Source of the DNA: Shigella phage ESh16
Sequence record: ON528726
Length of the DNA: 64,000 bases
Reading direction: 5' to 3' (one strand)
Positions 1-64,000 of this stretch are shown here, piece by piece. The position numbers and the translations under genes were made by a program. Numbering within the stretch: position 1 is the first letter of the stretch; each line of letters opens with the position of its first letter. The notes beneath the pieces are model-generated. The model did no database searches and had not been told where the DNA came from. It saw only the letters and a list, made by a program, of their open reading frames with translations.

Positions 1-44
1 ATGTTTCTTGATGAAATTATCGATCATAATACGAGAGTTTAAGT

Positions 45-239
45 ATGCTAACACGTGAACAGTTTGAAAAAATCATTAAATTAGCACGTGATATTGAAAT
101 AGATTCATATCAGTTGGCAGTTGAGCATTGTGAAGGATACTCATACGATGGTATAGAAGCAGCTAAAAAGGATTTGGATAAATCCAAAGCTAAGTTAGTT
201 CAATATCTTGAAATGATTAGGTGGAATAATGAAAACTGA
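45..239 (+). CDS. hypothetical protein (64 aa)
   Basis: ATG ORF in track, co-oriented and tightly packed with early genes; no motif recognised. Confidence 0.3.
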   Translation: MLTREQFEKIIKLARDIEIDSYQLAVEHCEGYSYDGIEAAKKDLDKSKAKLVQYLEMIRWNNEN

Positions 240-432
240 AAAGCAGATGTTTTTAATGAAGCTAATTGAAGAATATGCTAATGCAGTTTCTGACTATGAG
301 TATTCTGCTCGAGAAAGAGGTACAGCTTTCGCAAAGGAAGAAATGAAATTATGGTTGATGCTCACACAAAGCTTCAGAATTTTATTGAAAACGTCATTTA
401 ATGGTTTACAAGTTGGCAAGGTTATGATATAG
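229..432 (+). CDS. hypothetical protein (67 aa)
   Basis: ORF overlapping the previous stop; no motif recognised. Confidence 0.3.
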   Translation: MKTEKQMFLMKLIEEYANAVSDYEYSARERGTAFAKEEMKLWLMLTQSFRILLKTSFNGLQVGKVMI

Positions 433-614
433 TAATCTTGTCAACTGCCAAGGAGAAGAGAATGAAAGTTTTGTTTGTTGTGTATGTGATGATTCAATAT
501 AATTACCCAATGTTTACTTATAATCTGGTGAACAATATTATTGATATTATTCAAAGGAGTATGTAATGACAAGTGAACAAGCTTTTAAGTTAAGAGAATT
601 AATTGAAACTTTAA

Positions 615-893
615 TTGGTGAATAATGTGAGCTTTCCGAAATTAGAAGTAGGTGATTTAGTCTTAACAAAATTGTGGAATGGCGCTCAATCAGTAGAAAT
701 CTGTCAATATCGTGGAGCAACAGGTAATTTGATGTACACGATTTATAACCCAGAAATTTTGTTAGAGTGTCATTTGGAACGTTTTATAAAAGACACCGAT
801 AGTATGCCTTATAGTGTATCGATTGTACGTAAATCTGATACAAAGGAATACTCTAAAATTTTAAAACAAATTCGTGCCAATAAAAAGGATTAA
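615..893 (+). CDS. hypothetical protein (92 aa)
   Basis: ORF in track; stop TAA 891-893 just before next ATG. Confidence 0.35.
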   Translation: MVNNVSFPKLEVGDLVLTKLWNGAQSVEICQYRGATGNLMYTIYNPEILLECHLERFIKDTDSMPYSVSIVRKSDTKEYSKILKQIRANKKD

Positions 894-894
894 T

Positions 895-1428
895 ATGAAA
901 CGATTAGTACTAGAAGTTAGTTCACTTTTTGGTGAATTAGCTATAGAAAAAGTAAATAATATGTATCGTTTGACGCAAGAAGATGATATGATGTATTTTA
1001 CGCCTAGTGAAATCATTCATTTAACCCAAATTGAATATCCTTATACTGATAAAATAGTAAGCATTAATGATGAGAATAAAGTTCATTTTTATTCTTCATG
1101 CCCAGGATTTAATATTGAAAGCGAGTCAATGTGTTTATCAGTTATCCATTGGGATAGTTTTATAGATAAGATTAAATATTTTTATTATTCTAATGAAAGA
1201 AAACATAGTTTAAAATGGTTTAAAAATTGCAATGCTATTATTACTAACGCTTGCAATCAAAATGATGAAACTGTTTTAAACGTATCAAAATGCTATGAAG
1301 ATGGTGATGTCTTAACTATTCGTCAAATTGATGATTTTCGATCGCATATTGTCACATTTACCAAAGACGAAGCCATTGCGCTAAAGACTTATCTTGATTC
1401 TGTCATTCCAACTATGATTTCAAAGTGA
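895..1428 (+). CDS. hypothetical protein, tandem paralogue A1 (177 aa)
   Basis: Track ORF starts GTG 874; ATG at 895 directly after upstream stop. Shares GFNIE block and C-terminal motif with the next ORF. Confidence 0.5.
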   Translation: MKRLVLEVSSLFGELAIEKVNNMYRLTQEDDMMYFTPSEIIHLTQIEYPYTDKIVSINDENKVHFYSSCPGFNIESESMCLSVIHWDSFIDKIKYFYYSNERKHSLKWFKNCNAIITNACNQNDETVLNVSKCYEDGDVLTIRQIDDFRSHIVTFTKDEAIALKTYLDSVIPTMISK

Positions 1429-1434
1429 GGAAAT

Positions 1435-1956
1435 ATGTTTATTTCAAGTGGAAGTGGTTTAATTCGTGTTGAATTTAAAAATGACATCTTCCTTATTCAA
1501 GGAGATGATATTATTAAAATGAGTTATGACGAAATCAAGAAAATTTGTCATATTCTTGAAAGTCGTGGAAAAGGAAATGCTACTATCGATATAGGTGATT
1601 TATGGGTGACACTTTATGAAGTATCCGAAGGATTTAACATTGAAGATGAAAACAACATCTTAGCTATTGATAAAAGAAGCGATTTGTTTGATGTGTTAAA
1701 AGTTTATGAACAGTCAAACGGTGGAAGAAAAGCTGCATTGATTTATCAAAAACCACATTCATGCGGAACTGCTTCAATTATTTCAGATATTGAAGATGAA
1801 ACTGATACTTATATGTGTGTTTTAAAAGCTGGTGGTGACCGTCATCCGGATTTTATTTCTATTCGTCAAAACAATGGAGAAATTTCATTATCAAAATCAG
1901 AAGCTGAAGCTATGATTAAGTATTTAACAACTGTTACACCTTCAATGAAAGGATAA
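1435..1956 (+). CDS. hypothetical protein, tandem paralogue A2 (173 aa)
   Basis: C-terminus SKSEAEAMIKYLTTVTPSMKG parallels TKDEAIALKTYLDSVIPTMISK of the previous ORF. Confidence 0.5.
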   Translation: MFISSGSGLIRVEFKNDIFLIQGDDIIKMSYDEIKKICHILESRGKGNATIDIGDLWVTLYEVSEGFNIEDENNILAIDKRSDLFDVLKVYEQSNGGRKAALIYQKPHSCGTASIISDIEDETDTYMCVLKAGGDRHPDFISIRQNNGEISLSKSEAEAMIKYLTTVTPSMKG

Positions 1957-1958
1957 TT

Positions 1959-2420
1959 ATGATTATTAATGAAAACTCTTGGCACTATAAATTATTCAAA
2001 CTGTTTAATGATGAATGGAAACGACCTAAGACACTGTGTGCATACTTTTGGTCTATTGTTATCCCTACATTTTTCGTTTCTTTTTTCGGATGTACTATAC
2101 TCGCAGGTCTAACTATTATCTGTGCAGAAATCATGCAGAAATGGCTTATTTTTGGTAGTTTATGGACTCTTATTCCATCAGCATTTATACTTGCCATTTT
2201 GCTTGTTTTACTTATTATTGGTTCATTTGTTATTCCTGCACAACTGCATGAAAAATATAAAGATTATAAATGGAAAAAGGATTATGCTTTACATGTAGAA
2301 AATATTGATAGGGCGTATAAAGGTTTACCTCCTATTCAACCCAAGAAATCTATTATCGTCGAATTTTTAAAAGCGCGTAAAGCTAAAGTATGTCCTGTTA
2401 TTGAATATAAGGCTGAATGA
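1959..2420 (+). CDS. predicted membrane protein (153 aa)
   Basis: Several long hydrophobic stretches (FWSIVIPTFFVSFFGCTILAGLTIICA; LIPSAFILAILLVLLIIGSFVIP); stop overlaps next start. Confidence 0.45.
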   Translation: MIINENSWHYKLFKLFNDEWKRPKTLCAYFWSIVIPTFFVSFFGCTILAGLTIICAEIMQKWLIFGSLWTLIPSAFILAILLVLLIIGSFVIPAQLHEKYKDYKWKKDYALHVENIDRAYKGLPPIQPKKSIIVEFLKARKAKVCPVIEYKAE

Positions 2421-3430
2421 TGAAAACAGTAATGAAAAGCTATTTTGGTAGTCATCTTTATGGAACTTCTACTCCAGAATCTGATGTAGATTTTAAAGAA
2501 ATCTTTGTTCCTCCTGCTCGCGATATTCTTATTGGAAATGTTAAAGAGCATATGAGTAAAAACACTAACAACACATCATCTAAAAACACTAAAGATGATA
2601 TTGACCATGAACTATACAGTCTTAAGTATTTCTTTAAATTAGCAGCAGATGGTGAAACTGTAGCATTGGATATGCTCCACACTCCACCGGAACTAGTAGT
2701 TAAATCTGATTTGCCTGATGCATGGAAGTTTATTCAAGACAACCGTTCTCGTTTTTATACGACCAACATGAAATCCTACTTAGGATATGTTCGCAAGCAA
2801 GCTTCTAAATACGGTGTTAAGGGTTCTCGTTTGGCCGCATTACGTGATGTGTTGAAAGTAGTTAATCAAATCCCTGAGCAATGGGTTGATTACCAAGAAG
2901 ACGGTTCCATTAAGCAGCGTCGAACTAAAGTTGAAGATATTAAGCATCGTCTTCCAGAGAACGAATTCTGTGAATGGGTATTCCATAATCATGAGAAAAC
3001 AGGTCCACAAACGTTCTACACTGTGTTGGGTCGTAAATATCAAACAACGCTTTCTCTTATTGAGCTTAAGCAGTCTTTGAATAAACTTGATGCTGAATAC
3101 GGCGAACGTGCTCGTAAGGCTGAAGCGAATGAGGGCATTGACTGGAAAGCTCTGAGTCATGCTTGCCGTGGTGGACTCCAACTATTGGAAATTTACAAAA
3201 CTGGTGACTTAGTCTATCCACTTCAAGACGCTCCATTTATTCTCGACGTGAAGTTGGGTAAACATCCATTTAAAACTGTTCAAGAGTTTTTGGAAGATGT
3301 GGTCGATCAAGTAGAAGCAGCATCCATTGAAGCTTCTAAGAACGGTATGCAGCAAAAAGTAGACATGTGTTTTTGGGATGACTTCCTTGAGAGGGTTTAT
3401 CTTGAAAACCATCGAAGTTATTATAAATGA
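2417..3430 (+). CDS. nucleotidyltransferase-fold protein, MNT/pol-beta type (337 aa)
   Basis: N-terminal GSHLYGTSTPESDVDF fits the GS-x9-13-DxD motif of minimal nucleotidyltransferases; followed by a terminator hairpin. Confidence 0.55.
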   Translation: MMKTVMKSYFGSHLYGTSTPESDVDFKEIFVPPARDILIGNVKEHMSKNTNNTSSKNTKDDIDHELYSLKYFFKLAADGETVALDMLHTPPELVVKSDLPDAWKFIQDNRSRFYTTNMKSYLGYVRKQASKYGVKGSRLAALRDVLKVVNQIPEQWVDYQEDGSIKQRRTKVEDIKHRLPENEFCEWVFHNHEKTGPQTFYTVLGRKYQTTLSLIELKQSLNKLDAEYGERARKAEANEGIDWKALSHACRGGLQLLEIYKTGDLVYPLQDAPFILDVKLGKHPFKTVQEFLEDVVDQVEAASIEASKNGMQQKVDMCFWDDFLERVYLENHRSYYK

Positions 3431-3433
3431 TAG

Positions 3434-3457
3434 GGAGCCTTCGGGCTCCCTTTTTTT
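3434..3457 (+). terminator. rho-independent terminator (GGGAGCC-TTCG-GGCTCCC plus T7), 5' part of promoter cassette
   Basis: Perfect 7-bp stem, UUCG loop, TTTTTTT. Confidence 0.7.
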
Positions 3458-3462
3458 ATTTC

Positions 3463-3545
3463 AAAATTTTTTCACAAAACAGTTTACAAGCATAAAGCTT
3501 TATGGTACTATACAACTATCAACTGATACGGATTTGGAGAATAAA
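3463..3545 (+). promoter_or_regulatory. early promoter plus conserved leader (PeSL-like cassette copy)
   Basis: TTTTTCACAAAACAGTTTACA, TATGGTACTATACAACTATCAACTGATACGGATTTGGAGAAT, ATG 3546. Confidence 0.6.
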
Positions 3546-4514
3546 ATGAAAACTGTAACTATCAATAAGGGTATCTACTTCGGTAAAGAAATCTCTGGAA
3601 CTTTTGAGCTTTTAGGCGAATGGTTCCCAGATAATGCTCCGGTAGATGCACAAGGAGATGGTAAAGTTTTTGTTGAAATTGACGGTAAGCGTCGCGGTGT
3701 TTGGGTTTACAAATCAGATATTTCATATGATGGTGTAAAAGTTGAAGAAGTTAAAGAATCATATGAAGATATGAAAACCCGCATTAATAAAAGATTTAAT
3801 GTTATGGGAATGATGACGAATGGTATTATTAATGGAAATATTCGTTCATTGATTATCTCTGGCGCAGCAGGTATTGGTAAAACGTATTCTTTAGATAAAG
3901 CTTTAAATAAAGCAAATGATATTGGATACATTGAATATAAAAGCATTAATGGTAAAATCTCTGGTATTGGTCTTTATGAGCAGCTTTGGAATAATCGTGA
4001 AGAGAATTCTGTACTTTTGATTGATGATGTAGATGTTTTCTCTGATATGGACATTCTTAATCTTCTAAAAGCCGCTCTGGACACTGGAGAGACCCGTAAA
4101 GTCTGCTGGAGCACTGCGTCTTCTTACTTAGAAGAAAAAGGCATTGAGCGTGAGTTTGAATTTAAAGGAACGATTGTTTTTATCACAAACGTTGACATTG
4201 ACCGCGAATTAGACCGTGGTACTAAACTTGCTCCACATTTACAAGCATTAGTGTCCCGCTCAGTTTATTTAGATTTGGGTGTTCACACTAATGAAGAAAT
4301 TATGGTCAGGGTTGAAGATGTTATTCTTTCAACTGACATGATGCAAAAGCGCGGTCTTTCTGATGAAGAAACTTATAAAGCATTATCATGGATGAAAGTT
4401 AATGTTAATCGTTTACGCAATGTTTCACTGCGTACTGCTCTTTATCTTGCTGACTTTATTATGACCGACAAAAACGGTTGGGAAGAAATTGCTGAGGTTA
4501 CTCTTCTGAAATAA
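3546..4514 (+). CDS. P-loop (AAA-like) ATPase (323 aa)
   Basis: Walker A GAAGIGKT and Walker B LLIDDVD; true ATG at 3546 after promoter cassette (track ORF from 3378 reads through the promoter). Confidence 0.6.
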   Translation: MKTVTINKGIYFGKEISGTFELLGEWFPDNAPVDAQGDGKVFVEIDGKRRGVWVYKSDISYDGVKVEEVKESYEDMKTRINKRFNVMGMMTNGIINGNIRSLIISGAAGIGKTYSLDKALNKANDIGYIEYKSINGKISGIGLYEQLWNNREENSVLLIDDVDVFSDMDILNLLKAALDTGETRKVCWSTASSYLEEKGIEREFEFKGTIVFITNVDIDRELDRGTKLAPHLQALVSRSVYLDLGVHTNEEIMVRVEDVILSTDMMQKRGLSDEETYKALSWMKVNVNRLRNVSLRTALYLADFIMTDKNGWEEIAEVTLLK

Positions 4515-4612
4515 TTCATAAGAGGACTTCTATGACAAAAAGGCAGTTCAGAAATAGATTATATGGATTGCCATTAAAAAGATGACTAGAATTAAACTGG
4601 TGAATGGAGGTA

Positions 4613-4918
4613 ATGATGTTATACTCAAAGGCTCGTGAAATTTACGAAACTAAAATTAAAGAAGCAGTATTTAAGTTCGCAACGACAATGCGATGGACAA
4701 ATGACTGGGAGTATTCAAAAAATCATAAGAAGCCCATGGTGACAAGAAAGGCTCATATGTTAGTGTTAATAGACCGTGAGCAGATTAAAGCCCGAGAAGC
4801 CCTCCAGAATCATAAAAAGGCTGCCTTTGAATGGTTTATGGATAACACTGCTCCTGAGACTAAGAAAGCAGTGAGCGCCTGGTTCAGTGGAAAAAATTGT
4901 GAAAGAAGTTTCTTTTAG
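4613..4918 (+). CDS. hypothetical protein (about 101 aa)
   Basis: ORF with GGAGG at 4606-4610 ahead of in-frame ATGs at 4613/4616. Confidence 0.4.
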   Translation: MMLYSKAREIYETKIKEAVFKFATTMRWTNDWEYSKNHKKPMVTRKAHMLVLIDREQIKAREALQNHKKAAFEWFMDNTAPETKKAVSAWFSGKNCERSFF

Positions 4919-4978
4919 TGGTTTACAAGACTGTTCCTCTGTGGTACTATACAACTATCAACTACGGAGGAACAGAAA
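4911..4978 (+). promoter_or_regulatory. early promoter plus conserved leader (PeSL-like cassette copy)
   Basis: GTTTACAAGACTGTTCCTCTGTGGTACTATACAACTATCAACTACGGAGGAACAGAAA. Confidence 0.6.
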
Positions 4979-5506
4979 ATGAACGCTAAAGATATTTTCA
5001 ACTTGGTAAATTACAACGATGGTAAATTTAAATCTGAAGCACAAAGCAAGTTCTTTAATGACATCTCAATCGGAGGTGAAATCACTGTTGATGGAGGACA
5101 AATTTACAAATCCCGTTGGAATTGGATCGTTATTATTGATGAGATTGGTATTGTAGAAATTTACAAGAATACGAATAAAAATCGTACATTACACTGGTCT
5201 CGTGATACTAACGAACAGTACAAAAAGGATAAAGCATCTAAATTATCTCGTGTAACTCAAGAAGATATTGAGTTCATCAAGAAAGATATTTTAATGTATG
5301 ATAACTTAATTGCTGAAGAACAAGCTGTTATTGATAAATTTGACGAGATTAAAGCTTCTCGTGAAATTCCTGATTTTATGAAAGAATCGGTAAATGAACG
5401 ATACACTCTCATTTCAGAGCGTATTGAAACTTACAAAAAGCAAAGAGCTGAACGCCAAAATACTCTTCGGAAGTTTGAAGAACGGTTAAAGACGGTACTC
5501 GCATAA
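4979..5506 (+). CDS. hypothetical protein with C-terminal helical region (175 aa)
   Basis: ATG 4979 directly after promoter/leader cassette with GGAGG; charged helical C-terminus. Confidence 0.45.
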   Translation: MNAKDIFNLVNYNDGKFKSEAQSKFFNDISIGGEITVDGGQIYKSRWNWIVIIDEIGIVEIYKNTNKNRTLHWSRDTNEQYKKDKASKLSRVTQEDIEFIKKDILMYDNLIAEEQAVIDKFDEIKASREIPDFMKESVNERYTLISERIETYKKQRAERQNTLRKFEERLKTVLA

Positions 5507-5561
5507 CCGCTTTATACCAAGGATGGTATAATGGTTCTAAGCCCTTTTAATTGAGATTATT

Positions 5562-5969
5562 ATGAAACGGTTGATAATTAAAAGATTGAATTTATTGATA
5601 TGTTGTTTATGTGTAGTAGTTGCATATGGTTATTACGCAATTAATGATTATATGCATTATAAAGATTATGATGTTACTGTAGTTAATACCATTACAGGAA
5701 CACAAGGAAAAGGGTCTAGTTTATCGTTTATTGCCGTATATGAACTAAAAGACGGTTATAGATTTAGTGAATATATTTCCCCAGAGATGTATTCTTCAAT
5801 AGAAAAAGGTGATAATATTACTGTAAGTTTACGTCCTTTCGACGTAAAACAGACATTGTTTGATAATATTGTTTGGTTCTTTGGAATGGTATTAGTTCAA
5901 TCTGTGTGTGGTGCTTATATAGTCTGTTCCATCTTATTCTGTATATTTAGTAAAATTGAAATTGAGTGA
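5562..5969 (+). CDS. predicted membrane protein (135 aa)
   Basis: N-terminal (LLICCLCVVVAYGYYAI) and C-terminal (VWFFGMVLVQSVCGAYIVCSILFCIF) hydrophobic segments. Confidence 0.4.
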   Translation: MKRLIIKRLNLLICCLCVVVAYGYYAINDYMHYKDYDVTVVNTITGTQGKGSSLSFIAVYELKDGYRFSEYISPEMYSSIEKGDNITVSLRPFDVKQTLFDNIVWFFGMVLVQSVCGAYIVCSILFCIFSKIEIE

Positions 5970-5976
5970 GGAAAAT

Positions 5977-6867
5977 ATGTCAGTAGTAATTAATAATGTC
6001 AATGCAGTAATTAAATCTTTAGTTAATAAAAAAATGATGAATGAATGGACTGTATTTCGCCGTGCAGAGCCAGATAAATTTTTTCATAGATTTAACTCAA
6101 CTTTGGATTTGAATGTTATCGGCAGAGATGTTCATGCCGAAATTTTAGATAAGTTTAAAGTTGATATTGGATTTGGATTAGAAAAACATTTGCAGCGAAC
6201 AAATGGGTCTGGAATGAGTTTATCTAATCGCATTATGAAAGCTCTTAATAAAATTGGAGCATTGTCTCGTATTAACGCGAGTGAAATCCTTCGTAATTAT
6301 AATAAAGGATATGACCTTTATGGTCGACTAATGCCGAAATTATCATTCGATCAAATGATTGCGGATTTGTGGGAAAATCAACGACGATTATTAGCATTAG
6401 GCGCTCGATTAGCTAAAGGTCTAGATAAACAAATGATTTTTAAGACCAATAATACGGAAGACCTTAAATGCTTTAAATTTAGTACTCGTGGTATTGATTA
6501 TTATATCAGAGCTCACTCTACAGATTATGTCAATATGGGTCATCATCTCTGTTTAGCTTTTGAAGTTTTAAAAGAAGCTGGAACATTAGAATATTCATCT
6601 GGTGCAAAATGCCCTATTGGTTCAAGTTGTATTTTAATTTATCGCCCGGATGAATCCAGTTCAACTACATTGCCTACGAAACCTGTACCAGTTCGTAGTA
6701 ATGAAAAACATTCTGAACAAATTGATTATTTTAATAAGCAAATTGAAGAGCTGAATATTTCTATTCAACAATATGATGATGAAATTTTCAGACTATCTGG
6801 ACTGAGTAGTAAAGCTAAATCTGAGCGTGAAAAGTTAATTAAAATTGTCGATTTACTTAAATCTTAA
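5977..6867 (+). CDS. hypothetical protein with C-terminal coiled coil, possible family member P1 (296 aa)
   Basis: ATG 5977 after SD GAGGAAAA; C-terminal helical region similar in style to the next three ORFs. Confidence 0.45.
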   Translation: MSVVINNVNAVIKSLVNKKMMNEWTVFRRAEPDKFFHRFNSTLDLNVIGRDVHAEILDKFKVDIGFGLEKHLQRTNGSGMSLSNRIMKALNKIGALSRINASEILRNYNKGYDLYGRLMPKLSFDQMIADLWENQRRLLALGARLAKGLDKQMIFKTNNTEDLKCFKFSTRGIDYYIRAHSTDYVNMGHHLCLAFEVLKEAGTLEYSSGAKCPIGSSCILIYRPDESSSTTLPTKPVPVRSNEKHSEQIDYFNKQIEELNISIQQYDDEIFRLSGLSSKAKSEREKLIKIVDLLKS

Positions 6868-6875
6868 GGAATACC

Positions 6876-7898
6876 ATGAAAACTCGTTCTCAAATTGAAG
6901 ATATGGTTCGTACTGCCAGCGATACTCGTAATGTTATGACATTTTTGTGCGAAAATAATTTAGACCCTGATAAAGTTAATCGTGCTATTCATCACTTTAA
7001 ATATCTAAATAGCAGTGAATGGGTGAGTAATTTTAGTAAAGCGGGGTATATTACACAAATGACGGCTCGTGAGCAGCTTACCGATTTCTGTAAAACTATT
7101 GATTATAAAAATCCTCTATTTGTTCAAGGCGTTGGTCAAAGTAAGGTCGATTTATCATCTGGATTTTTCAATCCAAATCATTATCGTATTGAATGGAGAT
7201 TTATTGCTCTGTTCCGTAGACAATTAAAGCAAATTTTGTCGACTGCTAGTCGATTAAAAGGTTCTGACATTAACTTAAAGAACCTGAAATTTGATGGTTA
7301 TACTCTTCAGATGGAAGTAAGACCATTAAAAGAAAATAACAGAACTGCGCGAATTAGCTTTAAACCTAATACAAAAAATTCTCTTTCAATTTGCGAATGC
7401 CTTAAATCGCAGTTGACAGAAGCATTTAAGTATATGGATGTTGTTGCCACTGTTCAGTCTAAGATTTCACAGCATTTCGAACGATTTAAATTAGACACAA
7501 CAACATATGAACTTGATATGTTCGTTTCATTTAAATACGATTTTTTGAGAAAGGACGAAGTCCCGCAAGAGAAAAAGCAGGAAGTGCAAGATATCTTAAA
7601 TTTATCCAATTACTCATCAAACGATCCTAAATTTTGGATGTATAGCTCAAGCAATATAGATGCATGTAAACTTAATAAAGTGAGTTTTCTTCCTACTGAA
7701 AATTCAAATTTTAAACCTGTAGAAAAATGGCACGCTGACGCGATTGAGAAGTCTCTTAAGGCAGTAGATGATGAACTCGTTAAAGCGACCAATGAAGTGC
7801 TAGAAACTGAAAAGGTGTTAGAACAAGCTCAGTCAAGGGTTCAAAATCTGACAAAGCAACGTTCTAAACTGAACAATGCACTAAATGCACTAAACTAG
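6876..7898 (+). CDS. paralogue-family protein P2 (340 aa)
   Basis: N-terminus MKTRSQIED; block WRFIALFRRQLKQILSTASRLKGSD matches P3; C-terminal coiled coil. Confidence 0.55.
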   Translation: MKTRSQIEDMVRTASDTRNVMTFLCENNLDPDKVNRAIHHFKYLNSSEWVSNFSKAGYITQMTAREQLTDFCKTIDYKNPLFVQGVGQSKVDLSSGFFNPNHYRIEWRFIALFRRQLKQILSTASRLKGSDINLKNLKFDGYTLQMEVRPLKENNRTARISFKPNTKNSLSICECLKSQLTEAFKYMDVVATVQSKISQHFERFKLDTTTYELDMFVSFKYDFLRKDEVPQEKKQEVQDILNLSNYSSNDPKFWMYSSSNIDACKLNKVSFLPTENSNFKPVEKWHADAIEKSLKAVDDELVKATNEVLETEKVLEQAQSRVQNLTKQRSKLNNALNALN

Positions 7899-7927
7899 TT
7901 TACTTTGCCACAAGGATGTGGTATAAT
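7898..7927 (+). promoter_or_regulatory. early promoter (GTTTAC, TATAAT)
   Basis: GTTTACTTTGCCACAAGGATGTGGTATAAT; near-identical copy at 52118-52147. Confidence 0.6.
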
Positions 7928-7955
7928 GTTCTTACTTTCTACTGAGGAGATTAAT

Positions 7956-8957
7956 ATGACTCGTAACGAATATATCAAATCATTCAATAGCGTTATTGAT
8001 GATAAAGTTAAACCTGTGTCTAGTCAGAATAGCGTTATTTCCATTATCAATCAATGGCTCAATAATACTGATGCAAGTATTGTTTCTTCCAGCAAATTTA
8101 TTCATGAAGTTCATAAAATTTCTAGTCGCGAATATAAAGATGATATTAAGGAAACCTTTAAAGGGTCTCGTCTTCTTTCATATTTAGTTAACCAAGATAT
8201 TCTTGGTAAATTTGGGAAAGAAATTAAACGAACTAAAGATGTAGTAGGATATAATTGGTTCGGTGATGTTAATTCATATCATCTTAATATTAAAGAAGAT
8301 CCTGATAATATTTTTACTCGTCGTTGGATTAGTAATTTCAGACTTTTCAAAAAGCAAATTCTAAAATCAGCTTCTAAATTATGCTATGGCGATTATCGTC
8401 AAATTCATCCTTGGGCTTCTGATATGATTATCATAAAAGAATATGAACTTGATAAAAATAAAGCAGCTATTTTTGTGAATTATGAATTTTTTACACCAGA
8501 AGCTAATCAAAAGAACATCAATAAATTTTTCTCAATTGCTAGCGATATAACTCGTCAATTAGAGACTGCACTACTTTGTATGGAAACAGTAGAAAATATT
8601 CATACATATCCTTTCAAAAATATGTGTGGTTGGGAAGGATATAAAATTATAATTAGCCTTCGTGAAGTGAAATGTGCGTACTCACCGACTGATAAAGAAA
8701 TTTACCAACAAAAATGTGATGAAATTGCGAATACTCCTAAAGAAGAAACTACCCTTGAGGAACTAATGGAATGTCTTGATGATTCACCTGAACCGGTAGA
8801 AATTCGTCCAGAAGTTATTGCATTAGAAAAAGCTTATAAAGAAGCTCTAGAAATTTCTAATAAAGCGCAGAAAGAATATGAGCAGGCTAAAAGGATTTGG
8901 GAAGAATCTGTTAATCGCCTGGATCGTCTTGAACAAGCTTTACAGTTAATTAAGTAA
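7956..8957 (+). CDS. paralogue-family protein P3 (333 aa)
   Basis: ATG 7956 after early promoter at 7898-7927; block RRWISNFRLFKKQILKSASKLCYGD; C-terminal coiled coil. Confidence 0.55.
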   Translation: MTRNEYIKSFNSVIDDKVKPVSSQNSVISIINQWLNNTDASIVSSSKFIHEVHKISSREYKDDIKETFKGSRLLSYLVNQDILGKFGKEIKRTKDVVGYNWFGDVNSYHLNIKEDPDNIFTRRWISNFRLFKKQILKSASKLCYGDYRQIHPWASDMIIIKEYELDKNKAAIFVNYEFFTPEANQKNINKFFSIASDITRQLETALLCMETVENIHTYPFKNMCGWEGYKIIISLREVKCAYSPTDKEIYQQKCDEIANTPKEETTLEELMECLDDSPEPVEIRPEVIALEKAYKEALEISNKAQKEYEQAKRIWEESVNRLDRLEQALQLIK

Positions 8958-9009
8958 TTTAAAGCCAAGGATGGCTCGGAGTATAAATCATTAACCAAGT
9001 GAGAAGAAC

Positions 9010-9936
9010 ATGAAAACTCGTAAACATTATATTGATTATTTTGACAGCCTTATTACTAAACACCGTAATTATCAGATCGGACACAGAGCAGTAATCAATA
9101 ATATTCTTCGTGATTTTTTAGACTATATTGGATGGGAAAACCATATTTGTAAAGATACACAAAATGCATATTCACATTCTCTTGGTTCTTTGCTAGAGTG
9201 GTTCAAACGTTCCCGATTACTATCTTCTGTAGTAGCTGTTAATAATGTTAAAAAATTTATGTATCCAAGCTACATTGAGACTAATGTATCAAATGCTAAT
9301 GTTGTTACATTTAATATTATTAATGACGTGAAAAGAACTTATTTAGAAGAATGGTTTTCTAAAAATAGTAAAGAAAAATTCGCTAGTGAGTTTTCAGGTG
9401 AATTTAATGAGAACGTTAATATGCTTTTTAAGCATTCTCGTAGACTGTTTTGTCATGGTGATAATCGTACTATTAATGTGAATGTAAAAGACTGGGTTAC
9501 TGCTAAATTCACTCCATCATCCCAGAATGGACAATTTGAATTATCAATTATCATTTGTGCTCCGCACGAGATATATAAAAATCTTCCGTATATGAAACCG
9601 CACGAAGCTAATAAACACAATGAAACTATTAGTTCTTTGGCTTATAATTTGCGTGAGTTATTATCTAATATGGATGTAGTTAAATCCTTTGATGATAATA
9701 CGAATTATGGTCTTTCACTGTTTGAAACTAAATTTGTTATTAAGTTAAAGGACCCCAGCGAATTTAAACCTACACCAAAGCACAATCATGGGAATGATAC
9801 TATGAAAGAAGAACGTGAATATCTCAGTGCTCGTTTGATTGAAGTTGAAAAACAGATTGAAGAGCATACTAAAGTTCTTAAGGCTTTAACCGCCAAAGCA
9901 GATGGTTTACGTGATGCTATTGAGGTGCTGAAATGA
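9010..9936 (+). CDS. paralogue-family protein P4 (308 aa)
   Basis: N-terminus MKTRKHYIDYF; SRLLSSVVAVNN and RRLFCHGDNR resemble P3; C-terminal coiled coil. Confidence 0.55.
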   Translation: MKTRKHYIDYFDSLITKHRNYQIGHRAVINNILRDFLDYIGWENHICKDTQNAYSHSLGSLLEWFKRSRLLSSVVAVNNVKKFMYPSYIETNVSNANVVTFNIINDVKRTYLEEWFSKNSKEKFASEFSGEFNENVNMLFKHSRRLFCHGDNRTINVNVKDWVTAKFTPSSQNGQFELSIIICAPHEIYKNLPYMKPHEANKHNETISSLAYNLRELLSNMDVVKSFDDNTNYGLSLFETKFVIKLKDPSEFKPTPKHNHGNDTMKEEREYLSARLIEVEKQIEEHTKVLKALTAKADGLRDAIEVLK

Positions 9937-10250
9937 AAAAGCGTCTATTAGAAGATATTGCAGCTTCAAGTAATTCCAGTCTAATTAAAATTATTATGGC
10001 TGGTGAAGAAGACGATTTGGAAATGCGTGGAAAGATTCATGGTTGTGACGATTTAGATTTTAAACCTCCAGCTTGGGATGCCATTATGGCTATGGTTGAA
10101 CGTCGCGAAAGGGCTTCTAAAAACGTTCCTAATTGTCCTGAATGCGGTACTGAACAGGTACAATTAGTTCATTGGCAGACTAGTAATCTTCGTTATAAAT
10201 GTCGTCATTGTAAACACCGATTTGAGAGAGAAGAAAATGTCCAAGCGTAA
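9933..10250 (+). CDS. small zinc-ribbon protein (105 aa)
   Basis: C-terminal CPECG...CRHCKH four-cysteine pair. Confidence 0.45.
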
Positions 10251-10479
10251 AGAATATATGAAGACTGCTGAAATGGCAGTCCGCGAATTAGCAATAGCTT
10301 ATTATTATGAACATGGTAAATTTCCTGATAGATACAGCGTGCTTAAATCTGCTTTAACTCGTTCATATAAAAATATGCTATCAGAAGTAAGTGATATTAT
10401 ATACAAACATAAAGAACAAACGGGCCAAAGTCTTGATTACGACGAGACTTTTAAACAAGTACTAGGAATTAAGGAATAA
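10237..10479 (+). CDS. hypothetical protein (80 aa)
   Basis: ATG 10237 in-frame within track ORF 10222 (TTG start). Confidence 0.35.
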
Positions 10480-10480
10480 T

Positions 10481-10744
10481 ATGTTTAAAGTATATGGTTA
10501 TGATAGCAGTATCCATAAATGCGTGTATTGTGATAATGCAAAACGTCTTTTGACTGTGAAGAAACAGCCGTTTGAATTTATCAATATTATGCCGGAAAAA
10601 GGTGTTTTTGATGATGAGAAAATCGCTGAGCTTCTGACGAAACTAGGTCGTGATACTCAAATTGGTTTGACGATGCCACAAGTATTTGCTCCTGATGGAA
10701 GTCATATTGGTGGATTTGATCAATTGCGGGAATACTTTAAATGA
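10481..10744 (+). CDS. nrdC: NrdC thioredoxin/glutaredoxin (87 aa)
   Basis: CVYC redox motif; length and sequence as recalled for T4 NrdC; position upstream of gene 49 and nrdD. Confidence 0.8.
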   Translation: MFKVYGYDSSIHKCVYCDNAKRLLTVKKQPFEFINIMPEKGVFDDEKIAELLTKLGRDTQIGLTMPQVFAPDGSHIGGFDQLREYFK

Positions 10745-10956
10745 TGCTCGAAGGAACTGATTATATCCATGACTACCGCGGAAGCGCGGTATATGTAGGT
10801 GATGAGGTTGCAGTTTATTATGGATATGGAACTTTGATGACAGCAAAGGTTATTCAAATTAAAAATGGCCGCGCTAAACTCGAAGTTTATTATTCTAATG
10901 GTGAAAAGTCTATTTCTAAATGGAAATATGGCGATTGTATGGTCAAACTGGGGTAA
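10741..10956 (+). CDS. hypothetical protein (71 aa)
   Basis: ORF overlapping nrdC stop. Confidence 0.35.
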   Translation: MMLEGTDYIHDYRGSAVYVGDEVAVYYGYGTLMTAKVIQIKNGRAKLEVYYSNGEKSISKWKYGDCMVKLG

Positions 10957-10958
10957 AT

Positions 10959-11129
10959 ATGATTTACGATATTAGTGTATCAAGAGCTCCATCAATGGTT
11001 ACTATTCCAGCTGAAGAACTGGATCGTCTTCAGAAAATTGAAGAACTTCTTTGGGAAATTGAATCTGATTTGCCATCAGGACTAGAATCCTGGATTGATT
11101 ATGAAGAACTTAATAAATTGCGAAATTAA
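10959..11129 (+). CDS. hypothetical acidic protein (56 aa)
   Basis: ATG 10959 follows TAA of previous ORF. Confidence 0.3.
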   Translation: MIYDISVSRAPSMVTIPAEELDRLQKIEELLWEIESDLPSGLESWIDYEELNKLRN

Positions 11130-11139
11130 GCGGTGAAAA

Positions 11140-11460
11140 ATGAATATTGAAAATAAATTAGATGTTGATGCAGTTCTGAGTGAAATCATCGAAGACCATG
11201 ATGCATTTTCAGAAAATTATGATTTCGATTTTTCGGATTATCTTAAACCTATCGAAATAGAAGACTGGGTGCAAGATGGTAAATGCCAATATCGCCAGTG
11301 TGTTTATTTTAGTCCAAAACACAATGTACATGTTTCAGTAAATGAAACTCGCTCAGGTTCTTACCATTCTGACTGGTATTATGCAGTTCCGACTGTTGAA
11401 CTAGTCGAGCCCCGTGAACGTGTAGTAACTCAGACAGTACGAGAATGGATTACGCTATAA
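11140..11460 (+). CDS. hypothetical protein (106 aa)
   Basis: ORF with SD-like GGTGAAAAATG. Confidence 0.4.
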   Translation: MNIENKLDVDAVLSEIIEDHDAFSENYDFDFSDYLKPIEIEDWVQDGKCQYRQCVYFSPKHNVHVSVNETRSGSYHSDWYYAVPTVELVEPRERVVTQTVREWITL

Positions 11461-11583
11461 AACCTTGGTGGGCGGCTAGATGGGAAACTGTAGAGCCAGA
11501 GCCGGAAGAACCGGTTTACACTGATGAAGAAACAGTATATAATGAACCAACGATAAACGACTTAATTGATATGGAGATGGGAT

Positions 11584-12030
11584 ATGATTGCAGTAGATAA
11601 GTGGTTTAAAATTAATCGTGCTGATAAAGAGCTGTGTAATTACTGGCCGGAACTTGGTGCAGGTACTGTCTTTAAAGTTCGTGGACTTGTAAAAGAATGT
11701 GAAGATGATATAGAACCTGATACTGGAATTATTGAAATTGAACTTTCTGGTGGAAAGATTATTAACATCTACGATAAGCCAACTGCCTATTGGTGCTTAT
11801 GGAATACTGAATCAGTAGAAAATGGCGAAATTGAAGAAGTTGTAGAACGAACTAGTCAAGTTATTCAGAAGCCTGAAGCTGCTTTTCAAGGTGAACGCAT
11901 TTCATATGCATTAGCTAAATTAGCTGCACAAGAAAATAACGATGGTTATGAAGGAAATTTGATGCAAGCTGCGGCAGAATATATTGAATGGCTTGAAACT
12001 CAAAATTCTTTTTCTGACCGAGCGTTTTAA
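11584..12030 (+). CDS. hypothetical protein (148 aa)
   Basis: ATG 11584 after GGAGATGG; lies where T4 has pin, but identity not confirmed. Confidence 0.4.
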   Translation: MIAVDKWFKINRADKELCNYWPELGAGTVFKVRGLVKECEDDIEPDTGIIEIELSGGKIINIYDKPTAYWCLWNTESVENGEIEEVVERTSQVIQKPEAAFQGERISYALAKLAAQENNDGYEGNLMQAAAEYIEWLETQNSFSDRAF

Positions 12031-12206
12031 TGAAAACCGAATTAATTTATACTGAAAAGTTAAATGGTGGTAAGGTTTGGAAACTTTTTATTAAAGGAAG
12101 TCCTACCGACTCTAATATGACCACTTGTGTAGGAACTTATTCTCGTCCTACTAAAAAGATGATTCGGCAATATAAGCGATTGCATCGAATGTTTTACAAT
12201 ACTTGA
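12030..12206 (+). CDS. small hypothetical protein (58 aa)
   Basis: TAATG overlap with previous stop; ends before terminator-like hairpin; below track threshold. Confidence 0.3.
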   Translation: MKTELIYTEKLNGGKVWKLFIKGSPTDSNMTTCVGTYSRPTKKMIRQYKRLHRMFYNT

Positions 12207-12217
12207 AAATAATAAAT

Positions 12218-12245
12218 ACCCTTATCTATTCAAGGTAAGGGTTTT
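12218..12245 (+). terminator. hairpin (ACCCTTA / TAAGGGT) plus T-run
   Basis: 7-bp inverted repeat with 11-nt loop followed by TTTT just upstream of gene 49. Confidence 0.4.
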
Positions 12246-12248
12246 ATT

Positions 12249-12722
12249 ATGTTATTGACTGGCAAATTATACAAAGAAGAAAAACAGAAATTTTATAACG
12301 CACAAAACGGTAAATGCTTAATTTGCCAACGAGAACTAAATCCTGATGTTCAAGCTAATCACCTTGACCATGACCATGAATTAAATGGACCAAAAGCAGG
12401 AAAGGTACGTGGATTGCTCTGTAATCTCTGCAATGCAGCGGAAGGTCAAATGAAACACAAATTTAATCGTTCTGGCTTAAAGGGGCAAGGCGTTGATTAT
12501 CTTGAATGGTTAGAAAATTTACTTACTTATTTAAAATCCGATTACACCCAAAATAATATTCACCCTAACTTCGTTGGAGATAAATCAAAGGAATTTTCTC
12601 GTTTAGGAAAAGAGGAAATGATGGCTGAGATGCTTCAAAGAGGATTTGAATATAATGAATCTGACACTAAAACACAATTAATAGCTTCATTTAAGAAGCA
12701 GCTTAGAAAGAGTTTAAAATGA
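12249..12722 (+). CDS. 49: endonuclease VII, Holliday-junction resolvase (157 aa)
   Basis: Sequence from MLLTGKLYKEEKQKFY with zinc-binding cysteines, as recalled for T4 gp49; length 157 aa. Confidence 0.9.
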   Translation: MLLTGKLYKEEKQKFYNAQNGKCLICQRELNPDVQANHLDHDHELNGPKAGKVRGLLCNLCNAAEGQMKHKFNRSGLKGQGVDYLEWLENLLTYLKSDYTQNNIHPNFVGDKSKEFSRLGKEEMMAEMLQRGFEYNESDTKTQLIASFKKQLRKSLK

Positions 12723-14536
12723 CAATTGAAAAAGAAATTGAAGGATTGATTCATAAAACTAATAAAGACCTTTTGAACGAGAATGCTAATAAAGATTCTC
12801 GTGTTTTTCCAACTCAACGGGACCTTATGGCTGGTATTGTGTCTAAACACATTGCCAAAAATATGGTCCCGTCTTTTATTATGAAAGCGCATGAAAGCGG
12901 AATTATCCATTTCCATGATATTGATTATTCCCCTGCTCTTCCATTTACTAATTGCTGTTTAGTAGATTTAAAAGGAATGCTTGAAAACGGATTTAAGCTC
13001 GGTAATGCACAGATTGAAACTCCTAAATCAATCGGCGTTGCTACTGCAATTATGGCACAAATTACTGCACAGGTTGCTTCTCACCAATATGGTGGAACGA
13101 CTTTTGCGAATGTAGATAAAGTACTTTCTCCTTATGTTAAACGCACCTATGCAAAACATATTGAGGACGCAGAAAAATGGCAAATCGCTGATGCGTTGAA
13201 TTATGCTCAATCTAAAACAGAAAAAGACGTATACGATGCATTCCAAGCTTATGAATATGAAGTAAATACTCTTTTTAGTTCAAACGGACAAACGCCTTTT
13301 GTAACAATTACATTTGGTACGGGAACTGACTGGACTGAACGAATGATTCAGAAAGCAATTCTGAAAAATCGTATTAAAGGTCTTGGTCGCGATGGGATAA
13401 CTCCTATTTTCCCTAAGCTTGTTATGTTCGTTGAAGAAGGTGTTAATCTTTATAAAGATGATCCGAACTATGATATTAAGCAGCTTGCTCTAGAGTGTGC
13501 AAGCAAAAGAATGTATCCTGATATTATTTCAGCTAAGAACAATAAAGCTATCACTGGTTCATCTATTCCTGTTTCTCCAATGGGTTGCCGTAGTTTCTTA
13601 AGCGTATGGAAAGATTCGACTGGTAATGAAATTCTTGATGGACGTAATAATCTTGGTGTTGTAACACTGAATCTTCCTCGCATTGCGTTAGATTCTTATA
13701 TTGGAACACAGTTCAATGAACAAAAATTTGCCGAATTGTTCAATGAGCGAATGGATTTATGCTTTGAAGCTTTGATGTGTAGAATTAGTTCCTTAAAAGG
13801 AGTTAAAGCGACTGTTGCTCCTATTCTTTACCAAGAAGGTGCATTCGGGGTTCGTCTTAAACCTGATGACGACATAATTGAGTTATTTAAAAACGGTAGA
13901 AGTTCAGTGTCTTTGGGATACATTGGTATTCACGAATTGAATATTCTTGTCGGTCGTGATATTGGACAGGAAATTTTAACTAAAATGAATGCTCGTCTTA
14001 AGCAGTGGACTGAAAGAACCGGTTTTGCTTTTAGTTTGTATTCTACACCTGCTGAAAACCTTTGTTATCGCTTCTGTAAACTTGATACTGAAAAATATGG
14101 AAGTGTAAAAGATGTTACTGATAAAGGATGGTACACTAACAGTTTCCATGTTTCAGTAGAAGAAAATATCACTCCGTTTGAAAAGATTTCTCGCGAAGCA
14201 CCATATCATTTCATTGCGACAGGTGGTCACATTTCTTATGTTGAACTTCCTGATATGAAAAATAACCTAAAAGGTCTTGAGGCTGTATGGGATTATGCTG
14301 CACAACATTTAGATTATTTTGGTGTTAATATGCCAGTAGATAAATGTTTTACGTGTGGAAGTACTCATGAAATGACTCCTACTGAAAACGGATTTGTTTG
14401 TTCTATTTGTGGAGAAACTGATCCTAAAAAGATGAACACAATAAGAAGAACTTGTGGTTATTTGGGAAATCCGAACGAACGCGGATTTAATCTTGGAAAA
14501 AATAAAGAAATCATGCGTAGGGTTAAACACCAATGA
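12719..14536 (+). CDS. nrdD: anaerobic ribonucleotide reductase NrdD (605 aa), uninterrupted
   Basis: C-terminal glycyl-radical motif RRTCGYLG and four-Cys zinc site; length as recalled for T4 NrdD; no intron. Confidence 0.93.
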   Translation: MTIEKEIEGLIHKTNKDLLNENANKDSRVFPTQRDLMAGIVSKHIAKNMVPSFIMKAHESGIIHFHDIDYSPALPFTNCCLVDLKGMLENGFKLGNAQIETPKSIGVATAIMAQITAQVASHQYGGTTFANVDKVLSPYVKRTYAKHIEDAEKWQIADALNYAQSKTEKDVYDAFQAYEYEVNTLFSSNGQTPFVTITFGTGTDWTERMIQKAILKNRIKGLGRDGITPIFPKLVMFVEEGVNLYKDDPNYDIKQLALECASKRMYPDIISAKNNKAITGSSIPVSPMGCRSFLSVWKDSTGNEILDGRNNLGVVTLNLPRIALDSYIGTQFNEQKFAELFNERMDLCFEALMCRISSLKGVKATVAPILYQEGAFGVRLKPDDDIIELFKNGRSSVSLGYIGIHELNILVGRDIGQEILTKMNARLKQWTERTGFAFSLYSTPAENLCYRFCKLDTEKYGSVKDVTDKGWYTNSFHVSVEENITPFEKISREAPYHFIATGGHISYVELPDMKNNLKGLEAVWDYAAQHLDYFGVNMPVDKCFTCGSTHEMTPTENGFVCSICGETDPKKMNTIRRTCGYLGNPNERGFNLGKNKEIMRRVKHQ

Positions 14537-15003
14537 ATTATGATAGATTTTATCCTTGTGATTTTGTGAATGGCCCTGGATGCAGGGTCGTTCTTTTCGT
14601 CACAGGTTGTTTGCATAAATGCGAAGGGTGTTATAATAAATCAACATGGAATGCTAGAAATGGCGTTCCATTCACTGGTGAAACACTGGAACAATTAATT
14701 GAATGTTTGAATAATGATTATATAGAAGGATTGACTATAACTGGAGGAGACCCTCTCTATCCTGATAACCGAGATGTTATTCATTGCATTGTTCAAACAG
14801 TAAAAAATCTTTATCCAAATAAAAGCATTTGGTTGTGGACAGGATATAAGTTTGAGGATATTAAACAACTAGAAATGCTTAAATATGTTGATGTTATTAT
14901 TGATGGGAAGTATGAGAAAAATCTTCCGACTAAAAAGCTGTGGCGAGGATCAGATAATCAGCGACTTTGGTCAAATACCGATGGGGTGTGGAAACATGAT
15001 TAA
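14533..15003 (+). CDS. nrdG: anaerobic RNR activating enzyme NrdG, radical SAM (156 aa)
   Basis: CLHKCEGCYN cysteine cluster; overlaps nrdD stop. Confidence 0.9.
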   Translation: MNYDRFYPCDFVNGPGCRVVLFVTGCLHKCEGCYNKSTWNARNGVPFTGETLEQLIECLNNDYIEGLTITGGDPLYPDNRDVIHCIVQTVKNLYPNKSIWLWTGYKFEDIKQLEMLKYVDVIIDGKYEKNLPTKKLWRGSDNQRLWSNTDGVWKHD

Positions 15004-15118
15004 ATTGAATTATATTATGGACACTATAAATGATATGATTTTTCATTTTGGTCCAGAATTTTATTCGCAATATAGTTTAGTGCTTATCAATGCTTGGTTA
15101 ATCAATTAAGGGTAAAAT

Positions 15119-15331
15119 ATGTATAAATTTCGCAAAGGTTTAGCTGATTTTCTTACAACTGTAACATTCTTTCTGTTTATGGCAGTTGGAGCTATTTTCC
15201 TTATTCCTTTTATTGCTATATTTTTCGTGATTAGTTTGATTTCTCCAGAAAAAGGACTGTCTTCTAGCGAGTTCAATGAGCGTCTGGATAAAATTACTAA
15301 TAAGCTGAATGCTGCTCTTAGTAAGGAATAG
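15119..15331 (+). CDS. small membrane protein (70 aa)
   Basis: Long hydrophobic core FLTTVTFFLFMAVGAIFLIPFIAIFFVISLI. Confidence 0.35.
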   Translation: MYKFRKGLADFLTTVTFFLFMAVGAIFLIPFIAIFFVISLISPEKGLSSSEFNERLDKITNKLNAALSKE

Positions 15332-15333
15332 TT

Positions 15334-15642
15334 GTGAAACAGAACAAGATTGAAGTCTATGGAATTCCAGATGAAGTAGGTCGTTGTCCTGGATGTCAAT
15401 CAGTTACAAAACTTCTAAAGGAGCTCAATGCTCCTTTTACTTTCTATAAAGTTCTTACAAATAATGGTAAGATTGAGTATGATCGTCCACTGATTGTATC
15501 TCTTGCTAAACGCGCTGGATTCACATCTCTTAACATTCGTTATCCAGTCATTTTCATCAATGATTCTAGACAAAAGAACATTAAACACTTCAAAGAAACT
15601 CTCATTTCACTTGGATATGATAGAGATATCATAGAAGACTAA
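15334..15642 (+). CDS. nrdH: glutaredoxin-like protein NrdH (102 aa)
   Basis: CPGC redox motif; GTG start 7 nt after AAGGA; position between nrdG and gene 55 as in T4. Confidence 0.65.
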   Translation: MKQNKIEVYGIPDEVGRCPGCQSVTKLLKELNAPFTFYKVLTNNGKIEYDRPLIVSLAKRAGFTSLNIRYPVIFINDSRQKNIKHFKETLISLGYDRDIIED

Positions 15643-15644
15643 GA

Positions 15645-15665
15645 TGGGCCCTCTGGGCCTTTCTT
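15645..15665 (+). terminator. short GC hairpin (GGCCC tct GGGCC) with T-rich tail
   Basis: Inverted repeat right after nrdH stop. Confidence 0.35.
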
Positions 15666-15732
15666 TCTCACATTCTGTATATTACCATTCTAACTATCGT
15701 TCCCTTCTTATCATTCCCTAAAATAATTTTCA

Positions 15733-15775
15733 CAAAGTTGTTTACAAGAAGTTCAAACTGTGGTATTATTAACAC
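15733..15775 (+). promoter_or_regulatory. early-type promoter (GTTTAC -35, TGGTATTATTAAC -10)
   Basis: GTTTAC at 15740-15745 with extended -10 about 16 nt downstream. Confidence 0.5.
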
Positions 15776-15799
15776 ATGAATTGCCTTTGAGGAATTGAT

Positions 15800-15976
15800 A
15801 TGGTTGATAAAGAGATTAAAAGAGATCAGTATTATCGTGTTAACGGACATATTGTTATTGTTACAGCAGTAGATGATTTTGAGGTTCACTATACTTTACT
15901 TAAATGGAATAAACGCTTGATTTGTGATCGTGCTGTATTTAGTTCAGTTGCTAAGGAAATTAAACTCCATGGGTAA
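15800..15976 (+). CDS. small hypothetical protein (58 aa)
   Basis: ATG 15800 after SD GAGGAA; below track threshold. Confidence 0.3.
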   Translation: MVDKEIKRDQYYRVNGHIVIVTAVDDFEVHYTLLKWNKRLICDRAVFSSVAKEIKLHG

Positions 15977-16262
15977 AACGTATCGTCGTAAAGATTTAAA
16001 AGTGCGTGATTATGACTATTTTGGAAAGCGTAAAGCTCCTGATGGTGTAAGTCATAAAGATATGGTCGAAAACATTTTTCGCTCTGATAAATGGCGTAGA
16101 ATGAAAGGCATTGATTCAGAAGTTAAAGATGAGTTAAATCGCCAATTACGTGGTGAAGTAAGAAAGTTGAAAAAATCAGTTTACATTGACGATGATTTTG
16201 ATTACAATACTTCTCAACGAGTTGCTAAGCGTAAATCAAACGAGTGCTATCGTTACAGCTGA
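15969..16262 (+). CDS. basic hypothetical protein (97 aa)
   Basis: ATG 15969 overlapping previous stop; Lys/Arg-rich. Confidence 0.35.
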   Translation: MGKTYRRKDLKVRDYDYFGKRKAPDGVSHKDMVENIFRSDKWRRMKGIDSEVKDELNRQLRGEVRKLKKSVYIDDDFDYNTSQRVAKRKSNECYRYS

Positions 16263-16269
16263 GGAAAAT

Positions 16270-16401
16270 ATGAATATCAAACGCATGCTTTTTAAACAAG
16301 GATTATACACTTTAAATGTTGCTCCAAAAGGCGATACGACCAAGTGGTCAGTAAATGATTGGATTAAATTTATTGATGAAAATGGTAACTGGAAAATTTA
16401 A
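16270..16401 (+). CDS. small hypothetical protein (43 aa)
   Basis: ATG after GAGGAAAATATG. Confidence 0.3.
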   Translation: MNIKRMLFKQGLYTLNVAPKGDTTKWSVNDWIKFIDENGNWKI

Positions 16402-16602
16402 ATGAATCCTGAATCTAAATTATCACAACGAATTGCTGAAGCTCGTCGTCAGTTCTTTGAAAATATGATAGCCCAAGGTATTGATGACGAAGTTTTTCTG
16501 AACTGGTTTTGGAATCACAAATATTCAAAATGCGCAGGAGCAATATTAATATCAGTCGCAATGATGTACGAAGGCTGGAAGGGTGCCAAACAGTTTAGCT
16601 AA
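16402..16602 (+). CDS. hypothetical protein (66 aa)
   Basis: ORF followed by terminator hairpin. Confidence 0.3.
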   Translation: MNPESKLSQRIAEARRQFFENMIAQGIDDEVFLNWFWNHKYSKCAGAILISVAMMYEGWKGAKQFS

Positions 16603-16620
16603 GGGCTTCGGCCCTTTTTG
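16603..16620 (+). terminator. rho-independent terminator (GGGC-UUCG-GCCC plus T-run)
   Basis: GGGCTTCGGCCCTTTTT. Confidence 0.6.
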
Positions 16621-16654
16621 GATAATAAAATTTTAACGCAATTGAGGATAATGT

Positions 16655-16981
16655 ATGACTATTCAAATTAAAAACGCCATCAATTCTTATGCATATGATA
16701 AAGTAGTTTCTTTGCTAGAAAAAGGCGATATTGTAACTCCTCAAATTTTGGATAAATGGGAAAAAGAGCTTCATCAGACGATGAAACAGAATGATCAGAA
16801 GATTGGGCGCAATACTGTCCGTGAATTGTTGGTTCAATATATCTTGTCAGAATTTGATGTTAAAGCTTTTGGCGTAGAATCTAAAGCTTATCAAAAGCAT
16901 GAAATTTCCGATAAAACTATTCGTCGTATGAAAAATCAACGCAAGAAAAAATTTGCTGATCTGAAAATTGCTAAGGTATGA
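16655..16981 (+). CDS. hypothetical protein (108 aa)
   Basis: ORF with SD GAGGATAATG. Confidence 0.4.
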   Translation: MTIQIKNAINSYAYDKVVSLLEKGDIVTPQILDKWEKELHQTMKQNDQKIGRNTVRELLVQYILSEFDVKAFGVESKAYQKHEISDKTIRRMKNQRKKKFADLKIAKV

Positions 16982-17199
16982 ATATGAACGAAGCTCTTAT
17001 TAACGATTTACGTCTTGCCGGATATGAAGTAAATACAAATGGCATTGGTTTAACTCAAATTGAAGGAAATGGATTCATCCTTGAGTATGAATTTAGCCAA
17101 TGGTGGTTATACGCTAATTATGGCGAATTGATTGAATACGTTGACCAGTTTGATTCACTAGATGCAGCTCTTGAAGCGGCTAAGTTGATGAATGTATGA
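16978..17199 (+). CDS. hypothetical acidic protein (73 aa)
   Basis: ATGA overlap with previous stop. Confidence 0.4.
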   Translation: MNMNEALINDLRLAGYEVNTNGIGLTQIEGNGFILEYEFSQWWLYANYGELIEYVDQFDSLDAALEAAKLMNV

Positions 17200-17465
17200 A
17201 ATTAATTAATATTTCTATTGCTATTGAAAATTTTGGTATTTTCTATGTTGATCAATATATGAAAATTTCATTTTTCCCAAATAAGACTGGGGTTGGATAT
17301 TGGGAAAGCCATGTTTCTGAATTAAATGAAAGTGAATATGTTAGCACGCATGAAAAGTTTTTAGACTTTTTATATCACGCTGATTTAACTAGTCATTATA
17401 TAGATATTCATGAATTTAAAAAGATGATGGAGAAAGTGTTCCAAGCATACTGCTTACTTAGATAA
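17196..17465 (+). CDS. hypothetical protein (89 aa)
   Basis: ATGA overlap with previous stop. Confidence 0.4.
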   Translation: MKLINISIAIENFGIFYVDQYMKISFFPNKTGVGYWESHVSELNESEYVSTHEKFLDFLYHADLTSHYIDIHEFKKMMEKVFQAYCLLR

Positions 17466-17477
17466 TTGATATCCTCT

Positions 17478-17515
17478 ATGCTTTAAGATAGATATTCAAA
17501 TATTATGATATAATA
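17478..17515 (+). promoter_or_regulatory. candidate MotA-dependent middle promoter upstream of gene 55
   Basis: ATGCTTTA (MotA-box-like) followed about 12-15 nt later by TATTATGATATAAT. Confidence 0.35.
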
Positions 17516-17543
17516 GATCTATGAATTGAGCTAAGAGGTGAAA

Positions 17544-18101
17544 ATGTCAGAAACTAAGCCTAAATATAATTACGTAAACAATAAAGAGCTTTTACAAGCT
17601 ATTATTGATTGGAAAACAGAATTAGCAAATAATAAAGACCCAAATAAAGTAGTTCGTCAGAATGATACTATCGGATTAGCCATTATGCTTATTGCAGAAG
17701 GCTTATCTAAACGTTTCAACTTTTCAGGATACACCCAATCCTGGAAACAAGAAATGATTGCAGATGGTATAGAAGCTTCTATTAAGGGGCTTCATAATTT
17801 TGATGAAACGAAATATAAAAACCCACATGCATATATAACTCAAGCTTGTTTTAATGCATTCGTCCAACGTATTAAAAAAGAACGTAAGGAAGTTGCAAAG
17901 AAATACAGTTACTTCGTTCACAATGTCTATGACAGTCGTGACGACGATATGGTTGCGTTAGTAGATGAAACTTTTATTCAAGACATCTACGATAAAATGA
18001 CGCATTACGAAGAATCAACCTATAGAACACCGGGGGCTGAAAAGAAAAGTGTTGTAGACGATTCTCCTAGTTTGGATTTTTTATATGAGGCTAACGATTA
18101 A
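17544..18101 (+). CDS. 55: late sigma factor gp55 (185 aa)
   Basis: [23 protein letters not shown] as recalled for T4 gp55; track ORF begins 2 codons upstream at GTG. Confidence 0.92.
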
Positions 18102-18303
18102 CCTCTCCGGATTCTTGGAAGAAATACCTGAAGTTGAAGCTATTCCCTATTTACTTAAAATGTATCTCAGGGAAGTTTTAGCTCTTGACATTGATATTGA
18201 TCCAGAAAATCCGTATGATACCGCTTTTAAATCTAATGGTGTAGAATTAAACTATCGGTATCATTTAACAGATGATGATTTTTATTTTATATTAGAGAAA
18301 TAA
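18085..18303 (+). CDS. hypothetical protein (72 aa)
   Basis: ATG ORF overlapping end of gene 55. Confidence 0.35.
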
Positions 18304-18304
18304 T

Positions 18305-18622
18305 ATGACTGATAAACCCGAAATTAATGATGAAGTGGAAAAGCTTATTTCTTCTATTGAAGAAAAGAACCGTCTTGAAGCAGAAAGAAAAGCAAATAAG
18401 TTATTGTCTAAAAACAAACGCGAACTGAACCGTCTTTATAAGCACGCTCAGATTGCAGCTGAAAACAATAATTTCGCTCAATACGAATATGCTATCAAGA
18501 AAAGTCGGGATATTCTAAAACAGCCATATAACGATGAACTCATTAGTATTCTTTGGAAGACTACTAGATCGCAGATTGAGGATATGATTGATGCTTACAC
18601 ACGTAAAATTCAAGCGTCTTAA
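18305..18622 (+). CDS. hypothetical helical protein (105 aa)
   Basis: ORF; charged helical sequence. Confidence 0.4.
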   Translation: MTDKPEINDEVEKLISSIEEKNRLEAERKANKLLSKNKRELNRLYKHAQIAAENNNFAQYEYAIKKSRDILKQPYNDELISILWKTTRSQIEDMIDAYTRKIQAS

Positions 18623-18794
18623 AATTAATGCAGGATTTACTGAATCTTTGAATGGTCATCTTTGCGTGAAAATTTCTGAAAAAGAATACCATGATAGTTC
18701 AATTAAAGAAGTTAATCCTCCTATTGTAAGAGCAGACCCTAATATGAAAGTGTGGGTTGATTCCTATCAAGTCAAAAAATGGTGGCAACTGTGA
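18588..18794 (+). CDS. hypothetical protein (68 aa)
   Basis: ORF overlapping previous gene. Confidence 0.3.
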   Translation: MMLTHVKFKRLKINAGFTESLNGHLCVKISEKEYHDSSIKEVNPPIVRADPNMKVWVDSYQVKKWWQL

Positions 18795-18797
18795 AAG

Positions 18798-18971
18798 ATG
18801 AACACCCAGACTTCTGAAATAGATTATAATAAAATTCGTTCCTCTAAAGTAGAAATGATGAGACGCTTTAAAGAGTCTCATGATAAAGCTAAAGCAGAAG
18901 GAACTATAACACATAAACGTATAAAATTTAGAAGCTCTAATGAGCCTCTGTATGGTGTATTATGCGGATAG
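18798..18971 (+). CDS. small hypothetical protein (57 aa)
   Basis: ATG 18798; stop inside terminator hairpin; below track threshold. Confidence 0.3.
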   Translation: MNTQTSEIDYNKIRSSKVEMMRRFKESHDKAKAEGTITHKRIKFRSSNEPLYGVLCG

Positions 18972-18990
18972 GAGCTTCGGCTCCTATATT
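18970..18990 (+). terminator. UUCG-loop hairpin (AGGAGC-TTCG-GCTCCT)
   Basis: Inverted repeat with TTCG loop, T-rich tail. Confidence 0.5.
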
Positions 18991-19037
18991 GCTTTATAAA
19001 TTTTTGGTAAAATAAACCAAAACAATGAGGATATTAA

Positions 19038-20240
19038 ATGAAAGTATGCATTTTTATGGCTCGAGGTCTTGAAGGTTGCGGCGTAACTAAATTTTCTCTC
19101 GAGCAGCGTGATTGGTTTATTAAAAATGGTCATGAAGTAACTTTGGTTTATGCTAAAGATAAATCATTTACTCGTAATTGCGCGCATGATTATAAATCAT
19201 TTTCAATTCCGGTTTTATTGGCAAAAGAATACGATAAAACACTTAAGCTGGTAAATGATTGTGATATTCTAATTATCAATTCAGTTCCTGCTACTTCAGT
19301 CGAAGAAGACACTATTAATAACTATAAAAAAATTATTGATAACATTAAACCTTCGGTTCGTGTTGTAGTTTATCAACATGACCATTCTTCTCTTTCTTTG
19401 CGCCGAAATTTGGGATTAGAAGAAACTGTTCGTCGAGCTGATGTTATTTTTAGCCATTCTGATAATGGCGATTTTAATAAAGTTTTGATGAAAGAATGGT
19501 ATCCAGAAACAGTTTCTCTGTTTGATGATATTGAAGAAGCACCGACTGTATACAACTTTCAGCCTCCTATGGATATTGCGAAGGTTCGATCAACATACTG
19601 GAAAGATGTTTCTGAAATTAATATGAATGTCAACCGTTGGATTGGTCGTACGACTACATGGAAAGGTTTTTATCAGATGTTTGATTTTCACGAAAAACAT
19701 CTTAAACCTGCAGGACTAAGTACTATTATGGAAGGTCTGGAACGTTCTCCAGCGTTCATTCCTATTAAAGAAAAAGGAATTCCATATGAGTATTATCGTC
19801 TTCATCAAGTAGACCAAATTAAAATTGCTCCTAATTTGCCAACGCAAATTCTTGACCGTTATGTAAATAGCGAAATGCTTGAACGTATGAGTAAATCCGG
19901 ATTTGGTTATCAGTTGAGTAAGTTGGATAAAAAATATCTACAACGTTCTTTAGAATATACTCATCTCGAGCTTGGTGCGTGCGGAACAATTCCAGTATTT
20001 TGGAAATCTACTGGCGAAAATTTAAAATTCCGTGTTGATAATACTCCGTTAATTTCTCATGATAGCGGTATCGTTTGGTTTGATGAAAATGACATGGAAT
20101 CAACATTTGAGCGTATTAAAGAACTGTCATCTGACCGAACTCTTTATGACCGTGAACGCGAAAAAGCTTATGAATTTTTGTATCAGCATCAAGATTCAAG
20201 CTTCTGCTTTAAAGAACAGTTTGACATTATTACAAAATAA
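19038..20240 (+). CDS. a-gt: DNA alpha-glucosyltransferase (400 aa)
   Basis: CIFMARGLEGCGVTKFSLEQRDWFIKNGHEVTLVYAKDK as recalled for T4 alpha-gt; length 400 aa. Confidence 0.92.
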   Translation: MKVCIFMARGLEGCGVTKFSLEQRDWFIKNGHEVTLVYAKDKSFTRNCAHDYKSFSIPVLLAKEYDKTLKLVNDCDILIINSVPATSVEEDTINNYKKIIDNIKPSVRVVVYQHDHSSLSLRRNLGLEETVRRADVIFSHSDNGDFNKVLMKEWYPETVSLFDDIEEAPTVYNFQPPMDIAKVRSTYWKDVSEINMNVNRWIGRTTTWKGFYQMFDFHEKHLKPAGLSTIMEGLERSPAFIPIKEKGIPYEYYRLHQVDQIKIAPNLPTQILDRYVNSEMLERMSKSGFGYQLSKLDKKYLQRSLEYTHLELGACGTIPVFWKSTGENLKFRVDNTPLISHDSGIVWFDENDMESTFERIKELSSDRTLYDREREKAYEFLYQHQDSSFCFKEQFDIITK

Positions 20241-20241
20241 A

Positions 20242-20256
20242 GGGCTTCGGCCCTTT
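20242..20256 (+). terminator. rho-independent terminator (GGGC-UUCG-GCCC)
   Basis: GGGCTTCGGCCCTTT after alpha-gt stop. Confidence 0.55.
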
Positions 20257-20279
20257 AGCTTTATACGGAGTTTGATATA

Positions 20280-20420
20280 ATGACATTTCTTGGATATGTG
20301 ATACTTTTTCTCGCATTTTATCTATTCACTAGAGCATGTTGGATTGGGTTCTTTAGCACTCCAGATGGATTTATTTCAATAATTTTATTTTGCATTTCAA
20401 TGACGGTTCTTGATATATGA
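20280..20420 (+). CDS. small membrane protein (46 aa)
   Basis: Hydrophobic ORF; stop overlaps seg-like ATG (ATATGA); AT-rich. Confidence 0.25.
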   Translation: MTFLGYVILFLAFYLFTRACWIGFFSTPDGFISIILFCISMTVLDI

Positions 20421-20908
20421 AAAAATATATAACTTATTTAACAATATATAGTGGAGATAAACTTCCTCCTTTTTATATTGGATCTACGTCTTTAGATAGG
20501 CATTTAGCTGGATATCATGGTTCAGTTTTATCTAAAAAGTATAAGAAAATTTATAATAAAGAGCTTTCAGATAATCCTCACTTATTTGATTCATGCATTT
20601 TAGCTGAATTTGATACGCGTGAAGAAGCTATTAAATGCGAGTTATATTATCAACGATTGCATGATGCAGTTAAAAATCCATTATTCTTTAATATGTCATA
20701 TGCTGCTCCAAAAGGTTCATTTGGAAGAGATAATAAAGGACAAAATCATCCATTATATGGTTCTCATAATTGTAAAGGAAATATACATTCACATGATCCA
20801 TTAACAGGAAAATCTGCCTTTTTACCTTATATTCCAGAAGGTTATGTAAAAGGAAGGTCAAATAAATTTAAAGCTTCATCACATAATAAAGGTAAAAAAA
20901 TGGTATAA
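20417..20908 (+). CDS. GIY-YIG homing-endonuclease-like (seg-like) protein, apparently truncated by frameshift (163 aa)
   Basis: N-terminal KYITYLTIYSGDKLPPFYIGSTS resembles the GIY...YIG motif; AT-rich codons; A7 run at 20894-20900 and the +1 frame stays open to 21041. Confidence 0.5.
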   Translation: MKKYITYLTIYSGDKLPPFYIGSTSLDRHLAGYHGSVLSKKYKKIYNKELSDNPHLFDSCILAEFDTREEAIKCELYYQRLHDAVKNPLFFNMSYAAPKGSFGRDNKGQNHPLYGSHNCKGNIHSHDPLTGKSAFLPYIPEGYVKGRSNKFKASSHNKGKKMV

Positions 20909-21041
20909 TAACGGAGTTAAGCAAATGTTATGTCATGAACCTCCTGGTCCTGAATGGGCAAAAGGAAAAATTAAAGAACTGGTTTCAAAAGCAGCTAAAT
21001 TAGGATGGAAAAGACATCATGAAAATACTAAACTTGGGTGA
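20417..21041 (+). mobile_element. seg-like homing endonuclease gene cassette between alpha-gt and gene 47
   Basis: GIY-YIG-like ORF plus downstream +1-frame extension; T4 as I recall has no seg gene at this position. Confidence 0.4.
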
Positions 21042-22038
21042 TTGGCATTTAGGCGTTAAAGCTGATGATGAGTGGATTCGCGGTATTCAAATTGATGGAA
21101 TTAAGCAAGCGATAGAATATTCTAAGAAAAATGGAATTACGGTATGGATTCAATATGGTGATATTTTTGATGTGCGAAAAGCGATCACGCATAAAACAAT
21201 GGAGTTTGCCCGTGAAATAGTTCAAATGCTTGATGACGCTGGAATCACATTACATACTATTGTAGGAAATCACGATCTCCACTACAAAAATGTAATGCAT
21301 CCAAATGCTTCTACTGAGCTTTTGGCTAAATATCCTAATGTTAAAGTATATGATAAGCCTACTACAGTAGATTTTGACGGATGTTTGATTGATTTAATTC
21401 CTTGGATGTGTGAAGAAAATACTGGTGAAATTCTTGAACATATCAAAACTTCATCTGCTTCTTTTTGTGTTGGTCACTGGGAACTGAATGGATTTTATTT
21501 TTATAAAGGAATGAAATCTCACGGTCTTGAACCTGATTTCCTTAAGACTTATAAAGAGGTGTGGTCTGGTCACTTCCATACTATCTCTGAGGCTGCTAAT
21601 GTCAGATATATTGGGACACCATGGACACTAACTGCAGGTGACGAGAATGACCCTCGCGGGTTCTGGATGTTTGATACAGAAACAGAACGAATGGAATTTA
21701 TTCCAAACAACACTACCTGGCATCGTCGAATTCAATATCCATTTAAGGGAAAAATTGACTATAAAGATTTTACAAATCTATCAGTACGTGTTATAGTAAC
21801 TGAAGTAGACAAAAATCTAACGAAGTTCGAATCTGAACTAGAAAAAGTTGTGCATTCATTACGAGTTGTGTCAAAGATTGATAACTCTGTCGAGTCAGAT
21901 GATAGTGAAGAAGTTGAAGTTCAATCTCTTCAGACATTGATGGAAGAATACATTAATGCAATTCCAGACATCACTGATTCTGATCGCGAAGCACTTATTC
22001 AATATGCAAATCAGTTATATGTAGAGGCAACACAATGA
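21019..22038 (+). CDS. 47: recombination nuclease subunit gp47, Mre11/SbcD-like (339 aa)
   Basis: N-terminal LNLGDWHLG and GNHD phosphoesterase motifs; length as recalled for T4 gp47. Confidence 0.92.
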   Translation: MKILNLGDWHLGVKADDEWIRGIQIDGIKQAIEYSKKNGITVWIQYGDIFDVRKAITHKTMEFAREIVQMLDDAGITLHTIVGNHDLHYKNVMHPNASTELLAKYPNVKVYDKPTTVDFDGCLIDLIPWMCEENTGEILEHIKTSSASFCVGHWELNGFYFYKGMKSHGLEPDFLKTYKEVWSGHFHTISEAANVRYIGTPWTLTAGDENDPRGFWMFDTETERMEFIPNNTTWHRRIQYPFKGKIDYKDFTNLSVRVIVTEVDKNLTKFESELEKVVHSLRVVSKIDNSVESDDSEEVEVQSLQTLMEEYINAIPDITDSDREALIQYANQLYVEATQ

Positions 22039-22298
22039 CTTTTGATGAATTTAAAAATGTTATGATGAGTCAGCATTTTGAATGCGAAGTAAAAGATGAT
22101 ATTGGGCATAAAGAAATTATTGAATATTGGTTTGAACCGCTAGAGGTTGAAGATAATTGTATTAAAAAGGTTACGGTCTGCACTGACTGGGCTGTATCTT
22201 TTAACTTCAACATTTTAGATAATGACACACCTAAATCATTACAAGATATGGCTGTATCTTGTATTAAGGATGCATACTGTGAAGTTTTCGACATTTGA
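22035..22298 (+). CDS. hypothetical protein (87 aa)
   Basis: ATGA overlap with gene 47 stop. Confidence 0.35.
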   Translation: MTFDEFKNVMMSQHFECEVKDDIGHKEIIEYWFEPLEVEDNCIKKVTVCTDWAVSFNFNILDNDTPKSLQDMAVSCIKDAYCEVFDI

Positions 22299-22485
22299 CA
22301 TTAACGATGAATTCATAGCAAATATTGATTACACCGAAGAAGATTCTAGATATGTTGGAATAATTTATATCACATCAAAATCAGCACAAGGTGTTGTTTG
22401 CATGGCTGAATTTGATGAATACTTTTTAGATTATGATGATATGATAGAATGGTCTAAAAGATACATTAAAAGGAATCTTTTGTGA
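22222..22485 (+). CDS. hypothetical protein (87 aa)
   Basis: ORF overlapping neighbours; start uncertain. Confidence 0.3.
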   Translation: MTHLNHYKIWLYLVLRMHTVKFSTFDINDEFIANIDYTEEDSRYVGIIYITSKSAQGVVCMAEFDEYFLDYDDMIEWSKRYIKRNLL

Positions 22486-24164
22486 AGAATTTTAAACTAA
22501 ACCGAGTTAGGTATCAAAATATAATGTCAGTAGGTGGAAATCCTATTGACATTCAACTAGATAAGGTTCAAAAAACTCTTATTACTGGACGAAATGGTGG
22601 TGGTAAGTCTACTATGTTAGAAGCCATCACATTTGGGCTTTTTGGCAAGCCATTTCGTGATGTAAAGAAAGGTCAATTAATAAACAGCACAAATAAGAAA
22701 GAACTTTTAGTTGAACTGTGGATGGAATATGATGAGAAAAAGTACTATATCAAAAGAGGACAAAAACCAAACGTTTTCGAAATCACCGTTAACGGTACAC
22801 GTCTTAATGAATCTGCCAGCAGTAAAGATTTCCAAGCAGAATTTGAACAGCTTATCGGAATGTCATATGCCAGTTTCAAGCAGATTGTTGTCCTTGGTAC
22901 AGCAGGGTATACCCCTTTCATGGGTTTGTCGACCCCTGCACGAAGAAAGCTTGTGGAAGACCTGCTCGAGGTAGGAACATTAGCTGAAATGGATAAGCTT
23001 AATAAAGCACTAATACGTGAATTAAATTCACAAAACCAAGTGCTTGATGTTAAAAAAGATAGTATTATCCAACAAATTAAAATATATAATGATAACGTTG
23101 AACGCCAGAAAAAATTAACTGGTGATAACCTTACTCGTCTACAGAATATGTATGATGATTTGGCAAAAGAAGCTAGAACGCTAAAATCGGAAATAGAAGA
23201 AGCTAATGAAAGATTAGTTAATATTGTTTTGGATGAAGACCCGACTGATGCATTTAATAAAATCGGCCAAGAAGCATTTTTAATTAAATCAAAAATTGAC
23301 TCGTATAATAAAGTCATTAATATGTATCACGAAGGTGGATTATGTCCAACCTGTTTGTCACAATTAAGTTCCGGTGATAAAGTTGTTTCTAAAATTAAAG
23401 ATAAAGTTTCTGAATGCACGCATTCGTTTGAACAGCTTTCAACACATCGTGATAATTTAAAAGTTCTCGTTGATGAATACCGAGATAATATTAAAACCCA
23501 ACAGACGTTGGCAAATGATATTCGCAATAAAAAGCAATCTCTAATCACGACTGTAGATAAAGCTAAAAAAGTTAAAGCAGCTATAGAAAAAGCATCATCC
23601 GAGTTTATTGACCATGCTGATGAAATAGCACTGCTTCAAGAAGAACTTGATAAAATTGTTAAGACAAAAACTAATTTAGTAATGGAAAAATACCACAGAG
23701 GAATTTTGACTGATATGCTCAAAGATTCTGGTATTAAAGGTGCTATTATTAAAAAGTACATTCCATTATTTAATAAGCAGATTAACCATTATCTTAAAAT
23801 AATGGAAGCGGATTATGTGTTTACATTAGATGAAGAATTTAATGAGACAATTAAATCCCGTGGTCGTGAAGATTTTAGTTATGCTTCATTCAGTCAAGGC
23901 GAAAAAGCACGAATTGATATTGCTCTTCTATTTACTTGGCGTGATATTGCTGAAAAAGTTTCAGGTGTTAAAATAAACACACTAATTCTCGATGAAGTTT
24001 TTGATTCAGCAACTGATGTTGAAGGTGTAAAAGCTATTTCAACTATTTTAGATAGTTTAAAAAATACTAATGTTTTTGTTATTTCACATAGAGACCACGA
24101 CCCGCAAGCATATGGTCAGCATCTTCAAATGAAGAAAGTTGGTCGATTTACTGTAATGGTTTAA
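22482..24164 (+). CDS. 46: recombination nuclease subunit gp46, Rad50/SbcC-like ATPase (560 aa)
   Basis: GTG start; Walker A GRNGGGKST; central coiled coil with CPTC zinc hook; C-terminal LILDEVFD Walker B. Confidence 0.92.
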   Translation: MKNFKLNRVRYQNIMSVGGNPIDIQLDKVQKTLITGRNGGGKSTMLEAITFGLFGKPFRDVKKGQLINSTNKKELLVELWMEYDEKKYYIKRGQKPNVFEITVNGTRLNESASSKDFQAEFEQLIGMSYASFKQIVVLGTAGYTPFMGLSTPARRKLVEDLLEVGTLAEMDKLNKALIRELNSQNQVLDVKKDSIIQQIKIYNDNVERQKKLTGDNLTRLQNMYDDLAKEARTLKSEIEEANERLVNIVLDEDPTDAFNKIGQEAFLIKSKIDSYNKVINMYHEGGLCPTCLSQLSSGDKVVSKIKDKVSECTHSFEQLSTHRDNLKVLVDEYRDNIKTQQTLANDIRNKKQSLITTVDKAKKVKAAIEKASSEFIDHADEIALLQEELDKIVKTKTNLVMEKYHRGILTDMLKDSGIKGAIIKKYIPLFNKQINHYLKIMEADYVFTLDEEFNETIKSRGREDFSYASFSQGEKARIDIALLFTWRDIAEKVSGVKINTLILDEVFDSATDVEGVKAISTILDSLKNTNVFVISHRDHDPQAYGQHLQMKKVGRFTVMV

Positions 24165-24219
24165 TTTATAAGAGATTATGCTTTAATTTATTAGAGTATA
24201 ATCTCTATGGAGGAAAAAC

Positions 24220-24408
24220 ATGGAATATTCAACTGGACAGCATCTATTAACTATTCCTGAAATAAAACGATATATTCTGAGAAATAATTTTTCTAATGAA
24301 GAGCATATAGTTACTGAATCTATGCTTAAGAATGCATTTAAAGCAGAATATACGAAAATAATGTCCAACAGAAATGAAGCTTGGACTGTTACTGATTATT
24401 ATGACTAA
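24220..24408 (+). CDS. hypothetical protein (62 aa)
   Basis: ORF with SD GGAGGAAAAACATG. Confidence 0.35.
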   Translation: MEYSTGQHLLTIPEIKRYILRNNFSNEEHIVTESMLKNAFKAEYTKIMSNRNEAWTVTDYYD

Positions 24409-24417
24409 AGGTGTATT

Positions 24418-24807
24418 ATGACTAAAATTACTGTGAATTATACTGTTGATGTAAAAGATATTCAGCCAAAACACGTGCGTTCTGATTCAAATCCACAAAA
24501 CCAAAATAAAATTCGTCGAGCATGGGTTTTGTCTCTTTCTGATAACGCAATGGAAGTTATTCAGAATAAAATTAAATCTGCACCTGCTCGTCATGCGTAT
24601 TATGAAGCTATCGATCGTGAAGTAAGTAATAAATGGATTGAACTAATGCGCAAACATACGACAGAATCTTTAAATGCTGGTGCTAAATTTATTATGACTT
24701 CATGTGGTGAACGCCTTGAAGATGATTATTGCGGTAATGCAGATGAACGTCTAATTGTTGCTGCTCAAATTGTTGCGGAAACAATTGCTTCTGATTTTAA
24801 TCGTTAA
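24418..24807 (+). CDS. rpbA: RNA polymerase-binding protein RpbA (129 aa)
   Basis: Length and position between 46 and 45 as recalled for T4 rpbA. Confidence 0.7.
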
Positions 24808-24862
24808 TTGCTTTATTAAATTAGTTATAAAATTAAATCTCATTTGAATTGAAGGAAATTAC

Positions 24863-25549
24863 ATGAAACTGTCTAAAGATACTACTGCTCTGCTTAAAAA
24901 TTTCGCTACTATTAACTCTGGTATTATGCTTAAATCTGGTCAATTTATTATGACTCGCGCAGTTAATGGTACAACTTATGCGGAAGCAAATATTTCTGAC
25001 ACTATTGATTTTGATGTAGCAATTTACGATTTGAACGGTTTTCTCGGTATTCTGTCCCTAGTTAATGACGATGCAGAAATTTCCCAGTCAGAAGATGGAA
25101 ATATTAAAATTGCTGATGCTCGTTCAACAATTTTTTGGCCAGCAGCTGATCCGAGCACAGTAGTGGCTCCTAATAAACCAATTCCATTCCCGGTAGCATC
25201 TGTTGTTACTGAAATTAAAGCTGAAGACCTTCAACAACTGTTGCGTGTATCTCGTGGTCTGCAGATTGATACAATTGCTATCACAATAAAAGAAGGTAAA
25301 ATCGTAATTAACGGTTTTAATAAAGTAGAAGATTCTGCTTTGACCCGTGTTAAATATTCTTTGACTCTTGGTGATTATGACGGTGAAAATACATTTAATT
25401 TCATTATCAATATGGCAAATATGAAAATGCAACCAGGAAATTATAAACTTCTGCTCTGGGCAAAAGGTAAACAAGGTGCTGCTAAATTTGAAGGTGAACA
25501 CGCGAATTATGTAGTAGCTCTTGAAGCTGATTCTACCCACGATTTTTAA
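24863..25549 (+). CDS. 45: sliding clamp gp45 (228 aa)
   Basis: MKLSKDTTALLKNFATINSGIMLKSGQFIMTRAVNGTTYAEANISD as recalled for T4 gp45. Confidence 0.95.
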   Translation: MKLSKDTTALLKNFATINSGIMLKSGQFIMTRAVNGTTYAEANISDTIDFDVAIYDLNGFLGILSLVNDDAEISQSEDGNIKIADARSTIFWPAADPSTVVAPNKPIPFPVASVVTEIKAEDLQQLLRVSRGLQIDTIAITIKEGKIVINGFNKVEDSALTRVKYSLTLGDYDGENTFNFIINMANMKMQPGNYKLLLWAKGKQGAAKFEGEHANYVVALEADSTHDF

Positions 25550-25553
25550 TAAA

Positions 25554-25566
25554 GGGCTTCGGCCCT
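25554..25566 (+). terminator. UUCG-loop hairpin GGGC-TTCG-GCCC
   Basis: Hairpin after gene 45; T-run weak. Confidence 0.4.
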
Positions 25567-25598
25567 TAAATTTACACTAAAACTTGAATGAGGAAATT

Positions 25599-26558
25599 AT
25601 GATTACTGTAAATGAAAAAGAACACATTCTTGAACAGAAATATCGTCCATCTACTATCGATGAATGTATTCTTCCCGCCTTTGATAAAGAAACCTTTAAA
25701 TCTATTACAAGTAAAGGTAAAATTCCACATATTATTCTTCATTCTCCTTCTCCAGGAACAGGTAAAACAACTGTAGCAAAAGCATTGTGTCATGATGTAA
25801 ATGCTGATATGATGTTTGTGAATGGGTCAGATTGTAAAATTGATTTCGTTCGTGGTCCTTTGACTAATTTTGCTAGTGCAGCTTCATTTGATGGTCGTCA
25901 AAAAGTAATTGTTATTGATGAATTTGACCGTTCAGGATTAGCAGAGTCTCAGCGGCATCTTCGTTCCTTTATGGAAGCTTATAGTTCAAACTGCAGTATT
26001 ATTATTACTGCTAACAATATTGATGGTATTATTAAACCGCTTCAGTCACGCTGCCGAGTTATTACGTTCGGTCAACCGACCGATGAAGATAAAATTGAAA
26101 TGATGAAGCAGATGATTCGTCGGTTGACTGAAATCTGTAAGCATGAAGGAATTGCTATAGCTGATATGAAAGTTGTAGCAGCTTTGGTTAAAAAGAATTT
26201 TCCTGATTTTCGTAAAACTATTGGTGAGCTCGATAGTTATTCATCTAAAGGTGTTTTGGATGCTGGTATTTTATCACTGGTTACTAACGATCGTGGTGCT
26301 ATTGATGATGTTCTTGAGTCTCTCAAAAATAAAGATGTTAAACAACTCAGAGCTTTAGCACCAAAATATGCAGCTGATTATTCGTGGTTCGTTGGTAAGC
26401 TTGCCGAAGAAATCTATACACGCGTAACTCCGCAAAGTATTATTCGTATGTATGAAATTGTTGGTGAAAATAACCAGTATCATGGAATTGCGGCTAATAC
26501 GGAATTACATTTAGCATATCTTTTCATTCAATTAGCATGCGAAATGCAGTGGAAGTGA
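25599..26558 (+). CDS. 44: clamp loader large subunit gp44 (319 aa)
   Basis: [26 protein letters not shown] and Walker [11 protein letters not shown]; ATG 25599 (track ORF starts at upstream TTG). Confidence 0.95.
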
Positions 26559-26559
26559 T

Positions 26560-27123
26560 ATGAGCTTATTTGAAGATGATATTCAATTAAACGAGCATCA
26601 AGTTGCTTGGTATTCAAAAGATTGGACAGCTGTCCAATCTGCTGCTGATTCTTTTAAGGAAAAAGCTGAAAATGAATTTTTTGAAATAATTGGAGCTATT
26701 AATAATAAAACTAAATGCTCTATTGCTCAAAAAGATTATTCAAAATACATGGTTGAGAATGCATTATCACAATTTCCTGAATGCATGCCAGCTGTATATG
26801 CTATGAATTTAATTGGATCAGGTTTAAGCGATGAAGCCCATTTTAATTATCTGATGGCTGCTGTTCCTCGTGGTAAAAGATATGGTAAATGGGCAAAACT
26901 GGTTGAAGATTCTACTGAAGTATTGATTATTAAGTTACTTGCTAAGCGGTATCAAGTTAATACAAATGATGCAATTAACTATAAATCAATTCTTGCTAAA
27001 AATGGAAAACTTCCTTTAGTATTAAAAGAACTAAAAGGTTTAGTCACGGATGATTTTTTGAAAGAAGTGACTAAGAATGTAAAAGAACAGAAACAACTCA
27101 AAAAACTAGCATTGGAATGGTAA
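26560..27123 (+). CDS. 62: clamp loader small subunit gp62 (187 aa)
   Basis: Follows gp44 with 1-nt spacing; length as recalled for T4 gp62. Confidence 0.9.
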
Positions 27124-27124
27124 A

Positions 27125-27493
27125 ATGATTGAAATTACTCTTAAAAAACCTGAAGATTTTCTGAAAGTAAAAGAAACTTTGACTCGTATGGGAATTGCTA
27201 ATAATAAAGATAAAGTTCTGTATCAGTCCTGTCATATTCTTCAGAAAAAAGGACTATACTATATCGTTCATTTTAAAGAAATGCTTCGTATGGATGGCCG
27301 TCAGGTTGAAATGACAGAAGAAGATGAAGTTCGTCGTGATTCGATTGCGTGGCTGTTAGAAGATTGGGGACTGATTGAAATCGTTCCTGGTCAAAGAACT
27401 TTTATGAAAGATTTAACTAATAACTTCCGAGTTATTTCTTTTAAACAAAAACATGAATGGAAACTCGTTCCAAAATATACGATTGGTAATTAA
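27125..27493 (+). CDS. regA: translational repressor RegA (122 aa)
   Basis: MIEITLKKPEDFLKVKETLTRMGIANNKDKVLYQSCHILQKKGLYYIVHFKEM as recalled for T4 RegA. Confidence 0.95.
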   Translation: MIEITLKKPEDFLKVKETLTRMGIANNKDKVLYQSCHILQKKGLYYIVHFKEMLRMDGRQVEMTEEDEVRRDSIAWLLEDWGLIEIVPGQRTFMKDLTNNFRVISFKQKHEWKLVPKYTIGN

Positions 27494-27496
27494 GCA

Positions 27497-27513
27497 AGGG
27501 GCTTCGGCCCCTT
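27497..27513 (+). terminator. rho-independent terminator (GGGGC-UUCG-GCCCC)
   Basis: AGGGGCTTCGGCCCCTTATTT after regA. Confidence 0.55.
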
Positions 27514-27534
27514 ATTTGGAGTATAATATATCAA

Positions 27535-27571
27535 GAGCCTAATAACTCGGGCTATAAACTAAGGAATATCT
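27535..27571 (+). promoter_or_regulatory. gene 43 translational operator (hairpin with AAUAACUC loop plus SD)
   Basis: GAGCC-TAATAACT-CGGGCT hairpin then AAGGA SD and ATG 27572; matches the T4 gp43 autoregulatory operator as I recall it. Confidence 0.7.
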
Positions 27572-30268
27572 ATGAAAGAATTTTATATCTCTATCGAAAC
27601 AGTCGGAAATAATATTGTTGAGCGTTATATTGATGAAAATGGAAAGGAACGTACTCGTGAAGTAGAATATCTTCCGACTATGTTTAGGCATTGTAAGGAA
27701 GAGTCAAAGTACAAAGACATTTATGGTAAAAATTGCGCTCCTCAAAAATTTCCATCAATGAAAGATGCACGAGACTGGATGAAACGAATGGAAGACATTG
27801 GTCTCGAAGCTCTCGGTATGAACGATTTTAAACTCGCTTATATCAGTGATACATATGGTTCAGAAATTGTTTATGACCGAAAATTTGTTCGTGTAGCTAA
27901 CTGTGACATTGAGGTTACTGGTGATAAATTTCCTGACCCAATGAAAGCAGAATATGAAATTGATGCTATCACTCATTATGATTCAATTGACGATCGTTTT
28001 TACGTCTTTGATTTGTTGAATTCAATGTACGGTTCAGTATCAAAATGGGATGCAAAGTTAGCTGCTAAGCTTGACTGTGAAGGTGGTGATGAAGTTCCTC
28101 AAGAAATTCTTGATCGAGTAATTTATATGCCATTTGATAATGAGCGTGATATGCTCATGGAATATATTAATCTCTGGGAACAGAAACGACCTGCTATTTT
28201 TACTGGTTGGAATATTGAGGGATTTGACGTTCCGTATATCATGAATCGCGTTAAAATGGTTCTCGGTGAACGTAGTATGAAACGCTTCTCTCCAATCGGT
28301 CGAGTAAAATCTAAACTAATTCAAAATATGTACGGTAGCAAAGAAATTTATTCTATTGATGGCGTATCTATTCTTGATTATTTAGATTTGTACAAGAAAT
28401 TCGCATTTACTAATTTGCCATCGTTCTCTTTGGAATCAGTTGCTCAACATGAAACCAAAAAAGGTAAATTGCCGTACGATGGTCCTATTAATAAACTTCG
28501 TGAGACTAATCATCAACGATACATTAGTTATAACATCATTGACGTAGAATCAGTTCAAGCAATTGATAAAATTCGTGGGTTTATCGATCTAGTTTTAAGT
28601 ATGTCTTATTACGCTAAAATGCCTTTTTCTGGTGTAATGAGTCCTATTAAAACTTGGGATGCTATTATTTTTAACTCACTGAAAGGTGAACATAAGGTTA
28701 TTCCTCAACAAGGTTCGCACGTTAAACAGAGTTTTCCAGGTGCATTTGTGTTTGAACCTAAACCGATTGCTCGTCGATACATTATGAGTTTTGACTTGAC
28801 GTCTCTGTATCCTAGCATTATTCGTCAGGTTAACATTAGTCCTGAGACTATTCGTGGGCAGTTTAAAGTTCATCCAATTCATGAATATATCGCAGGAACA
28901 GCTCCTAAGCCAAGTGATGAATATTCTTGCTCTCCGAATGGATGGATGTATGATAAGCACCAAGAAGGTATCATTCCAAAGGAAATCGCTAAAGTATTTT
29001 TCCAGCGTAAAGATTGGAAAAAGAAAATGTTCGCGGAAGAAATGAATGCCGAAGCTATTAAAAAGATTATTATGAAAGGTGCAGGGTCTTGTTCAACTAA
29101 ACCAGAAGTTGAACGATATGTTAAGTTCAGTGATGATTTCTTAAACGAATTATCGAATTACACTGAATCTGTTCTTAATAGTCTGATCGAAGAATGTGAA
29201 AAAGCAGCTACGCTTGCTAACACAAATCAGTTGAACCGTAAAATTCTTATTAACAGTCTTTATGGTGCTCTTGGTAATATTCATTTCCGTTACTATGATT
29301 TGCGAAATGCTACTGCTATCACAATTTTCGGTCAAGTCGGTATTCAGTGGATTGCTCGCAAAATTAATGAATATCTAAATAAAGTGTGTGGAACTAATGG
29401 TGAAGATTTCATCGCAGCAGGTGATACTGATTCGGTATACGTTTGTGTAGATAAAGTTATTGAAAAAGTAGGTCTTGATCGCTTTAAAGAACAAAATGAT
29501 TTAGTTGAATTCATGAATCAGTTTGGTAAGAAAAAGATGGAACCTATGATTGATGTTGCATATCGTGAGTTATGTGACTATATGAATAACCGCGAGCATC
29601 TGATGCATATGGACCGTGAAGCTATTTCTTGCCCTCCGCTTGGTTCAAAGGGTGTTGGTGGATTTTGGAAAGCGAAAAAACGTTATGCTCTGAACGTTTA
29701 TGATATGGAAGATAAGCGATTTGCTGAACCGCATCTAAAAATCATGGGTATGGAAACTCAGCAAAGTTCAACACCAAAAGCAGTACAAGAAGCTCTCGAA
29801 GAAAGTATTCGTCGTATTCTTCAGGAAGGTGAAGAGTCTGTCCAAGAATACTACAAGAACTTTGAGAAAGAATATCGTCAACTTGACTATAAAGTTATTG
29901 CTGAAGTAAAAACTGCGAATGATATAGCGAAATATGATGATAAAGGTTGGCCAGGATTTAAATGTCCGTTCCATATTCGTGGTGTGCTAACTTATCGTCG
30001 AGCTGTTAGCGGTTTAGGTGTAGCTCCAATTTTGGATGGAAATAAGGTAATGGTTCTTCCATTACGTGAAGGAAATCCATTTGGTGATAAGTGCATTGCT
30101 TGGCCATCGGGTACGGAACTTCCAAAAGAAATTCGTTCTGACGTACTGTCTTGGATTGACTACTCAACTTTGTTCCAAAAATCGTTTGTTAAACCGCTTG
30201 CGGGCATGTGTGAATCGGCAGGTATGGACTATGAGGAAAAAGCTTCGTTAGACTTCCTGTTTGGCTGA
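27572..30268 (+). CDS. 43: DNA polymerase gp43, family B (898 aa)
   Basis: Exo motifs (FDIE, YNIIDV), pol motifs DTDS and KKRY; length as recalled for T4 gp43. Confidence 0.97.
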   Translation: MKEFYISIETVGNNIVERYIDENGKERTREVEYLPTMFRHCKEESKYKDIYGKNCAPQKFPSMKDARDWMKRMEDIGLEALGMNDFKLAYISDTYGSEIVYDRKFVRVANCDIEVTGDKFPDPMKAEYEIDAITHYDSIDDRFYVFDLLNSMYGSVSKWDAKLAAKLDCEGGDEVPQEILDRVIYMPFDNERDMLMEYINLWEQKRPAIFTGWNIEGFDVPYIMNRVKMVLGERSMKRFSPIGRVKSKLIQNMYGSKEIYSIDGVSILDYLDLYKKFAFTNLPSFSLESVAQHETKKGKLPYDGPINKLRETNHQRYISYNIIDVESVQAIDKIRGFIDLVLSMSYYAKMPFSGVMSPIKTWDAIIFNSLKGEHKVIPQQGSHVKQSFPGAFVFEPKPIARRYIMSFDLTSLYPSIIRQVNISPETIRGQFKVHPIHEYIAGTAPKPSDEYSCSPNGWMYDKHQEGIIPKEIAKVFFQRKDWKKKMFAEEMNAEAIKKIIMKGAGSCSTKPEVERYVKFSDDFLNELSNYTESVLNSLIEECEKAATLANTNQLNRKILINSLYGALGNIHFRYYDLRNATAITIFGQVGIQWIARKINEYLNKVCGTNGEDFIAAGDTDSVYVCVDKVIEKVGLDRFKEQNDLVEFMNQFGKKKMEPMIDVAYRELCDYMNNREHLMHMDREAISCPPLGSKGVGGFWKAKKRYALNVYDMEDKRFAEPHLKIMGMETQQSSTPKAVQEALEESIRRILQEGEESVQEYYKNFEKEYRQLDYKVIAEVKTANDIAKYDDKGWPGFKCPFHIRGVLTYRRAVSGLGVAPILDGNKVMVLPLREGNPFGDKCIAWPSGTELPKEIRSDVLSWIDYSTLFQKSFVKPLAGMCESAGMDYEEKASLDFLFG

Positions 30269-30281
30269 TAGAATAAATCTA

Positions 30282-30303
30282 GGGACCTCCGGGTCCCTTT
30301 TTC
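30282..30303 (+). terminator. terminator hairpin (GGGACC-tcc-GGGTCCC plus T-run), 5' part of promoter cassette
   Basis: Inverted repeat followed by TTTTTC. Confidence 0.55.
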
Positions 30304-30372
30304 ATACAAGTAATATAAATCTATACTTAGGAAAAATAGATGATTCTGGACCTTTGGAATTCATTAAAAAAT

Positions 30373-30449
30373 TTTTCACAAAACGGTTTACAAGACTGTT
30401 CCTCTGTGGTACTATACAACTATCAACTGATACGGATTTGGAGAATGAA
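30373..30449 (+). promoter_or_regulatory. early promoter plus conserved leader (PeSL-like cassette copy)
   Basis: TTTTTCACAAAACGGTTTACA, GTGGTACTATACAACTATCAACTGATACGGATTTGGAGAAT; near-identical to 3463-3545. Confidence 0.6.
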
Positions 30450-30830
30450 ATGAAAATCGCTATTTTGGTTATTGTATTGGGTCTTACTGGTTGTGTAGCT
30501 CAAGGACCGGTAGTAAATCAATCTGATGTAGGAAAAATTGTAAACTGTTCAAGCAAATTTTATAATCCTAATGTTAAATGTTATAAAGAAGCTCCAAAAC
30601 AGACAGTAGAACAAATGCAGGCGAATTTTGACGAAGCTATTCGTCCAGATGAATCTGCTCAAGCATATCGTAATTCAGATGTAATTACACGCGAAGAAAA
30701 AATTGAAAACTACTGTGCTGAACTTTGGGCTAATTGGGCTAATAATTACCAATGGCGTACTGGTAAAAATGCTCCGATGGAGTATGTAGTGAATTCTTAT
30801 AATTCATGTGTAAAAAATTTGACTAAGTGA
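30450..30830 (+). CDS. predicted lipoprotein (126 aa)
   Basis: Signal peptide with lipobox LTGC (MKIAILVIVLGLTGCVAQ); ATG 30450 after cassette leader. Confidence 0.5.
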   Translation: MKIAILVIVLGLTGCVAQGPVVNQSDVGKIVNCSSKFYNPNVKCYKEAPKQTVEQMQANFDEAIRPDESAQAYRNSDVITREEKIENYCAELWANWANNYQWRTGKNAPMEYVVNSYNSCVKNLTK

Positions 30831-30837
30831 GGAAAAC

Positions 30838-31089
30838 ATGGAAACTTTAGTAGCAGGTTCAATTTTTATGGTTTTAGTTTCAGGCGTGTTGGCTATTATT
30901 ATATACATGCTTCCGTGGTTCATCGCCTTGATGCGCGGGTCAAAATCGACAGTAGGAATCTTTTTCACATCTTTACTGTTTAACTGGTCAATTATTGGTT
31001 GGTTTATTACCTTTATTTGGTCAATTGCTGGTGAAACTAAAAAATCTGCACAGCAAAATCAAGTAATTATCATCAGAGAGAAGGAATGA
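30838..31089 (+). CDS. imm: immunity (superinfection exclusion) membrane protein Imm (83 aa)
   Basis: Two hydrophobic helices; length and position between 43 and 42 as recalled for T4 imm. Confidence 0.75.
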   Translation: METLVAGSIFMVLVSGVLAIIIYMLPWFIALMRGSKSTVGIFFTSLLFNWSIIGWFITFIWSIAGETKKSAQQNQVIIIREKE

Positions 31090-31235
31090 AAAGCAAAATT
31101 TTAGCAGTATTGCTTTTAATCTTGATGATTATAATAAGTATATACTATAGCGTAACGGTTCCTTGTATGATTCCGACACTTATTATAGGTTGGGGTTTAT
31201 TACTGTTACAAGTTAAATATGAATGCATCAATTGA
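31086..31235 (+). CDS. small membrane protein (49 aa)
   Basis: Hydrophobic ORF overlapping imm stop; below track threshold. Confidence 0.3.
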   Translation: MKSKILAVLLLILMIIISIYYSVTVPCMIPTLIIGWGLLLLQVKYECIN

Positions 31236-31242
31236 GGTTTAA

Positions 31243-31983
31243 ATGATTAATGACTCTTTGACAGTTGAAGAAACTCGTCTTCATTTGGGAATTGCGTTAA
31301 AGGAAAAAGATTTCGTAATTGATAAAACTGGTGTTAAAACTATTGAAATTATTGGCGCATCATTTGTAGCAGATGAACCTTTTATTTTTGGCGCTCTTAA
31401 TGATGAATACATTCAGCGTGAACTTGAATGGTATAAATCTAAAAGTTTGTTTGTTAAAGATATTCCGGGTGAAACACCGAAGATTTGGCAACAGGTAGCA
31501 TCTTCTAAAGGCGAAATTAACTCGAATTATGGTTGGGCCATCTGGTCAGAAGATAACTATGCCCAGTATGATATGTGTTTAGCTGAACTTGGTCAAAATC
31601 CTGATTCTCGACGCGGTATCATGATTTATACTCGTCCATCCATGCAGTTTGACTACAATAAAGATGGTATGTCAGATTTCATGTGTACGAATACAGTACA
31701 GTATCTGATTCGTGATAAGAAAGTCAATGCAGTAGTAAGCATGCGTTCAAATGACGTGGTTTTCGGATTCCGTAATGATTATGCATGGCAAAAATACGTA
31801 CTAGATAAATTAGTATCTGATTTGAATGCAGGTGATTCAACTCGTCAGTATAAAGCAGGTTCCATTATATGGAATGTCGGGAGCCTTCACGTGTATTCCC
31901 GTCATTTTTATTTGGTTGACCATTGGTGGAAAACTGGCGAAACTCATATTGCGAAAAAAGATTATAACGGTGAGTGGAAATGA
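31243..31983 (+). CDS. 42: dCMP hydroxymethylase gp42 (246 aa)
   Basis: Thymidylate-synthase-like fold; length and sequence as recalled for T4 gp42. Confidence 0.93.
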   Translation: MINDSLTVEETRLHLGIALKEKDFVIDKTGVKTIEIIGASFVADEPFIFGALNDEYIQRELEWYKSKSLFVKDIPGETPKIWQQVASSKGEINSNYGWAIWSEDNYAQYDMCLAELGQNPDSRRGIMIYTRPSMQFDYNKDGMSDFMCTNTVQYLIRDKKVNAVVSMRSNDVVFGFRNDYAWQKYVLDKLVSDLNAGDSTRQYKAGSIIWNVGSLHVYSRHFYLVDHWWKTGETHIAKKDYNGEWK

Positions 31984-32822
31984 TTCAATTCGTAATTCCA
32001 AGCTATCAACGCGTAGGGGCAGTTTCTGCCCTTGATATGTTTCCGACTGATTATGAACCTCATATTGTAGTGCGTGAACACGAAGAAAAAGCTTATTATG
32101 ACGCTTACGGGTCTAGAGCCAAAATTATAACTATTCCTGATGATGTTAATGGAATTGCTGGCACTCGCAAAGCAATTACTGAAATGTATGCAGGTCAACG
32201 AATTTGGATGATTGATGATGATACTACTATTCGTATGAGTTCAATGCGAAAGAAAGATGATCGTCGCTGCGTAGATAAAATTAATCAGTTAACTCGTGAA
32301 CAGTTCTATGAATTGATTCAATACGTTGAAGATGCCATGGATTGCGGGTATTATCATGGTCATGCTCGTTTACCAATTTTTAAAATTACTTCATCTTGGG
32401 GTAATTATCGTGAAAATTCATATGGATTCACGAATACTTGGTATGACCTTGGAAAACTTACAACAGAACAAATTGGGTATGGAAAAATTGATTTATGCGA
32501 AGATATGTATGCATTTCTCAATTTAATTAATCAAGGTTATCCGCATTTGGCCTTGTTCAAATATCTGGTTGTATCTGGAAAAGCGCAAGCTCCTGGCGGA
32601 TGTAGTTCAATTCGTAGTAATTCAAAACATAATAGAGCTCTTGAGCAAATCAATAGAGAGTTTCCAGAGCAAGCTCGTTGGAAAACATCGAATATTGAAA
32701 AGAGAAAATCGTTAGGTGAAGAAGACGAGCCATTAAAGGTTCTTCGCATGTGTGTTTCGCGCAAAGAAAAATCAGAAGCGTTTCATAAGTTTAATGCTAT
32801 TCATCCAATAGCAGTCGATTAA
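31980..32822 (+). CDS. glycosyltransferase in the beta-gt slot, likely beta-glucosyl-HMC alpha-glucosyltransferase (280 aa)
   Basis: ATGA overlap with gene 42 stop; DDD (DxD-like) motif; too short and unlike the 351-aa T4 beta-gt as I recall it. Confidence 0.55.
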   Translation: MIQFVIPSYQRVGAVSALDMFPTDYEPHIVVREHEEKAYYDAYGSRAKIITIPDDVNGIAGTRKAITEMYAGQRIWMIDDDTTIRMSSMRKKDDRRCVDKINQLTREQFYELIQYVEDAMDCGYYHGHARLPIFKITSSWGNYRENSYGFTNTWYDLGKLTTEQIGYGKIDLCEDMYAFLNLINQGYPHLALFKYLVVSGKAQAPGGCSSIRSNSKHNRALEQINREFPEQARWKTSNIEKRKSLGEEDEPLKVLRMCVSRKEKSEAFHKFNAIHPIAVD

Positions 32823-32899
32823 TGCCTAAATTTATTGTGTTATAATTACTTTATCTTTAACCAGTGATGAAAATATAATGTTGCCTATGGAAAAAATGA

Positions 32900-34081
32900 A
32901 TGTCTATTGCAGATTTAAAATCCCGTTTGATTAAAGCTTCCACTTCTAAAATGACTGCTGAACTGACTACATCTAAATTCTTTAATGAAAAGGATGTAAT
33001 CCGTACAAAAATCCCAATGCTTAATATCGCTATTTCTGGTGCGATTGATGGTGGTATGCAGTCTGGTTTAACCATTTTTGCAGGTCCTTCTAAACACTTT
33101 AAATCAAATATGTCTTTGACTATGGTTGCGGCGTATTTGAACAAATATCCTGACGCGGTATGTCTATTCTATGATAGCGAATTTGGTATTACTCCTGCTT
33201 ATTTGCGATCCATGGGAGTTGACCCGGAACGAGTAATTCATACACCAATTCAGTCAGTTGAACAGCTGAAAATTGATATGGTGAATCAGCTTGAAGCTAT
33301 TGAGCGTGGTGAAAAAGTTATTGTATTCATCGACTCAATCGGTAATATGGCTTCTAAGAAAGAAACGGAAGATGCCTTGAATGAAAAATCTGTGGCAGAT
33401 ATGACTCGTGCTAAATCACTGAAGTCATTATTCCGTATTGTTACTCCTTATTTTAGTATTAAAAATATTCCATGTGTTGCGGTTAACCATACAATTGAAA
33501 CAATTGAAATGTTTAGTAAAACCGTGATGACAGGTGGTACAGGCGTAATGTATTCGGCTGATACTGTATTCATTATCGGTAAGCGCCAGATTAAAGATGG
33601 TTCTGATCTTCAGGGGTATCAATTTGTTCTAAATGTAGAAAAATCTCGTACTGTTAAAGAAAAAAGTAAATTCTTTATTGATGTTAAATTTGACGGTGGT
33701 ATCGATCCTTATTCTGGATTGTTAGATATGGCTTTAGAATTAGGATTTGTGGTAAAACCTAAAAATGGCTGGTATGCTCGTGAATTTCTTGACGAAGAAA
33801 CCGGCGAGATGATTCGCGAAGAAAAATCTTGGCGTGCAAAAGATACTAATTGCACTACATTCTGGGGTCCTTTATTTAAGCATCAACCGTTCCGAGATGC
33901 TATTAAACGTGCTTATCAGTTAGGTGCTATTGATAGTAATGAAATTGTTGAAGCTGAAGTTGATGAATTGATTAACTCAAAGGTTGAAAAATTTAAATCT
34001 CCAGAAAGTAAAAGTAAATCAGCAGCTGATTTAGAAACTGACCTAGATCAGTTAAGTGATATGGAAGAATTTAATGAATAA
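32900..34081 (+). CDS. uvsX: recombinase UvsX, RecA-like (393 aa)
   Basis: Walker A GPSKHFKS and N-terminal MSIADLKSRLIKASTSK as recalled for T4 UvsX. Confidence 0.95.
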   Translation: MSIADLKSRLIKASTSKMTAELTTSKFFNEKDVIRTKIPMLNIAISGAIDGGMQSGLTIFAGPSKHFKSNMSLTMVAAYLNKYPDAVCLFYDSEFGITPAYLRSMGVDPERVIHTPIQSVEQLKIDMVNQLEAIERGEKVIVFIDSIGNMASKKETEDALNEKSVADMTRAKSLKSLFRIVTPYFSIKNIPCVAVNHTIETIEMFSKTVMTGGTGVMYSADTVFIIGKRQIKDGSDLQGYQFVLNVEKSRTVKEKSKFFIDVKFDGGIDPYSGLLDMALELGFVVKPKNGWYAREFLDEETGEMIREEKSWRAKDTNCTTFWGPLFKHQPFRDAIKRAYQLGAIDSNEIVEAEVDELINSKVEKFKSPESKSKSAADLETDLDQLSDMEEFNE

Positions 34082-34418
34082 AGATGATTTAGATTTAGAT
34101 CTAGAAATTATCGATGAACCCCCCTCTTCGGAGGGGGAAGAAGAAAGAAAAGAACGTCTTTTTAATGAATCTCTTAAGATAATTAAATCTGCCATGGAAA
34201 ATGTTATCCAGGAGATTGTCATTAAACTAGAAGACGGTTCTACACACATTGTGTATGTGACAAAATTAGATTGGGTTGATGGAAAAGTCGTAATGGACTT
34301 TGCTGTTCTTGACCAAGAAAGAAAAGCTGAGTTAGCTCCTCATGTAGAAAAATGTATTACAATGCAACTACAAGATGCATTTAATAAAAGGTCAAAGAAA
34401 AAATTTAAATTCTTTTAA
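34074..34418 (+). CDS. 40: gp40 head vertex assembly chaperone (114 aa)
   Basis: ATG 34074 overlapping uvsX stop; acidic N-terminus; size and position as in T4. Confidence 0.7.
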   Translation: MNKDDLDLDLEIIDEPPSSEGEEERKERLFNESLKIIKSAMENVIQEIVIKLEDGSTHIVYVTKLDWVDGKVVMDFAVLDQERKAELAPHVEKCITMQLQDAFNKRSKKKFKFF

Positions 34419-34427
34419 GGAGTAAGT

Positions 34428-35855
34428 GTGGTAGAAATTATTCTTTCTCATCTCATATTTGATCAAGCTTATTTTTCAAAAGTTTGGCCATATATGGATT
34501 CAGAATATTTTGAAAGTGGTCCAGCTAAAAATACATTCAAATTAATTAAATCTCATGTTAATGAGTACCATAGCGTTCCATCTATTAATGCGTTAAATGT
34601 TGCATTAGAAAATAGTTCATTTACTGAAACAGAATATTCTGGTGTAAAAACACTTATTTCGAAACTAGCCGATTCTCCAGAAGACCACAGCTGGTTAGTA
34701 AAAGAAACAGAAAAATATGTTCAGCAAAGGGCGATGTTTAATGCTACGTCTAAAATAATTGAAATTCAAACTAATGCTGAGCTTCCTCCGGAAAAACGAA
34801 ATAAGAAAATGCCGGATGTTGGTGCTATTCCTGACATCATGCGCCAAGCATTATCAATTTCATTTGATAGTTACGTTGGTCATGATTGGATGGATGACTA
34901 CGAAGCACGTTGGCTATCTTATATGAATAAAGCTCGTAAGGTTCCATTTAAACTCAAAATTCTAAATAAAATTACTAAAGGCGGAGCTGAAACTGGAACA
35001 CTGAACGTTTTAATGGCTGGTGTTAACGTCGGTAAGTCATTAGGTCTGTGTTCATTGGCAGCAGATTATTTGCAGCTCGGACATAATGTTCTTTACATTT
35101 CCATGGAAATGGCAGAAGAAGTCTGTGCTAAGCGTATTGATGCTAATATGCTTGATGTTTCTCTTGATGACATTGATGATGGGCATATTTCTTACGCTGA
35201 ATATAAAGGAAAAATGGAAAAATGGCGTGAGAAATCTACTCTCGGCCGTTTAATCGTTAAACAGTATCCTACTGGTGGAGCAGACGCTAATACATTTCGG
35301 TCGCTTTTAAATGAATTAAAGCTCAAGAAGAATTTTGTTCCAACAATCATTATTGTTGACTATCTAGGTATTTGTAAATCTTGCCGCATCAGAGTTTATT
35401 CAGAAAATAGTTACACAACTGTTAAAGCTATCGCAGAGGAATTGCGTGCTCTGGCTGTTGAAACCGAAACTGTTCTTTGGACCGCAGCACAGGTTGGTAA
35501 GCAAGCTTGGGATTCTTCTGATGTTAACATGAGCGATATTGCAGAATCTGCCGGTCTTCCAGCAACAGCTGATTTTATGCTTGCGGTCATTGAAACCGAG
35601 GAGTTAGCAGCTGCTGAACAACAACTCATTAAGCAAATCAAATCACGATACGGTGATAAGAATAAATGGAATAAGTTTTTAATGGGTGTTCAAAAAGGAA
35701 ATCAGAAATGGGTAGAAATTGAACAAGATTCTACTCCAACTGAAGTGAACGAAGTAGCAGGTTCACAGCAGATTCAGGCTGAACAGAATCGCTATCAAAG
35801 AAACGAATCTGCTCGAGCCCAGTTAGATGCTTTGGCGAATGAATTAAAATTTTAG
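34428..35855 (+). CDS. 41: replicative DNA helicase gp41 (475 aa)
   Basis: GTG start (VEIILSHLIFDQAYFSK); Walker A GVNVGKS; DnaB-like; length as recalled. Confidence 0.95.
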   Translation: MVEIILSHLIFDQAYFSKVWPYMDSEYFESGPAKNTFKLIKSHVNEYHSVPSINALNVALENSSFTETEYSGVKTLISKLADSPEDHSWLVKETEKYVQQRAMFNATSKIIEIQTNAELPPEKRNKKMPDVGAIPDIMRQALSISFDSYVGHDWMDDYEARWLSYMNKARKVPFKLKILNKITKGGAETGTLNVLMAGVNVGKSLGLCSLAADYLQLGHNVLYISMEMAEEVCAKRIDANMLDVSLDDIDDGHISYAEYKGKMEKWREKSTLGRLIVKQYPTGGADANTFRSLLNELKLKKNFVPTIIIVDYLGICKSCRIRVYSENSYTTVKAIAEELRALAVETETVLWTAAQVGKQAWDSSDVNMSDIAESAGLPATADFMLAVIETEELAAAEQQLIKQIKSRYGDKNKWNKFLMGVQKGNQKWVEIEQDSTPTEVNEVAGSQQIQAEQNRYQRNESARAQLDALANELKF

Positions 35856-35890
35856 TTTACAAGCTGACAAGACTATGGTATAGTAGTCTT
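35855..35890 (+). promoter_or_regulatory. early promoter upstream of dmd
   Basis: GTTTAC at 35855-35860, TATGGTATAGTAG about 15 nt downstream. Confidence 0.5.
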
Positions 35891-35913
35891 GTTGGTTAAA
35901 TGAGGAGATTGTT

Positions 35914-36096
35914 ATGGAATTGGTAAAGGTAGTTTTTATGGGGTGGTTTAAGAATGAAAGCATGTTTACTAAAGAAATCACAATGATGAAAGATGACGTT
36001 CAATGGGCTACTACTCAATATGCTGAAGTTAATAAAGCGCTAGTTAAAGCTTTCATTGATGACAAGAAAGTATGTGAAGTGGATTGCCGAGGATAA
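35914..36096 (+). CDS. dmd: Dmd antitoxin, discriminator of mRNA degradation (60 aa)
   Basis: MELVKVVFMGWFKNESMFTKEITMMKDDVQWATTQYAEV as recalled for T4 Dmd; adjacent to gene 41. Confidence 0.85.
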   Translation: MELVKVVFMGWFKNESMFTKEITMMKDDVQWATTQYAEVNKALVKAFIDDKKVCEVDCRG

Positions 36097-36097
36097 T

Positions 36098-36355
36098 ATG
36101 CATATTGTTTTATTTAAACCTACTCCGTATAACGTCAGAAAAAATACTCAATTCAAAGCACTTATTGCAGATACGTGGGAATTAGTATTAGATATTCCAG
36201 CAGAAGAAAGTCCTCCATTTGGTCGAGTGGAATTTATTAAGTTTGCTGTGCGCCCTACGAAGCGACAGATTCGTCAATGCAAAAGATACTTTCGTAAAAT
36301 CGTCAAGTTAGAGAAACAGTTTGTAACATGTGATTATGCAGAAGTTTTAAAATAA
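36098..36355 (+). CDS. hypothetical basic protein (85 aa), T4 61.4 position
   Basis: ATG 36098 right after dmd stop with SD GAGGA; in-frame part of track ORF 36056. Confidence 0.4.
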   Translation: MHIVLFKPTPYNVRKNTQFKALIADTWELVLDIPAEESPPFGRVEFIKFAVRPTKRQIRQCKRYFRKIVKLEKQFVTCDYAEVLK

Positions 36356-36357
36356 CT

Positions 36358-36392
36358 GTTTACTTTTATTGGAAATTGAGATACTATATAAA
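36358..36392 (+). promoter_or_regulatory. early promoter upstream of sp
   Basis: GTTTAC at 36358-36363, GATACTATATAA -10. Confidence 0.5.
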
Positions 36393-36415
36393 CATAAACT
36401 ACTGAGGAGATTATC

Positions 36416-36709
36416 ATGAAAAAATTTATCTTTGCTACAATTTTTGCTTTATCTTCTTGTGCTGCTCAGCCTGCTATGGCGGGTTATGACAAAGATTTGT
36501 GTGAATGGTCTATGACTGCAGATCAGACTGAAGTTGAAACTCAAATTGAAGCAGATATTATGAATATCGTTGAGCGTGATCGTCCTGAAATGAAAGCTGA
36601 AGTGCAAAAACAACTTAAGTCTGGTGGTGTAATGCAGTATAATTATGTTCTGTATTGCGATAAAAACTTTAATAATAAAAATATCATCGCTGAAGTGGTA
36701 GGTGAATAA
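36416..36709 (+). CDS. sp: Spackle (Sp) periplasmic superinfection-exclusion protein (97 aa)
   Basis: Signal peptide MKKFIFATIFALSSCAAQPAMA; 97 aa; position between dmd and 61. Confidence 0.65.
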   Translation: MKKFIFATIFALSSCAAQPAMAGYDKDLCEWSMTADQTEVETQIEADIMNIVERDRPEMKAEVQKQLKSGGVMQYNYVLYCDKNFNNKNIIAEVVGE

Positions 36710-37335
36710 TGCTCTATCAAATGCACAAGTGCAAAGATACATACAAATATAAAGGTGCCAAGTGTTATATCATTAATCGTGAAAACGCGGGTCCAGGTCA
36801 TTCACATCAATCACGGTTTGTATTCGTTAAAAACAATGAAATTATAGCAGTTGCTAATTACATGCTTGTGACTAATGATGTTAATCCGGTGCCTTTTACA
36901 TATTATAATCTAATGGATTTGGCGTACGATTATAATTGGTTTAATCGTAATACTTTGGCTCATATTGAAGGTGTAGGATTTGACATCTCTTATTCTAGTT
37001 ACTCGTTGTGTCCTATGAGCCGAGCTCATAAAGAGCCTGAATATTTTTCATTTCGTCGGCGTGTAGACTTTAAACGCAGCACAGAGTATATCGGTGGAAT
37101 CTTTGTTAAAGATAATCGAATTACTCGCATTATTTATCCTTTGGGCTGTGGTCAAAAAGATATTGATGTTGATTTAGACTTTACTGAAAACATCATTAAT
37201 CATATTGCTTCTGTGTATTTTGATATTGATCACAAAATTGTAATATGTGGATATGAATTACCATCAGAAAAACAGTCTAAAGTAAATGTTTCTATTGATG
37301 ACCAAATTTTTAATGCTTTTATGAATAGAGGTTAA
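36709..37335 (+). CDS. hypothetical protein (208 aa), T4 61.2 position
   Basis: Size and synteny match T4 61.2; sequence not independently recognised. Confidence 0.45.
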   Translation: MLYQMHKCKDTYKYKGAKCYIINRENAGPGHSHQSRFVFVKNNEIIAVANYMLVTNDVNPVPFTYYNLMDLAYDYNWFNRNTLAHIEGVGFDISYSSYSLCPMSRAHKEPEYFSFRRRVDFKRSTEYIGGIFVKDNRITRIIYPLGCGQKDIDVDLDFTENIINHIASVYFDIDHKIVICGYELPSEKQSKVNVSIDDQIFNAFMNRG

Positions 37336-37336
37336 T

Positions 37337-37501
37337 ATGAAAACATATAAAGAATTTATCAAAGAAGATATGGTAGCTGGAGATTCAGGTGGTAATCCTG
37401 AAAATATCTCCACTGGAACAACGTCAGGCGCTGTAGTAAATAAAGGTCCTGAACAGATTCCTAAAAAGAAAAAAGAGGAATCTAAAGAAAAAGAAGAGTA
37501 A
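37337..37501 (+). CDS. small hypothetical protein (54 aa)
   Basis: ATG 37337 after previous stop; Lys/Glu-rich tail; below track threshold. Confidence 0.3.
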   Translation: MKTYKEFIKEDMVAGDSGGNPENISTGTTSGAVVNKGPEQIPKKKKEESKEKEE

Positions 37502-37503
37502 AA

Positions 37504-38532
37504 ATGTCATCAATACCTTGGATTGATAATGAGTTTGCATACCGTGCATTAGCTCATTTACCTAAATTCGCACAAGTAAATAATAGTTCAACTTTTAAAT
37601 TACGGTTTAGATGTCCTGTTTGTGGAGATTCAAAAACCGATCAAAATAAAGCCCGTGGATGGTATTATGGCGATAATAATGAAGGAAATATTCATTGTTA
37701 TAACTGTAACTATCATGCACCAATCGGAATATATTTAAAGGAGTTTGAACCTGATTTATATCGTGAGTATATCTTTGAAATAAGAAAAGAAAAAGGTAAA
37801 AGTCGTCCAGTAGAAAAACCTAAAGAACTTTCTAAACAACCTGAGAAGAAAATAATTAAATCTCTTCCGTCATGCATTAGACTAGATAAACTGGCGGAAG
37901 ACCATCCAATTATAAAATATGTAAAAGCTCGTTGTATTCCAAAGGATAAATGGAAATATCTTTGGTTTACAACCGAATGGCCTAAATTAGTTAATAGTAT
38001 AGCGCCAGGAACATATAAAAAGGAAATGCCCGAGCCTCGTCTTGTTATTCCAATTTATAATGCTAACGGAAAAGCCGAGTCTTTTCAAGGACGTGCATTA
38101 AAGAAAGATGCTCCTCAAAAATATATCACCATCAAAGCTTATCCTGAGGCAACAAAAATCTATGGAGTTGAACGAGTCAAAGATGGTGATGTATATGTTC
38201 TAGAAGGACCTATAGATTCACTTTTTATTGAAAATGGTATAGCTATTACGGGTGGTCAATTAGACCTAGAAATTGTTCCATTTAAAGATAGACGTGTGTG
38301 GGTTTTAGATAATGAACCTCGTCACCCTGACACTATTAAACGAATGACTAAATTAGTTGATGCAGGAGAAAGGGTTATGTTTTGGGATAAATCTCCCTGG
38401 AAATCAAAAGATGTTAATGATATGATTAGAAAGGAAGGTGCAACCCCTGAACAAATTATGGAATATATGAAAAATAATATTGCCCAAGGGTTGATGGCTA
38501 AAATGCGGCTATCTAAATATGCTAAGATTTAA
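37504..38532 (+). CDS. 61: DNA primase gp61 (342 aa)
   Basis: Zinc ribbon CPVCGDS...CYNCNYH and TOPRIM-type acidic motifs; length as recalled for T4 gp61. Confidence 0.93.
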   Translation: MSSIPWIDNEFAYRALAHLPKFAQVNNSSTFKLRFRCPVCGDSKTDQNKARGWYYGDNNEGNIHCYNCNYHAPIGIYLKEFEPDLYREYIFEIRKEKGKSRPVEKPKELSKQPEKKIIKSLPSCIRLDKLAEDHPIIKYVKARCIPKDKWKYLWFTTEWPKLVNSIAPGTYKKEMPEPRLVIPIYNANGKAESFQGRALKKDAPQKYITIKAYPEATKIYGVERVKDGDVYVLEGPIDSLFIENGIAITGGQLDLEIVPFKDRRVWVLDNEPRHPDTIKRMTKLVDAGERVMFWDKSPWKSKDVNDMIRKEGATPEQIMEYMKNNIAQGLMAKMRLSKYAKI

Positions 38533-38729
38533 ATTAACCCAACCAAAGCAAATGCTAAATCTACGAATGTATCAAGAGTAATTACTGGAATATTAACACC
38601 ATGAGCAATAGCAATTGGTGATAAAACAAAATTCCAGAGTAAAATTCCTACCATAGCAGAAATAGTAAAAGCTATACGTTTTTTATTACCTTTTATGGCA
38701 TTAACAAGTGCCATTAATTTTTGTACCAT
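38529..38729 (-). CDS. small hydrophobic membrane protein on opposite strand (66 aa)
   Basis: ATG (complement 38727-38729) 5 nt after a perfect AAGGAGG SD (complement of 38734-38740); two hydrophobic helices; stop overlaps gene 61 stop. Confidence 0.4.
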   Translation of the reverse strand: MVQKLMALVNAIKGNKKRIAFTISAMVGILLWNFVLSPIAIAHGVNIPVITLDTFVDLAFALVGLI

Positions 38730-38741
38730 ATGTCCTCCTTA

Positions 38742-38766
38742 TTGCTTTATATATTTATTGTATAAT
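38742..38766 (+). promoter_or_regulatory. candidate MotA-dependent middle promoter for gene 56
   Basis: TTGCTTTA MotA-box-like at 38742-38749, 11 nt spacer, TATAAT at 38761-38766. Confidence 0.45.
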
Positions 38767-38800
38767 TAATCTACTAACCCATGAATTGAAAGGAAAAATA

Positions 38801-39319
38801 ATGGCTTACTTTAATGAATGTAGTCAACTGATTGAAGGCGCTGATAAAGCTCAAAATGAATACTGGGATATTCTCGGTGATGAAAAAGATCCGTTGCAAG
38901 TTATGCTTGATATGCAGAAATCTCTGCAGGTTCGTTTAGCTAAAGATAAACCTGAATATAACCGTCATCCTGATGATTTGGCTACTGCAGGTGAAGTTGT
39001 TGATTGGCTGCGTAATCAGAAAGATTATATTGATGATGAATTCCGCGAACTTCTGACTTCTCTTGGTGGTATGAGCAATGGCGAAAAAGATGCATCTGCT
39101 GTATGGAAGCCTTGGAAGTCGCAACACGGTGAACGTCGTGAAACTCTGATTACTGACTTATCTCCACAAGACCAGTTGGAAATTAAATTCGAAATGATTG
39201 ATATTCTTCATTTCGTTCTGAACATGTTCCAAGGTCTCGGTCTTACGGCTGAAGAAATCTTTAAACTTTATTATCTGAAAAATGCTGAAAACTTCGCTCG
39301 TCAAGACCGAGGTTATTGA
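38801..39319 (+). CDS. 56: dCTPase/dUTPase gp56 (172 aa)
   Basis: ATG 38801 after SD GGAAAAATA; MazG-like NTP-pyrophosphatase sequence as recalled for T4 gp56 (track ORF extends upstream). Confidence 0.8.
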   Translation: MAYFNECSQLIEGADKAQNEYWDILGDEKDPLQVMLDMQKSLQVRLAKDKPEYNRHPDDLATAGEVVDWLRNQKDYIDDEFRELLTSLGGMSNGEKDASAVWKPWKSQHGERRETLITDLSPQDQLEIKFEMIDILHFVLNMFQGLGLTAEEIFKLYYLKNAENFARQDRGY

Positions 39320-39322
39320 TGA

Positions 39323-39330
39323 TATAAATA
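39323..39330 (+). promoter_or_regulatory. late promoter TATAAATA upstream of soc
   Basis: Exact TATAAATA about 30 nt before soc ATG. Confidence 0.6.
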
Positions 39331-39361
39331 CACCTGTAATTAAACAATAAAGGAGTTTATT

Positions 39362-39598
39362 ATGGGTGGTTTCGTTAACATCAAGACCTTTACTCATCCA
39401 GCAGGTGAAGGCAAAGAAGTTAAAGGTATGGAAGTTTCTGTTCCGTTTGAAATTTATTCTAACGAGCATCGTATCGCAGATTCTCATTATCAGATCTTTC
39501 CTTCTGAAAAGGCAGCATATTCTACCGTAGTTTCTGATGCAGCTGATTGGAAAACTAAGAATGCTGCAATGTTTACCCCTACAGAAATAGGTGGTTAA
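39362..39598 (+). CDS. soc: small outer capsid protein Soc (78 aa)
   Basis: VNIKTF...HYQIFPSEKAAYSTV matches T4 Soc as recalled. Confidence 0.85.
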   Translation: MGGFVNIKTFTHPAGEGKEVKGMEVSVPFEIYSNEHRIADSHYQIFPSEKAAYSTVVSDAADWKTKNAAMFTPTEIGG

Positions 39599-39605
39599 TA
39601 ATTTA

Positions 39606-39629
39606 AGGACTCCTTCGGGAGTCCTTTTT
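39606..39629 (+). terminator. rho-independent terminator (GGACTCC-TTCG-GGAGTCC plus T6)
   Basis: Perfect 7-bp stem with UUCG loop followed by TTTTTT. Confidence 0.7.
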
Positions 39630-39640
39630 TCATTTTACTG

Positions 39641-39670
39641 GTTTACTTTCCAAAATGAGTATGGTATAAT
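39641..39670 (+). promoter_or_regulatory. early promoter (GTTTAC, TATAAT)
   Basis: GTTTAC 39641-39646, TGGTATAAT 39662-39670. Confidence 0.55.
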
Positions 39671-39696
39671 AGAATTATCTTATAGAGGAGAGCACT

Positions 39697-39909
39697 ATGT
39701 TAAATCGTTGGATTAAACCAAATGAAGACCTCCAGAAGGTTCTTGATAAAGCTATCTCTGATAAATGGGGTATGAAAAGCTGGGATTGTGATATCGTCAC
39801 GCATTCATTCATGATGCATGCAGATGGTTCAGTCGAGTTCAATGCTGAAATGCGATACACTGACTGGGGTGGATTTCAAAGAGTCGAATTTCAAAGAGGC
39901 TTTTTGTAA
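39697..39909 (+). CDS. hypothetical protein (70 aa)
   Basis: ORF with SD GAGGAGAG. Confidence 0.35.
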   Translation: MLNRWIKPNEDLQKVLDKAISDKWGMKSWDCDIVTHSFMMHADGSVEFNAEMRYTDWGGFQRVEFQRGFL

Positions 39910-40247
39910 TGTTTATCTTTAATTGGTTTAAAAGTTTCTTTACGGATTTTTTCTCTACAACTCCCGGAGAAGGTGTAGTTCCTATTTCAAATGACTACCT
40001 TCCTTTAACTGTAGTTGAATATGTTTATATGGGAGATGGAACAGTAGAAGCAGTTACTATGACTTATGAAGAAGCCCAAGAATATTATAAAAATCCTTGG
40101 CGCTGGTCAACACCTACATCATCTAATACGCAGAATACACAGTCTAGTTCTGATTCATATGATACTAATGTTCCTGTTCATGTATGGACGGGCGATTCAT
40201 GTGGAAGTTCTTGTGATTCTAGTTGTTCATCTACATCTTGTGATTGA
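39909..40247 (+). CDS. hypothetical protein with Ser/Cys-rich C-terminal tail (112 aa)
   Basis: C-terminus [18 protein letters not shown]. Confidence 0.4.
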
Positions 40248-40741
40248 GGAAAATTATGGAAGCGATTTTGTTTGAAATGTATATTAGCAGTAATAGTTTG
40301 TCGTTTGCTAAAGACGTTCCAATTACCGTAGCGGTAATGATTGATAAGGGTTATTGTGACCCAATGTATCTCGTAGAAAATTTTGTTTCAATGCCAGTTC
40401 CAGAAGATGCTGAAATAAAACTTAAAAAGATTGGTATTATTGAAACTGTACCAAATATTCCGTTTAGAGCAATTGAAGCATTTATTAAATCCGAATACAT
40501 TAATGTTAGCGCAGAACAATATAATGATAAACCTTTATCTTTTTATTCGTATGATTCAGTATATAGTTGGAAAATAGATAAAGGAAATAAATTTATAATT
40601 GCAAGTGAAGATGCTTTATCATACTTTATTTCTTCTGTATGGAATAGTTTACATCCAAATTTGCTAAAAATTCATGAATTTGATGATGCTCCTACTGTTA
40701 TTTTAGGTAAAACAAATGAGAGTTCTGAAGAAAATGCTTGA
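40244..40741 (+). CDS. hypothetical protein (165 aa)
   Basis: ORF; position roughly where T4 has mrh, not verified. Confidence 0.4.
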
Positions 40742-40919
40742 ATGGTTCAATAGACCAAACTCAATGTATATTGACGATGGTTGGGTTGAACAAGCAAATA
40801 AAGAAATGCAGAACGAATCGGAAGAATGGATGAAATCAATGATTAGTGCTGAGAAAGAAAAGAAATTAGAACGCTCAGCGCTTAAATTGATGAGAGACAT
40901 CTATGGGGATAAATCGTGA
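40716..40919 (+). CDS. hypothetical protein (67 aa)
   Basis: ORF overlapping previous; start uncertain. Confidence 0.25.
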
Positions 40920-41072
40920 ACAGAGATATGACATTAGAAGAGGCTAAAGCTAAAGCAAATGAAGCAATGGATTTGCTTCTTAAAATTGGCAGTAAAATGA
41001 TGGAAGAAAATGAGAAATATATCCAGGAAAACAAAATTCCTGACGGTCCATTAGTAGGCAAAAGGAAATCAC

Positions 41073-41543
41073 ATGATTGAAGTAGCAAAACGATATTCAA
41101 TAGAATTTATGTCTAAAGAAGGTAAATCAGTAAATACACTTGATAAAAAGTGTTCATTAATTATTCCTTTAGCAGAAAATCCGGATCTTTTAATTAAAGA
41201 TATAAAAGAAAGAAAATATCCAGAAAATGTTATTCTAATTATAAAGCATACTGAAGATATTTTACAGAATACTGATTCACCGTTTTCTTCTTCTGAAGCT
41301 TTAACTATTAAAGGCTATAAAAGAGCTCATGAATATGGTCTTTTTGACCTGTTTGAAGACGATAAAGTTAAATTAGCTAGTCAACCTTATAAAAGTAAAA
41401 CATTCATTATTGAAGATATTAAAGATATAAATGCATTTGTTAAGATGGTCTGGGCTCATTTTGATGTTGGACTACGCTGGAGAATGTCCGAAGAAGAAAG
41501 AAAGATTATTGAAGCTAATCGTCATTTTGGTTTTTATCGCTAG
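41073..41543 (+). CDS. hypothetical protein (156 aa)
   Basis: ORF in track. Confidence 0.4.
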
Positions 41544-41551
41544 GAATTAAT

Positions 41552-41734
41552 ATGGATTTATTTGAGATGTTAGAAGATAATCATTCTACGAATATCCAGA
41601 ATGATTCTAGTGATTATAAGAAAGAGTACCGTATAGTATTACAGAATTATGGAATTGAAGCCCCAGATGCTCTTCTAGAAGAACTAGCTTCATACCATCT
41701 TGACCCTCCGCCCTGGGCTCCCTGGGCAAAATAA
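41552..41734 (+). CDS. hypothetical acidic protein (60 aa)
   Basis: ORF in track. Confidence 0.3.
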   Translation: MDLFEMLEDNHSTNIQNDSSDYKKEYRIVLQNYGIEAPDALLEELASYHLDPPPWAPWAK

Positions 41735-41746
41735 TTCAAAAAAGTT

Positions 41747-41780
41747 GTTTACTTTCCTTCCTAACAATGATATGATAGCT
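41747..41780 (+). promoter_or_regulatory. early promoter upstream of modA
   Basis: GTTTAC 41747-41752, TGATATGATAGC extended -10. Confidence 0.5.
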
Positions 41781-41802
41781 TCTGAAGTATACGGAGGCTA
41801 TC

Positions 41803-42426
41803 ATGATTATTAATCTTGCAGATGTTGAACAGTTATCTATAAAAGCTGAAAGTGTCGATTTTCAATATGATATGTATAAAAAGGTCTGTGAAAAATTTAC
41901 TGACTTTGAACAGTCAGTTCTTTGGCAATGTATGGAAGCCAAAAAGAATGAAGCTCTTCATCGGCAGTTGAATAAAATCATTAAAAAGCATTTAACTAAA
42001 TCGCCTTATCAGCTATATCGTGGTATATCAAAATCGACAAAAGAACTCATTAAAGATTTGCAAGTTGGAGAAGTGTTTTCAACGAACAGAGTAGATTCAT
42101 TTACTACTAGTTTGCACACAGCATGTGGTTTTTCTTATGTTGAATATTCCACTGAAATAATATTTCGCTTAAAAACTGATAAAGCTTTTAATTATTCTGA
42201 CCATATCAGTGATATTATACTTTCTTCTCCTAATACTGAGTTTAAGTATACATATGAAGATACTGATGGATTAGATTCAGAACGTACTGATAACTTAATG
42301 ATGATTGTGCGTGAACAAGAATGGATGATTCCAATTGGAAAGTATAAAATAACTTCTATTTCAAAAGAAAAATTACACGATTCATTTGGAACATTTAAAG
42401 TGTATGATATTGAGGTAGTTGAATGA
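41803..42426 (+). CDS. modA: ADP-ribosyltransferase ModA-like (207 aa)
   Basis: R-S-E signature (LYRG, STN, EQEWMIP); first of two tandem paralogues; modA vs modB assigned by synteny only. Confidence 0.6.
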   Translation: MIINLADVEQLSIKAESVDFQYDMYKKVCEKFTDFEQSVLWQCMEAKKNEALHRQLNKIIKKHLTKSPYQLYRGISKSTKELIKDLQVGEVFSTNRVDSFTTSLHTACGFSYVEYSTEIIFRLKTDKAFNYSDHISDIILSSPNTEFKYTYEDTDGLDSERTDNLMMIVREQEWMIPIGKYKITSISKEKLHDSFGTFKVYDIEVVE

Positions 42427-43025
42427 AATATTCAGCAATGCAATTAAAAGATTTTAAAATCAAATCAATGGATGCATCGGTGCGTGCTTCTATTCGTGAA
42501 GAATTACTTTCTGAAGGATTTAATTTATCCGAAATTGAACTTTTAATTCATTGTATTACTAATAAGCCAGACGATCATTCTTGGTTAAATGAAATAATCA
42601 AATCTCGTTTGGTTCCAAACGATAAACCTCTTTGGAGAGGTGTTCCAGTTGAGACTAAGCAGGTGTTAAATCAAGGAATTGATATTATTACATTTGATAA
42701 AGTAGTATCAGCTTCATATGATAAAAATATAGCTCTGCATTTTGCTTCTGGATTAGAATACAACACGCAAGTTATTTTTGAATTCAAAGCTCCTATGGTG
42801 TTTAATTTCCAGGAGTATGCTATAAAAGCTTTACGTTGTAAAGAATATAGTCCGAGTTTTAAGTTTCCAGATAGCCATCGCTATCGTAATATGGAATTAG
42901 TTTCAGATGAACAAGAAGTAATGATACCGGCTGGAAGTGTATTTAGAATTGCGGATAGATATGAGTATAAAAAGTATTCAACATACACTGTCTATACTCT
43001 TGATTTTGAAGGATTTAATCTATAA
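42423..43025 (+). CDS. modB: ADP-ribosyltransferase ModB-like (200 aa)
   Basis: R-S-E signature (LWRG, SAS, EQEVMIP); ATGA overlap with previous. Confidence 0.6.
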   Translation: MKYSAMQLKDFKIKSMDASVRASIREELLSEGFNLSEIELLIHCITNKPDDHSWLNEIIKSRLVPNDKPLWRGVPVETKQVLNQGIDIITFDKVVSASYDKNIALHFASGLEYNTQVIFEFKAPMVFNFQEYAIKALRCKEYSPSFKFPDSHRYRNMELVSDEQEVMIPAGSVFRIADRYEYKKYSTYTVYTLDFEGFNL

Positions 43026-43081
43026 TGGAAGGACTTAGATTCATTATACCATGAAAGTTTTAAAGCATTTTTCATAAAGTT

Positions 43082-43116
43082 GTTTACAAGCTGAAGTAAA
43101 AATGTTATAGTATAAG
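43082..43116 (+). promoter_or_regulatory. early promoter upstream of srd
   Basis: GTTTAC 43082-43087, GTTATAGTATAAG -10. Confidence 0.5.
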
Positions 43117-43141
43117 TAGTTAACCCGTCCGTGAGAAAAAT

Positions 43142-43888
43142 ATGAAACTGTCTAAAAATCAAATTCGTAAAATTACACGTCGTCTAGAGCATACCCAGGC
43201 ATCTGCTAAAAGACGTTCTAAAGATTTTAACTTAGACTTCAATTACATTAAGAACATTTTAGATCAGAAAGTTTGCGCTTACTCAGGAGAACCTTTTGAT
43301 AATCGTATTGAAGGAGAGAAATTATCATTAGAACGTTTTGATAATAACGTTGGATACATTAAAGGGAATGTTATTGCAGTAAAGAAAAAGTACAATACAT
43401 TTCGTTCTGATTATACTTTAGAAGAGTTGATTGAAAAGCGTGATTTATTTGCTTTGCGAATTGGTCGTTCATCTGCGAAAAAGGTTCATAAACTAAATTT
43501 AGATGAAAAGAAATGGGCTAAAATCAAAAAGACTTATAATCAAATTAAAGCTATACAGAAAAAACGTGAAAACCGAATTGAACACATTTCTCAGCTTTCT
43601 AAATCAAAACAAACCTCAGACATTAAGCTAACGATTGTAGCACTCAAAGCTCGTATTGATGGTTCTCGTATAGCAGAAGGCACTGAAGTTGTTAAATTGA
43701 ACGTTCTTCTTAAAGGCTCTGATTGGAAAACTGTGAAAAAGTTGTCAGAAGCAGAAATGCAATATGATATGTGTGATAAAATTATTCAAGGTGTAGAGCG
43801 GTATCAAAACTTGTCTTTTATTGATAAACTTAAACTAAAAAGAGGATACCCGCTAAATTGTTCAATTTTTAAACTTATCCGAGGATAA
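43142..43888 (+). CDS. srd: Srd-like protein (248 aa)
   Basis: Size and position between modB and dda as in T4; basic helical protein. Confidence 0.55.
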   Translation: MKLSKNQIRKITRRLEHTQASAKRRSKDFNLDFNYIKNILDQKVCAYSGEPFDNRIEGEKLSLERFDNNVGYIKGNVIAVKKKYNTFRSDYTLEELIEKRDLFALRIGRSSAKKVHKLNLDEKKWAKIKKTYNQIKAIQKKRENRIEHISQLSKSKQTSDIKLTIVALKARIDGSRIAEGTEVVKLNVLLKGSDWKTVKKLSEAEMQYDMCDKIIQGVERYQNLSFIDKLKLKRGYPLNCSIFKLIRG

Positions 43889-43889
43889 T

Positions 43890-44201
43890 ATGTTTTATGT
43901 ATATGCGATAGTGTATAGAGACAAAGATGGATTTGCAGTGCCTGTTCCTCTTGATGAACACCGCCCTGCTGTATTTTTTGAAAGGGAGATTGCTGATAAA
44001 GTATTTACCACTCTTAAAGATCAGTATCGACTAGCTTTAGGTATGGGAATTCCGAGATTAGTTGAGACTCCACGCAAGTTTTGGTTTAATAAAATAGAAG
44101 TTAAACATGTTAAGCCTGATGTAGACACACAAAGATTATATCGGCGAATTTTAGATACTGGGCGTATTGTTAGTATACCAATTGCAGGGAATTTACGATG
44201 A
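43890..44201 (+). CDS. hypothetical protein (103 aa), dda.1 position
   Basis: ORF overlapping dda start. Confidence 0.4.
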   Translation: MFYVYAIVYRDKDGFAVPVPLDEHRPAVFFEREIADKVFTTLKDQYRLALGMGIPRLVETPRKFWFNKIEVKHVKPDVDTQRLYRRILDTGRIVSIPIAGNLR

Positions 44202-45517
44202 CATTTGATGATTTGACCGAAGGCCAGAAAAATGCCTTTAACATCGTTATGAGGGCTATTAAAGAAAAGAAACATCATGTAACTATTAATGGACCTGCTG
44301 GTACTGGTAAGACTACTCTTACTAAGTTCATCATTGAAGCCTTAATATCTACGGGCGAAACTGGCATTATTTTAGCAGCTCCTACTCATGCAGCTAAAAA
44401 GATTCTTTCTAAACTGTCAGGGAAAGAAGCGAGTACTATTCACAGTATTCTCAAAATTAACCCGGTAACATATGAAGAAAACGTTCTTTTTGAACAAAAA
44501 GAAGTACCGGATTTAGCTAAATGCAGAGTATTAATCTGCGACGAAGTGTCAATGTATGATAGAAAGCTATTTAAAATTCTGCTTTCAACTATCCCGCCGT
44601 GGTGTACTATAATTGGAATAGGCGATAATAAGCAAATTAGACCTGTTGACCCAGGAGAAAACACTGCTTATATCAGTCCGTTCTTTACACATAAAGATTT
44701 TTATCAGTGTGAACTCACTGAAGTTAAACGCAGTAATGCTCCTATTATTGATGTAGCTACTGATGTTCGCAACGGTAAGTGGATTTATGATAAAGTTGTT
44801 GACGGGCATGGAGTACGTGGATTTACTGGTGATACCGCTTTACGCGATTTTATGGTAAATTATTTTTCAATCGTAAAATCATTAGATGATTTGTTTGAAA
44901 ATCGCGTAATGGCATTTACGAATAAATCTGTTGACAAGTTAAATAACATTATTCGTAAAAAGATTTTTGAAACTGATAAAGATTTTATCGTTGGTGAAAT
45001 TATTGTAATGCAGGAACCATTAATTAAAACATATAAAATTGATGGAAAGCCTGTGTCAGAAATTATTTTTAATAACGGACAATTAGTTCGTATTATAGAA
45101 GCAGAGTATACATCAACATTTGTTAAAGCTCGTGGTGTTTCTGGAGAATATCTAATTCGTCATTGGGATTTAACAGTAGAAACTTACGGCGATGATGAAT
45201 ATTATCGTGAAAAGATTAAAATAATTTCATCTGATGAAGAGCTGTATAAGTTTAACTTATTTTTAGGTAAAACGGCAGAAACGTATAAAAATTGGAATAA
45301 AGGTGGAAAAGCTCCTTGGAGTGATTTTTGGGATGCTAAATCGCAGTTTAGTAAAGTGAAAGCACTTCCTGCATCAACATTCCACAAAGCTCAGGGCATG
45401 TCTGTAGATCGTGCTTTCATCTACACACCTTGTATTCATTATGCAGATGCTGAATTGGCTCAGCAGCTTCTTTATGTTGGTGTCACTCGTGGTCGTTATG
45501 ATGTGTTTTATGTGTGA
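44198..45517 (+). CDS. dda: Dda DNA helicase, SF1B (439 aa)
   Basis: Walker A GPAGTGKTT and MTFDDLTEGQKNAFNIV as recalled for T4 Dda; 439 aa. Confidence 0.95.
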   Translation: MTFDDLTEGQKNAFNIVMRAIKEKKHHVTINGPAGTGKTTLTKFIIEALISTGETGIILAAPTHAAKKILSKLSGKEASTIHSILKINPVTYEENVLFEQKEVPDLAKCRVLICDEVSMYDRKLFKILLSTIPPWCTIIGIGDNKQIRPVDPGENTAYISPFFTHKDFYQCELTEVKRSNAPIIDVATDVRNGKWIYDKVVDGHGVRGFTGDTALRDFMVNYFSIVKSLDDLFENRVMAFTNKSVDKLNNIIRKKIFETDKDFIVGEIIVMQEPLIKTYKIDGKPVSEIIFNNGQLVRIIEAEYTSTFVKARGVSGEYLIRHWDLTVETYGDDEYYREKIKIISSDEELYKFNLFLGKTAETYKNWNKGGKAPWSDFWDAKSQFSKVKALPASTFHKAQGMSVDRAFIYTPCIHYADAELAQQLLYVGVTRGRYDVFYV

Positions 45518-45523
45518 GGATAT

Positions 45524-45784
45524 ATGATTAACATCAATTCAAAATATTTAAATCGTCTAATAGATGGTATAAAGAAGCACACTGATAAGCAAGATAACCT
45601 CAGTGTTATGGTAACAGGAGCTGAGCTCCTTTATAAGCTTAATCTTATAAGTGATACTATACTAGCAATTAAACGAATTGAAAAACAATCATATCACAGT
45701 AATACAGACACGGTAATTACGCTAGATGAAAGTGTCTGTAAGCTGCTGATTAAATTTGAGGAAGCTATTCGTGGAAATAACTAA
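45524..45784 (+). CDS. hypothetical protein (86 aa)
   Basis: ORF in track. Confidence 0.35.
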   Translation: MININSKYLNRLIDGIKKHTDKQDNLSVMVTGAELLYKLNLISDTILAIKRIEKQSYHSNTDTVITLDESVCKLLIKFEEAIRGNN

Positions 45785-46016
45785 AGACCAGTTTTATCTG
45801 CTTCAAGATAAAGTGAGCGAAATTTATGAAATAGCTTATAGTAAAAATCGCAAAAACGTGAAAATTGAATCAGGCAAGTTAATGCTTCAATTGGAAGAAA
45901 TTGAACGAGATTTGATTGCGTTAGAATTCTTTTGCGGCGAAGTGAAAACTGTTACAATCAGTGATTATGTTTTAGGTGAAATTAGCCATCTTTATAAGGC
46001 GGTTATTAATGATTGA
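45771..46016 (+). CDS. hypothetical protein, tandem paralogue (about 81 aa)
   Basis: Probable GTG start 45771; LEEIERDL and ISDYVLGEI blocks match the next ORF. Confidence 0.35.
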   Translation: MEITKDQFYLLQDKVSEIYEIAYSKNRKNVKIESGKLMLQLEEIERDLIALEFFCGEVKTVTISDYVLGEISHLYKAVIND

Positions 46017-46251
46017 ATTAAGTTTGCAGCAGTTTAAATCTCTTATGACAAATGTTAAAGCTGTCATCCAAGAAAATTCAGGACCTGATAATGTTACTAT
46101 TCGCGAAAAAGCTTTAAAGATAGTATACAGTCTTGAAGAGATACAAAAAGATATTGAATCTATGGCAAAATTTATTGATGAGCCTATTAATAAAGTTTAT
46201 ATCCAAGATTATACTGTAGGTCAAATTCGCGATTTAGCGAGGAAAATTTAA
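46009..46251 (+). CDS. hypothetical protein, tandem paralogue (80 aa)
   Basis: ATG 46009 overlapping previous stop (ATGATTGA); LEEIQKDI and IQDYTVGQI blocks. Confidence 0.35.
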   Translation: MIELSLQQFKSLMTNVKAVIQENSGPDNVTIREKALKIVYSLEEIQKDIESMAKFIDEPINKVYIQDYTVGQIRDLARKI

Positions 46252-46934
46252 TGTTTGATTTTATTATAGATTTTGAAACAATGGGAAGCGGTGAAAAGGC
46301 AGCTGTTATTGATTTGGCTGTTATTGCCTTTGACCCTAATCCAGAAGTAGTTGAAACGTTTGATGAATTAGTTTCACGCGGCATTAAAATCAAGTTTGAT
46401 TTAAAAAGCCAAAAAGGACATCGTCTTTTTACTAAAAGCACTATCGAATGGTGGAAAAACCAATCTCCAGAAGCTCGAAAAAATATTGCACCATCAGATG
46501 AAGATGTAAGCACCATCGATGGTATTGCAAAATTTAATGATTACATCAATGCACATAACATCGATCCTTGGAAATCTCAAGGCTGGTGCCGTGGAATGTC
46601 GTTTGATTTTCCAATTTTAGTTGATCTCATTCGCGATATTCAACGTCTTAATGGCGTTTCCGAGAATGAGCTTGATACGTTTAAGTTAGAACCTTGTAAA
46701 TTCTGGAATCAACGTGATATTCGTACCAGAATTGAAGCACTTCTGCTTGTTCGTGATATGACTACATGTCCTCTTCCAAAGGGAACTTTAGATGGATTCG
46801 TTGCACATGATTCTATTCATGACTGTGCGAAAGACATCCTGATGATGAAGTATGCTTTGCGGTATGCTATGGGTCTTGAAGATGCTCCGTCAGAGGAAGA
46901 GTGCGATCCTCTATCTCTTCCAACAAAACGATAA
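46251..46934 (+). CDS. dexA: exonuclease A DexA, DEDD 3'-5' exonuclease (227 aa)
   Basis: MFDFIIDFETMGSGEKAAVIDLAVIAF as recalled for T4 DexA. Confidence 0.9.
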   Translation: MFDFIIDFETMGSGEKAAVIDLAVIAFDPNPEVVETFDELVSRGIKIKFDLKSQKGHRLFTKSTIEWWKNQSPEARKNIAPSDEDVSTIDGIAKFNDYINAHNIDPWKSQGWCRGMSFDFPILVDLIRDIQRLNGVSENELDTFKLEPCKFWNQRDIRTRIEALLLVRDMTTCPLPKGTLDGFVAHDSIHDCAKDILMMKYALRYAMGLEDAPSEEECDPLSLPTKR

Positions 46935-46940
46935 AAAGTT

Positions 46941-46973
46941 GTTTACTTCCTCGGTTAGTTGTGGTATTATAAC
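46941..46973 (+). promoter_or_regulatory. early promoter
   Basis: GTTTAC 46941-46946, GTGGTATTATAAC -10. Confidence 0.5.
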
Positions 46974-46997
46974 ACCATAGCTACTGAGGATAATAAA

Positions 46998-47498
46998 ATG
47001 AAAATTTATCGTGTTGAATCATCGTTTAGCATTCTTGATTATGAAGATGCTATAACAATGCGTCGAAATCTTTGTGTTCAAATAACACCATACAGGAGTA
47101 TAATAGATTCATGGAGCGAAGAGTGGCTATTACGTGTAGGTTATAGTAGACCTAATTTTATGCATCATAGTGATGATAATAAAAGAATTCCTTTACCACA
47201 CGAAGATAAACTATTAGTTAAAAACGCTAATATAGTAATTAATACTAAGTTCAAGAAAGATTATGTTGGAGTAGAATATCATATTCCTGGATGGTTTATA
47301 GCTCTTTATCATTTTGCTTTCGCTAGTGAATATGATATGATGAGATGGTTCACACGAGAAGAGCGTGAAGAATTATCTTCTAAAGGATTTTATCTTGCTG
47401 TATATGAAGTGCCAAATGACCAAGTTATCATTGGCGGGCACCAAGTAATGTTCCGCAAATCGCATGCTGAACTCGTAGATTTTATTGAAATGAGATAA
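46998..47498 (+). CDS. hypothetical protein (166 aa)
   Basis: ATG 46998 after SD GAGGATAA (track ORF starts upstream inside promoter). Confidence 0.4.
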   Translation: MKIYRVESSFSILDYEDAITMRRNLCVQITPYRSIIDSWSEEWLLRVGYSRPNFMHHSDDNKRIPLPHEDKLLVKNANIVINTKFKKDYVGVEYHIPGWFIALYHFAFASEYDMMRWFTREEREELSSKGFYLAVYEVPNDQVIIGGHQVMFRKSHAELVDFIEMR

Positions 47499-47500
47499 TT

Positions 47501-48040
47501 ATGAAATTTAATTATAATCCTGAATACACACCAAATCCGGTAGCTAAACTGATTGATTTTGATGTTGTAAGCACTTATGTATGCCCTGTTAAACCACTGG
47601 AAATTAAGGAACCTACTATGACTACCGCTATTGAAATCGGCAAAACCTACAAACTGGTTGAAACTGAAATTAAAACTACTGAACTAAGTTTGGGTTATAA
47701 AGCATTGACCAGTGTTTTGGGTGAAGGCGAGTTTGTGGTTAAAAGTTTTTCAAAAAGTAATTGGCATGATAAGAATAAAGCTTATGTGATTCGAGCACAA
47801 CGCTTAGATAATGATGAAGTAATTAAAACTATAGTCTTTGAAGCAGAGCTTATCCTCTTCCAAGAATGCGATCCTACTGACCTTCTAACTCGTGCTGTAG
47901 CTATCAAGACCCCATTTATTTCGGTCTGTGGTTGGGTAACAGACCAGTGGATTGAAGATGGTGTTGAACTTCTGAACGTTGTTCATGCAGGTGATTTTAG
48001 TGTAGTACCTCGTAGTGCAGTGGTAGCTATTTTGAATTAA
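47501..48040 (+). CDS. hypothetical protein, MotB-family paralogue (179 aa)
   Basis: C-terminal CGWVTDQWIEDGVELLNVV matches CAYITDQWVEDGVKLYNVV of the next ORF. Confidence 0.45.
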   Translation: MKFNYNPEYTPNPVAKLIDFDVVSTYVCPVKPLEIKEPTMTTAIEIGKTYKLVETEIKTTELSLGYKALTSVLGEGEFVVKSFSKSNWHDKNKAYVIRAQRLDNDEVIKTIVFEAELILFQECDPTDLLTRAVAIKTPFISVCGWVTDQWIEDGVELLNVVHAGDFSVVPRSAVVAILN

Positions 48041-48043
48041 TAG

Positions 48044-48072
48044 TTTACAAACTCTTGGGACCAGAGTATAAT
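48044..48072 (+). promoter_or_regulatory. early promoter
   Basis: GTTTAC 48044-48049, GAGTATAAT 48064-48072. Confidence 0.5.
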
Positions 48073-48116
48073 GGTCCTGTGGAGTATAAAATCTTTTTAA
48101 CAAGTGAGAGATAACT

Positions 48117-48605
48117 ATGATTATTAATATTGGTGAAATTGCTCGTGTATCTGATAAATCCCGTTCTAAAGCAGCAGGAAAATTGGTCGAAATTGTAAGC
48201 ATTCAGCTTAAACACGGCGTTAAAGATGAAGATTCTGAAGTAAAAGTGCGTATCATTCCTAAAGATGGAAAGTCTAAACCCCAGTTTGGCTATGTTCGTG
48301 CGAAATTTCTTGAGTCTGCGTTTTTGAAAGCTGTTCCTGCTAAAGGAATTGAAACGATTGATACTTCGCATGTAGGTGTAGACTTTAAGTGGAAACTCGG
48401 TCAGGCTATTAAGTTCATTGCTCCTTGTGAATTTAAATTTATCAAAGATGATGGTGCGGCTGTTTATACTCGTGCTATGTGCGCATACATTACCGATCAG
48501 TGGGTAGAAGACGGTGTTAAGCTGTATAATGTGGTATTTTTAGGAACATACAAAGTCATTCCTGAAAGCTGGATTAAACACTATAGCAAAGCTCTCTATG
48601 CATAA
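48117..48605 (+). CDS. motB: MotB-like protein (162 aa)
   Basis: Length equals T4 MotB as recalled; position between dexA and cef; identity by synteny. Confidence 0.45.
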   Translation: MIINIGEIARVSDKSRSKAAGKLVEIVSIQLKHGVKDEDSEVKVRIIPKDGKSKPQFGYVRAKFLESAFLKAVPAKGIETIDTSHVGVDFKWKLGQAIKFIAPCEFKFIKDDGAAVYTRAMCAYITDQWVEDGVKLYNVVFLGTYKVIPESWIKHYSKALYA

Positions 48606-48610
48606 AGTTT

Positions 48611-48702
48611 AAAATTTTTTCATAAAACTATATACATCAGTAGTTGATTATGGTACTATATCAATATCAACTACTGATACAGAAAACAACTTGGAGAATA
48701 AA
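48611..48702 (+). promoter_or_regulatory. degenerate promoter/leader cassette with 13-bp perfect inverted repeat flanking the -10 region
   Basis: ATCAGTAGTTGAT (48635-48647) and ATCAACTACTGAT (48665-48677) around TATGGTACTATATCAAT; leader ends TTGGAGAATAAAATG. Confidence 0.45.
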
Positions 48703-48777
48703 ATGGAAAATTTGCCAAAGGTGCTACTACTCTTCTGAAACACATCGCTCCAATGTTCAATTAATGAGGAAATTGTA

Positions 48778-48993
48778 ATGAAACGTAAAATTGTTCAAAA
48801 TTGCACCAGCGACGAATTTGAAGATGTATTATTCGATCCAGATTTGGTAGTAGTTCAAAAGGAACACACTGCTAAGTTTACTCACTTGACTTCGGTTTAT
48901 GTGTATGAAAAGGTTGGTGATAAACAACCAATTTACGGTGTATTCCGTGAAATCACTGAAGACGGTACAACTTACTGGAAGGAAATTTATTAA
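48778..48993 (+). CDS. cef: Cef-like protein (71 aa)
   Basis: Length and position before goF as in T4. Confidence 0.5.
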
Positions 48994-49412
48994 TGGCTAT
49001 TAGATTTGAAGTTAATAAATGGTATCAATTTAAAAATAAACAAGCTCAAGAAAATTTTATTAAAGACCATACTGATAACGGAATCTATGCGCGCCGTTTA
49101 GGTATGCATCCTTTTAAAATTTTAGATGCTGACCATCTTGGTCGTCCTACTAAAATTATGTCATTTACTGGCACAATTGGATATGCAAAACATGGTGATA
49201 TCCTTGATGAAAACTTTATCTGGCTTTCTACTAACGAAGCTGAGTTCTTTGATGAAGTTGAAAATCCATATCAGGCATCTGAAGAGCAAGAGCAGGAAGA
49301 GCAAGAACAAGTAGAAGATTTCACAGAATTCCCGGTCATGAAAGTTACTATTGAAAATAATGAACAGGCATGGTCCTTGTATCAGATGTTGAAAGCTCAC
49401 TTTAAGGAATAA
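48993..49412 (+). CDS. goF: GoF-like protein (139 aa)
   Basis: Size and position before gene 39 region; acidic [10 protein letters not shown] tract. Confidence 0.5.
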
Positions 49413-49414
49413 TT

Positions 49415-49591
49415 ATGCCGCTTTATGATTATAAATGCCAATCCAAAGACTGTGCAAAAGAATACGAAAAAATCAAGAAAATTTCTGAAAGGGATACTGA
49501 TGTATGTCCTGATTGTCATCGGATTGCTATTCGGTTAGTTTCCGCTCCTAAGCATGTGAATGGTGGATTTTACGACTTACTTAAAGGGTAA
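49415..49591 (+). CDS. small zinc-ribbon protein (58 aa)
   Basis: MPLYDYKCQSKDC...CPDCH two CxxC pairs; below track threshold. Confidence 0.35.
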   Translation: MPLYDYKCQSKDCAKEYEKIKKISERDTDVCPDCHRIAIRLVSAPKHVNGGFYDLLKG

Positions 49592-49593
49592 TT

Positions 49594-49965
49594 ATGTTTA
49601 AAATTGGTAAGAAATATCGCATTCGCGAAGGTGAAGAAAAGAAATATCTACTTTCTTCTATTTATAGGAATGGTTCTATTAATGCCGTAATATCTACAAG
49701 CGAATTTATCGTTGAAGATATGAAAGGTAATAATGTTACAATGATTAGTACAGCATCTGGAAATGATGGAAAAATTCTTCACAGTTTTCAGAGTAATGTT
49801 CTAATTTATGATGAAGAATTTGACTTCTTCGAAGAAGTTCCCGAAGGTTTTGATTTTGAATGTACTATCACTATGAAATCTGGTGACCCTCTTTCTTTTA
49901 CAGTTAAAGATGAAAGAAGTCGCTTGAGAATTATTAGTCTTCTTCAAGCCATTAAATTTGAGTGA
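49594..49965 (+). CDS. hypothetical protein (123 aa)
   Basis: ORF in track. Confidence 0.4.
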   Translation: MFKIGKKYRIREGEEKKYLLSSIYRNGSINAVISTSEFIVEDMKGNNVTMISTASGNDGKILHSFQSNVLIYDEEFDFFEEVPEGFDFECTITMKSGDPLSFTVKDERSRLRIISLLQAIKFE

Positions 49966-49970
49966 AAATT

Positions 49971-50231
49971 ATGAAATATATTAATCGTTCTATCGCAGCA
50001 TTAGTATTAGCAGTGTCTTTAGCAGGATGTACTGATGCTGATAATGCAACCAAAGTTTTGTCTTCAAGTGGTTTTACTAATATTGAAATCACTGGATATA
50101 ACTGGTTCGGTTGCTCTGAAAATGATTTCCAACATACTGGATTTCGTGCTATTGGACCTACCGGGCAGAAAGTAGAAGGAACCGTATGTTCTGGTCTATT
50201 CTTCAAGGATTCGACTATCCGTTTTAAATAA
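49971..50231 (+). CDS. predicted lipoprotein (86 aa)
   Basis: Signal peptide with lipobox LAGC (MKYINRSIAALVLAVSLAGC). Confidence 0.45.
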   Translation: MKYINRSIAALVLAVSLAGCTDADNATKVLSSSGFTNIEITGYNWFGCSENDFQHTGFRAIGPTGQKVEGTVCSGLFFKDSTIRFK

Positions 50232-50233
50232 AA

Positions 50234-50248
50234 GGCCTTCGGGCCTTT
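50234..50248 (+). terminator. UUCG-loop hairpin GGCC-TTCG-GGCC
   Basis: AAGGCCTTCGGGCCTTT. Confidence 0.5.
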
Positions 50249-50300
50249 AGCTTTATGATTACCGGAGTATAATATTCCCGAAACCAAACGAGGATAAGTG

Positions 50301-52118
50301 ATGATTAAGAATGAAATTAAAATTCTGAGCGATATTGAACATATCAAAAAGCGTAGCGGCATGTACATTGGTTCTTCTGCTAATGAAATGCATGAGCGCT
50401 TTCTGTTTGGTAAATGGGAAAGTGTTCAGTATGTACCTGGTCTTGTTAAGCTTATTGATGAAATTATCGATAACTCAGTAGATGAAGGTATTCGTACTAA
50501 GTTTAAATTCGCAAATAAAATTAATGTTACTATCAAAAACAACCAAGTAACAGTTGAAGATAACGGTCGTGGTATTCCACAGGCAATGGTTAAAACACCT
50601 ACCGGTGAAGAAATTCCTGGTCCTGTTGCTGCCTGGACTATTCCAAAAGCAGGTGGTAACTTCGGTGATGATAAAGAACGTGTCACTGGCGGTATGAACG
50701 GTGTTGGTTCTAGTTTAACTAACATTTTTTCTGTGATGTTTGTCGGTGAAACTGGCGACGGTCAAAATAATATTGTAGTTCGTTGTTCAAATGGCATGGA
50801 AAATAAATCATGGGAAACTATTCCTGGAAAATGGAAAGGAACTCGTGTTACTTTCATTCCTGATTTTATGTCATTTGAAACTAATGAGCTATCTCAGGTT
50901 TATCTTGACATTACACTAGATCGTCTCCAGACACTTGCAGTAGTTTATCCTGATATTCAATTTACCTTTAACGGTAAAAAGGTTCAGGGTAATTTTAAGA
51001 AATATGCACGCCAATATGATGAGCATGCTATTGTTCAAGAACAAGAAAATTGTTCTATTGCGGTTGGTCGTTCACCGGATGGTTTTCGTCAATTAACATA
51101 CGTTAATAACATTCATACTAAGAATGGTGGTCATCACATTGACTGTGTTATGGATGATATTTGTGAAGACCTTATTCCACAAATCAAACGTAAGTTCAAA
51201 ATTGATGTAACTAAAGCACGTGTTAAAGAATGTTTGACTATCGTTATGTTTGTTCGTGATATGAAAAACATGCGATTTGATTCTCAGACTAAAGAGCGTT
51301 TGACTTCTCCATTTGGTGAAATTCGTAGTCATATTCAGCTTGATGCTAAAAAGATTTCACGCGCTATTTTAAACAATGAAGCAATTTTAATGCCAATTAT
51401 TGAAGCTGCCTTGGCTCGTAAATTGGCGGCAGAAAAAGCAGCAGAAACTAAAGCAGCTAAAAAGGCTTCTAAAGCTAAGGTTCATAAACATATTAAAGCG
51501 AATCTTTGCGGTAAAGACGCTGACACTACTCTTTTCTTGACTGAGGGTGATTCTGCTATCGGATATCTTATTGATGTTCGTGATAAAGAACTTCATGGCG
51601 GTTATCCATTACGTGGTAAAGTTCTCAACAGTTGGGGTATGTCATATGCTGATATGCTTAAAAACAAAGAACTGTTTGATATTTGCGCAATCACTGGATT
51701 AGTTCTTGGTGAAAAAGCCGAAAACTTGAATTATCATAATATTGCTATTATGACCGATGCTGACCATGATGGTCTAGGAAGCATTTATCCTTCTCTGCTC
51801 GGATTTTTTAGTAATTGGCCAGAACTGTTTGAACAAGGAAGAATTCGCTTCGTCAAAACTCCTGTAATCATCGCTCAGGTCGGTAAAAAACAAGAATGGT
51901 TTTATACAGTCGCTGAATATGAGAGTGCCAAGGATGCTCTACCTAAACATAGCATCCGTTATATTAAGGGACTTGGCTCTTTGGAAAAATCTGAATATCG
52001 TGAGATGATTCAAAACCCAGTATATGATGTTGTTAAACTTCCTGAGAATTGGAAAGAGCTTTTTGAAATGCTCATGGGAGATAATGCTGACCTTCGTAAA
52101 GAATGGATGAGCCAATAG
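50301..52118 (+). CDS. 39: DNA topoisomerase II large subunit gp39, unsplit (605 aa)
   Basis: GHKL ATPase N-terminus plus TOPRIM (LTEGDSA, DADHDG) in one ORF, i.e. T4 gp39 and gp60 parts contiguous. Confidence 0.93.
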   Translation: MIKNEIKILSDIEHIKKRSGMYIGSSANEMHERFLFGKWESVQYVPGLVKLIDEIIDNSVDEGIRTKFKFANKINVTIKNNQVTVEDNGRGIPQAMVKTPTGEEIPGPVAAWTIPKAGGNFGDDKERVTGGMNGVGSSLTNIFSVMFVGETGDGQNNIVVRCSNGMENKSWETIPGKWKGTRVTFIPDFMSFETNELSQVYLDITLDRLQTLAVVYPDIQFTFNGKKVQGNFKKYARQYDEHAIVQEQENCSIAVGRSPDGFRQLTYVNNIHTKNGGHHIDCVMDDICEDLIPQIKRKFKIDVTKARVKECLTIVMFVRDMKNMRFDSQTKERLTSPFGEIRSHIQLDAKKISRAILNNEAILMPIIEAALARKLAAEKAAETKAAKKASKAKVHKHIKANLCGKDADTTLFLTEGDSAIGYLIDVRDKELHGGYPLRGKVLNSWGMSYADMLKNKELFDICAITGLVLGEKAENLNYHNIAIMTDADHDGLGSIYPSLLGFFSNWPELFEQGRIRFVKTPVIIAQVGKKQEWFYTVAEYESAKDALPKHSIRYIKGLGSLEKSEYREMIQNPVYDVVKLPENWKELFEMLMGDNADLRKEWMSQ

Positions 52119-52147
52119 TTTACTTTACCACAAGGATGTGGTATAAT
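52118..52147 (+). promoter_or_regulatory. early promoter (GTTTAC, TATAAT), near-identical to 7898-7927
   Basis: GTTTACTTTACCACAAGGATGTGGTATAAT. Confidence 0.6.
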
Positions 52148-52172
52148 TAATTGGGCAAATGAGGATATTGAA

Positions 52173-52376
52173 ATGAAATCATATAAAGTAAATTTAGAAC
52201 TTTTTGATAAAGCAGTTCATCGAGAATATAGAATCATTCAACGCTTTTTCGATATGGGAGAAGCTGAAGAGTTTAAAAACCGCTTTAAGGATATTAGAGA
52301 TAAAATTCAATCCGACACTGCAACTAAAGATGAACTACTAGAAGTTGCTGAAGTTATTAAACGCAATATGAATTAA
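52173..52376 (+). CDS. hypothetical protein (67 aa), rIIA.1 position
   Basis: ORF between gene 39 and rIIA. Confidence 0.4.
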
Positions 52377-52386
52377 TGAGGAAATT

Positions 52387-54564
52387 ATGATTATCACCAC
52401 TGAAAAAGAAACAATTCTTGGTAATGGTTCTAAATCAAAAGCATTTAGCATCACAGCATCTCCTAAAGTATTCAAAATTCTGTCATCTGATTTGTATACA
52501 AACAAGATTCGCGCAGTAGTCCGTGAATTGATTACCAACATGATTGATGCCCATGCTCTCAATGGAAATCCTGAAAAATTTATCATTCAAGTTCCAGGAC
52601 GATTAGATCCGCGATTTGTTTGTCGAGATTTTGGTCCAGGTATGAGCGATTTTGATATTCAGGGTGATGATAATTCTCCTGGATTGTATAATTCATACTT
52701 CAGTTCATCTAAGGCTGAATCTAACGATTTCATTGGCGGATTTGGTTTAGGTTCTAAATCTCCGTTTAGCTATACTGATACGTTTAGTATCACTTCATAT
52801 CATAAAGGTGAAATTCGTGGTTATGTAGCTTACATGGATGGTGATGGTCCGCAGATTAAACCTACGTTCGTAAAAGAAATGGGTCCAGACGATAAAACTG
52901 GTATTGAAATCGTAGTTCCAGTTGAAGAAAAGGACTTTAGAAACTTTGCTTATGAAGTTTCTTATATCATGCGACCATTCAAAGATTTGGCTATCATTAA
53001 TGGTCTTGACCGTGAAATTGATTATTTTCCGGATTTTGATGACTATTACGGTGTAAATCCAGAAAGATATTGGCCAGATCGTGGTGGATTGTATGCTATC
53101 TATGGTGGTATTGTTTATCCTATCGATGGTGTTATTAGAGACCGTAACTGGTTAAGCATCCGTAATGAAGTGAATTACATTAAGTTTCCAATGGGTTCAC
53201 TTGATATTGCTCCATCACGCGAAGCTCTTTCATTAGATGATCGTACTCGTAAAAATATTATTGAGCGTGTTAAAGAGCTTAGTGAGAAGGCATTCAATGA
53301 AGATGTAAAACGATTTAAAGAATCTACATCTCCTCGTCATACATACCGTGAATTGATGAAGATGGGATATTCTGCTCGAGATTATATGATTAGTAATTCA
53401 GTCAAATTTACGACTAAAAATCTGTCATATAAGAAGATGCAAAGCATGTTTGAACCAGATAGTAAGCTATGCAATGCAGGAGTTGTGTATGAAGTAAATC
53501 TTGACCCTCGACTGAAACGCATTAAGCAAAGTCATGAAACTTCAGCCGTTGCATCAAGTTATCGTCTGTTCGGTATTAATACAACAAAAATTAATATCGT
53601 TATTGATAATATTAAAAATCGCGTTAATATTGTCCGTGGATTAGCGCATGCGTTAGATGATAAAGAATTTAATAACACTTTGAATATTCATCATAATGAG
53701 CGTCTTTTGTTTATTAATCCGGAAGTAGAATCGCAGATTGATTTACTCCCTGATATTATGGCAATGTTTGAAAGTGATGAAGTTAACATTCATTATTTGT
53801 CAGAAATTGAAGCTTTAGTTAAAAGTTATATTCCGAAGGCAGTTAAAAGTAAAGCTCCTCGTCCTAAAGCTGCTACTGCGTTTAAGTTTGAAATTAAAGA
53901 CGGGCGCTGGGAAAAAGAGGAACTGTTTACACTTACGTCAGAAGCAGATGAAATTACTGGTTATGTAGCATACATGCATCGTTCTGATATTTTCTCTATG
54001 GATGGTACTACATCGCTCTGTAATCCGTCTACGAGTATTTTGACTCGTATGGCTAATCTTATTGGCATTAATGAATTTTATGTTATTCGTCCACTTTTGC
54101 AGAAAAAGGTAAAAGAACTTGGTCAGTGCCAATGTATTTTTGAAACTCTACGTGATTTATATGTAGATGCTTTTGATGATGTAGATTATGATAAGTATGT
54201 AGGTTATTCAAGTTCAGCTAAACGATATATTGATAAAATTATCAAGTATCCTGAGTTAGATTTTATGATGAAGTACTTCAGTGTAGATGAAGTTTCCGAA
54301 GAATATACACGACTCGCTAATATGGTTAGTTCATTACAGGGTGTATATTTCAACGGTGGAAAAGATACCATCGGTCATGACATCTGGACAGTAACTAATC
54401 TTTTTGATGTATTATCAAACAATGCTTCAAAAAACAGTGATAAAATGGTTACTGAGTTTACTAAGAAATTCCGTATTGTTTCCGACTTCATCGGTTATCG
54501 CAACTCTTTAAGTGATGATGAAGTTTCCCAAATCGCTAAAACTATGAAGGCCCTTGCGGCCTAA
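52387..54564 (+). CDS. rIIA: rIIA protein (725 aa)
   Basis: 725 aa with GHKL-like N-terminus; followed by rIIB. Confidence 0.95.
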
Positions 54565-54575
54565 TAAGGAAAATT

Positions 54576-55514
54576 ATGTACAATATTAAATGCCTGACCA
54601 AAAACGAACAATCTGAAATTGTCAAACTGTATTCAAGTGGTAATTACACCCAACAGGAATTGGCTGATTGGCAAGGTGTATCGGTGGACACAATCCGTCG
54701 TGTTTTGAAAAATGCTGAAGAAGCTGAGCGCTCCAAAGTTACTATTAGCGGTGATATTACAGTTAAAGTTAATAGCGATGCAGTTATTGCTCCAGTTGCT
54801 AAATCTGACATTATTTGGAATGCATCTAAAAAATTCATTTCAATTACTGTTGACGGTGTAACTTATAACGCAACTCCTAATACTCATTCAAACTTCCAGG
54901 AAATTCTTAATCTGCTTGTTGCAGATAAATTGGAAGAAGCGGCACAAAAAATTAATGTTCGCCGCGCTGTTGAAAAATATATTTCCGGTGATGTTCGAAT
55001 TGAAGGTGGAAGCTTGTTCTATCAAAATATTGAATTGCGGTCTGGTTTAGTTGATCGTATTCTCGATTCGATGGAAAAAGGTGAAAACTTTGAATTTTAT
55101 TTTCCGTTCTTGGAAAATCTGTTGGAAAACCCGAGCCAAAAAGCGGTATCTCGACTCTTTGATTTCTTGGTAGCAAACGATATTGAAATTACAGAAGATG
55201 GTTACTTCTATGCTTGGAAAGTAGTTCGCAGTAATTACTTTGACTGCCATTCAAATACTTTTGATAACAGTCCTGGTAAAGTAGTTAAAATGCCACGCAC
55301 TCGTGTGAATGACGATGATACACAAACTTGTTCTCGTGGTCTGCATGTGTGTTCTAAATCTTATATTCGTCACTTTGGCAGTTCAACCAGTCGAGTTGTA
55401 AAAGTTAAAGTACATCCTCGCGATGTAGTATCAATTCCGATTGATTACAATGATGCTAAAATGCGTACCTGCCAATACGAAGTAGTTGAAGACGTTACTG
55501 AACAATTTAAATAA
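54576..55514 (+). CDS. rIIB: rIIB protein (312 aa)
   Basis: Initiation region AAGGAAAATTATGTACAATATTAAATGC and MYNIKCLTKNEQ N-terminus as recalled for T4 rIIB; 312 aa. Confidence 0.95.
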   Translation: MYNIKCLTKNEQSEIVKLYSSGNYTQQELADWQGVSVDTIRRVLKNAEEAERSKVTISGDITVKVNSDAVIAPVAKSDIIWNASKKFISITVDGVTYNATPNTHSNFQEILNLLVADKLEEAAQKINVRRAVEKYISGDVRIEGGSLFYQNIELRSGLVDRILDSMEKGENFEFYFPFLENLLENPSQKAVSRLFDFLVANDIEITEDGYFYAWKVVRSNYFDCHSNTFDNSPGKVVKMPRTRVNDDDTQTCSRGLHVCSKSYIRHFGSSTSRVVKVKVHPRDVVSIPIDYNDAKMRTCQYEVVEDVTEQFK

Positions 55515-55528
55515 GGGCTTCGGCCCTT
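55515..55528 (+). terminator. UUCG-loop hairpin GGGC-TTCG-GCCC
   Basis: AAGGGCTTCGGCCCTT after rIIB. Confidence 0.5.
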
Positions 55529-55542
55529 AACTAAGGAAAATT

Positions 55543-55737
55543 ATGTTAGGTTATCAAGCACGAGTAAAAGAAGAATACGATCAATTAATGCTCAAAATTA
55601 ATGCACTGAGCAAATTTTTAGAAAGCACAAAGTTTCTAACGATTAATGAAGTTGAGCAAGAATTACTGCTTTCACAGTTCATCTCAATGAAATCTTACGC
55701 AGATTGTTTAGAAAAAAGAATTGCACAATTCAAATAA
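55543..55737 (+). CDS. hypothetical protein (64 aa)
   Basis: ORF between two terminator hairpins. Confidence 0.35.
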   Translation: MLGYQARVKEEYDQLMLKINALSKFLESTKFLTINEVEQELLLSQFISMKSYADCLEKRIAQFK

Positions 55738-55742
55738 AATAA

Positions 55743-55762
55743 GGGGCTTCGGCCCTTTTGTT
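55743..55762 (+). terminator. rho-independent terminator (GGGGC-TTCG-GCCC plus T-run)
   Basis: AAGGGGCTTCGGCCCTTTTGTTTT. Confidence 0.6.
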
Positions 55763-55775
55763 TTAAGGAAAAATT

Positions 55776-56105
55776 ATGATTTATTGTATGAATATCGGTG
55801 ATTCCGACATAAAAGAGATTAAACTGCACGGAAATCATCATGCTAATATTGTGTACTGCAATAAATTTGAGTTTGGTCACGAAAAACTTGGGTTTCTTTA
55901 CTGCAATGATATTATAGTCATGGATAAAAAGGAACTCGATGAACTTGACCGTGAGTCTTTAGATGAAAATGACCGAATTTATTACGGCACTCTTAAAGTA
56001 TATAACGCTTATCTCAGCGGTAAAAAGGAAAGTCTAAATGCAGAAAACGAATCCGGGTTTACAGAGACTATTTCAGATTCCGACATTTACCCTATCGAAC
56101 AGTGA
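55776..56105 (+). CDS. hypothetical protein (109 aa)
   Basis: ORF; overlaps denB start by 68 nt. Confidence 0.3.
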   Translation: MIYCMNIGDSDIKEIKLHGNHHANIVYCNKFEFGHEKLGFLYCNDIIVMDKKELDELDRESLDENDRIYYGTLKVYNAYLSGKKESLNAENESGFTETISDSDIYPIEQ

Positions 56106-56595
56106 CTTGACTAGTGAAATGAAGGTCAAAATTGCTGATACAGCAAGATACTCTTTAAAACAAAATCCTAATCAGGATAAAGCAGAAGTTATCGAAAGAT
56201 GCCGTATCGCGGTGTACGCAGAGTTTTTTGTAGCAGATTGGCTAAGCGGGCATGTTAACAAAGGCCAAGAGGATGTTAATGACCCGTATACATACGCATG
56301 GGATGTATTAGCGCATCCAAGATATTGCGGGCTTCGTGTAGAAGTTAAGACACATCAAACTGACTCGCGTTGGATTTCTGTAACAACAGGATGCAGCGGA
56401 GAGTATCCATATGGTTCTGGAATAAATCTAGGGCCCATTCTGAATCATCAGGTCGCTGACTGTATAATTATATTCAACACTAAAGAAATTCATCCAGGTG
56501 TCATCCAGTATACTCCGAAGTTCATCGGTGATAGAGAAGACCTTCGTAAGGTTGTAAGAAAAAGCAACTACAACGGATGGTATCTTTCCATTTAA
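56038..56595 (+). CDS. denB: endonuclease IV DenB (185 aa)
   Basis: Length 185 aa and position after rIIB as in T4; sequence not independently recognised. Confidence 0.6.
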   Translation: MQKTNPGLQRLFQIPTFTLSNSDLTSEMKVKIADTARYSLKQNPNQDKAEVIERCRIAVYAEFFVADWLSGHVNKGQEDVNDPYTYAWDVLAHPRYCGLRVEVKTHQTDSRWISVTTGCSGEYPYGSGINLGPILNHQVADCIIIFNTKEIHPGVIQYTPKFIGDREDLRKVVRKSNYNGWYLSI

Positions 56596-56596
56596 A

Positions 56597-56668
56597 AATT
56601 TTCACAAAATGGTTTACATACCACAAGGAATGTGGTACTATATAACTATCAGCTACGGAGGAGCAAAA
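56597..56668 (+). promoter_or_regulatory. early promoter plus leader (PeSL-like cassette copy)
   Basis: TTTTCACAAAATGGTTTACATACCACAAGGAATGTGGTACTATATAACTATCAGCTACGGAGGAGC. Confidence 0.55.
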
Positions 56669-56932
56669 ATGAAATTTAAATTTTATTACGCTAAACATAA
56701 AATAACTGATGAGTTTGTGTCAGTTGAATATTCTAGCGATGATGAAGGTATGATTTATACTCGCTTGGGTCTATCGCATTGGGAGTCTGATACGCCTTAT
56801 TTTTCCACTCCCGAAGAAATTACACGCTTAGTTAATGGTCATATGAATGACCACTGGAATGTAATTCTTTCAGATAGTCTTAAAGCGGCTATTAATAGTA
56901 ATGAAATGAAAATCGCTGAGATTGAACTATGA
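56669..56932 (+). CDS. hypothetical protein (87 aa)
   Basis: ATG 56669 directly after cassette leader. Confidence 0.35.
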   Translation: MKFKFYYAKHKITDEFVSVEYSSDDEGMIYTRLGLSHWESDTPYFSTPEEITRLVNGHMNDHWNVILSDSLKAAINSNEMKIAEIEL

Positions 56933-57107
56933 GTTCATTGTGGTGGTGTTTTGTTTGGTTAATTAGTATTCCATTAATTTGTTTAACATTTACTTTTGTA
57001 ATGAGGTTATTATGAAAATTTTGAATTCTGTGCTTATTGCTTGTGCGTGGTGGGTTGCACAAGTTTCGGCAGTGGTGATTGGTATTCACATTTATTACGA
57101 ATATTTT

Positions 57108-57175
57108 TAAAAAAGTTGTTTACAAGACTGTTCCTCTGTGGTATTATTACCCTATCAACTACGGAGGAACAGAAA
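57108..57175 (+). promoter_or_regulatory. early promoter plus leader (PeSL-like cassette copy)
   Basis: GTTTACAAGACTGTTCCTCTGTGGTATTATTACCCTATCAACTACGGAGGAACAGAAA; leader identical to 4953-4978. Confidence 0.55.
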
Positions 57176-57289
57176 ATGAAAAAGATTGTTAAAGCTATAT
57201 GGAATGTAGTTATAATACTAGTAGTTTTGAGTATATTCCCAATCGTTTTAATGATTGATGTATTAAACGCTTACTTTGGATTTATGTGA
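57176..57289 (+). CDS. small membrane protein (37 aa)
   Basis: ATG after cassette leader; hydrophobic. Confidence 0.3.
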   Translation: MKKIVKAIWNVVIILVVLSIFPIVLMIDVLNAYFGFM

Positions 57290-57296
57290 GGAAAAT

Positions 57297-57470
57297 ATGA
57301 AGCGTAAACGCAGTGCTTTTACATTTATTGAATGGTTTTTCGATAATATTTTTCCGGCTTTATTCATTTTCATGCTGATTTTTGCCTTAGGTTCAGTTGT
57401 AGTTGGAATTTATTTGATGGCGGTTGTCGGAATGGACATTCATCAAAATGGCTTAAAAATCTGTTGTTGA
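57297..57470 (+). CDS. small membrane protein (57 aa)
   Basis: ATG 57297 after GAGGAAAATATG; hydrophobic core. Confidence 0.3.
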   Translation: MKRKRSAFTFIEWFFDNIFPALFIFMLIFALGSVVVGIYLMAVVGMDIHQNGLKICC

Positions 57471-57610
57471 AACAATTTGGAATGGTGTAAAATAATGAAT
57501 TTACTAAGCATTTGGTTTTATATTTTCATGTTTTACGTTGGTGCAAATTTTCCGTATTGGATGGGATGGTCAACAACTGCATTTGGATTTTATACTCCCT
57601 GAGGTGAATT

Positions 57611-57826
57611 ATGAAAATTTTTAAAGATGTAAAAGTTGGCGAAATTTTTTGCTTGGATAGTGGTGATCAGTTAATTCGTATTTCACCTCTTAAGAGCACT
57701 AGCGATAAAATGACAGTTAATGCTACTTTAGCAAATAACAGTAATGAACGTTTCTGTATTGAAAACGATACTGAAACTTATACTGTAGAAGAGTTCTGGG
57801 AATTGAGCGTCGACTGCGACGATTAA
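57611..57826 (+). CDS. hypothetical protein (71 aa)
   Basis: ORF with SD GAGGTGAATTATG. Confidence 0.35.
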   Translation: MKIFKDVKVGEIFCLDSGDQLIRISPLKSTSDKMTVNATLANNSNERFCIENDTETYTVEEFWELSVDCDD

Positions 57827-57885
57827 TTTATCGGCCGTGTGTATTCATGCGGCCTTGGAGTAGAAAATAATTAGAGGAAATTAAT

Positions 57886-58341
57886 ATGAAATACATGACT
57901 GTTACTGATCTGAATAATGCAGGTGCTACTGTTATTGGTACAATCAAGGGCGGTGAATGGGTTTTTGGAACTCCGCATAAAGACATTTTGTCTAACCCTG
58001 GATTTTACTTTTTAGTGAGCAAATTTGGTGGTCCATTTAGTAGTCCATGCGTATCTGCACGATTTTATGTAGGTAATCAGCGTTCTAAGCAAGGGTTCAG
58101 TGCAGTTCTAAGTCATATTCGTCAGCGTCGGTCTCAGCTTGCGCGTACTATTGCAAATAACAATGTTCCATACACAGTATTTTATCTTCCTGCTTCTAAG
58201 ATGAAACCTTTGACGACAGGATTTGGAAAAGGTCAGTTAGCTTTGGCGTTTACTCGTAATCATCATTCTGAGTATCAAACACTTGAAGAAATGAACCGTA
58301 TGTTAGCTGATAACTTTAAATTTGTTTTGCAGGCATATTAA
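57886..58341 (+). CDS. ndd: nucleoid disruption protein Ndd (151 aa)
   Basis: [25 protein letters not shown] as recalled for T4 Ndd; 151 aa. Confidence 0.85.
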
Positions 58342-58421
58342 TGAGTAATTTCCACAACGAACATGTGATGCAGTTCTATCGTAACAATCTTAAAACCAAA
58401 GGCGTCTTCGGACGCCAGTGA
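58341..58421 (+). CDS. stp: Stp peptide, activator of host PrrC anticodon nuclease (26 aa)
   Basis: [26 protein letters not shown] matches T4 Stp as recalled; TAATG overlap with ndd; below track threshold. Confidence 0.75.
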
Positions 58422-58428
58422 GGAAAAT

Positions 58429-58587
58429 ATGAATATCGCAAAATTATTAGGAGTTATTTCATTTATTTGTTGGATAGTAGCATGTGTTTTAACTATCTGT
58501 ATCGATGCTAGCAGTGTGTTTTCACAAGCTTTAGCCCAGGGTATGTGTGCATATTTAACATTTGTGTTGTTATCTACTAATGATTAA
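58429..58587 (+). CDS. ac: small membrane protein, ac-like (52 aa)
   Basis: Hydrophobic ORF after SD GAGGAAAATATG; position between stp and 52 as for T4 ac; identity by synteny. Confidence 0.4.
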   Translation: MNIAKLLGVISFICWIVACVLTICIDASSVFSQALAQGMCAYLTFVLLSTND

Positions 58588-58720
58588 GAAAATCTTGGGC
58601 TATTCATTAGCCCTTGCTACTTTATTGGTAGCACTATATTATGGAGTAATGTTCGGATTAATTCAAGTCGTGCTTTTCATTTCTGATGTTATTATGGCAC
58701 TACATTCACTAGTATGGTAA
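58580..58720 (+). CDS. small membrane protein (46 aa)
   Basis: ATG overlapping previous stop; hydrophobic. Confidence 0.3.
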   Translation: MIKKILGYSLALATLLVALYYGVMFGLIQVVLFISDVIMALHSLVW

Positions 58721-58724
58721 ATTT

Positions 58725-60053
58725 ATGCAACTGAATAATCGCGATTTAAAAAGTATCATTGATAATGAAGCATTGGCTTATGCTATGTACACGGTTGAAA
58801 ATCGTGCTATCCCAAATATGATTGATGGATTTAAGCCAGTTCAACGATTTGTTATTGCTCGAGCTCTTGATTTGGCACGAGGAAATAAAGATAAGTTTCA
58901 CAAACTCGCATCTATTGCAGGTGGTGTAGCAGACCTTGGATATCATCATGGTGAAAACTCTGCACAAGATGCTGGGGCTTTGATGGCTAATACTTGGAAT
59001 AATAACTTTCCTTTGTTAGATGGTCAAGGAAACTTTGGTTCTCGTACCGTTCAAAAAGCAGCGGCAAGTCGTTATATTTTTGCTCGTGTAAGTAAAAATT
59101 TCTATAATGTATATAAAGATACTGAATATGCTCCGGTACATCAAGATAAAGAACACATTCCGCCTGCTTTCTATTTGCCTATTATTCCTACTGTTCTTCT
59201 TAACGGTGTTTCCGGTATTGCAACTGGTTATGCAACTTACATTCTTCCTCATAGCGTTTCTTCTGTCAAGAAAGCTGTACTGCAAGCTCTTCAAGGAAAG
59301 AAAGTAACTAAACCGAAGGTAGAATTCCCAGAATTTCGCGGTGAAGTCGTTGAAATTGACGGTCAATATGAAATTCGTGGAACATATAAGTTTACTTCAC
59401 GAACTCAAATGAATATCACTGAGATTCCGTATAAGTATGATCGTGAAACTTATGTGAGTAAAATCTTAGACCCGCTTGAAGATAAAGGTTTCATTACGTG
59501 GGATGATGCTTGCGGTGAGCATGGTTTTGGCTTTAAAGTTAAATTCCGTAAAGAATACTCTTTGAGTGATAACGAAGAAGAACGTCATGCAAAAATTATG
59601 AAAGACTTCGGGTTGATTGAGCGTCGTTCCCAGAATATTACCGTTATTAATGAGAAAGGAAAACTACAAGTTTACGATAACGTAGTTGATTTAATCAAAG
59701 ACTTCGTTGAAGTTCGTAAAACTTATGTCCAAAAACGAATTGATAACAAAATCAAAGAAACTGAATCAGCATTTCGTTTAGCCTTTGCCAAGGCACATTT
59801 CATTAAGAAAGTAATTTCAGGTGAAATTGTTGTACAAGGTAAAACTCGTAAAGAACTGACCGAAGAACTTTCTAAAATTGATATGTATTCTTCTTATGTT
59901 GATAAACTAGTTGGAATGAACATTTTTCATATGACTTCCGACGAAGCAAAGAAACTTGCTGAAGAAGCTAAAGCTAAAAAAGAAGAAAACGAATATTGGA
60001 AAACTACTGATGTAGTTACCGAATATACTAAAGATTTAGAGGAAATCAAATGA
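58725..60053 (+). CDS. 52: DNA topoisomerase II medium subunit gp52, GyrA-like (442 aa)
   Basis: N-terminal DGFKPVQRF GyrA/ParC signature; 442 aa. Confidence 0.95.
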   Translation: MQLNNRDLKSIIDNEALAYAMYTVENRAIPNMIDGFKPVQRFVIARALDLARGNKDKFHKLASIAGGVADLGYHHGENSAQDAGALMANTWNNNFPLLDGQGNFGSRTVQKAAASRYIFARVSKNFYNVYKDTEYAPVHQDKEHIPPAFYLPIIPTVLLNGVSGIATGYATYILPHSVSSVKKAVLQALQGKKVTKPKVEFPEFRGEVVEIDGQYEIRGTYKFTSRTQMNITEIPYKYDRETYVSKILDPLEDKGFITWDDACGEHGFGFKVKFRKEYSLSDNEEERHAKIMKDFGLIERRSQNITVINEKGKLQVYDNVVDLIKDFVEVRKTYVQKRIDNKIKETESAFRLAFAKAHFIKKVISGEIVVQGKTRKELTEELSKIDMYSSYVDKLVGMNIFHMTSDEAKKLAEEAKAKKEENEYWKTTDVVTEYTKDLEEIK

Positions 60054-60199
60054 GTCCATTCATTGGTATTACAAGCGCTGCATTAGTATCTGGTGGCATT
60101 TTACTGGCGGGTTTAGGTGTTGTTCCAGCCGTAGCAGGAGGTCTTCTTGCGTTCGGAATTCAACGCGTTATCATGACAGTTATCACAGTCATGCAGTAA
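60050..60199 (+). CDS. small membrane protein (49 aa)
   Basis: ATGA overlap with gene 52 stop; Gly/Ala-rich hydrophobic. Confidence 0.3.
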   Translation: MSPFIGITSAALVSGGILLAGLGVVPAVAGGLLAFGIQRVIMTVITVMQ

Positions 60200-60204
60200 T
60201 TTTA

Positions 60205-60230
60205 GGGAGAGCCGAGGCTCTCCCTTTTTA
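60205..60230 (+). terminator. rho-independent terminator (GGGAGAGCC-gag-GCTCTCCC plus T-run)
   Basis: Inverted repeat followed by TTTTTATTT; 5' part of promoter cassette. Confidence 0.65.
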
Positions 60231-60235
60231 TTTCA

Positions 60236-60324
60236 AAAATTTTTCACAAAACGGTTTACAACCAAAGCATACTGTGGTACTATACAACTATCAACTACTG
60301 ATACAGAATTACGGAGATTAGAAA
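60236..60324 (+). promoter_or_regulatory. early promoter plus leader (PeSL-like cassette copy) upstream of motA
   Basis: TTTTTCACAAAACGGTTTACA, GTGGTACTATACAACTATCAACTACTGATACAG. Confidence 0.6.
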
Positions 60325-60960
60325 ATGTCTAAAGTAACTTACATCATCAAAGCTTCTAACGATGTTCTGAATGAAAAAACTGCTGCGATTTTAATTACCA
60401 TTGCTAAGAAAGATTTCATTACAGCTGCAGAAGTTCGTGAGGTGCATCCAGATTTAGGTAATGCAGTAGTTAATAGTAATATTGGGGTATTGATTAAAAA
60501 AGGCCTGGTAGAGAAATCTGGTGATGGATTAATCATTACTGGTGAAGCTCAGGATATTATTTCAAATGCGGCAACTTTATATGCACAGGAAAATGCTCCT
60601 GAACTGCTGAAAAAACGAGCAACTCGTAAAGCTCGTGAGATTACTTCCGATATGGAAGAAGATAAAGACTTCATGTTAAAACTTTTAGATGAAAATGGAT
60701 TTATTCTTAAAAAGGTTGAAACTTACCGCAGTAATTATCTTGCTATTTTAGAAAAACGCACTCACGGAATTCGCAATTTTGAAATTAACAACAATGGAAA
60801 TATGCGAATTTTTGGATACAAAATGATGGAACACCATATTCAGAAATTTACTGATATCGGAATGTCATGTAAAATCGCTAAAAACGGTAATGTGTATCTT
60901 GACATTAAACGCTCGGCAGAAAACATTGAAGCAGTAATCACCGTAGCATCTGAACTGTGA
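60325..60960 (+). CDS. motA: MotA middle-transcription activator (211 aa)
   Basis: MSKVTYIIKASNDVLNEKTAAILITIAKKDFITAAEVREVHPDLGNAVVNSNIGVLIKKG as recalled for T4 MotA; 211 aa. Confidence 0.93.
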   Translation: MSKVTYIIKASNDVLNEKTAAILITIAKKDFITAAEVREVHPDLGNAVVNSNIGVLIKKGLVEKSGDGLIITGEAQDIISNAATLYAQENAPELLKKRATRKAREITSDMEEDKDFMLKLLDENGFILKKVETYRSNYLAILEKRTHGIRNFEINNNGNMRIFGYKMMEHHIQKFTDIGMSCKIAKNGNVYLDIKRSAENIEAVITVASEL

Positions 60961-60970
60961 GGAATAAATA

Positions 60971-61300
60971 ATGAACAAGTTAGAAATTGTTAATGAACTT
61001 CGTCGTTGTGCAGAACCCACTCAAGAGGGGTGGGACATCTGGTACCATGGAGCTTATCTTGGAACTATCGTAAAGATTAAGACTGGTAAATACATGATTA
61101 TTCGTGAAAGTAAAGATGCTCCAGTAGGTATTCGCAATAATTTTATGGCGGCGATAAGTTCATTTACGGATGCAGCTTACGAAATTTACCTTGCTGATTA
61201 TAAAGAATTCCAGGAATCTCAACCAGTTATTCGCTCAATTGGTGTTAATAAAGCTCAACAGAAAAATTTGTGGCAGCGTATTAAAGGATGGTTTAAATGA
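60971..61300 (+). CDS. hypothetical protein (109 aa)
   Basis: ORF in accessory block between motA and t. Confidence 0.4.
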
Positions 61301-61758
61301 ACCCATTTATTAATCGTTTAAAAATGCTGAATGTGCCTTTATCTCGTGAAACTCCAGAAAGTCTTGTTGAAAAATTTAAAGCGCATGGTTATAAATGCAC
61401 AGAAGAAGATATTCTTACAGAAGTTCCTGAAATCTGTTGGCAGACTGCGTATTGGGACGAAAACCAAAAATATCAACGACGAATTGTTTGCGCAGCCAAC
61501 CGTTTTAAATTAAAAGATGGACGAACTCTTGTTATTCCGGGTGCTCGTCATTATTCTAAAGATATGGCAGAAGTTTTAGATGTAGTTAAACCTCAATTAG
61601 TTACTCAACAAGTTTGTGATGATGACCAAGGGTTTATTGACCAATATAGTAATTATTGGACACGTGAAGAAGCAATGATTATTGCAACTTACGCCGGACA
61701 AGTACGTATTGAACGCGGTGGTAGTGAAAAAGAACTTTACTCTGAGGACCTTTACTAA
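61297..61758 (+). CDS. hypothetical protein (153 aa)
   Basis: ATGA overlap with previous; no motif recognised. Confidence 0.4.
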
Positions 61759-62054
61759 TGAATATTAAAAAGTTTCAAATTGATGGAATTAAGAATCAAA
61801 TCCAGGCACTAGAATATGCCAATAAAATGATGTCAACTAATTGGGGAATTTATGCCAATGAACCGGCATTTCAGTTCTGTGACATGGAATTAACTAAAAA
61901 GCTCGTAGGAAAAGATTATGTGTGCCCATTTAGTTCTCCAGTAAATGGAATGCTAAAACCTGCTTTACGCGATCTTTATATTGCGATGAACGAAGAAATG
62001 ATAAAAGAACTAAAACGTCAACTAAAGGTTATTCAATTTGGCCAGGGAAATTAA
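61758..62054 (+). CDS. hypothetical protein (98 aa)
   Basis: TAATG overlap with previous. Confidence 0.4.
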   Translation: MNIKKFQIDGIKNQIQALEYANKMMSTNWGIYANEPAFQFCDMELTKKLVGKDYVCPFSSPVNGMLKPALRDLYIAMNEEMIKELKRQLKVIQFGQGN

Positions 62055-62256
62055 TTCAAAATCCGATTATTTTAATTCTCTCAATGATAAAGATAAAAAT
62101 TTAATAAGACATTTTATCGTTGAGATGGGATATACTGACACACGCGATTTAAGAGAACATATATTTGAATGTGGTGTAGCTAAAAAGTTTTCATTCACAT
62201 GCAAATGTTTAAGAGAGGTAATTCAGCACTATGAACAATTTAGTCGCAAAACATAA
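62038..62256 (+). CDS. hypothetical protein (72 aa)
   Basis: ORF overlapping previous by 17 nt. Confidence 0.35.
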   Translation: MAREINSKSDYFNSLNDKDKNLIRHFIVEMGYTDTRDLREHIFECGVAKKFSFTCKCLREVIQHYEQFSRKT

Positions 62257-62339
62257 TTTTAATAAAGCTTCTGTCCATAAGGATAAGAAGAAAGCGTTTA
62301 AAGAATCTAATCGCAAACAGAAACATAAGGGGAAGGTCT

Positions 62340-62618
62340 ATGATTATTGATTCTCAGTCTGTGGTTCAATACACAATCAAAATTGATATTCTAGAAAAGC
62401 TATACAAGTTACTACCAAATTTATACCACTCAATTGTTAATGAATTAGTTGAAGAACTACATCTCGAGAATAATGATTTCTTGGTTGGAACTTATAAAGA
62501 TAATTCAAAGGCGGGATATTTTTACGTAATTCCAGCTCCAGGAAAAAGTATTGATGATGTATTAAAAACTATAATGATTTATGTCCATGATTATGAAATT
62601 GAAGATTATTTCGAATGA
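62340..62618 (+). CDS. hypothetical protein (92 aa)
   Basis: ORF with SD AAGGGGAAGG. Confidence 0.4.
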   Translation: MIIDSQSVVQYTIKIDILEKLYKLLPNLYHSIVNELVEELHLENNDFLVGTYKDNSKAGYFYVIPAPGKSIDDVLKTIMIYVHDYEIEDYFE

Positions 62619-62767
62619 GTCATAATCTTGAAAAGGTAATCGAGCATAATGCAGCTCAGGAACGTAAGTCGTTCAAGGAATTCGTAGAAAAAATTTTTGA
62701 AGAAAATACCACAGACCAGTTTACAAATCAAGCGTCTGATGATATTATAGTAAAGTCAACTAATTGA
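62615..62767 (+). CDS. small hypothetical protein (50 aa)
   Basis: ATGA overlap with previous; below track threshold. Confidence 0.3.
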   Translation: MSHNLEKVIEHNAAQERKSFKEFVEKIFEENTTDQFTNQASDDIIVKSTN

Positions 62768-62779
62768 GTGGTATAGTTA

Positions 62780-63052
62780 ATGAATAAAAATATTGATACA
62801 GTTCGTGAAATTATTACTGTTGCGTCTATTTTGATTAAATTTTCCCGAGAAGATATTGTTGAGAATCGTGCTAATTTTATTGCATTTCTGACTGAGATTG
62901 GAGTAACGCATGAAGGTAGAAAGTTAAATCAGAATTCATTCCGTAAAATTGTTTCTGAATTAACTCAAGAAGATAAGAAAACCCTCATCGACGAATTCAA
63001 CGAGGGTTTTGAGGGTGTATATCGATATCTAGAGATGTATACAAACAAATAA
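62780..63052 (+). CDS. hypothetical protein (90 aa)
   Basis: Last + strand ORF before convergent holin. Confidence 0.4.
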   Translation: MNKNIDTVREIITVASILIKFSREDIVENRANFIAFLTEIGVTHEGRKLNQNSFRKIVSELTQEDKKTLIDEFNEGFEGVYRYLEMYTNK

Positions 63053-63709
63053 TTATTTAGCCCTTCCTAATATTCTGGCCGCCTGAGCACATATTGATTC
63101 AAGGCGGTCATTACTTATATGATCATTTCTATACCAGTACATGGTTATTGTTCCAGCATAGATATTATCCAAATTGAAATATGGACAACTGTACATGTAA
63201 TTTATTTCGGGAGTAGGCTTTTTAGTCGGTAAAAAAGCAAATTTTGAGTTGGAATAATAATGACGTCCATTTAAATGAACTGCATATTCATCCATAGTTT
63301 TATCAACAGGATATCCTCCAAGCGATTTTTCACTTATTGTTGAAGGTAATTTTCCTTCATATGCTATAATATCAACAAAATAGTTTAAGTTTTTAGGGCG
63401 GAAAGAATACACCGCACTAAAGTCTGCCTCAGATGATATATGAACTATCTGGAGTTGTTCCAGGGCGACAGATTCAAAGCGTGCATTTCTTTCCTTTTCA
63501 ATAATTTCACTGTATGTTTCATACTTTGATTGCTTATAGTACTCAAAGAAACTATCTCCCCTATACCAAACAATCGCCATTATAAACAAAAGAATTACGA
63601 CAGCTACCCGGGAAGCAAGAACTTTCCCGGTAGCGTTATCTTTGAACAAGCGATCTAGAACACCAAACAGAATATCAGAGGGCGAAAATGATATTCTAGG
63701 TGCTGCCAT
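63053..63709 (-). CDS. t: holin T (218 aa)
   Basis: MAAPRISFSPSDILFGVLDRLFKDNATGKVLASRVAVVILLFIMAIVWY, single TM plus large periplasmic domain, as recalled for T4 holin; 218 aa. Confidence 0.93.
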   Translation of the reverse strand: MAAPRISFSPSDILFGVLDRLFKDNATGKVLASRVAVVILLFIMAIVWYRGDSFFEYYKQSKYETYSEIIEKERNARFESVALEQLQIVHISSEADFSAVYSFRPKNLNYFVDIIAYEGKLPSTISEKSLGGYPVDKTMDEYAVHLNGRHYYSNSKFAFLPTKKPTPEINYMYSCPYFNLDNIYAGTITMYWYRNDHISNDRLESICAQAARILGRAK

Positions 63710-63739
63710 AGACCCTCCTTTTAAGGATATTTATTCAAA

Positions 63740-64000
<261 letters not shown>

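Follow-up and report, generated by a model that had tools for sequence, protein, structure and literature searches.

The window analysed here is a 64,000-nt stretch of Shigella phage ESh16 (ON528726), a member of Tequatrovirus with ~95% identity to T4 (90-97% over most of its length) and 99-100% identity to Shigella phage ESh34. Seven short cassettes, each composed of an early promoter (Pe) and a leader ending at the Shine-Dalgarno (SD) sequence and ATG of an ORF, lie between nrdC.11 and nrdC.10 (3433-3545), nrdC.9 and nrdC.8 (4911-4978), gene 43 and imm.1 (30281-30449), motB and cef (48611-48702), denB and ORF 56669 (56597-56668), ndd.5 and ndd.4 (57108-57175), and motA.1 and motA (60204-60324). 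All are on the + strand, which is the early-transcribed strand, 5' of early genes. They cluster in the mobD-nrdC region (404-7900), the denB-ndd-motA region (56597-62780), at motB-cef, and directly after gene 43 (30282), with none inside the 46/47/45/44/62/43 replication block (21000-30268).

The cassettes differ in the placement of their stem-loop. Three of them (named, like the others below, by their starts of 3434, 30282 and 60205 or by a neighboring gene) open with an intrinsic terminator, consisting of a G+C-rich hairpin and T-run after a stop codon (dG -13.9 to -17.6, z -3.6 to -4.2). In the nrdC.10 cassette, the terminator (GGGAGCC-UUCG-GGCUCCC at about 3432-3451, plus T-run; dG -16.2, z -3.6) is followed by an UP element (TTTTTTCACAAAACA, 3467-3481), a GTTTACA -35 (3482-3488), a TGn/-10 element (TGGTACTAT, 3503-3511), a predicted +1 at 3518, and a type-A leader whose SD region is GGAGAATAAAA (3536-3546). 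The imm.1 cassette, likewise with a type-A leader, begins with AGGGACC-UCCG-GGUCCCU (30281-30298) and a T-run, then has ~65 nt of filler before its UP element (30364-30385), -35 (30386-30392), TGGTACTAT (30407-30415), and SD GGAGAATGAAA (30440-30450). Finally, the motA cassette carries the terminator AGGGAGAGC-CGAG-GCUCUCCCU (60204-60225, plus T-run; dG -17.6, z -4.2), an UP element (60232-60253), -35 (60254-60260), TGGTACTAT (60275-60283), a predicted +1 at 60290, the leader ATCAACTACTGATACAGAATTAC, and the SD GGAGATTAGAA (60313-60323).

In three other cassettes (4911, 48611, and 57108), the stem-loop spans the -10; these hairpins lack the T-run that an intrinsic terminator would have. The nrdC.8 cassette, which has no upstream terminator (the nrdC.9 stop codon lies at 4916-4918), contains a -35 at 4921-4927, TGGTACTAT at 4942-4950, a predicted +1 at 4957, and the SD GGAGG at 4966-4970 in a type-B leader. 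The arms of its 15-bp hairpin (4931-4945 and 4961-4975) place the -10 in the loop and pair all four SD positions (dG -28.5, z -6.5 over 4915-4990; z -6.3 in a separate promoter-hairpin fold). The ndd.4 cassette is similarly built, with a -35 at 57118-57124, TGGTATTAT at 57139-57147, the SD at 57163-57167 in a type-B leader, and a 15-bp hairpin (57128-57142 and 57158-57172) with the -10 in its loop and the SD paired (dG -23.2, z -4.9). At motB-cef, a degenerate -35, ATATACA (48630-48636), and TGGTACTAT (48651-48659) are followed by the SD region GGAGAATAAAA (48693-48703); a perfect 13-bp inverted repeat, ATCAGTAGTTGAT (48636-48648) and ATCAACTACTGAT (48666-48678), brackets the -10 (z -4.6), and the ATG opens a remnant ORF of 11 codons (48703-48738). 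The denB cassette has its hairpin, CCACAAGGAATGTGG, within the spacer, between the UP element TTTTCACAAAATG with the -35 (56612-56618) and TGGTACTAT (56633-56641), and its type-B-like leader has the SD GGAGG at 56657-56661. SD and ATG end all of the cassettes.

An earlier note, made from the letters of the window alone, had placed seven such modules at these positions, all directly 5' of an ATG, and that description holds. Its count of at least seven copies was also right, as there are more: a clear eighth family member at 15719-15799 (+ strand), with a different leader and its ATG at 15800, has the UP element AATTTTCACAAAGTT, a -35 at 15740-15746, TGGTATTAT at 15761-15769, and a terminator-like hairpin upstream (15646-15660). 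Other details needed amendment. Terminators are indeed found in three copies, but the UUCG loop ascribed to them belongs to 3434 alone (UCCG in 30282 and CGAG in 60205); the element TTTTTCACAAAAC occurs in 3434, 30282, and 60205 but has only degenerate counterparts in 56597 and 48611 and none in 4911 or 57108; and the GTTTACA -35 is found in six of the seven, the exception being 48611. More broadly, AAAATTTTTCACAAAAC or a variant of it lies 5' of the -35 as an UP element in 3434, 15719, 30282, 48611, 56597, and 60205, with an A/T-rich stretch in this position at 57108 and a weaker one at 4911.

Together with ~11 looser promoters of T4 early type (404, 7898, 35855, 36358, 39641, 41747, 43082, 46941, 48043, 52118, and 62719), which have the core in common with the cassettes but not the leader, the seven cassettes and the 15719-15799 copy bring the Pe total in the window to 19. 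A promoter at 512 was considered as a further cassette, with a T4-versus-window breakpoint at its ATG, and was rejected; it falls within the reading frame of mobD.2 (462-566), whose stop codon the nearby junction simply follows. Pfam and PHROG scans of the downstream genes gave a weak, sub-threshold AAA/STAND NTPase match for nrdC.10, identified imm.1 as DUF5481, and confirmed motA. An Rfam scan of the whole window returned no family at threshold, and the leaders are thus not explained by a known structured RNA. Two pattern scans of IMG/VR yielded 10 and 8 loci on a few T4-like contigs, too few for a covariation model.

Similarity among the cassettes exceeds what a promoter consensus would require. 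The pattern GTTTACA-N14-20-TGGTAYTAT has seven matches in the window (six of the listed copies plus 15740) versus 0.00 expected from 100 shuffles, and GGTACTATACAACTATCAACT, allowing up to 3 mismatches, occurs six times versus 0.01 expected. An independent repeat search recovered the same families (D1-D5). Spacing is 17 bp in every copy, including 48611 with its ATATACA, and all copies are on the sense strand directly 5' of ORFs. Near-identity of pairs over 40-60 bp, as the earlier note had it, is borne out by the pairwise matches: 4920-4963 equals 30385-30428 exactly (44 nt), 3503-3552 and 30407-30456 differ at one of 50 nt, 4955-4983 equals 57152-57180 exactly (29 nt), and 30364-30393 and 60232-60261 differ at one of 30 nt. 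Among 190 promoter pairs, spacers typically agree at 4-7 of 16 positions; those of nrdC.8, imm.1, and ndd.4 are identical (16/16), and those of nrdC.4 and rIIA.1 agree at 15/16. Chance or generic promoter consensus as the cause of the likeness is rejected by the shuffles and by this distribution of spacer identity. The leaders are conserved as well, in type A (ATCAACT(AC)TGATACGGATTTGGAGAATrAAATG) and type B (ATCAACTACGGAGGAACAGAAAATG), rather than in generic consensus positions only, and their pattern of sharing among cassettes is mosaic. For example, the imm.1 cassette can be pieced together from matches to three others, with the UP element of the motA cassette, the spacer of nrdC.8/ndd.4, and the leader of nrdC.10.

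The promoters themselves are those of T4. The T4 Pe consensus comprises GTTTAC at -36 to -31, an A-rich UP element, and a GT-rich TGn (PMC1524935; PMC2988021); those of ESh16 share GTTTAC(A/T) at -36 to -31, the 17-bp spacer, TGn plus TAnnAT, and an A/T-rich UP region. Furthermore, all seven cassettes have a T4 orthologue upstream of the same genes, so that the two sets correspond site by site: T4 55384 (3434), 53943 (4911), 41706 (the eighth copy, 15719), 27080 (30282), 167086, 166807 (57108), and 163673 (60205), with an identical site at motB-cef (48611). In phage fPS-65, the orthologous sites are annotated with a terminator and early promoter, and the equivalent of the motA cassette with a terminator and a predicted early promoter. 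On the basis of this annotation and general knowledge, we take the orthologous T4 sites to be mapped early promoters. Nothing essential differs between T4 and ESh16; differences are confined to points and segments. Specifically, the three spacers homogenized to 16/16 in ESh16 show differences of 1-4 nt in T4, and the denB promoter is followed by a different leader and a different gene in each of the two phages.

Leader conservation is partly of known functional cause, and not a product of recombination alone, since the SD overlaps a predicted RegB/S1 site. In T4 early mRNAs, the 11-nt cleavage consensus GGAGAAUAAAA overlaps the SD, RegB requires single-stranded RNA, and motA RNA is a documented substrate (Durand et al. 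2006, PMC1702504). In ESh16, GGAGAATAAAA at 3536-3546 and 48693-48703 matches this consensus (GGAGRAYARAA) exactly, and the SD regions at 30440-30450 (GGAGAATGAAA) and, in motA, 60313-60323 (GGAGATTAGAA) deviate from it once each. The putative sites over the SD thus agree with the consensus exactly in two cassettes and approximately in the others. The type-B leaders (GGAGGAACAGA) deviate more, at positions 7-9, and in a read-through transcript they would be base-paired.

Relatives of ESh16 differ from it in and around these cassettes. Among genomes that were picked because BLAST split them into pieces, and that are therefore a biased sample, five of the seven cassettes have an indel junction within them or at their edge, and three of the events are insertions flanked by repeated cassette segments (in ECO07P3, ESh36, and VIPECOOM02). 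The nrdC.11/nrdC.10 cassette has insertions in ESh36 (junction 3534-3552) and ECO07P3 (junction region 3432-3487), while the gene 43/imm.1 cassette is followed in many relatives (e.g., JB75) by an extra 78-aa ORF (junction 30450-30463). At the denB cassette, one promoter core heads three downstream configurations (junction 56654-56666), with ORF 56669 in the window, the ndd.6 type in T4 and RB18, and an extra 68-aa ORF in slur04 and VIPECOOM02. In the motA cassette of VIPECOOM02, ECML-123-2, and G3F10, a 75-aa ORF, found in 168 phage records, and a second promoter are inserted at 60275-60297. No indel was seen at the 4911 cassette among the four genomes compared. At motB-cef, CM8 and JLBYU31 have an intact ORF of 89-93 aa, and the window and T4 share a deletion of ~200 bp (junction 48703-48713); this event upstream of cef is internal, 10 nt past the ATG, and not a cassette-to-cassette crossover. 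Indels were also observed in the same regions away from cassettes, at 55815-56023 and 61309-61334, together with an insertion resembling a homing endonuclease at 4495-4531.

Exchange of whole segments is indicated as well. Orthologous cassettes in different phages carry different paralogous segments; for example, the ndd.5/ndd.4 cassette of GRNsp7 and L012 has a loop and -10 of the nrdC.8 type, a pattern that indicates conversion between paralogous cassettes. Likewise, two modules of the form promoter-ORF-promoter/terminator are 92-100% identical across genera, while the flanking genes are only 55-78% identical. These are a Pe-ORF-Pe island shared by JS10 (Dhakavirus) and Tequatrovirus (94-100%, versus 55-78% in the flanks) and a Pe-ORF-terminator island shared by STML-198 (Gelderlandvirus) and Tequatrovirus (92-100%), and both begin and end in cassettes. 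The case for recombination is made here from flanking repeats and island boundaries, and not from breakpoint enrichment relative to random positions, because an indel of a whole gene can only have intergenic junctions and cassettes constitute much of the intergenic DNA. For the same reason, in a genome packed this tightly, selection on viable recombinants would by itself bring junctions and cassettes together to some extent.

Cassettes of this kind are already known, from the promoter early stem-loop (PeSL) model developed with RB49/phi1 (Arbiol et al. 2010, PMC2839356) and T4/PST (Comeau, Arbiol, and Krisch 2014, PMC4122927; consensus TTTACW-N17-TAYWAT), and the ndd.4/.5 locus present in the window is itself a published T4/PST example (Fig. 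6A of PMC4122927). As in both published sets, the ESh16 cassettes have a stem-loop and an AT-rich region ahead of the early promoter and the SD and ATG after it. Their copies are likewise many and conserved, clustered in hyperplastic regions and present beside gene 43, and close relatives differ by indels whose crossovers lie between the -10 and ATG. In RB49, recombinants or mini-circles with crossovers inside the cassettes were sequenced (PMC2839356), and the ESh16 junctions between -10 and ATG match those sites. The RB49/phi1 PeSLs differ in having near-perfect TTGACA/TATAAT promoters and stems of G/C runs, and the authors regard the T-even versions as their analogues, not homologues. The legend of the T4/PST figure puts the stem-loops just upstream of the promoter, whereas many in ESh16 span the -10, the commonest position reported for RB49/phi1.

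With a probability of about 85%, then, the cassettes are the heads of early (Pe) transcription units of a T4-like phage that are used as portable homology according to the PeSL model. The earlier note's proposal of PeSL-like terminator/early-promoter/leader cassettes is supported by their observed anatomy and mosaicism, their orthology to T4 promoters, the junction positions, the flanking repeats, and the cross-genus islands. Each cassette would first insulate its gene from upstream transcription, either with a terminator (3434, 30282, and 60205) or with a stem-loop within or around the core promoter. It would then provide a very strong sigma-70 promoter of the T4 type (UP / GTTTAC / TGn / TAnnAT), served by unmodified host RNA polymerase directly after infection. 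A short leader, from ATCAACT at the predicted +1 to an SD that would also serve as a RegB/S1 site (GGAG with an A-rich tail), would follow, and RegB cleavage would switch the early message off a few minutes into infection. Since the copies share blocks of 20-50 nt, these would serve the phage's homologous recombination as portable homology; crossovers between cassettes would insert, delete, or replace the small ORFs between them and would also convert segments of one cassette into those of another, giving mosaic spacers and leaders. Promoter activity, RegB cleavage, and mini-circle recombination in ESh16 we infer from the literature.

Two qualifications apply to the model as first stated for this DNA. 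To call the cassettes mobile overstates the case, since all seven are positionally stable between ESh16 and T4; they are fixed landmarks at which other DNA moves. The genes immediately downstream had also been proposed as candidates for shuffled modules, but nrdC.10, nrdC.8, imm.1, ndd.4, and motA are syntenic in every Tequatrovirus sampled, and of the candidates ORF 56669 alone is itself variably present. Variation lies in additional small ORFs, which are inserted between a cassette and the conserved genes downstream.

The strongest competing explanation is conservation for function only, in which each element is selected singly for strength or timing and the cassettes have no role in gene shuffling. 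Each conserved block does have a known or plausible function, all seven cassettes sit at orthologous T4 loci, and intergenic junctions are expected from selection in any case. Spacers, however, have no base-specific requirement in a promoter, yet they agree at 16/16 in three copies against a background of 4-7/16, and ~11 other functional-looking Pe in the window do without the shared leader, which is therefore not needed for promoter function. Moreover, orthologous cassettes differ by whole paralogous segments and not by point changes, cassette repeats flank the inserts, and cross-genus islands of identity are bounded by cassettes. Thus, function as the sole cause is unlikely.

Even less probable is a role for the -10-spanning stem-loops as DNA, in which cruciforms or hairpins would draw a nuclease or binding protein and so create hot spots of recombination, rather than acting as RNA. 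The PeSL authors did speculate that the stem-loop may be a target of recombination proteins, and the hairpins fall within promoter cassettes, themselves sites of recombination. Against this, each of the eight such hairpins folds more stably as sense-strand RNA than its complement does, by 2-10 kcal/mol, and each includes G.U pairs (20 of 121 bp overall), in whose place the opposite strand has A.C mismatches. Among orthologues, 10 of 13 stem substitutions retain RNA pairing, mostly via G.U intermediates, and the cassettes with repeat-flanked junctions (3434 and 60205) are those that lack such hairpins. Lastly, it is highly improbable that the cassettes are autonomous or site-specific elements (MITE-like or integron attC-like) mobilized by a dedicated recombinase, despite their short, repeated form, the variable ORFs that they bound, and the integron analogy drawn by the PeSL authors. 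They have no terminal inverted repeats or target-site duplications, they occupy fixed orthologous loci, and synteny with T4 reveals no integrase-like gene. In addition, junctions vary between events (T-run/UP, -10/leader, SD/ATG), which fits homologous exchange over any shared block and not a fixed site.

Use of the cassettes as portable homology is thus largely a rediscovery, from raw sequence, of the information-rich early promoters of T-even phages and of the PeSL model. For annotation, it places ~19 heads of early transcription units, three terminators, and likely RegB sites in ESh16, and it flags empty insertion sites at nrdC.11/nrdC.10, 43/imm.1, denB/ndd, and motA.1/motA. The Tequatrovirus-Dhakavirus and Tequatrovirus-Gelderlandvirus islands lend independent support to a model that has rested on three phage pairs.

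The promoter-spanning hairpins are possibly new. Eight of the 19 early promoters are enclosed in a strong RNA-sense hairpin that has the -10 in its loop, and four of these have a fully paired SD. Besides the cassettes described above, such hairpins occur (all on the + strand) at the early promoters of mobD.2 (404-461; GTTTACA ... TATAGT, 15 bp, -10 in loop, z -4.5 and -3.7), gene 41/dmd (35855-35913; 15 bp spanning the -10, z -4.0), modB (41747-41805; 14 bp, with the -10 as 5' arm and the SD and AUG in the 3' arm, z -4.4), motB.2 (46941-47000; 17 bp, -10 in loop, SD (GAGG) 4/4 paired, z -5.8), and motB (48043-48119; GGGACCA ... TGGTCCT bracketing a TATAAT -10, z -3.6 and -3.7). In the promoters at 4921, 57118, 46941, and 41747, the SD is paired at 4/4 positions and the whole 5' arm precedes the predicted +1. 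None of the five cassettes with an upstream terminator has a promoter-spanning hairpin.

We tentatively suggest that, at ~40% of early promoters (8/19), the hairpin may act as a translational insulator in place of a terminator. In this scheme, the 5' arm would come from the untranscribed spacer and the loop from the -10 hexamer, while the leader would supply the 3' arm, in which the SD/RegB site is fully paired in four cases. A transcript from the cassette's own promoter would lack the 5' arm and be open to ribosomes and RegB, while read-through RNA from an upstream unit would fold and be closed. If true, such a gate would account for the conservation of promoter spacers, which can normally drift, and for their co-variation with leaders, as well as for the ability of a cassette placed beside any ORF to confer autonomous expression. 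If functional, hairpin-gated early promoters would also offer a simple design rule for insulated expression units, of some interest in phage engineering.

Precedents exist in T4 genes e, soc, 49, and I-TevI, where hairpins with an internal promoter sequester the ribosome-binding site (reviewed in PMC3014915). As in ESh16, the SD lies in the 3' arm of the helix and the promoter in the 5' arm or loop, and the gene's own transcript, lacking the 5' arm, is translatable while longer upstream transcripts are not. Those genes, however, have late promoters (TATAAATA) that delay expression, whereas the late promoter is absent from the ESh16 hairpins, whose internal promoters are of early sigma-70 type; the ESh16 hairpins are therefore analogues of that set and not members of it, and their predicted effect is insulation of adjacent early units instead of control of timing. 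We found no description in the literature of hairpin gating at early promoters, the documented cases being the late-promoter genes e, soc, 49, and I-TevI. With regard to covariation, the nrdC.8 and ndd.4 stems have no double compensatory change, only G.U-mediated changes and two fraying changes at the base of the stem. The 404 hairpin has four substitutions among orthologues, all of which keep pairing, and compensatory changes were found only between this hairpin and its paralogue at 35855, where a U-A pair has become C-G twice.

The window comes from a Tequatrovirus that is 90-97% identical to T4 over most of its length, with Shigella phage ESh34 as the closest record. It extends from mobD through nrdC, 55, 47/46, 45/44/62, 43, 42, uvsX, 41, 61, 56, mod, dda, motB, 39/60, rIIA/B, denB, ndd, 52 and motA up to asiA, and its + strand is the early-transcribed strand of T4. 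Direct reading of each stretch confirmed the seven repeated promoter cassettes that an earlier note had described, all on the + strand and all ending at an ATG. T4 carries an orthologue of each at the corresponding locus: nrdC.11/nrdC.10 (3434-3545), nrdC.9/nrdC.8 (4911-4978), 43/imm.1 (30282-30449), motB/cef (48611-48702), the denB/ndd.6 position (56597-56668), ndd.5/ndd.4 (57108-57175) and motA.1/motA (60205-60324). Equivalent sites in Yersinia phage fPS-65 are annotated as a terminator plus a predicted early promoter.

Cassette anatomy matches the consensus of T4 early promoters in its GTTTAC (-36 to -31), its A-rich UP element and its GT-rich extended -10; reviews term these "uber" promoters and describe extra consensus regions (PMC1524935; PMC2988021). 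Specifically, the -35 is GTTTACA (ATATACA at 48611), followed by a 16-nt spacer segment and TGGTA(C/T)TAT. ACAACT or a one-base variant precedes ATCAACT in five of the seven, CAAT and TACCCT stand there in 48611 and 57108, respectively, and 56597 has ATCAGCT at the ATCAACT position. In every cassette, GGAG(G/A) closes the short leader 5-8 nt from the ATG. The window contains the combined -35/extended -10 pattern seven times (0.00 expected) and a 21-nt -10/leader core six times (0.01 expected), and a separate repeat search finds the same families. The family extends beyond the seven listed: an eighth copy at 15719-15799 clearly belongs to it, and about eleven further T4-type early promoters have the core in common but not the leader. 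A hairpin and T-run terminator is indeed present in three copies, but the UUCG loop claimed for all three is not, the loops being UUCG, UCCG and CGAG. A small hairpin, CCACAAGG(A)ATGTGG, is common to three early promoters (7906-7923, 52126-52143 and 56620-56637); it lies wholly inside the spacer, its 3' half being the TGTGG of the extended -10.

The likeness among cassettes exceeds promoter consensus. Near-identical pairs do run over long stretches, with 4920-4963 and 30385-30428 exact over 44 nt and 3503-3552 and 30407-30456 differing by one mismatch in 50 nt. Across 190 pairs among 20 promoter-like sites (one, at 512, was dropped later), spacer identity was usually 4-7 of 16, reaching 16/16 among nrdC.8, imm.1 and ndd.4 and 15/16 between nrdC.4 and rIIA.1. 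The type A leader, ATCAACTGATACGGATTTGGAGAATrAAATG, is common to 3434 and 30282, and the type B leader, ATCAACTACGGAGGAACAGAAAATG, to 4911 and 57108. Mosaic make-up is seen in the imm.1 cassette, where the UP segment matches that of motA, the spacer that of nrdC.8 and the leader that of nrdC.10. A single orthologous cassette also carries differing paralogous segments from phage to phage. For example, the motA cassette of VIPECOOM02 has an nrdC.10-type spacer, the ndd.4 cassette of GRNsp7 has an nrdC.8-type -10/loop, and the cassette downstream of denB has three unlike leaders in T4, slur04 and the window. Some of the conservation in the leader probably reflects a known function, RegB/S1 cleavage: GGAGAATAAAA, at 3536-3546 and 48693-48703, is an exact match to the consensus at which RegB/S1 cuts early mRNAs of T4, one documented substrate being motA RNA (PMC1702504).

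The comparison covered T4 along the whole window, eight other genomes for the rIIB-asiA region, three for mobD-nrdC, and single examples for imm.1 and for cef. Among these genomes, picked because BLAST split them into pieces, five of the seven cassettes have an indel junction within them or at their edge, although the junctions of whole-gene indels are necessarily intergenic and cassettes occupy much of the intergenic DNA. Indels away from cassettes also occur in the same regions (55815-56023, 61309-61334 and a homing-endonuclease-like insertion at 4495-4531), and cassette 4911 showed no variation in the genomes compared. Between nrdC.11 and nrdC.10, ESh36 has two additional ORFs and a second promoter (junction 3534-3552); in ECO07P3, the insert consists of a promoter, a modA-like ORF and a terminator and lies between two copies of the hairpin/T-run/UP segments. 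Many phages carry an additional 78-aa ORF at 43/imm.1, joined at the ATGAAAAT start. The denB cassette combines one promoter core with three alternative downstream contents (junction 56654-56666). At motA.1/motA, a 75-aa ORF and second promoter are inserted at 60275-60297 in 3 of 9 genomes compared, with -10/leader repeats on both flanks. Crossovers sequenced in RB49 mini-circles fall between the -10 and the ATG (PMC2839356), the same position as the cassette junctions of the window. The genes downstream had been proposed as candidate shuffled modules, but of those named only ORF 56669 (phrog_2390; absent from T4 and RB18, present in 575 records) is variably present; nrdC.10 (with a weak, sub-threshold AAA/STAND match), nrdC.8, imm.1 (DUF5481), ndd.4 and motA are conserved, keeping their synteny in all Tequatroviruses sampled. 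At motB/cef, an 11-codon ORF after the promoter (48703-48738) is the remnant of a gene intact in CM8 and JLBYU31 (89-93 aa); T4 has the remnant too, with a deletion of about 200 bp, as in the window.

Two cross-genus comparisons give the strongest new support for cassettes as exchange sites. The motA-adjacent 75-aa ORF occurs in 168 phage records, and its promoter-ORF-promoter block (JS10 ~1440-1850; VIPECOOM02 ~5715-6130; empty site in the window, 60275-60297) is 94-100% identical between JS10, a Dhakavirus, and Tequatrovirus from the -10 of the upstream cassette to roughly 20 nt inside motA; in gp52 and motA on either side, identity is 55-78%. The block points to recent transfer between genera, with early-promoter cassettes as its boundaries. 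Similarly, a module of a promoter and a modA-like ORF (161 aa, ADP-ribosyltransferase-like), found in Tequatroviruses including T2, is 92-100% identical between ECO07P3 (3473-4170) and the Gelderlandvirus STML-198 (1716-2351), while its flanks either show 65-78% identity or cannot be aligned; the window has the empty site (3432-3487). In STML-198, the module is followed by a type A -10/leader copy that lacks a -35 and would drive a different ORF.

Layout, indel junctions and cross-genus islands agree with the promoter-early stem-loop (PeSL) concept, in which cassettes serve as portable homology for swapping small phage genes, and the PeSL-like interpretation is supported. PeSLs were described in RB49/phi1 by promoter, terminator and mini-circle experiments (PMC2839356). 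A later paper applied the concept expressly to T4/PST, giving the consensus TTTACW-N17-TAYWAT and working through the ndd.4/.5 exchange as an example (PMC4122927); a similar earlier observation concerns T-even internal-protein loci (Repoila 1994, as cited in PMC2839356). The observation is confirmed, but features of this kind are already known. What is added is annotation, cross-genus evidence that independently supports the PeSL model, and a testable hypothesis of hairpin-gated early promoters.

This hypothesis arises from folding each promoter as RNA from the -35 to the ATG, with z computed against dinucleotide shuffles. Eight of 19 promoters (404, 4921, 35855, 41747, 46941, 48043, 48630 and 57118) form a 12-18-bp hairpin spanning the -10, with z of -3.7 to -6.3. 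Stem sequences differ and the geometry is constant: the spacer, upstream of the predicted +1, supplies the 5' arm, the leader supplies the 3' arm, and the -10 hexamer occupies the loop (at 41747 it is the 5' arm). The Shine-Dalgarno sequence is fully paired at 4921, 57118, 46941 and 41747. No T-run follows any of the eight, so they are not intrinsic terminators. Such hairpins occur in none of the five terminator-preceded cassettes versus 8 of 14 others (hypergeometric p about 0.04). In all eight, the sense RNA is more stable than its complement by 2-10 kcal/mol, and G.U pairs make up 20 of 121 bp. Pairing is kept by 10 of 13 distinct orthologue substitutions in stems, and two U-A pairs of the hairpin at 404 are C-G pairs in its paralogue at 35855, a double change each time. 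We infer, as the simplest reading, that a transcript from the cassette's own promoter would leave the ribosome-binding site open, and that read-through RNA from the upstream unit would close it. The documented hairpins of e, soc, 49 and I-TevI follow the same logic (PMC3014915), but at late rather than early promoters; hairpin-gated early promoters may be new.

The window also holds a second repeat family, near-identical GGGCTTCGGCCC hairpins (C-UUCG-G tetraloop) between genes at 16603, 20241, 25553, 27497, 50233, 55515 and 55744, some followed by a T-run, which resemble the classic stable intercistronic hairpins of T4. The indel hot spot at 55815-56023 contains a 196-bp segment that adjoins two UUCG hairpins, is flanked by a direct repeat of ~19 bp, and is present in the window, slur04 and ECML-123-2 and absent from T4, RB18, GRNsp7, VIPECOOM02, fPS-65, G3F10 and CT01. 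It is reminiscent of GGGC/GCCC-associated deletions (Mosig et al. 1998, as cited in the PeSL paper). ESh34, otherwise 100% identical, has 733 bp inserted at the nrdC.10 3' end (ESh34 4496-5229; window 4495-4531), and the ORF in this insert looks, by eye, like a GIY-YIG (seg-type) homing endonuclease. Relative to T4, the window lacks dam and all homing-endonuclease genes of the region (mobD, the I-TevII intron in nrdD, mobC, mobB, segA, segF and mobA), and an unlike 282-aa ORF (31974-32822) replaces beta-glucosyltransferase; these differences lie at 1453-2416, 13254-13257, 14553, 19022-19047, 31965-32912, 38740-38761, 39282-39318 and 51718-51783. At 50298-52118, genes 39 and 60 are joined in a single continuous 606-aa ORF; the mobA insertion specific to T4 is missing, as are gene 60.1 and the 50 nt of gene 60 that undergo translational bypass.

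Follow-up and report, generated by a model that had tools for sequence, protein, structure and literature searches.

The nrdC.6-nrdC.3 locus and its database families

The stretch of DNA analysed here (the window; 64,000 nucleotides of sequence record ON528726, Shigella phage ESh16) belongs to a Tequatrovirus and is 99.8% identical to Shigella phage ESh34. Four open reading frames (ORFs) of 296, 340, 333 and 308 aa follow one another on the plus strand, with starts at 5977, 6876, 7956 and 9010 (Table 1). Each is preceded by a Shine-Dalgarno-like sequence, and the stop codon of the last overlaps the start of nrdC.2. The syntenic record LR746311 labels these genes nrdC.6, nrdC.5, nrdC.4 and nrdC.3, and the same four genes are present in the T4 genome. 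Thus, the ORFs, which an earlier sequence-only reading could not map to a characterised T4 protein, do have T4 counterparts. The product of the nrdC.5 ORF shares 91.8% amino-acid identity with T4 NrdC.5, which likewise is encoded between nrdC.6 and nrdC.4. For nrdC.4, we assigned the start to the ATG at 7956 rather than to an upstream TTG or ATG, because every homologue from Dhakavirus and Gaprivervirus starts with MTRNEY.

Five exact matches to the T4 early-promoter pattern were found in the window, all on the plus strand, against a chance expectation of 0.05, and one of these lies between nrdC.5 and nrdC.4. A generic scan for sigma-70 promoters and terminators yielded no enrichment over shuffled sequences. 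The T4-type early promoter, together with the description of nrdC.5 as an early gene (PMC9391042), suggests that the array is expressed early.

Table 1. Genes, conserved motifs, C-terminal helices and promoter of the array (positions in the window).
Feature	Positions	Strand	Family or basis
nrdC.6 homologue, 296 aa, most diverged paralogue	5977..6867	+	PF26899 Phage_T4_Y05B, phrog_2257
Motif 1, nrdC.6 (IMKALNKIGALSRINASEILRNYNKG)	6232..6309	+	Aligned by hhalign with motif 1 in the other paralogues
Motif 2, nrdC.6 (LWENQRRLLALGARLAKGLDKQMIFKT), predicted helix pair	6367..6447	+	Aligned with outgroup NWRMILTLGSRLCVGSSRELEFKT
C-terminal heptad helix region, nrdC.6	6682..6864	+	AlphaFold2 helices 242-272 and 278-295; heptad p < 0.005
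nrdC.5 homologue, 340 aa, orthologue of the T4 anti-Dsr1 gene	6876..7898	+	PF23882 DUF7235
Motif 1, nrdC.5 (WVSNFSKAGYITQMTAREQLTDFCK)	7020..7094	+	Alignment
Motif 2, nrdC.5 (WRFIALFRRQLKQILSTASRLKGSD)	7194..7268	+	Alignment
C-terminal heptad helix, nrdC.5 (residues 281-340)	7716..7895	+	AlphaFold2 helix 281-339; heptad p < 0.001
T4-type early promoter GTTTAC-N17-(TG)gTATAAT, between nrdC.5 and nrdC.4	7898..7927	+	Pattern match
nrdC.4 homologue, 333 aa	7956..8957	+	PF26897 Phage_T4_Y04OP, phrog_1435
Motif 1, nrdC.4 (IKETFKGSRLLSYLVNQDILGKFGK)	8145..8219	+	Alignment
Motif 2, nrdC.4 (RRWISNFRLFKKQILKSASKLCYGD)	8319..8393	+	Alignment
C-terminal heptad helix, nrdC.4	8808..8954	+	Heptad p = 0.0005, Ala/Tyr/Trp counted as core
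nrdC.3 homologue, 308 aa	9010..9936	+	PHROG and Pfam family as for nrdC.4
Motif 1, nrdC.3 (LLEWFKRSRLLSSVVAVNNVKKFMY)	9190..9264	+	Alignment
Motif 2, nrdC.3 (FSGEFNENVNMLFKHSRRLFCHGDNR)	9391..9468	+	Alignment
C-terminal heptad helix, nrdC.3	9802..9933	+	Heptad p <= 0.0045

The four proteins are already known to the databases, being covered by Pfam families PF26899, PF23882 and PF26897 and by PHROGs 1435, 2257 and 2351; with the anti-Dsr1 activity of T4 nrdC.5 also published, the array is not the undescribed module that it had been taken for. The nrdC.5 ORF matches DUF7235 (PF23882) over residues 1-340 with 388.5 bits against a cut-off of 30, and the same model did not match the nrdC.6, nrdC.4 or nrdC.3 ORFs in the Pfam search. 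Both nrdC.4 and nrdC.3 match phrog_1435 (E 1.7e-164 and 1.6e-99, respectively), and all homologues found for this family carry a precomputed PF26897 match, so that these two genes are already joined in both resources. The nrdC.6 ORF matches phrog_2257 (E 2.7e-150), and its homologues carry PF26899. The databases thus keep the four proteins in three families of unknown function, regarded as unrelated; what is new here is the tie among them and with single-copy proteins encoded elsewhere.

Searches against Pfam, PADLOC and PDB sequences yielded no catalytic or defence family above threshold for any of the four proteins, and no sequence relatives were found among solved structures. The only Pfam match above threshold was to the function-unknown DUF7235, and PADLOC returned none, in line with the earlier observation that no enzymatic motif is visible. 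Weak Pfam matches to Cas6b_C, SNARE and DUF4164 were dismissed as noise from coiled-coil and small alpha/beta segments. In many GenBank records, these genes are labelled thioredoxin or glutaredoxin. We reject this identity, given that there is no Pfam match of either kind and that none of the four proteins contains a CxxC motif; the label evidently derives from the gene name nrdC.x, and a widespread mis-annotation is hereby put right.

A diverged superfamily with a common architecture

Pairwise BLASTP among the four ORFs was significant only for nrdC.4 and nrdC.3 (E 8e-4, 24% identity over 324 aa), and nrdC.3 aligns with the nrdC.4 family over its full length. Profile comparison with hhalign adds nrdC.5, which matches the nrdC.4/3 family with E 8e-5 and a score of 39.9, compared to 14.8 +/- 2.4 for a column-shuffle null (z ~10); the corresponding MAFFT alignment is colinear from end to end. 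An exhaustive HMM search with the nrdC.4/3 profile, covering 1.84 billion proteins, returned only 10 matches, none of them from the nrdC.5 or nrdC.6 families, and one of the 10 was a key intermediate, Marfavirus protein P0233.

The placement of nrdC.6 requires more careful consideration. When compared directly by hhalign, this family scores marginally against nrdC.4/3 (23.0 versus 15.2 +/- 3.3 for shuffled columns, E 0.03) and not at all convincingly against nrdC.5 (E 0.5), neither value rising above the shuffled controls, and both Pfam and PHROGs keep the families separate. It could be argued, then, that the likeness of nrdC.6 is compositional or convergent, a coiled coil plus helices, and that the array consists of three paralogues and an unrelated gene. 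We consider this very improbable, because the single-copy outgroup proteins match both the nrdC.6 family (E 6e-9, z 21, 234 columns including the globular part) and the combined nrdC.5, nrdC.4 and nrdC.3 alignment (E 3e-10, z 23). Across all families, hhalign with the outgroup profiles gave probabilities of 93-98%, E-values of 2e-7 to 1e-13 and z of 19-35 over the column-shuffle null. Furthermore, when an HMM built from the four outgroup proteins only was run over the 94 ORFs of the window, the top four hits were exactly the array ORFs (E 2e-8, 4e-6, 4e-6 and 2e-3), the fifth having an E-value of 0.12. Foldseek, queried with the nrdC.6 model, independently retrieved the outgroup proteins of IME523 (E 1e-6) and PM2 (E 3e-6), the outgroup genes occupy the identical genomic slot upstream of nrdC.2, and the motif NQRRLLALGARLAKG..FKT matches NWRMILTLGSRLCVG..FKT. 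In Foldseek searches against BFVD, the nrdC.6 and nrdC.5 models each retrieved proteins of 300-370 aa from other T4-like phages, and neither brought up the T4 family of the other. Overall, nrdC.6, nrdC.5, nrdC.4 and nrdC.3, which share 13-20% identity, form one very diverged superfamily that arose by old duplications. The proposal of diverged paralogues is thereby upheld for all four genes, the pairwise BLASTP supporting it for nrdC.4 and nrdC.3 only.

All four proteins have a common build, as had been suspected for these consecutive ORFs. Two conserved motifs, predicted to be helix pairs, lie in a helical N-terminal domain; this is followed by a ββαββ domain in two layers, by a linker that is variable and probably disordered, and by a heptad-patterned C-terminal helix. 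The secondary-structure elements occur in the same order in the two AlphaFold2 models, both of moderate confidence (pLDDT 68 and 76). The N-termini MKTRSQ, MTRNEY and MKTRKHY are present, as are the internal blocks singled out by the sequence-only reading, which both MAFFT and hhalign align in register. That reading also described conserved termini flanking a diverged core; this holds for the C-terminal helix, the least variable part among orthologues, but not for the interior, where two motifs and the ββαββ domain are shared as well. Variability among orthologues is highest in residues 20-60 and in the linker.

The heptad-like character of the C-terminal helix is confirmed by a significant a/d pattern over the last 49 residues of all four proteins (p <= 0.0045), which for nrdC.4 does not reach significance when only LIVMF residues are counted as core. 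For nrdC.5, AlphaFold2 predicts a terminal helix of 59 residues, and for nrdC.6 a pair of helices; the Pro at the start of the nrdC.5 helix is invariant across the superfamily (14/14 sequences). These features suggest that the proteins may oligomerise through a C-terminal coiled coil.

Copy number and selection

We inspected the corresponding locus in the window, T4, MX01, DK-13, SP18, PM2, PEi20, IME523 and F48. In each case, the array or single gene ends directly upstream of nrdC.2, in a slot between nrdC.8/9 and nrdC, and single-copy relatives occupy this same position in Kanagawa-, Mosuguk- and Marfavirus. Across genera, the copy number of the family runs from 1 through 3 to 4. Three orthologue lineages are older than the split of Tequatro-, Dhaka- and Gaprivervirus; nrdC.3 is missing at the loci examined in Dhakavirus and Gaprivervirus and was seen here in Tequatrovirus only.

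Gene-wide dN/dS values of the four array genes versus T4 are 0.06-0.24, 5-15 times those of neighbouring enzyme genes (0.014-0.036) and similar to that of the Lon inhibitor gene pin (0.22-0.45). The array genes are therefore under relaxed purifying selection. The diversifying selection invoked earlier is not borne out, as these values are far under 1, and an arms-race signature is accordingly not demonstrated.

Possible counter-defence function and known counterparts

The functional interpretation starts from T4 nrdC.5, which, when expressed alone, makes Dsr1-carrying E. coli infectable again, as assayed by plating the deletion phage on MG1655 with dsr1 from ECOR17 (Srikant, Guegler and Laub, eLife 2022, PMC9391042). 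The result, which concerns the T4 allele only, is genetic, and the effect could be indirect; the authors offer no mechanism and say nothing about paralogues. The nrdC.5 ORF of the window is the orthologue of this protein (UniProt-style name Y05A), and the other three ORFs encode distant relatives of it that share its architecture. The literature searched contained no published function or phenotype for nrdC.3, nrdC.4 or nrdC.6, and nothing past Srikant et al. 2022 on these genes, DUF7235 or Dsr1 inhibitors. Given that T4 nrdC.5 overcomes Dsr1, nrdC.3, nrdC.4 and nrdC.6 are good candidates for anti-defence genes, and the earlier guess at anti-defence effectors agrees with the published data for this one member (PMC9391042).

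The explanation that we favour, with moderate confidence, is that the locus is a tandem paralogue array of early, non-catalytic, oligomerising binders that block host immune proteins. The proteins would be made early, assemble through the amphipathic C-terminal heptad helix and bind their immune targets, presumably directly; nrdC.5 would neutralise the SIR2-TPR NADase Dsr1, and its paralogues, by diverging, may have extended the range to further sensors or variants.

Two alternatives bear on this explanation. One restricts the anti-defence role to nrdC.5, with nrdC.3, nrdC.4 and nrdC.6 being old paralogues that perform unrelated accessory jobs or slowly decay. The paralogues show 13-20% identity and, nrdC.5 aside, have no published phenotype, the natural phage SP18 has a split nrdC.5 homologue, and a broken nrdC.5::nrdC.3 fusion lacking nrdC.4 occurs in natural phages. 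Nevertheless, all four genes are intact and have low dN/dS, the intact nrdC.6-nrdC.3 array is retained in at least 446 phage records, three lineages have persisted since before the divergence of the three genera, and the architecture with its C-terminal helix is conserved throughout, which makes this restriction unlikely, if worth serious consideration. The other alternative, which appears distinctly improbable, casts the proteins as host-takeover factors rather than immune inhibitors, targeting transcription or another housekeeping complex; the ββαββ domain and helix would mimic the dimerisation module of RNA polymerase alpha/Rpb11, and rescue from Dsr1 would be a side effect. Resemblance to the RNA polymerase alpha N-terminal domain/Rpb11/RpoL fold comes with low identity and no sequence signal, and unrelated two-layer sandwiches, such as tail terminators and designed proteins, reach equal scores. 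That fold has no counterpart of the N-domain, the linker or the long terminal helix of the array proteins.

If the array indeed encodes blockers of immune proteins, a more far-reaching scheme can be sketched, which we put forward only tentatively, as a possibility. The superfamily would comprise modular inhibitors of host immune sensors, whose variable parts, the linker and an N-terminal surface (residues 20-60), are displayed on a conserved scaffold of coiled coil and ββαββ domain. The targets would differ between paralogues, each disabling its own member of the Dsr1/Avs7-type family of TPR sensors or some other NADase defence. Expansion of the array from one copy to three and then to four would follow the set of defences carried by Escherichia/Shigella hosts, and the paralogues might hetero-oligomerise via their related C-terminal helices.

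Even in T4, the reference lytic phage, no function has been assigned to most of the non-essential early genes. A four-gene paralogue array that includes nrdC.5 and has kin across T4-like genera supplies three concrete new counter-defence candidates. The domain map, distinguishing conserved scaffold from variable surfaces, should serve the dissection of Dsr1 inhibition, and the copy series of 1, 3 and 4 offers a natural route into how phages diversify counter-defence genes.

The proposed working model of nrdC.5 is borrowed by analogy from DSAD1, an SPbeta-phage inhibitor of the SIR2 NADase DSR2, which binds the sensor region of DSR2 in competition with the activating phage structural protein (PMC10981675, PMC11087589). 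Like DSAD1, nrdC.5 would be a phage protein that turns off a defence-associated sirtuin; homology of the array proteins to DSAD1 was not detected by sequence or fold. A second counterpart is the 'anti-TA island' dmd-tifA-adfA of T4, likewise a group of small early genes that are non-essential and are each directed against a separate host defence, and counter-defence genes of T4 can be amplified, their copy number shifting through recombination (PMC9391042). However, dmd, tifA and adfA are mutually unrelated, whereas the neighbours nrdC.3 to nrdC.6 are paralogues that stem from ancient duplication rather than recent amplification.

The nrdC.6-nrdC.3 block and its gene identities

The segment at 5500-10300 of the window shares 99.8% identity with Shigella phage ESh34 and 94-97% with hundreds of Tequatrovirus genomes, and at least 80% of its length is covered in at least 446 records. 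In the annotation of LR746311, the four ORFs of the array are named nrdC.6, nrdC.5, nrdC.4 and nrdC.3; nrdC.7/8/9 lie upstream of them, and nrdC.2, nrdC.1, nrdC, pin (Lon inhibitor gene), 49 and nrdD follow downstream. Phage T4 also carries all four array genes. Homologues of nrdC.4 from other genera begin with MTRNEY, which identifies the ATG at 7956 as the conserved nrdC.4 start. The databases distribute the four proteins among three families, namely, phrog_1435 (nrdC.4 and nrdC.3), phrog_2351 (nrdC.5) and phrog_2257 (nrdC.6) in PHROGs, and PF26897 (Phage_T4_Y04OP), PF23882 (DUF7235) and PF26899 (Phage_T4_Y05B) in Pfam.

Features of the nrdC.6-nrdC.3 array and of its variants in other T4-like genomes
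Feature	Coordinates	Strand	Remarks
nrdC.6 ORF	5977-6867	+	296 aa; Shine-Dalgarno-like sequence upstream
nrdC.5 ORF	6876-7898	+	340 aa; Shine-Dalgarno-like sequence upstream
T4-type early promoter	7898-7927	+	GTTTAC-N17-TATAAT, extended -10; between nrdC.5 and nrdC.4
nrdC.4 ORF	7956-8957	+	333 aa; Shine-Dalgarno-like sequence upstream
nrdC.3 ORF	9010-9936	+	308 aa; Shine-Dalgarno-like sequence upstream
Split nrdC.5-like gene, Shigella phage SP18 (locus L002)	4038-4550 and 4565-4942		gp093, gp092
Rearranged array, T4-like metagenome contigs	L008 3570-4900; L009 1931-3261		4 contigs in all

GenBank records spanning this segment often label nrdC.1 to nrdC.8 uniformly as 'thioredoxin', for instance, 'thioredoxin (x8)'. 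The nrdC.3, nrdC.4, nrdC.5 and nrdC.6 proteins lack a thioredoxin domain, and since none of the four contains a CxxC motif, the label is wrong for them; it was evidently taken over from the gene-name prefix.

The window contains five T4-type early promoters, all on the + strand, compared to a chance expectation of 0.05; a generic sigma-70 promoter scan was uninformative. The promoter within the array and that at 52118-52147 (+) match at 29 of 30 positions (GTTTACTTTGCCACAAGGATGTGGTATAAT and GTTTACTTTACCACAAGGATGTGGTATAAT, respectively), and the spacer of each contains the inverted repeat CCACA-AGGA-TGTGG; a hairpin called by the terminator scan (7906-7923) lies inside the former.

In Tequatrovirus, the array is adjoined upstream by nrdC.7 (5562-5969), a predicted membrane protein with the highest dN/dS of the region relative to T4 (0.48); this gene is not present in the loci of Dhakavirus and Gaprivervirus and is located 3' of nrdC.2 in PM2. 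Farther upstream, a listed 378-aa ORF (3378-4514) overlaps nrdC.11 (2417-3430); nrdC.10, which encodes an AAA-like protein of 322 aa, has its conserved ATG start at position 3546, and both nrdC.10 and nrdC.11 are very strongly constrained (dN/dS 0.02-0.04).

Homology of the four proteins and their single-copy relatives

BLASTP supports only one pair among the four ORFs, nrdC.4 and nrdC.3 (E = 8e-4, 24% identity over 324 aa). Family alignments (A1-A3) were therefore built and their profiles compared, which linked nrdC.5 to nrdC.4/3 (E = 8e-5 across 149 columns), with a score of 39.9 against 14.8 ± 2.4 for column-shuffled queries. The joint MAFFT alignment of nrdC.5 with nrdC.4/3 is colinear from the N-terminal T-R through the C-terminal L..AL..LK. 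Profile comparison provided no direct link between nrdC.6 and either nrdC.4/3 (score 23.0, null 15.2 ± 3.3) or nrdC.5 (score at null), and nrdC.6 joins the others only through the profiles of outgroup proteins, single-copy relatives from other genera.

An exhaustive HMM search of 1.84 billion proteins with the nrdC.4/3 profile yielded only 10 matches, indicating that this family is confined to T4-like phages. One of these, P0233 (315 aa, Klebsiella Marfavirus phages), retrieved by tblastn a 335-aa protein encoded by Enterobacter phage IME523 (Kanagawavirus; E = 2e-9), which in turn retrieved one of 309 aa from Pectobacterium phage PM2 (E = 3e-13). Independently of tblastn, Foldseek with the AlphaFold2 model of nrdC.6 gave full-length alignments (TM 0.47 for both) with proteins of IME523 (335 aa, E = 1e-6) and PM2 (309 aa, E = 3e-6). 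Since these lengths agree with those of the annotated coding sequences, we regard the Foldseek matches as the proteins retrieved by tblastn. In IME523, PEi20, PM2 and F48, the single copy lies immediately 5' of nrdC.2, the slot of the T4 array.

The outgroup profile matched the nrdC.6 family (probability 95.9%, E = 6e-9, 234 columns, z = 21) and the nrdC.5+4+3 alignment (probability 96.7%, E = 3e-10, z = 23); with F48 included, it matched nrdC.4/3 (E = 1e-8), nrdC.5 (E = 2e-7) and nrdC.6 (E = 8.5e-9). An HMM built from the four outgroup proteins only was run on the complete set of 94 ORFs of 80 aa or more in the window and ranked exactly the nrdC.3-6 ORFs on top (E = 2e-8, 4e-6, 4e-6 and 2e-3; next, 0.12), with no fifth family member among these ORFs. 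Motifs 1 and 2, two conserved N-domain motifs, are in register in all three profile alignments, including those that involve nrdC.6. Given the outgroup profile matches and the HMM ranking, nrdC.6, nrdC.5, nrdC.4 and nrdC.3 form a single superfamily, which bears out the paralogy proposed in the sequence-only reading. New here are the unification of three database families, the single-copy relatives in other genera, a map of the domains and the series of copy numbers.

Architecture, constraint and copy number

The AlphaFold2 models of nrdC.6 (pLDDT 76.5) and nrdC.5 (pLDDT 67.8, obtained with the joint alignment) display an identical predicted order of elements: N-terminal helices, the motif 1 helix pair, the motif 2 helix pair, a ββαββ domain, a linker modelled with low confidence and a long terminal helix, spanning residues 281-339 in nrdC.5. 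Motif 1 (for instance, IKETFKGSRLLSYLVNQDILGKFG) and motif 2 each map to their predicted helix pair; motif 2 reads NQRRLLALGARLAKG..FKT in nrdC.6 and the outgroup proteins and F..QILK.ASKL..GD in nrdC.4 and nrdC.5. The Pro that begins the terminal helix is invariant (14/14 sequences), and the protein C-termini read KL..A...LK. The previously noted C-terminal heptad helix is present in all four proteins, with significant a/d periodicity over the last 49 residues (p ≤ 0.0045), in nrdC.4 only if the core is allowed to include Ala, Tyr and Trp. Searches for an enzymatic domain, a defence-system model or a solved-structure relative of the four proteins returned none.

The array genes are under relaxed purifying selection, with no gene-wide positive selection. 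The dN/dS values relative to T4 are 0.24 for nrdC.5, 0.23 for nrdC.4, 0.20 for nrdC.3 and 0.06 for nrdC.6, compared to 0.014-0.036 for the neighbouring nrdC.10, nrdC.11, nrdC, 49 and nrdD, and 0.22 for pin; at the gene level, this range does not support the diversifying selection initially suspected. Conservation among Tequatrovirus orthologues is highest in the C-helix and residues 60-180, and variability is highest in residues 20-60 and the linker.

Copy numbers, derived from HMM runs on loci of the genera and from record annotations, range from one in Kanagawa-, Mosuguk- and Marfavirus (immediately 5' of nrdC.2), through three in Dhakavirus MX01 and Gaprivervirus DK-13 (nrdC.6, an nrdC.5-like gene and nrdC.4, without nrdC.3), to four in Tequatrovirus. 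Gaprivervirus SP18 also has three copies, the nrdC.5-like one being divided into two ORFs, each matched by the nrdC.5 profile; in its relative DK-13, this gene is intact (295 aa). In the neighbour-joining tree, there are three orthologue clades; nrdC.3 branches as sister to the nrdC.4 clade, and the proteins of Kanagawa- and Mosugukvirus are closest to nrdC.6. The paralogues share only 13-20% identity, and the duplications are therefore old. In one T4-like metagenomic lineage, nrdC.4 is deleted and nrdC.5 is truncated to a 115-aa N-terminal fragment; the ORF that comes next (P0056, 299 aa) joins nrdC.5 residues ~146 to 268 with the C-terminal half of nrdC.3. Shigella phage Sf25 encodes a 378-aa version of nrdC.6 (P0121), ~82 residues above the usual length, which may reflect read-through or fusion with upstream sequence.

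A possible role against host immunity

E. coli ECOR17 is not infected by a T4 deletion clone, owing to dsr1, which encodes a SIR2-TPR NADase that T4 nrdC.5 overcomes; this work neither proposed a mechanism nor mentioned paralogues (Srikant, Guegler and Laub, eLife 2022, PMC9391042). The module singled out by the sequence-only reading was correctly observed, and its anti-defence guess gains support from the action of nrdC.5 against Dsr1, but the module is not undescribed, being a known T4 block with a phenotype for one member. We found no report on the function of nrdC.3, nrdC.4 or nrdC.6 in the literature.

Beyond the homology, architecture, synteny and selective constraint documented here, we lean towards a model in which the nrdC.3-6 products would be early, non-catalytic proteins that dimerise or oligomerise through the C-terminal coiled coil and block host immune proteins by direct binding; the target of nrdC.5 would be Dsr1, to which the literature links it, and nrdC.3, nrdC.4 and nrdC.6 would have other targets. 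According to a 2026 preprint (PMC12803255), Dsr1 uses its bilobed TPR sensor to recognise phage major capsid proteins, and DSR2, a relative of Dsr1, is reported to be bound and thereby inhibited by DSAD1 (PMC10981675, PMC11087589).

Follow-up and report, generated by a model that had tools for sequence, protein, structure and literature searches.

A frameshifted Seg-like homing endonuclease gene between genes 47.1 and 47 of Shigella phage ESh16

Upstream of gene 47 in Shigella phage ESh16 (ON528726), the reading frame of a putative homing endonuclease stops directly behind a run of seven A residues, and the +1 frame stays open into the start of gene 47. This arrangement raises the question of whether the gene is decaying by mutation, is expressed through controlled frameshifting, or has been split by a homopolymer error during sequencing, three alternatives that a first-pass annotation of the locus had offered side by side. 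Here, we analyze the locus within a window of 64,000 nucleotides, i.e., the whole stretch of DNA under study, and compare it with related phages. Decay by a real mutation is the best supported of the three alternatives, while a sequencing error is unlikely and frameshift control is unsupported. We propose, with a probability of about 0.72, that this is a decaying homing endonuclease gene of the Seg type, inactivated by the gain of one A in a run of six.

Reading frames at the 47.1/47 junction

The features of the locus are listed in Table 1. Positions 20882-20908 read CAT AAT AAA GGT AAA AAA ATG GTA TAA in the frame of the truncated ORF. The +1 frame, read from 20901, starts with TGG TAT AAT AAC GGA and ends with a TGA stop at 21039-21041, and it is free of stops already from 20850. 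The stop behind the A7 run and the open +1 frame described in the first-pass annotation are thus seen in the sequence, as is the overlap with the gene 47 ATG, which amounts to 23 nt. Its count of 163 codons for the truncated ORF was also right; the +1 frame, on the other hand, comprises 46 codons rather than 45, and the removal of one A in silico gives a protein of 207 aa, not of about 206. A stretch of 46 open codons would arise by chance with a probability of ~0.015 at the base composition of the cassette, but it is homology, and not the probability of an open frame, that decides whether the downstream part is truly coding. The 38-aa ORF within this downstream frame is a by-product of the frameshift. 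In Shigella phage ESh36, this short ORF has been called as a gene.

Table 1. Coordinates of the features at the 47.1/47 junction, numbered from the first nucleotide of the window.
Feature	Position	Strand	Remarks and source
Alpha-glucosyltransferase gene (a-gt), upstream flank	19038-20240		ORF list and annotation in relatives
Gene 47.1, 46-aa predicted membrane protein	20280-20420	+	ORF list; phrog_6693, E 2e-31
Inserted cassette	20417-21018	+	602 nt; alignment to the T4 47.1/47 junction
Left ATGAAAA copy (7-nt direct repeat)	20417-20423	+	Start of the endonuclease ORF
Truncated endonuclease ORF	20417-20908	+	163 codons; ends ...NKGKKMV*; ORF list
A7 homopolymer	20894-20900	+	Extra A relative to the apparently ancestral A6 (Lys-Lys, AAA AAA)
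Out-of-frame 3' part of the endonuclease gene	20901-21041	+	46 codons and stop
38-aa ORF with ATG start, downstream frame	20925-21041	+	Preceded by GGAG (20912-20915)
Right ATGAAAA copy	21019-21025	+	Start of gene 47
Gene 47, SbcD/Mre11-like recombination nuclease subunit	21019-22038	+	ORF list; annotation in relatives

The gene had been assigned to positions 20280-21041. While the end of this span holds, its start belongs to gene 47.1, and the endonuclease ORF begins only at 20417. This conserved gene is 99% identical to T4 47.1, and its TGA overlaps the ATG of the endonuclease ORF (ATGA), but 47.1 is not part of the endonuclease gene. The AT-richness attributed to the ORF has the right direction but is mild, the GC content of the cassette being 29.8% vs 34.5% in the window.

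Identity and fold of the encoded protein

The ORF obtained by fusing the two frames matches the protein family phrog_10820 over aa 1-192 (E 2e-94), i.e., across the frameshift point, and also matches phrog_314, 'homing endonuclease'. We found 170 homologues among 5.8 billion proteins, and these have in common an N-terminal domain of ~115 aa, to which variable C-terminal regions are fused. For 47 homologues chosen for alignment, the conservation of residues and the matches to Pfam were determined: NUMOD3 was detected in 23 of them and GIY-YIG in 15 (E<0.01). The protein itself scores 21.4 bits (E 3e-4) against the Pfam GIY-YIG model (PF01541), below the gathering cutoff of 22.6. We regard this as the near miss of a divergent subfamily, and the fold and profile evidence outweighs the sub-threshold score. 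There is no NCBIfam model for the protein.

The first motif of the GIY/YIG pair is degenerate ('ITYLTIY') and lies ~10 residues from the second. Among the 47 homologues, Y33, G35, S39, L56, F57, A71, E75 and N92 are invariant, and Y7, Y11 and Y20-I21-G22 are nearly so. In hhalign, SegE and SegA have their Glu and Asn opposite E75 and N92, and these two residues fall almost at the positions of the catalytic E75 and N90 of I-TevI. The situation is different for the arginine: R28 is present here near the position of I-TevI R27, but the homologues carry K, N, Q or E there. T4 SegA-E likewise have no obvious R-x3-H, and the family shows a conserved S39-K40 and Y33-x-G35 in place of the Arg motif. 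The catalytic residues that were to be expected of a GIY-YIG nuclease are thus found as far as Glu and Asn are concerned, the Arg not being conserved in the family.

A structural model computed with AlphaFold from the family alignment reached a mean pLDDT of 86, with values of 94-98 over aa 1-90, and it shows the alpha/beta fold of GIY-YIG domains, i.e., a three-stranded sheet with flanking helices. The top three Foldseek matches of this model are all the catalytic domain of I-TevI (probability 0.94-0.99, with 0.99 for the top two; TM 0.60 on target), and its remaining structural neighbours are also GIY-YIG nucleases. Together with the conserved YIG, Glu75 and Asn92, this bears out the GIY-YIG identity that the first-pass annotation had proposed from the N-terminus. 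In the model, the C-terminal module consists of strands 161-164 and 169-172 and a helix at 186-203 (pLDDT 81-94). The truncated ORF holds the catalytic domain (~aa 1-100) and a linker/NUMOD3-like region, while the lost 3' part is predicted to encode a beta-hairpin (WYNNG...) and a helix of the DNA-binding region.

When the family profile was aligned with all nine T4 GIY-YIG proteins by hhalign, SegE was the best match (97.8%, E 9e-13, 164 columns), followed by SegG (95.8%), SegC (90.4%), SegB (85%) and SegA (82-97%), in line with the Seg-like character suggested before; SegF, SegD, I-TevI and I-TevII gave no significant match of the catalytic domain in this set (0.9% for I-TevI). BLASTP also reached SegG (3.6e-5) and SegE (1.9e-4), while a tblastn search of 50,697 phage records failed to recover the T4 Seg genes at E<1e-3; because of this, profile methods were needed to recover the relationship with the Segs. 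A search of the single protein against the sequences of solved structures returned nothing useful, and the family profile gave there only a NUMOD3-type match to the DNA-binding domain of I-TevI (E 0.098).

The alignment with SegE extends from residue 19 to 189 (SegE 16-197). It passes residue 161, with 'IPEGYVKGR...NKGKKWYNNGVKQMLCHEPPGPEWTKGKIKE' opposite SegE 'VPEGFVKGM...TTGTFWVNNGAINKLIQPDGIIPDGFIKGRLMK', and pairs 'KGKKWYNNG...P.WTKGK' with SegE 'TGTFWVNNG...PDGFIKGR'. Since this similarity continues beyond the frameshift, the downstream frame encodes a conserved Seg C-terminal module, and the homology on which the earlier interpretation of this frame depended is found.

Many GenBank records already annotate the gene as a putative homing endonuclease, and the names used in annotated relatives are 'putative homing endonuclease', 'homing endonuclease' and 'HNH endonuclease'. 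The last of these, which is found as a RefSeq and PHROG name, was rejected: neither the protein nor the 47 homologues give an HNH match in Pfam, and the structural neighbours are GIY-YIG nucleases. The label appears to be a propagated misnomer, and it is widespread in RefSeq for this gene.

Judging by its sequence and profile relationships, the intact gene thus encodes a free-standing GIY-YIG homing endonuclease of the T4 Seg type, with SegE and SegG as the closest T4 homologues. SegE resembles it in the catalytic domain and in the C-terminal module 'W-x-N-N-G ... P-x-G-[WF]-x-K-G-[KR]', in length (205 aa vs 207 aa here) and in being free-standing, in the orientation of its neighbours, immediately 5' of a conserved gene of DNA metabolism. 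The two proteins nevertheless share only ~27-28% identity, and SegE has 'GYLGSGKAI' where the protein studied here has 'GYHGSVLSKKY'. They also differ in location: segE is inserted at inh/uvsW and targets uvsW (PMC2988022, Table 1), while the present gene lies at 47.1/47 and presumably has a different target, overlaps the downstream gene by 23 nt and, in this copy, is frameshifted. SegG (inserted at 32/59 and targeting gene 32), SegA, SegB and SegC share the similarity of the catalytic domain and the pattern YIG...GY.GS...E...N, but their C-terminal regions cannot be aligned except for short motifs, and their genomic sites are others. Besides, the resemblance of the fold to the I-TevI catalytic domain (PDB 1MK0, 1LN0) is accompanied by clear differences, as the sequence-profile match is insignificant, the gene is not intron-encoded, no zinc finger or H-T-H was detected in the protein, and the equivalent of Arg27 is not conserved.

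Insertion site and distribution of the cassette

T4 has no insert at this junction, and 47.1 and gene 47 are joined there by an ATGA in which the stop and start codons overlap. Compared with T4, the window is identical up to ...GATAT ATGAAAA, continues with the insert and a second ATGAAAA, and then enters gene 47. The insert measures 602 nt with A7 and 601 nt in the A6 relatives, and the ATGAAAA copies form a 7-nt direct repeat at its borders. The ATG of the cassette inherits the ATGA coupling to 47.1, and the start of gene 47 lies within the overlapping last codons of the endonuclease gene (...H H E N T K L G*).

The cassette is present in 65 of the 506 matching phage records, counting those in which the match covers 80% or more of the query, a coverage that cannot be reached without the cassette. 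T4 and most relatives are without it. Three other genera harbour intact orthologues at this position, each running past the start of gene 47: the Gelderlandvirus SEA1 (79% identity), Klebsiella phage SmallBear (70%) and the Dhakavirus QL01 (61%). T4 has 15 homing endonuclease genes, none of them at 47.1/47 (PMC2988022); the review of T4 mobile elements is silent on a homing endonuclease gene at this junction, and our literature search found no paper describing the lineage. Phage KNP1 was considered as a deleted copy of the cassette and rejected, the gap being a stretch of N's in the scaffold.

A promoter scan returned four promoter-like sites vs 6.6 expected from a shuffled control, with none standing out in the cassette, and the single notable hit of a terminator scan was a hairpin after a-gt. 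The cassette thus looks promoter-less, and several T4 seg and mob genes are promoter-less cassettes (PMC2988022). A weaker, 5-pair terminator-like hairpin was noted on the minus strand inside the endonuclease ORF.

Immediately downstream of the insert, codons 3-6 of gene 47 read ATA CTA AAC TTG, vs ATT TTA AAT TTA in T4. Co-conversion, or selection for a site that resists cleavage, leaves patterns of the kind seen in these four synonymous differences, which we take as a hint only. The identical variant codons also occur at a precise empty site in five records from four phages (SHFML-26, BCPEco_001, BCPSen_003 and Ec_YwIITB1), and the idea that they mark an immunity site confined to carriers was rejected for that reason. 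The empty sites with variant codons may have arisen when the cassette was precisely lost between the two copies of ATGAAAA, or they may have been resistant and never received it.

By analogy with SegE and the other Segs, gene 47, an essential recombination gene whose product is the SbcD/Mre11-like subunit of the gp46/47 nuclease, is the probable target of the intact gene. In a mixed infection, the 207-aa enzyme would probably cut the DNA of a cassette-less phage in or near the 5' end of gene 47, and the repair of the double-strand break would then copy in the gene together with its flanking markers.

Origin and consequences of the seventh A

The region studied here is 100% identical to that of Shigella phage ESh34 (ON528744, Tequatrovirus), whose GenBank record carries no annotation. 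We surveyed the length of the run in the best 60 full-length matches to 20417-21041, counting the run itself in four genomes. The match spans 624 nt, the length expected for A6, in 55 of the 60, and the annotated ones among these carry one 207-aa ORF; in TadeuszReichstein (MZ501106), a regular-expression count gave A6. Three matches span 625 nt, all with A7, namely ESh34, ESh36 and vB_Eco_ZCEC15. The match of ERS-1 starts only at base 5 of the query, and its length is uninformative. The remaining match, KMB22, is 623 nt long; its run at this site is A6, and the loss of one A from the A5 run at 20962-20966 makes for an independent frameshift. At the Lys-Lys or Lys-Arg site, the orthologues of SEA1, SmallBear and QL01 use the codons AAA AAG, AAA AGA and AGG AAG, all within uninterrupted frames, and therefore the A run itself is not conserved. 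Overall, these sequence comparisons point to A6 as the ancestral state and to A7 as a derived state of a minority.

The rarity of A7 could also be read as a sign that the seventh A is an error of sequencing or assembly and that the phage truly has A6 and an intact 207-aa gene. Only one base is affected, and it lies in a homopolymer; A7 occurs in only three of the 60 best-matching records, and two of these, ESh34 and ESh36, come from one laboratory, are labelled UNVERIFIED in GenBank and had their reads assembled by Newbler, which was designed for data prone to homopolymer errors. Besides, the exact 163-aa product was found elsewhere in a large protein collection in the ESh36 assembly only, and IMG/VR holds no contig that matches the site at any run length. 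Nevertheless, errors at homopolymers of seven bases are uncommon on Illumina instruments, and all three A7 genomes come from the Illumina MiSeq, ESh34 and ESh36 with 2x300 reads and a coverage of at least 49.5x (PMC9686686), and ZCEC15 likewise from a MiSeq (PMC12931091). ESh30 and ESh31, which were obtained in the same study and with the same pipeline as ESh34 and ESh36, have A6.

The genomic context also argues against an error. ESh34 and ESh36 differ in size (167 vs 171 kb) and by five differences in the adjacent 47.1, but share an identical cassette with A7 and the private substitutions 20824A, 20958G and 21017T, a haplotype absent from the other four genomes aligned, including TadeuszReichstein and KMB22 with their A6 runs. 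The co-segregation of A7 with this haplotype of three substitutions in two otherwise different genomes is to be expected of inheritance rather than of error. In ZCEC15, A7 lies on the common haplotype, and this second occurrence fits a mutational hot spot. The gain of one A in an A6 run is also the most expected spontaneous lesion in a T4-like phage, as is known from Streisinger's slippage model and from the hot spots for frameshifts at A runs in rII.

The notion that the window is generally riddled with homopolymer errors was rejected on two grounds. When the stop-to-stop ORFs of TadeuszReichstein of at least 60 aa were searched against the window, the endonuclease gene was the only gene split across frames, and of the 18 other indels in well-aligned sequence whose length is not divisible by three, none leaves an ORF shorter than in that phage. 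One other ORF was flagged by the search, at a break between alignment blocks. The window contains three A7 runs, one T7 run and no longer run, and the two remaining A7 runs (6028-6034, and 19326-19332 within a-gt) both sit in intact frames. Overall, we consider a real mutation the probable origin of the seventh A, and an artefact unlikely.

A real A7 run might still serve expression, if +1 ribosomal frameshifting or slippage of the RNA polymerase yielded a low level of the full-length enzyme and so throttled a toxic nuclease. A +1 slip on AAA AAA A would allow tRNA-Lys to re-pair without a mismatch, and the second AAA is preceded at a distance of 3 nt by a Shine-Dalgarno-like AAGGU, in what the sequence suggests is a prfB-like arrangement, so that some leaky restoration is physically plausible. 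However, the split frame is not conserved, with the 624-nt in-frame ORF present in 55 of the 60 best matches and uninterrupted ORFs without an A run in the orthologues of three other genera. The 0-frame codon in the A site would be AUG, which is neither a stop nor a rare codon, and folding of 20885-20990 against shuffled sequences revealed no stimulatory RNA structure after the run (MFE z-score -0.10). Efficient transcriptional slippage in E. coli needs runs of ~9 or more, and A7 is shorter. Because the A run is not conserved and no RNA structure follows it, a programmed frameshift is unsupported, and we judge control of this kind to be very improbable.

We give little credence, at a level close to dismissal, to a reversible on/off switch in which the run alternates between A6 and A7 to silence and restore a toxic selfish nuclease. 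If it were true, A7 alleles would be silent yet carried along, or mobilised in trans by intact copies; a low rate of +1 frameshifting or RNA-polymerase slippage, aided by the AAGGU, would restore a trickle of enzyme; and the presence of A7 on two haplotypes, together with its spread into two different genomes, would reflect recurrent and tolerated switching, not simple decay.

The truncated 163-aa protein could alternatively be functional and domesticated, e.g., as a non-specific nickase or a regulator. It would fully retain the catalytic domain and the linker, with a confident fold in the structural model, and the A7 allele is found in two distinct genomes. Against this, there is no sign of selection for the truncation, and the isolated catalytic domain of I-TevI is without useful DNA affinity. 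The lesion is recent, since the downstream frame has stayed fully open and matches the intact alleles at 96-100% identity. The different frameshift of KMB22, in turn, fits random decay. A domesticated function thus seems highly doubtful.

We thus return to decay as the preferred reading. The extra A in the Lys-Lys run would shift the frame at codon 161. The resulting 163-aa product would still have its catalytic domain and linker, but the beta-hairpin (161-172) and the helix (186-203) would be gone. Such a product is probably not a site-specific endonuclease, and with the DNA-binding module it would be expected to lose target binding and homing. Variable presence and frameshifts are known marks of homing endonuclease genes that decay in the course of the homing cycle (PMC10448857). 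T4 I-TevIII, mobA and the frameshifted genes of phage ICP1 are further examples of decay, in which, as here, a variably present selfish gene has been frameshifted with its flanks intact. The present gene differs from them in that one recent +1A in an A6 run makes up the whole lesion and that the intact allele is still present in most of the population.

In terms of annotation, positions 20417-21041 are best described as a pseudogene (frameshifted GIY-YIG/Seg-like homing endonuclease), with 47.1 kept separate. The type of element is thoroughly known, the case represents the ordinary decay of a homing endonuclease gene with no new mechanism, and its significance is modest, leaving the current understanding unchallenged. 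Overall, these results describe a Seg-like lineage tied to the 5' end of gene 47 in several genera of the Tevenvirinae, and they show a snapshot of the homing cycle within one phage genus, in which intact alleles occur alongside precise empty sites and alleles with frameshifts at homopolymers, of which at least two arose independently.

Cassette borders and gene 47.1

The first-pass annotation had started the Seg-like GIY-YIG homing endonuclease gene at 20280, but a range from that position takes in gene 47.1, which is a separate conserved gene. In T4, which lacks the endonuclease cassette, the TGA of 47.1 overlaps the ATG of gene 47. In the window this stop codon overlaps the start codon of the endonuclease gene instead, and thus the translational coupling has been taken over by the cassette.

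Both flanks of the cassette carry a 7-nt direct repeat. Directly at the insertion junction, codons 3-6 of gene 47 hold four synonymous differences, reading ATA CTA AAC TTG in the window vs ATT TTA AAT TTA in T4, with intermediate states in RB14 and others. These differences may be a footprint, whether of the endonuclease target, immunity or co-conversion. Besides, a precise empty site together with the cassette-type synonymous codons was found in SHFML-26, BCPEco_001, BCPSen_003 and Ec_YwIITB1; such sites could have arisen by precise deletion between the repeats, or could be resistant sites that were never invaded.

Features in and around the cassette and in the variable region (window coordinates)
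Feature	Position	Description
ORF of the variable region	5956-6867	300-350 aa
ORF of the variable region	6876-7898	300-350 aa
ORF of the variable region	7905-8957	300-350 aa
Fourth ORF, after the stretch without counterpart	9010-9936	similar size; in sequence aligning at only about 77% with TadeuszReichstein
Gene 47.1	20280-20420	46 aa, hydrophobic; phrog_6693; 99% identity with T4 47.1
Direct repeat ATGAAAA	20417-20423 and 21019-21025	cassette flanks
GGAG	20912-20915	
38-aa ORF	20912-21041 (region); ATG 20925	ends at the normal endonuclease stop, overlapping gene 47
A5 run	20962-20966	one A missing in KMB22
Gene 47 codons 3-6	21025-21036	

Surroundings of a-gt and the variable region

In T4, the HNH homing endonuclease gene mobB adjoins a-gt, lying between a-gt and a-gt.2 (T4 37885-38679). 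Upstream of a-gt in the window (about 18300-19037), only short ORFs were observed and none as large as mobB, which therefore appears to be absent. With mobB apparently missing and the cassette present, T4 and the window phage would each have a selfish gene beside a-gt, not the same one and not on the same side.

Elsewhere, about 3.4 kb (about 5526-8965) has no counterpart in the annotated relative TadeuszReichstein. The ORFs listed above for this part of the window have coiled-coil-like C-termini; their location is nrdC.x, a variable region in T4-like genomes.

Naming and lesions of the endonuclease gene

The endonuclease is labelled 'HNH endonuclease' by RefSeq/PGAP and by PHROG 10820. Its predicted fold is GIY-YIG, and no HNH signature was found in the endonuclease or in 47 homologues; the label looks like a propagated mis-annotation.

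In phage vB-Eco-KMB22 (locus L008), the homopolymer hot spot that is A7 in the window is A6, and an A has been lost further downstream in the same gene, giving a different C-terminal frameshift and an annotated ORF of 194 aa. It counts as the second homopolymer lesion of the endonuclease gene and is independent of the first.

Behind the premature stop in the window, GGAG lies 9 nt upstream of the in-frame ATG of a 38-aa ORF, which is annotated as a gene in ESh36, a relative sharing A7. If this ORF is translated, we speculate that ribosome traffic into the start of gene 47 could survive the frameshift.
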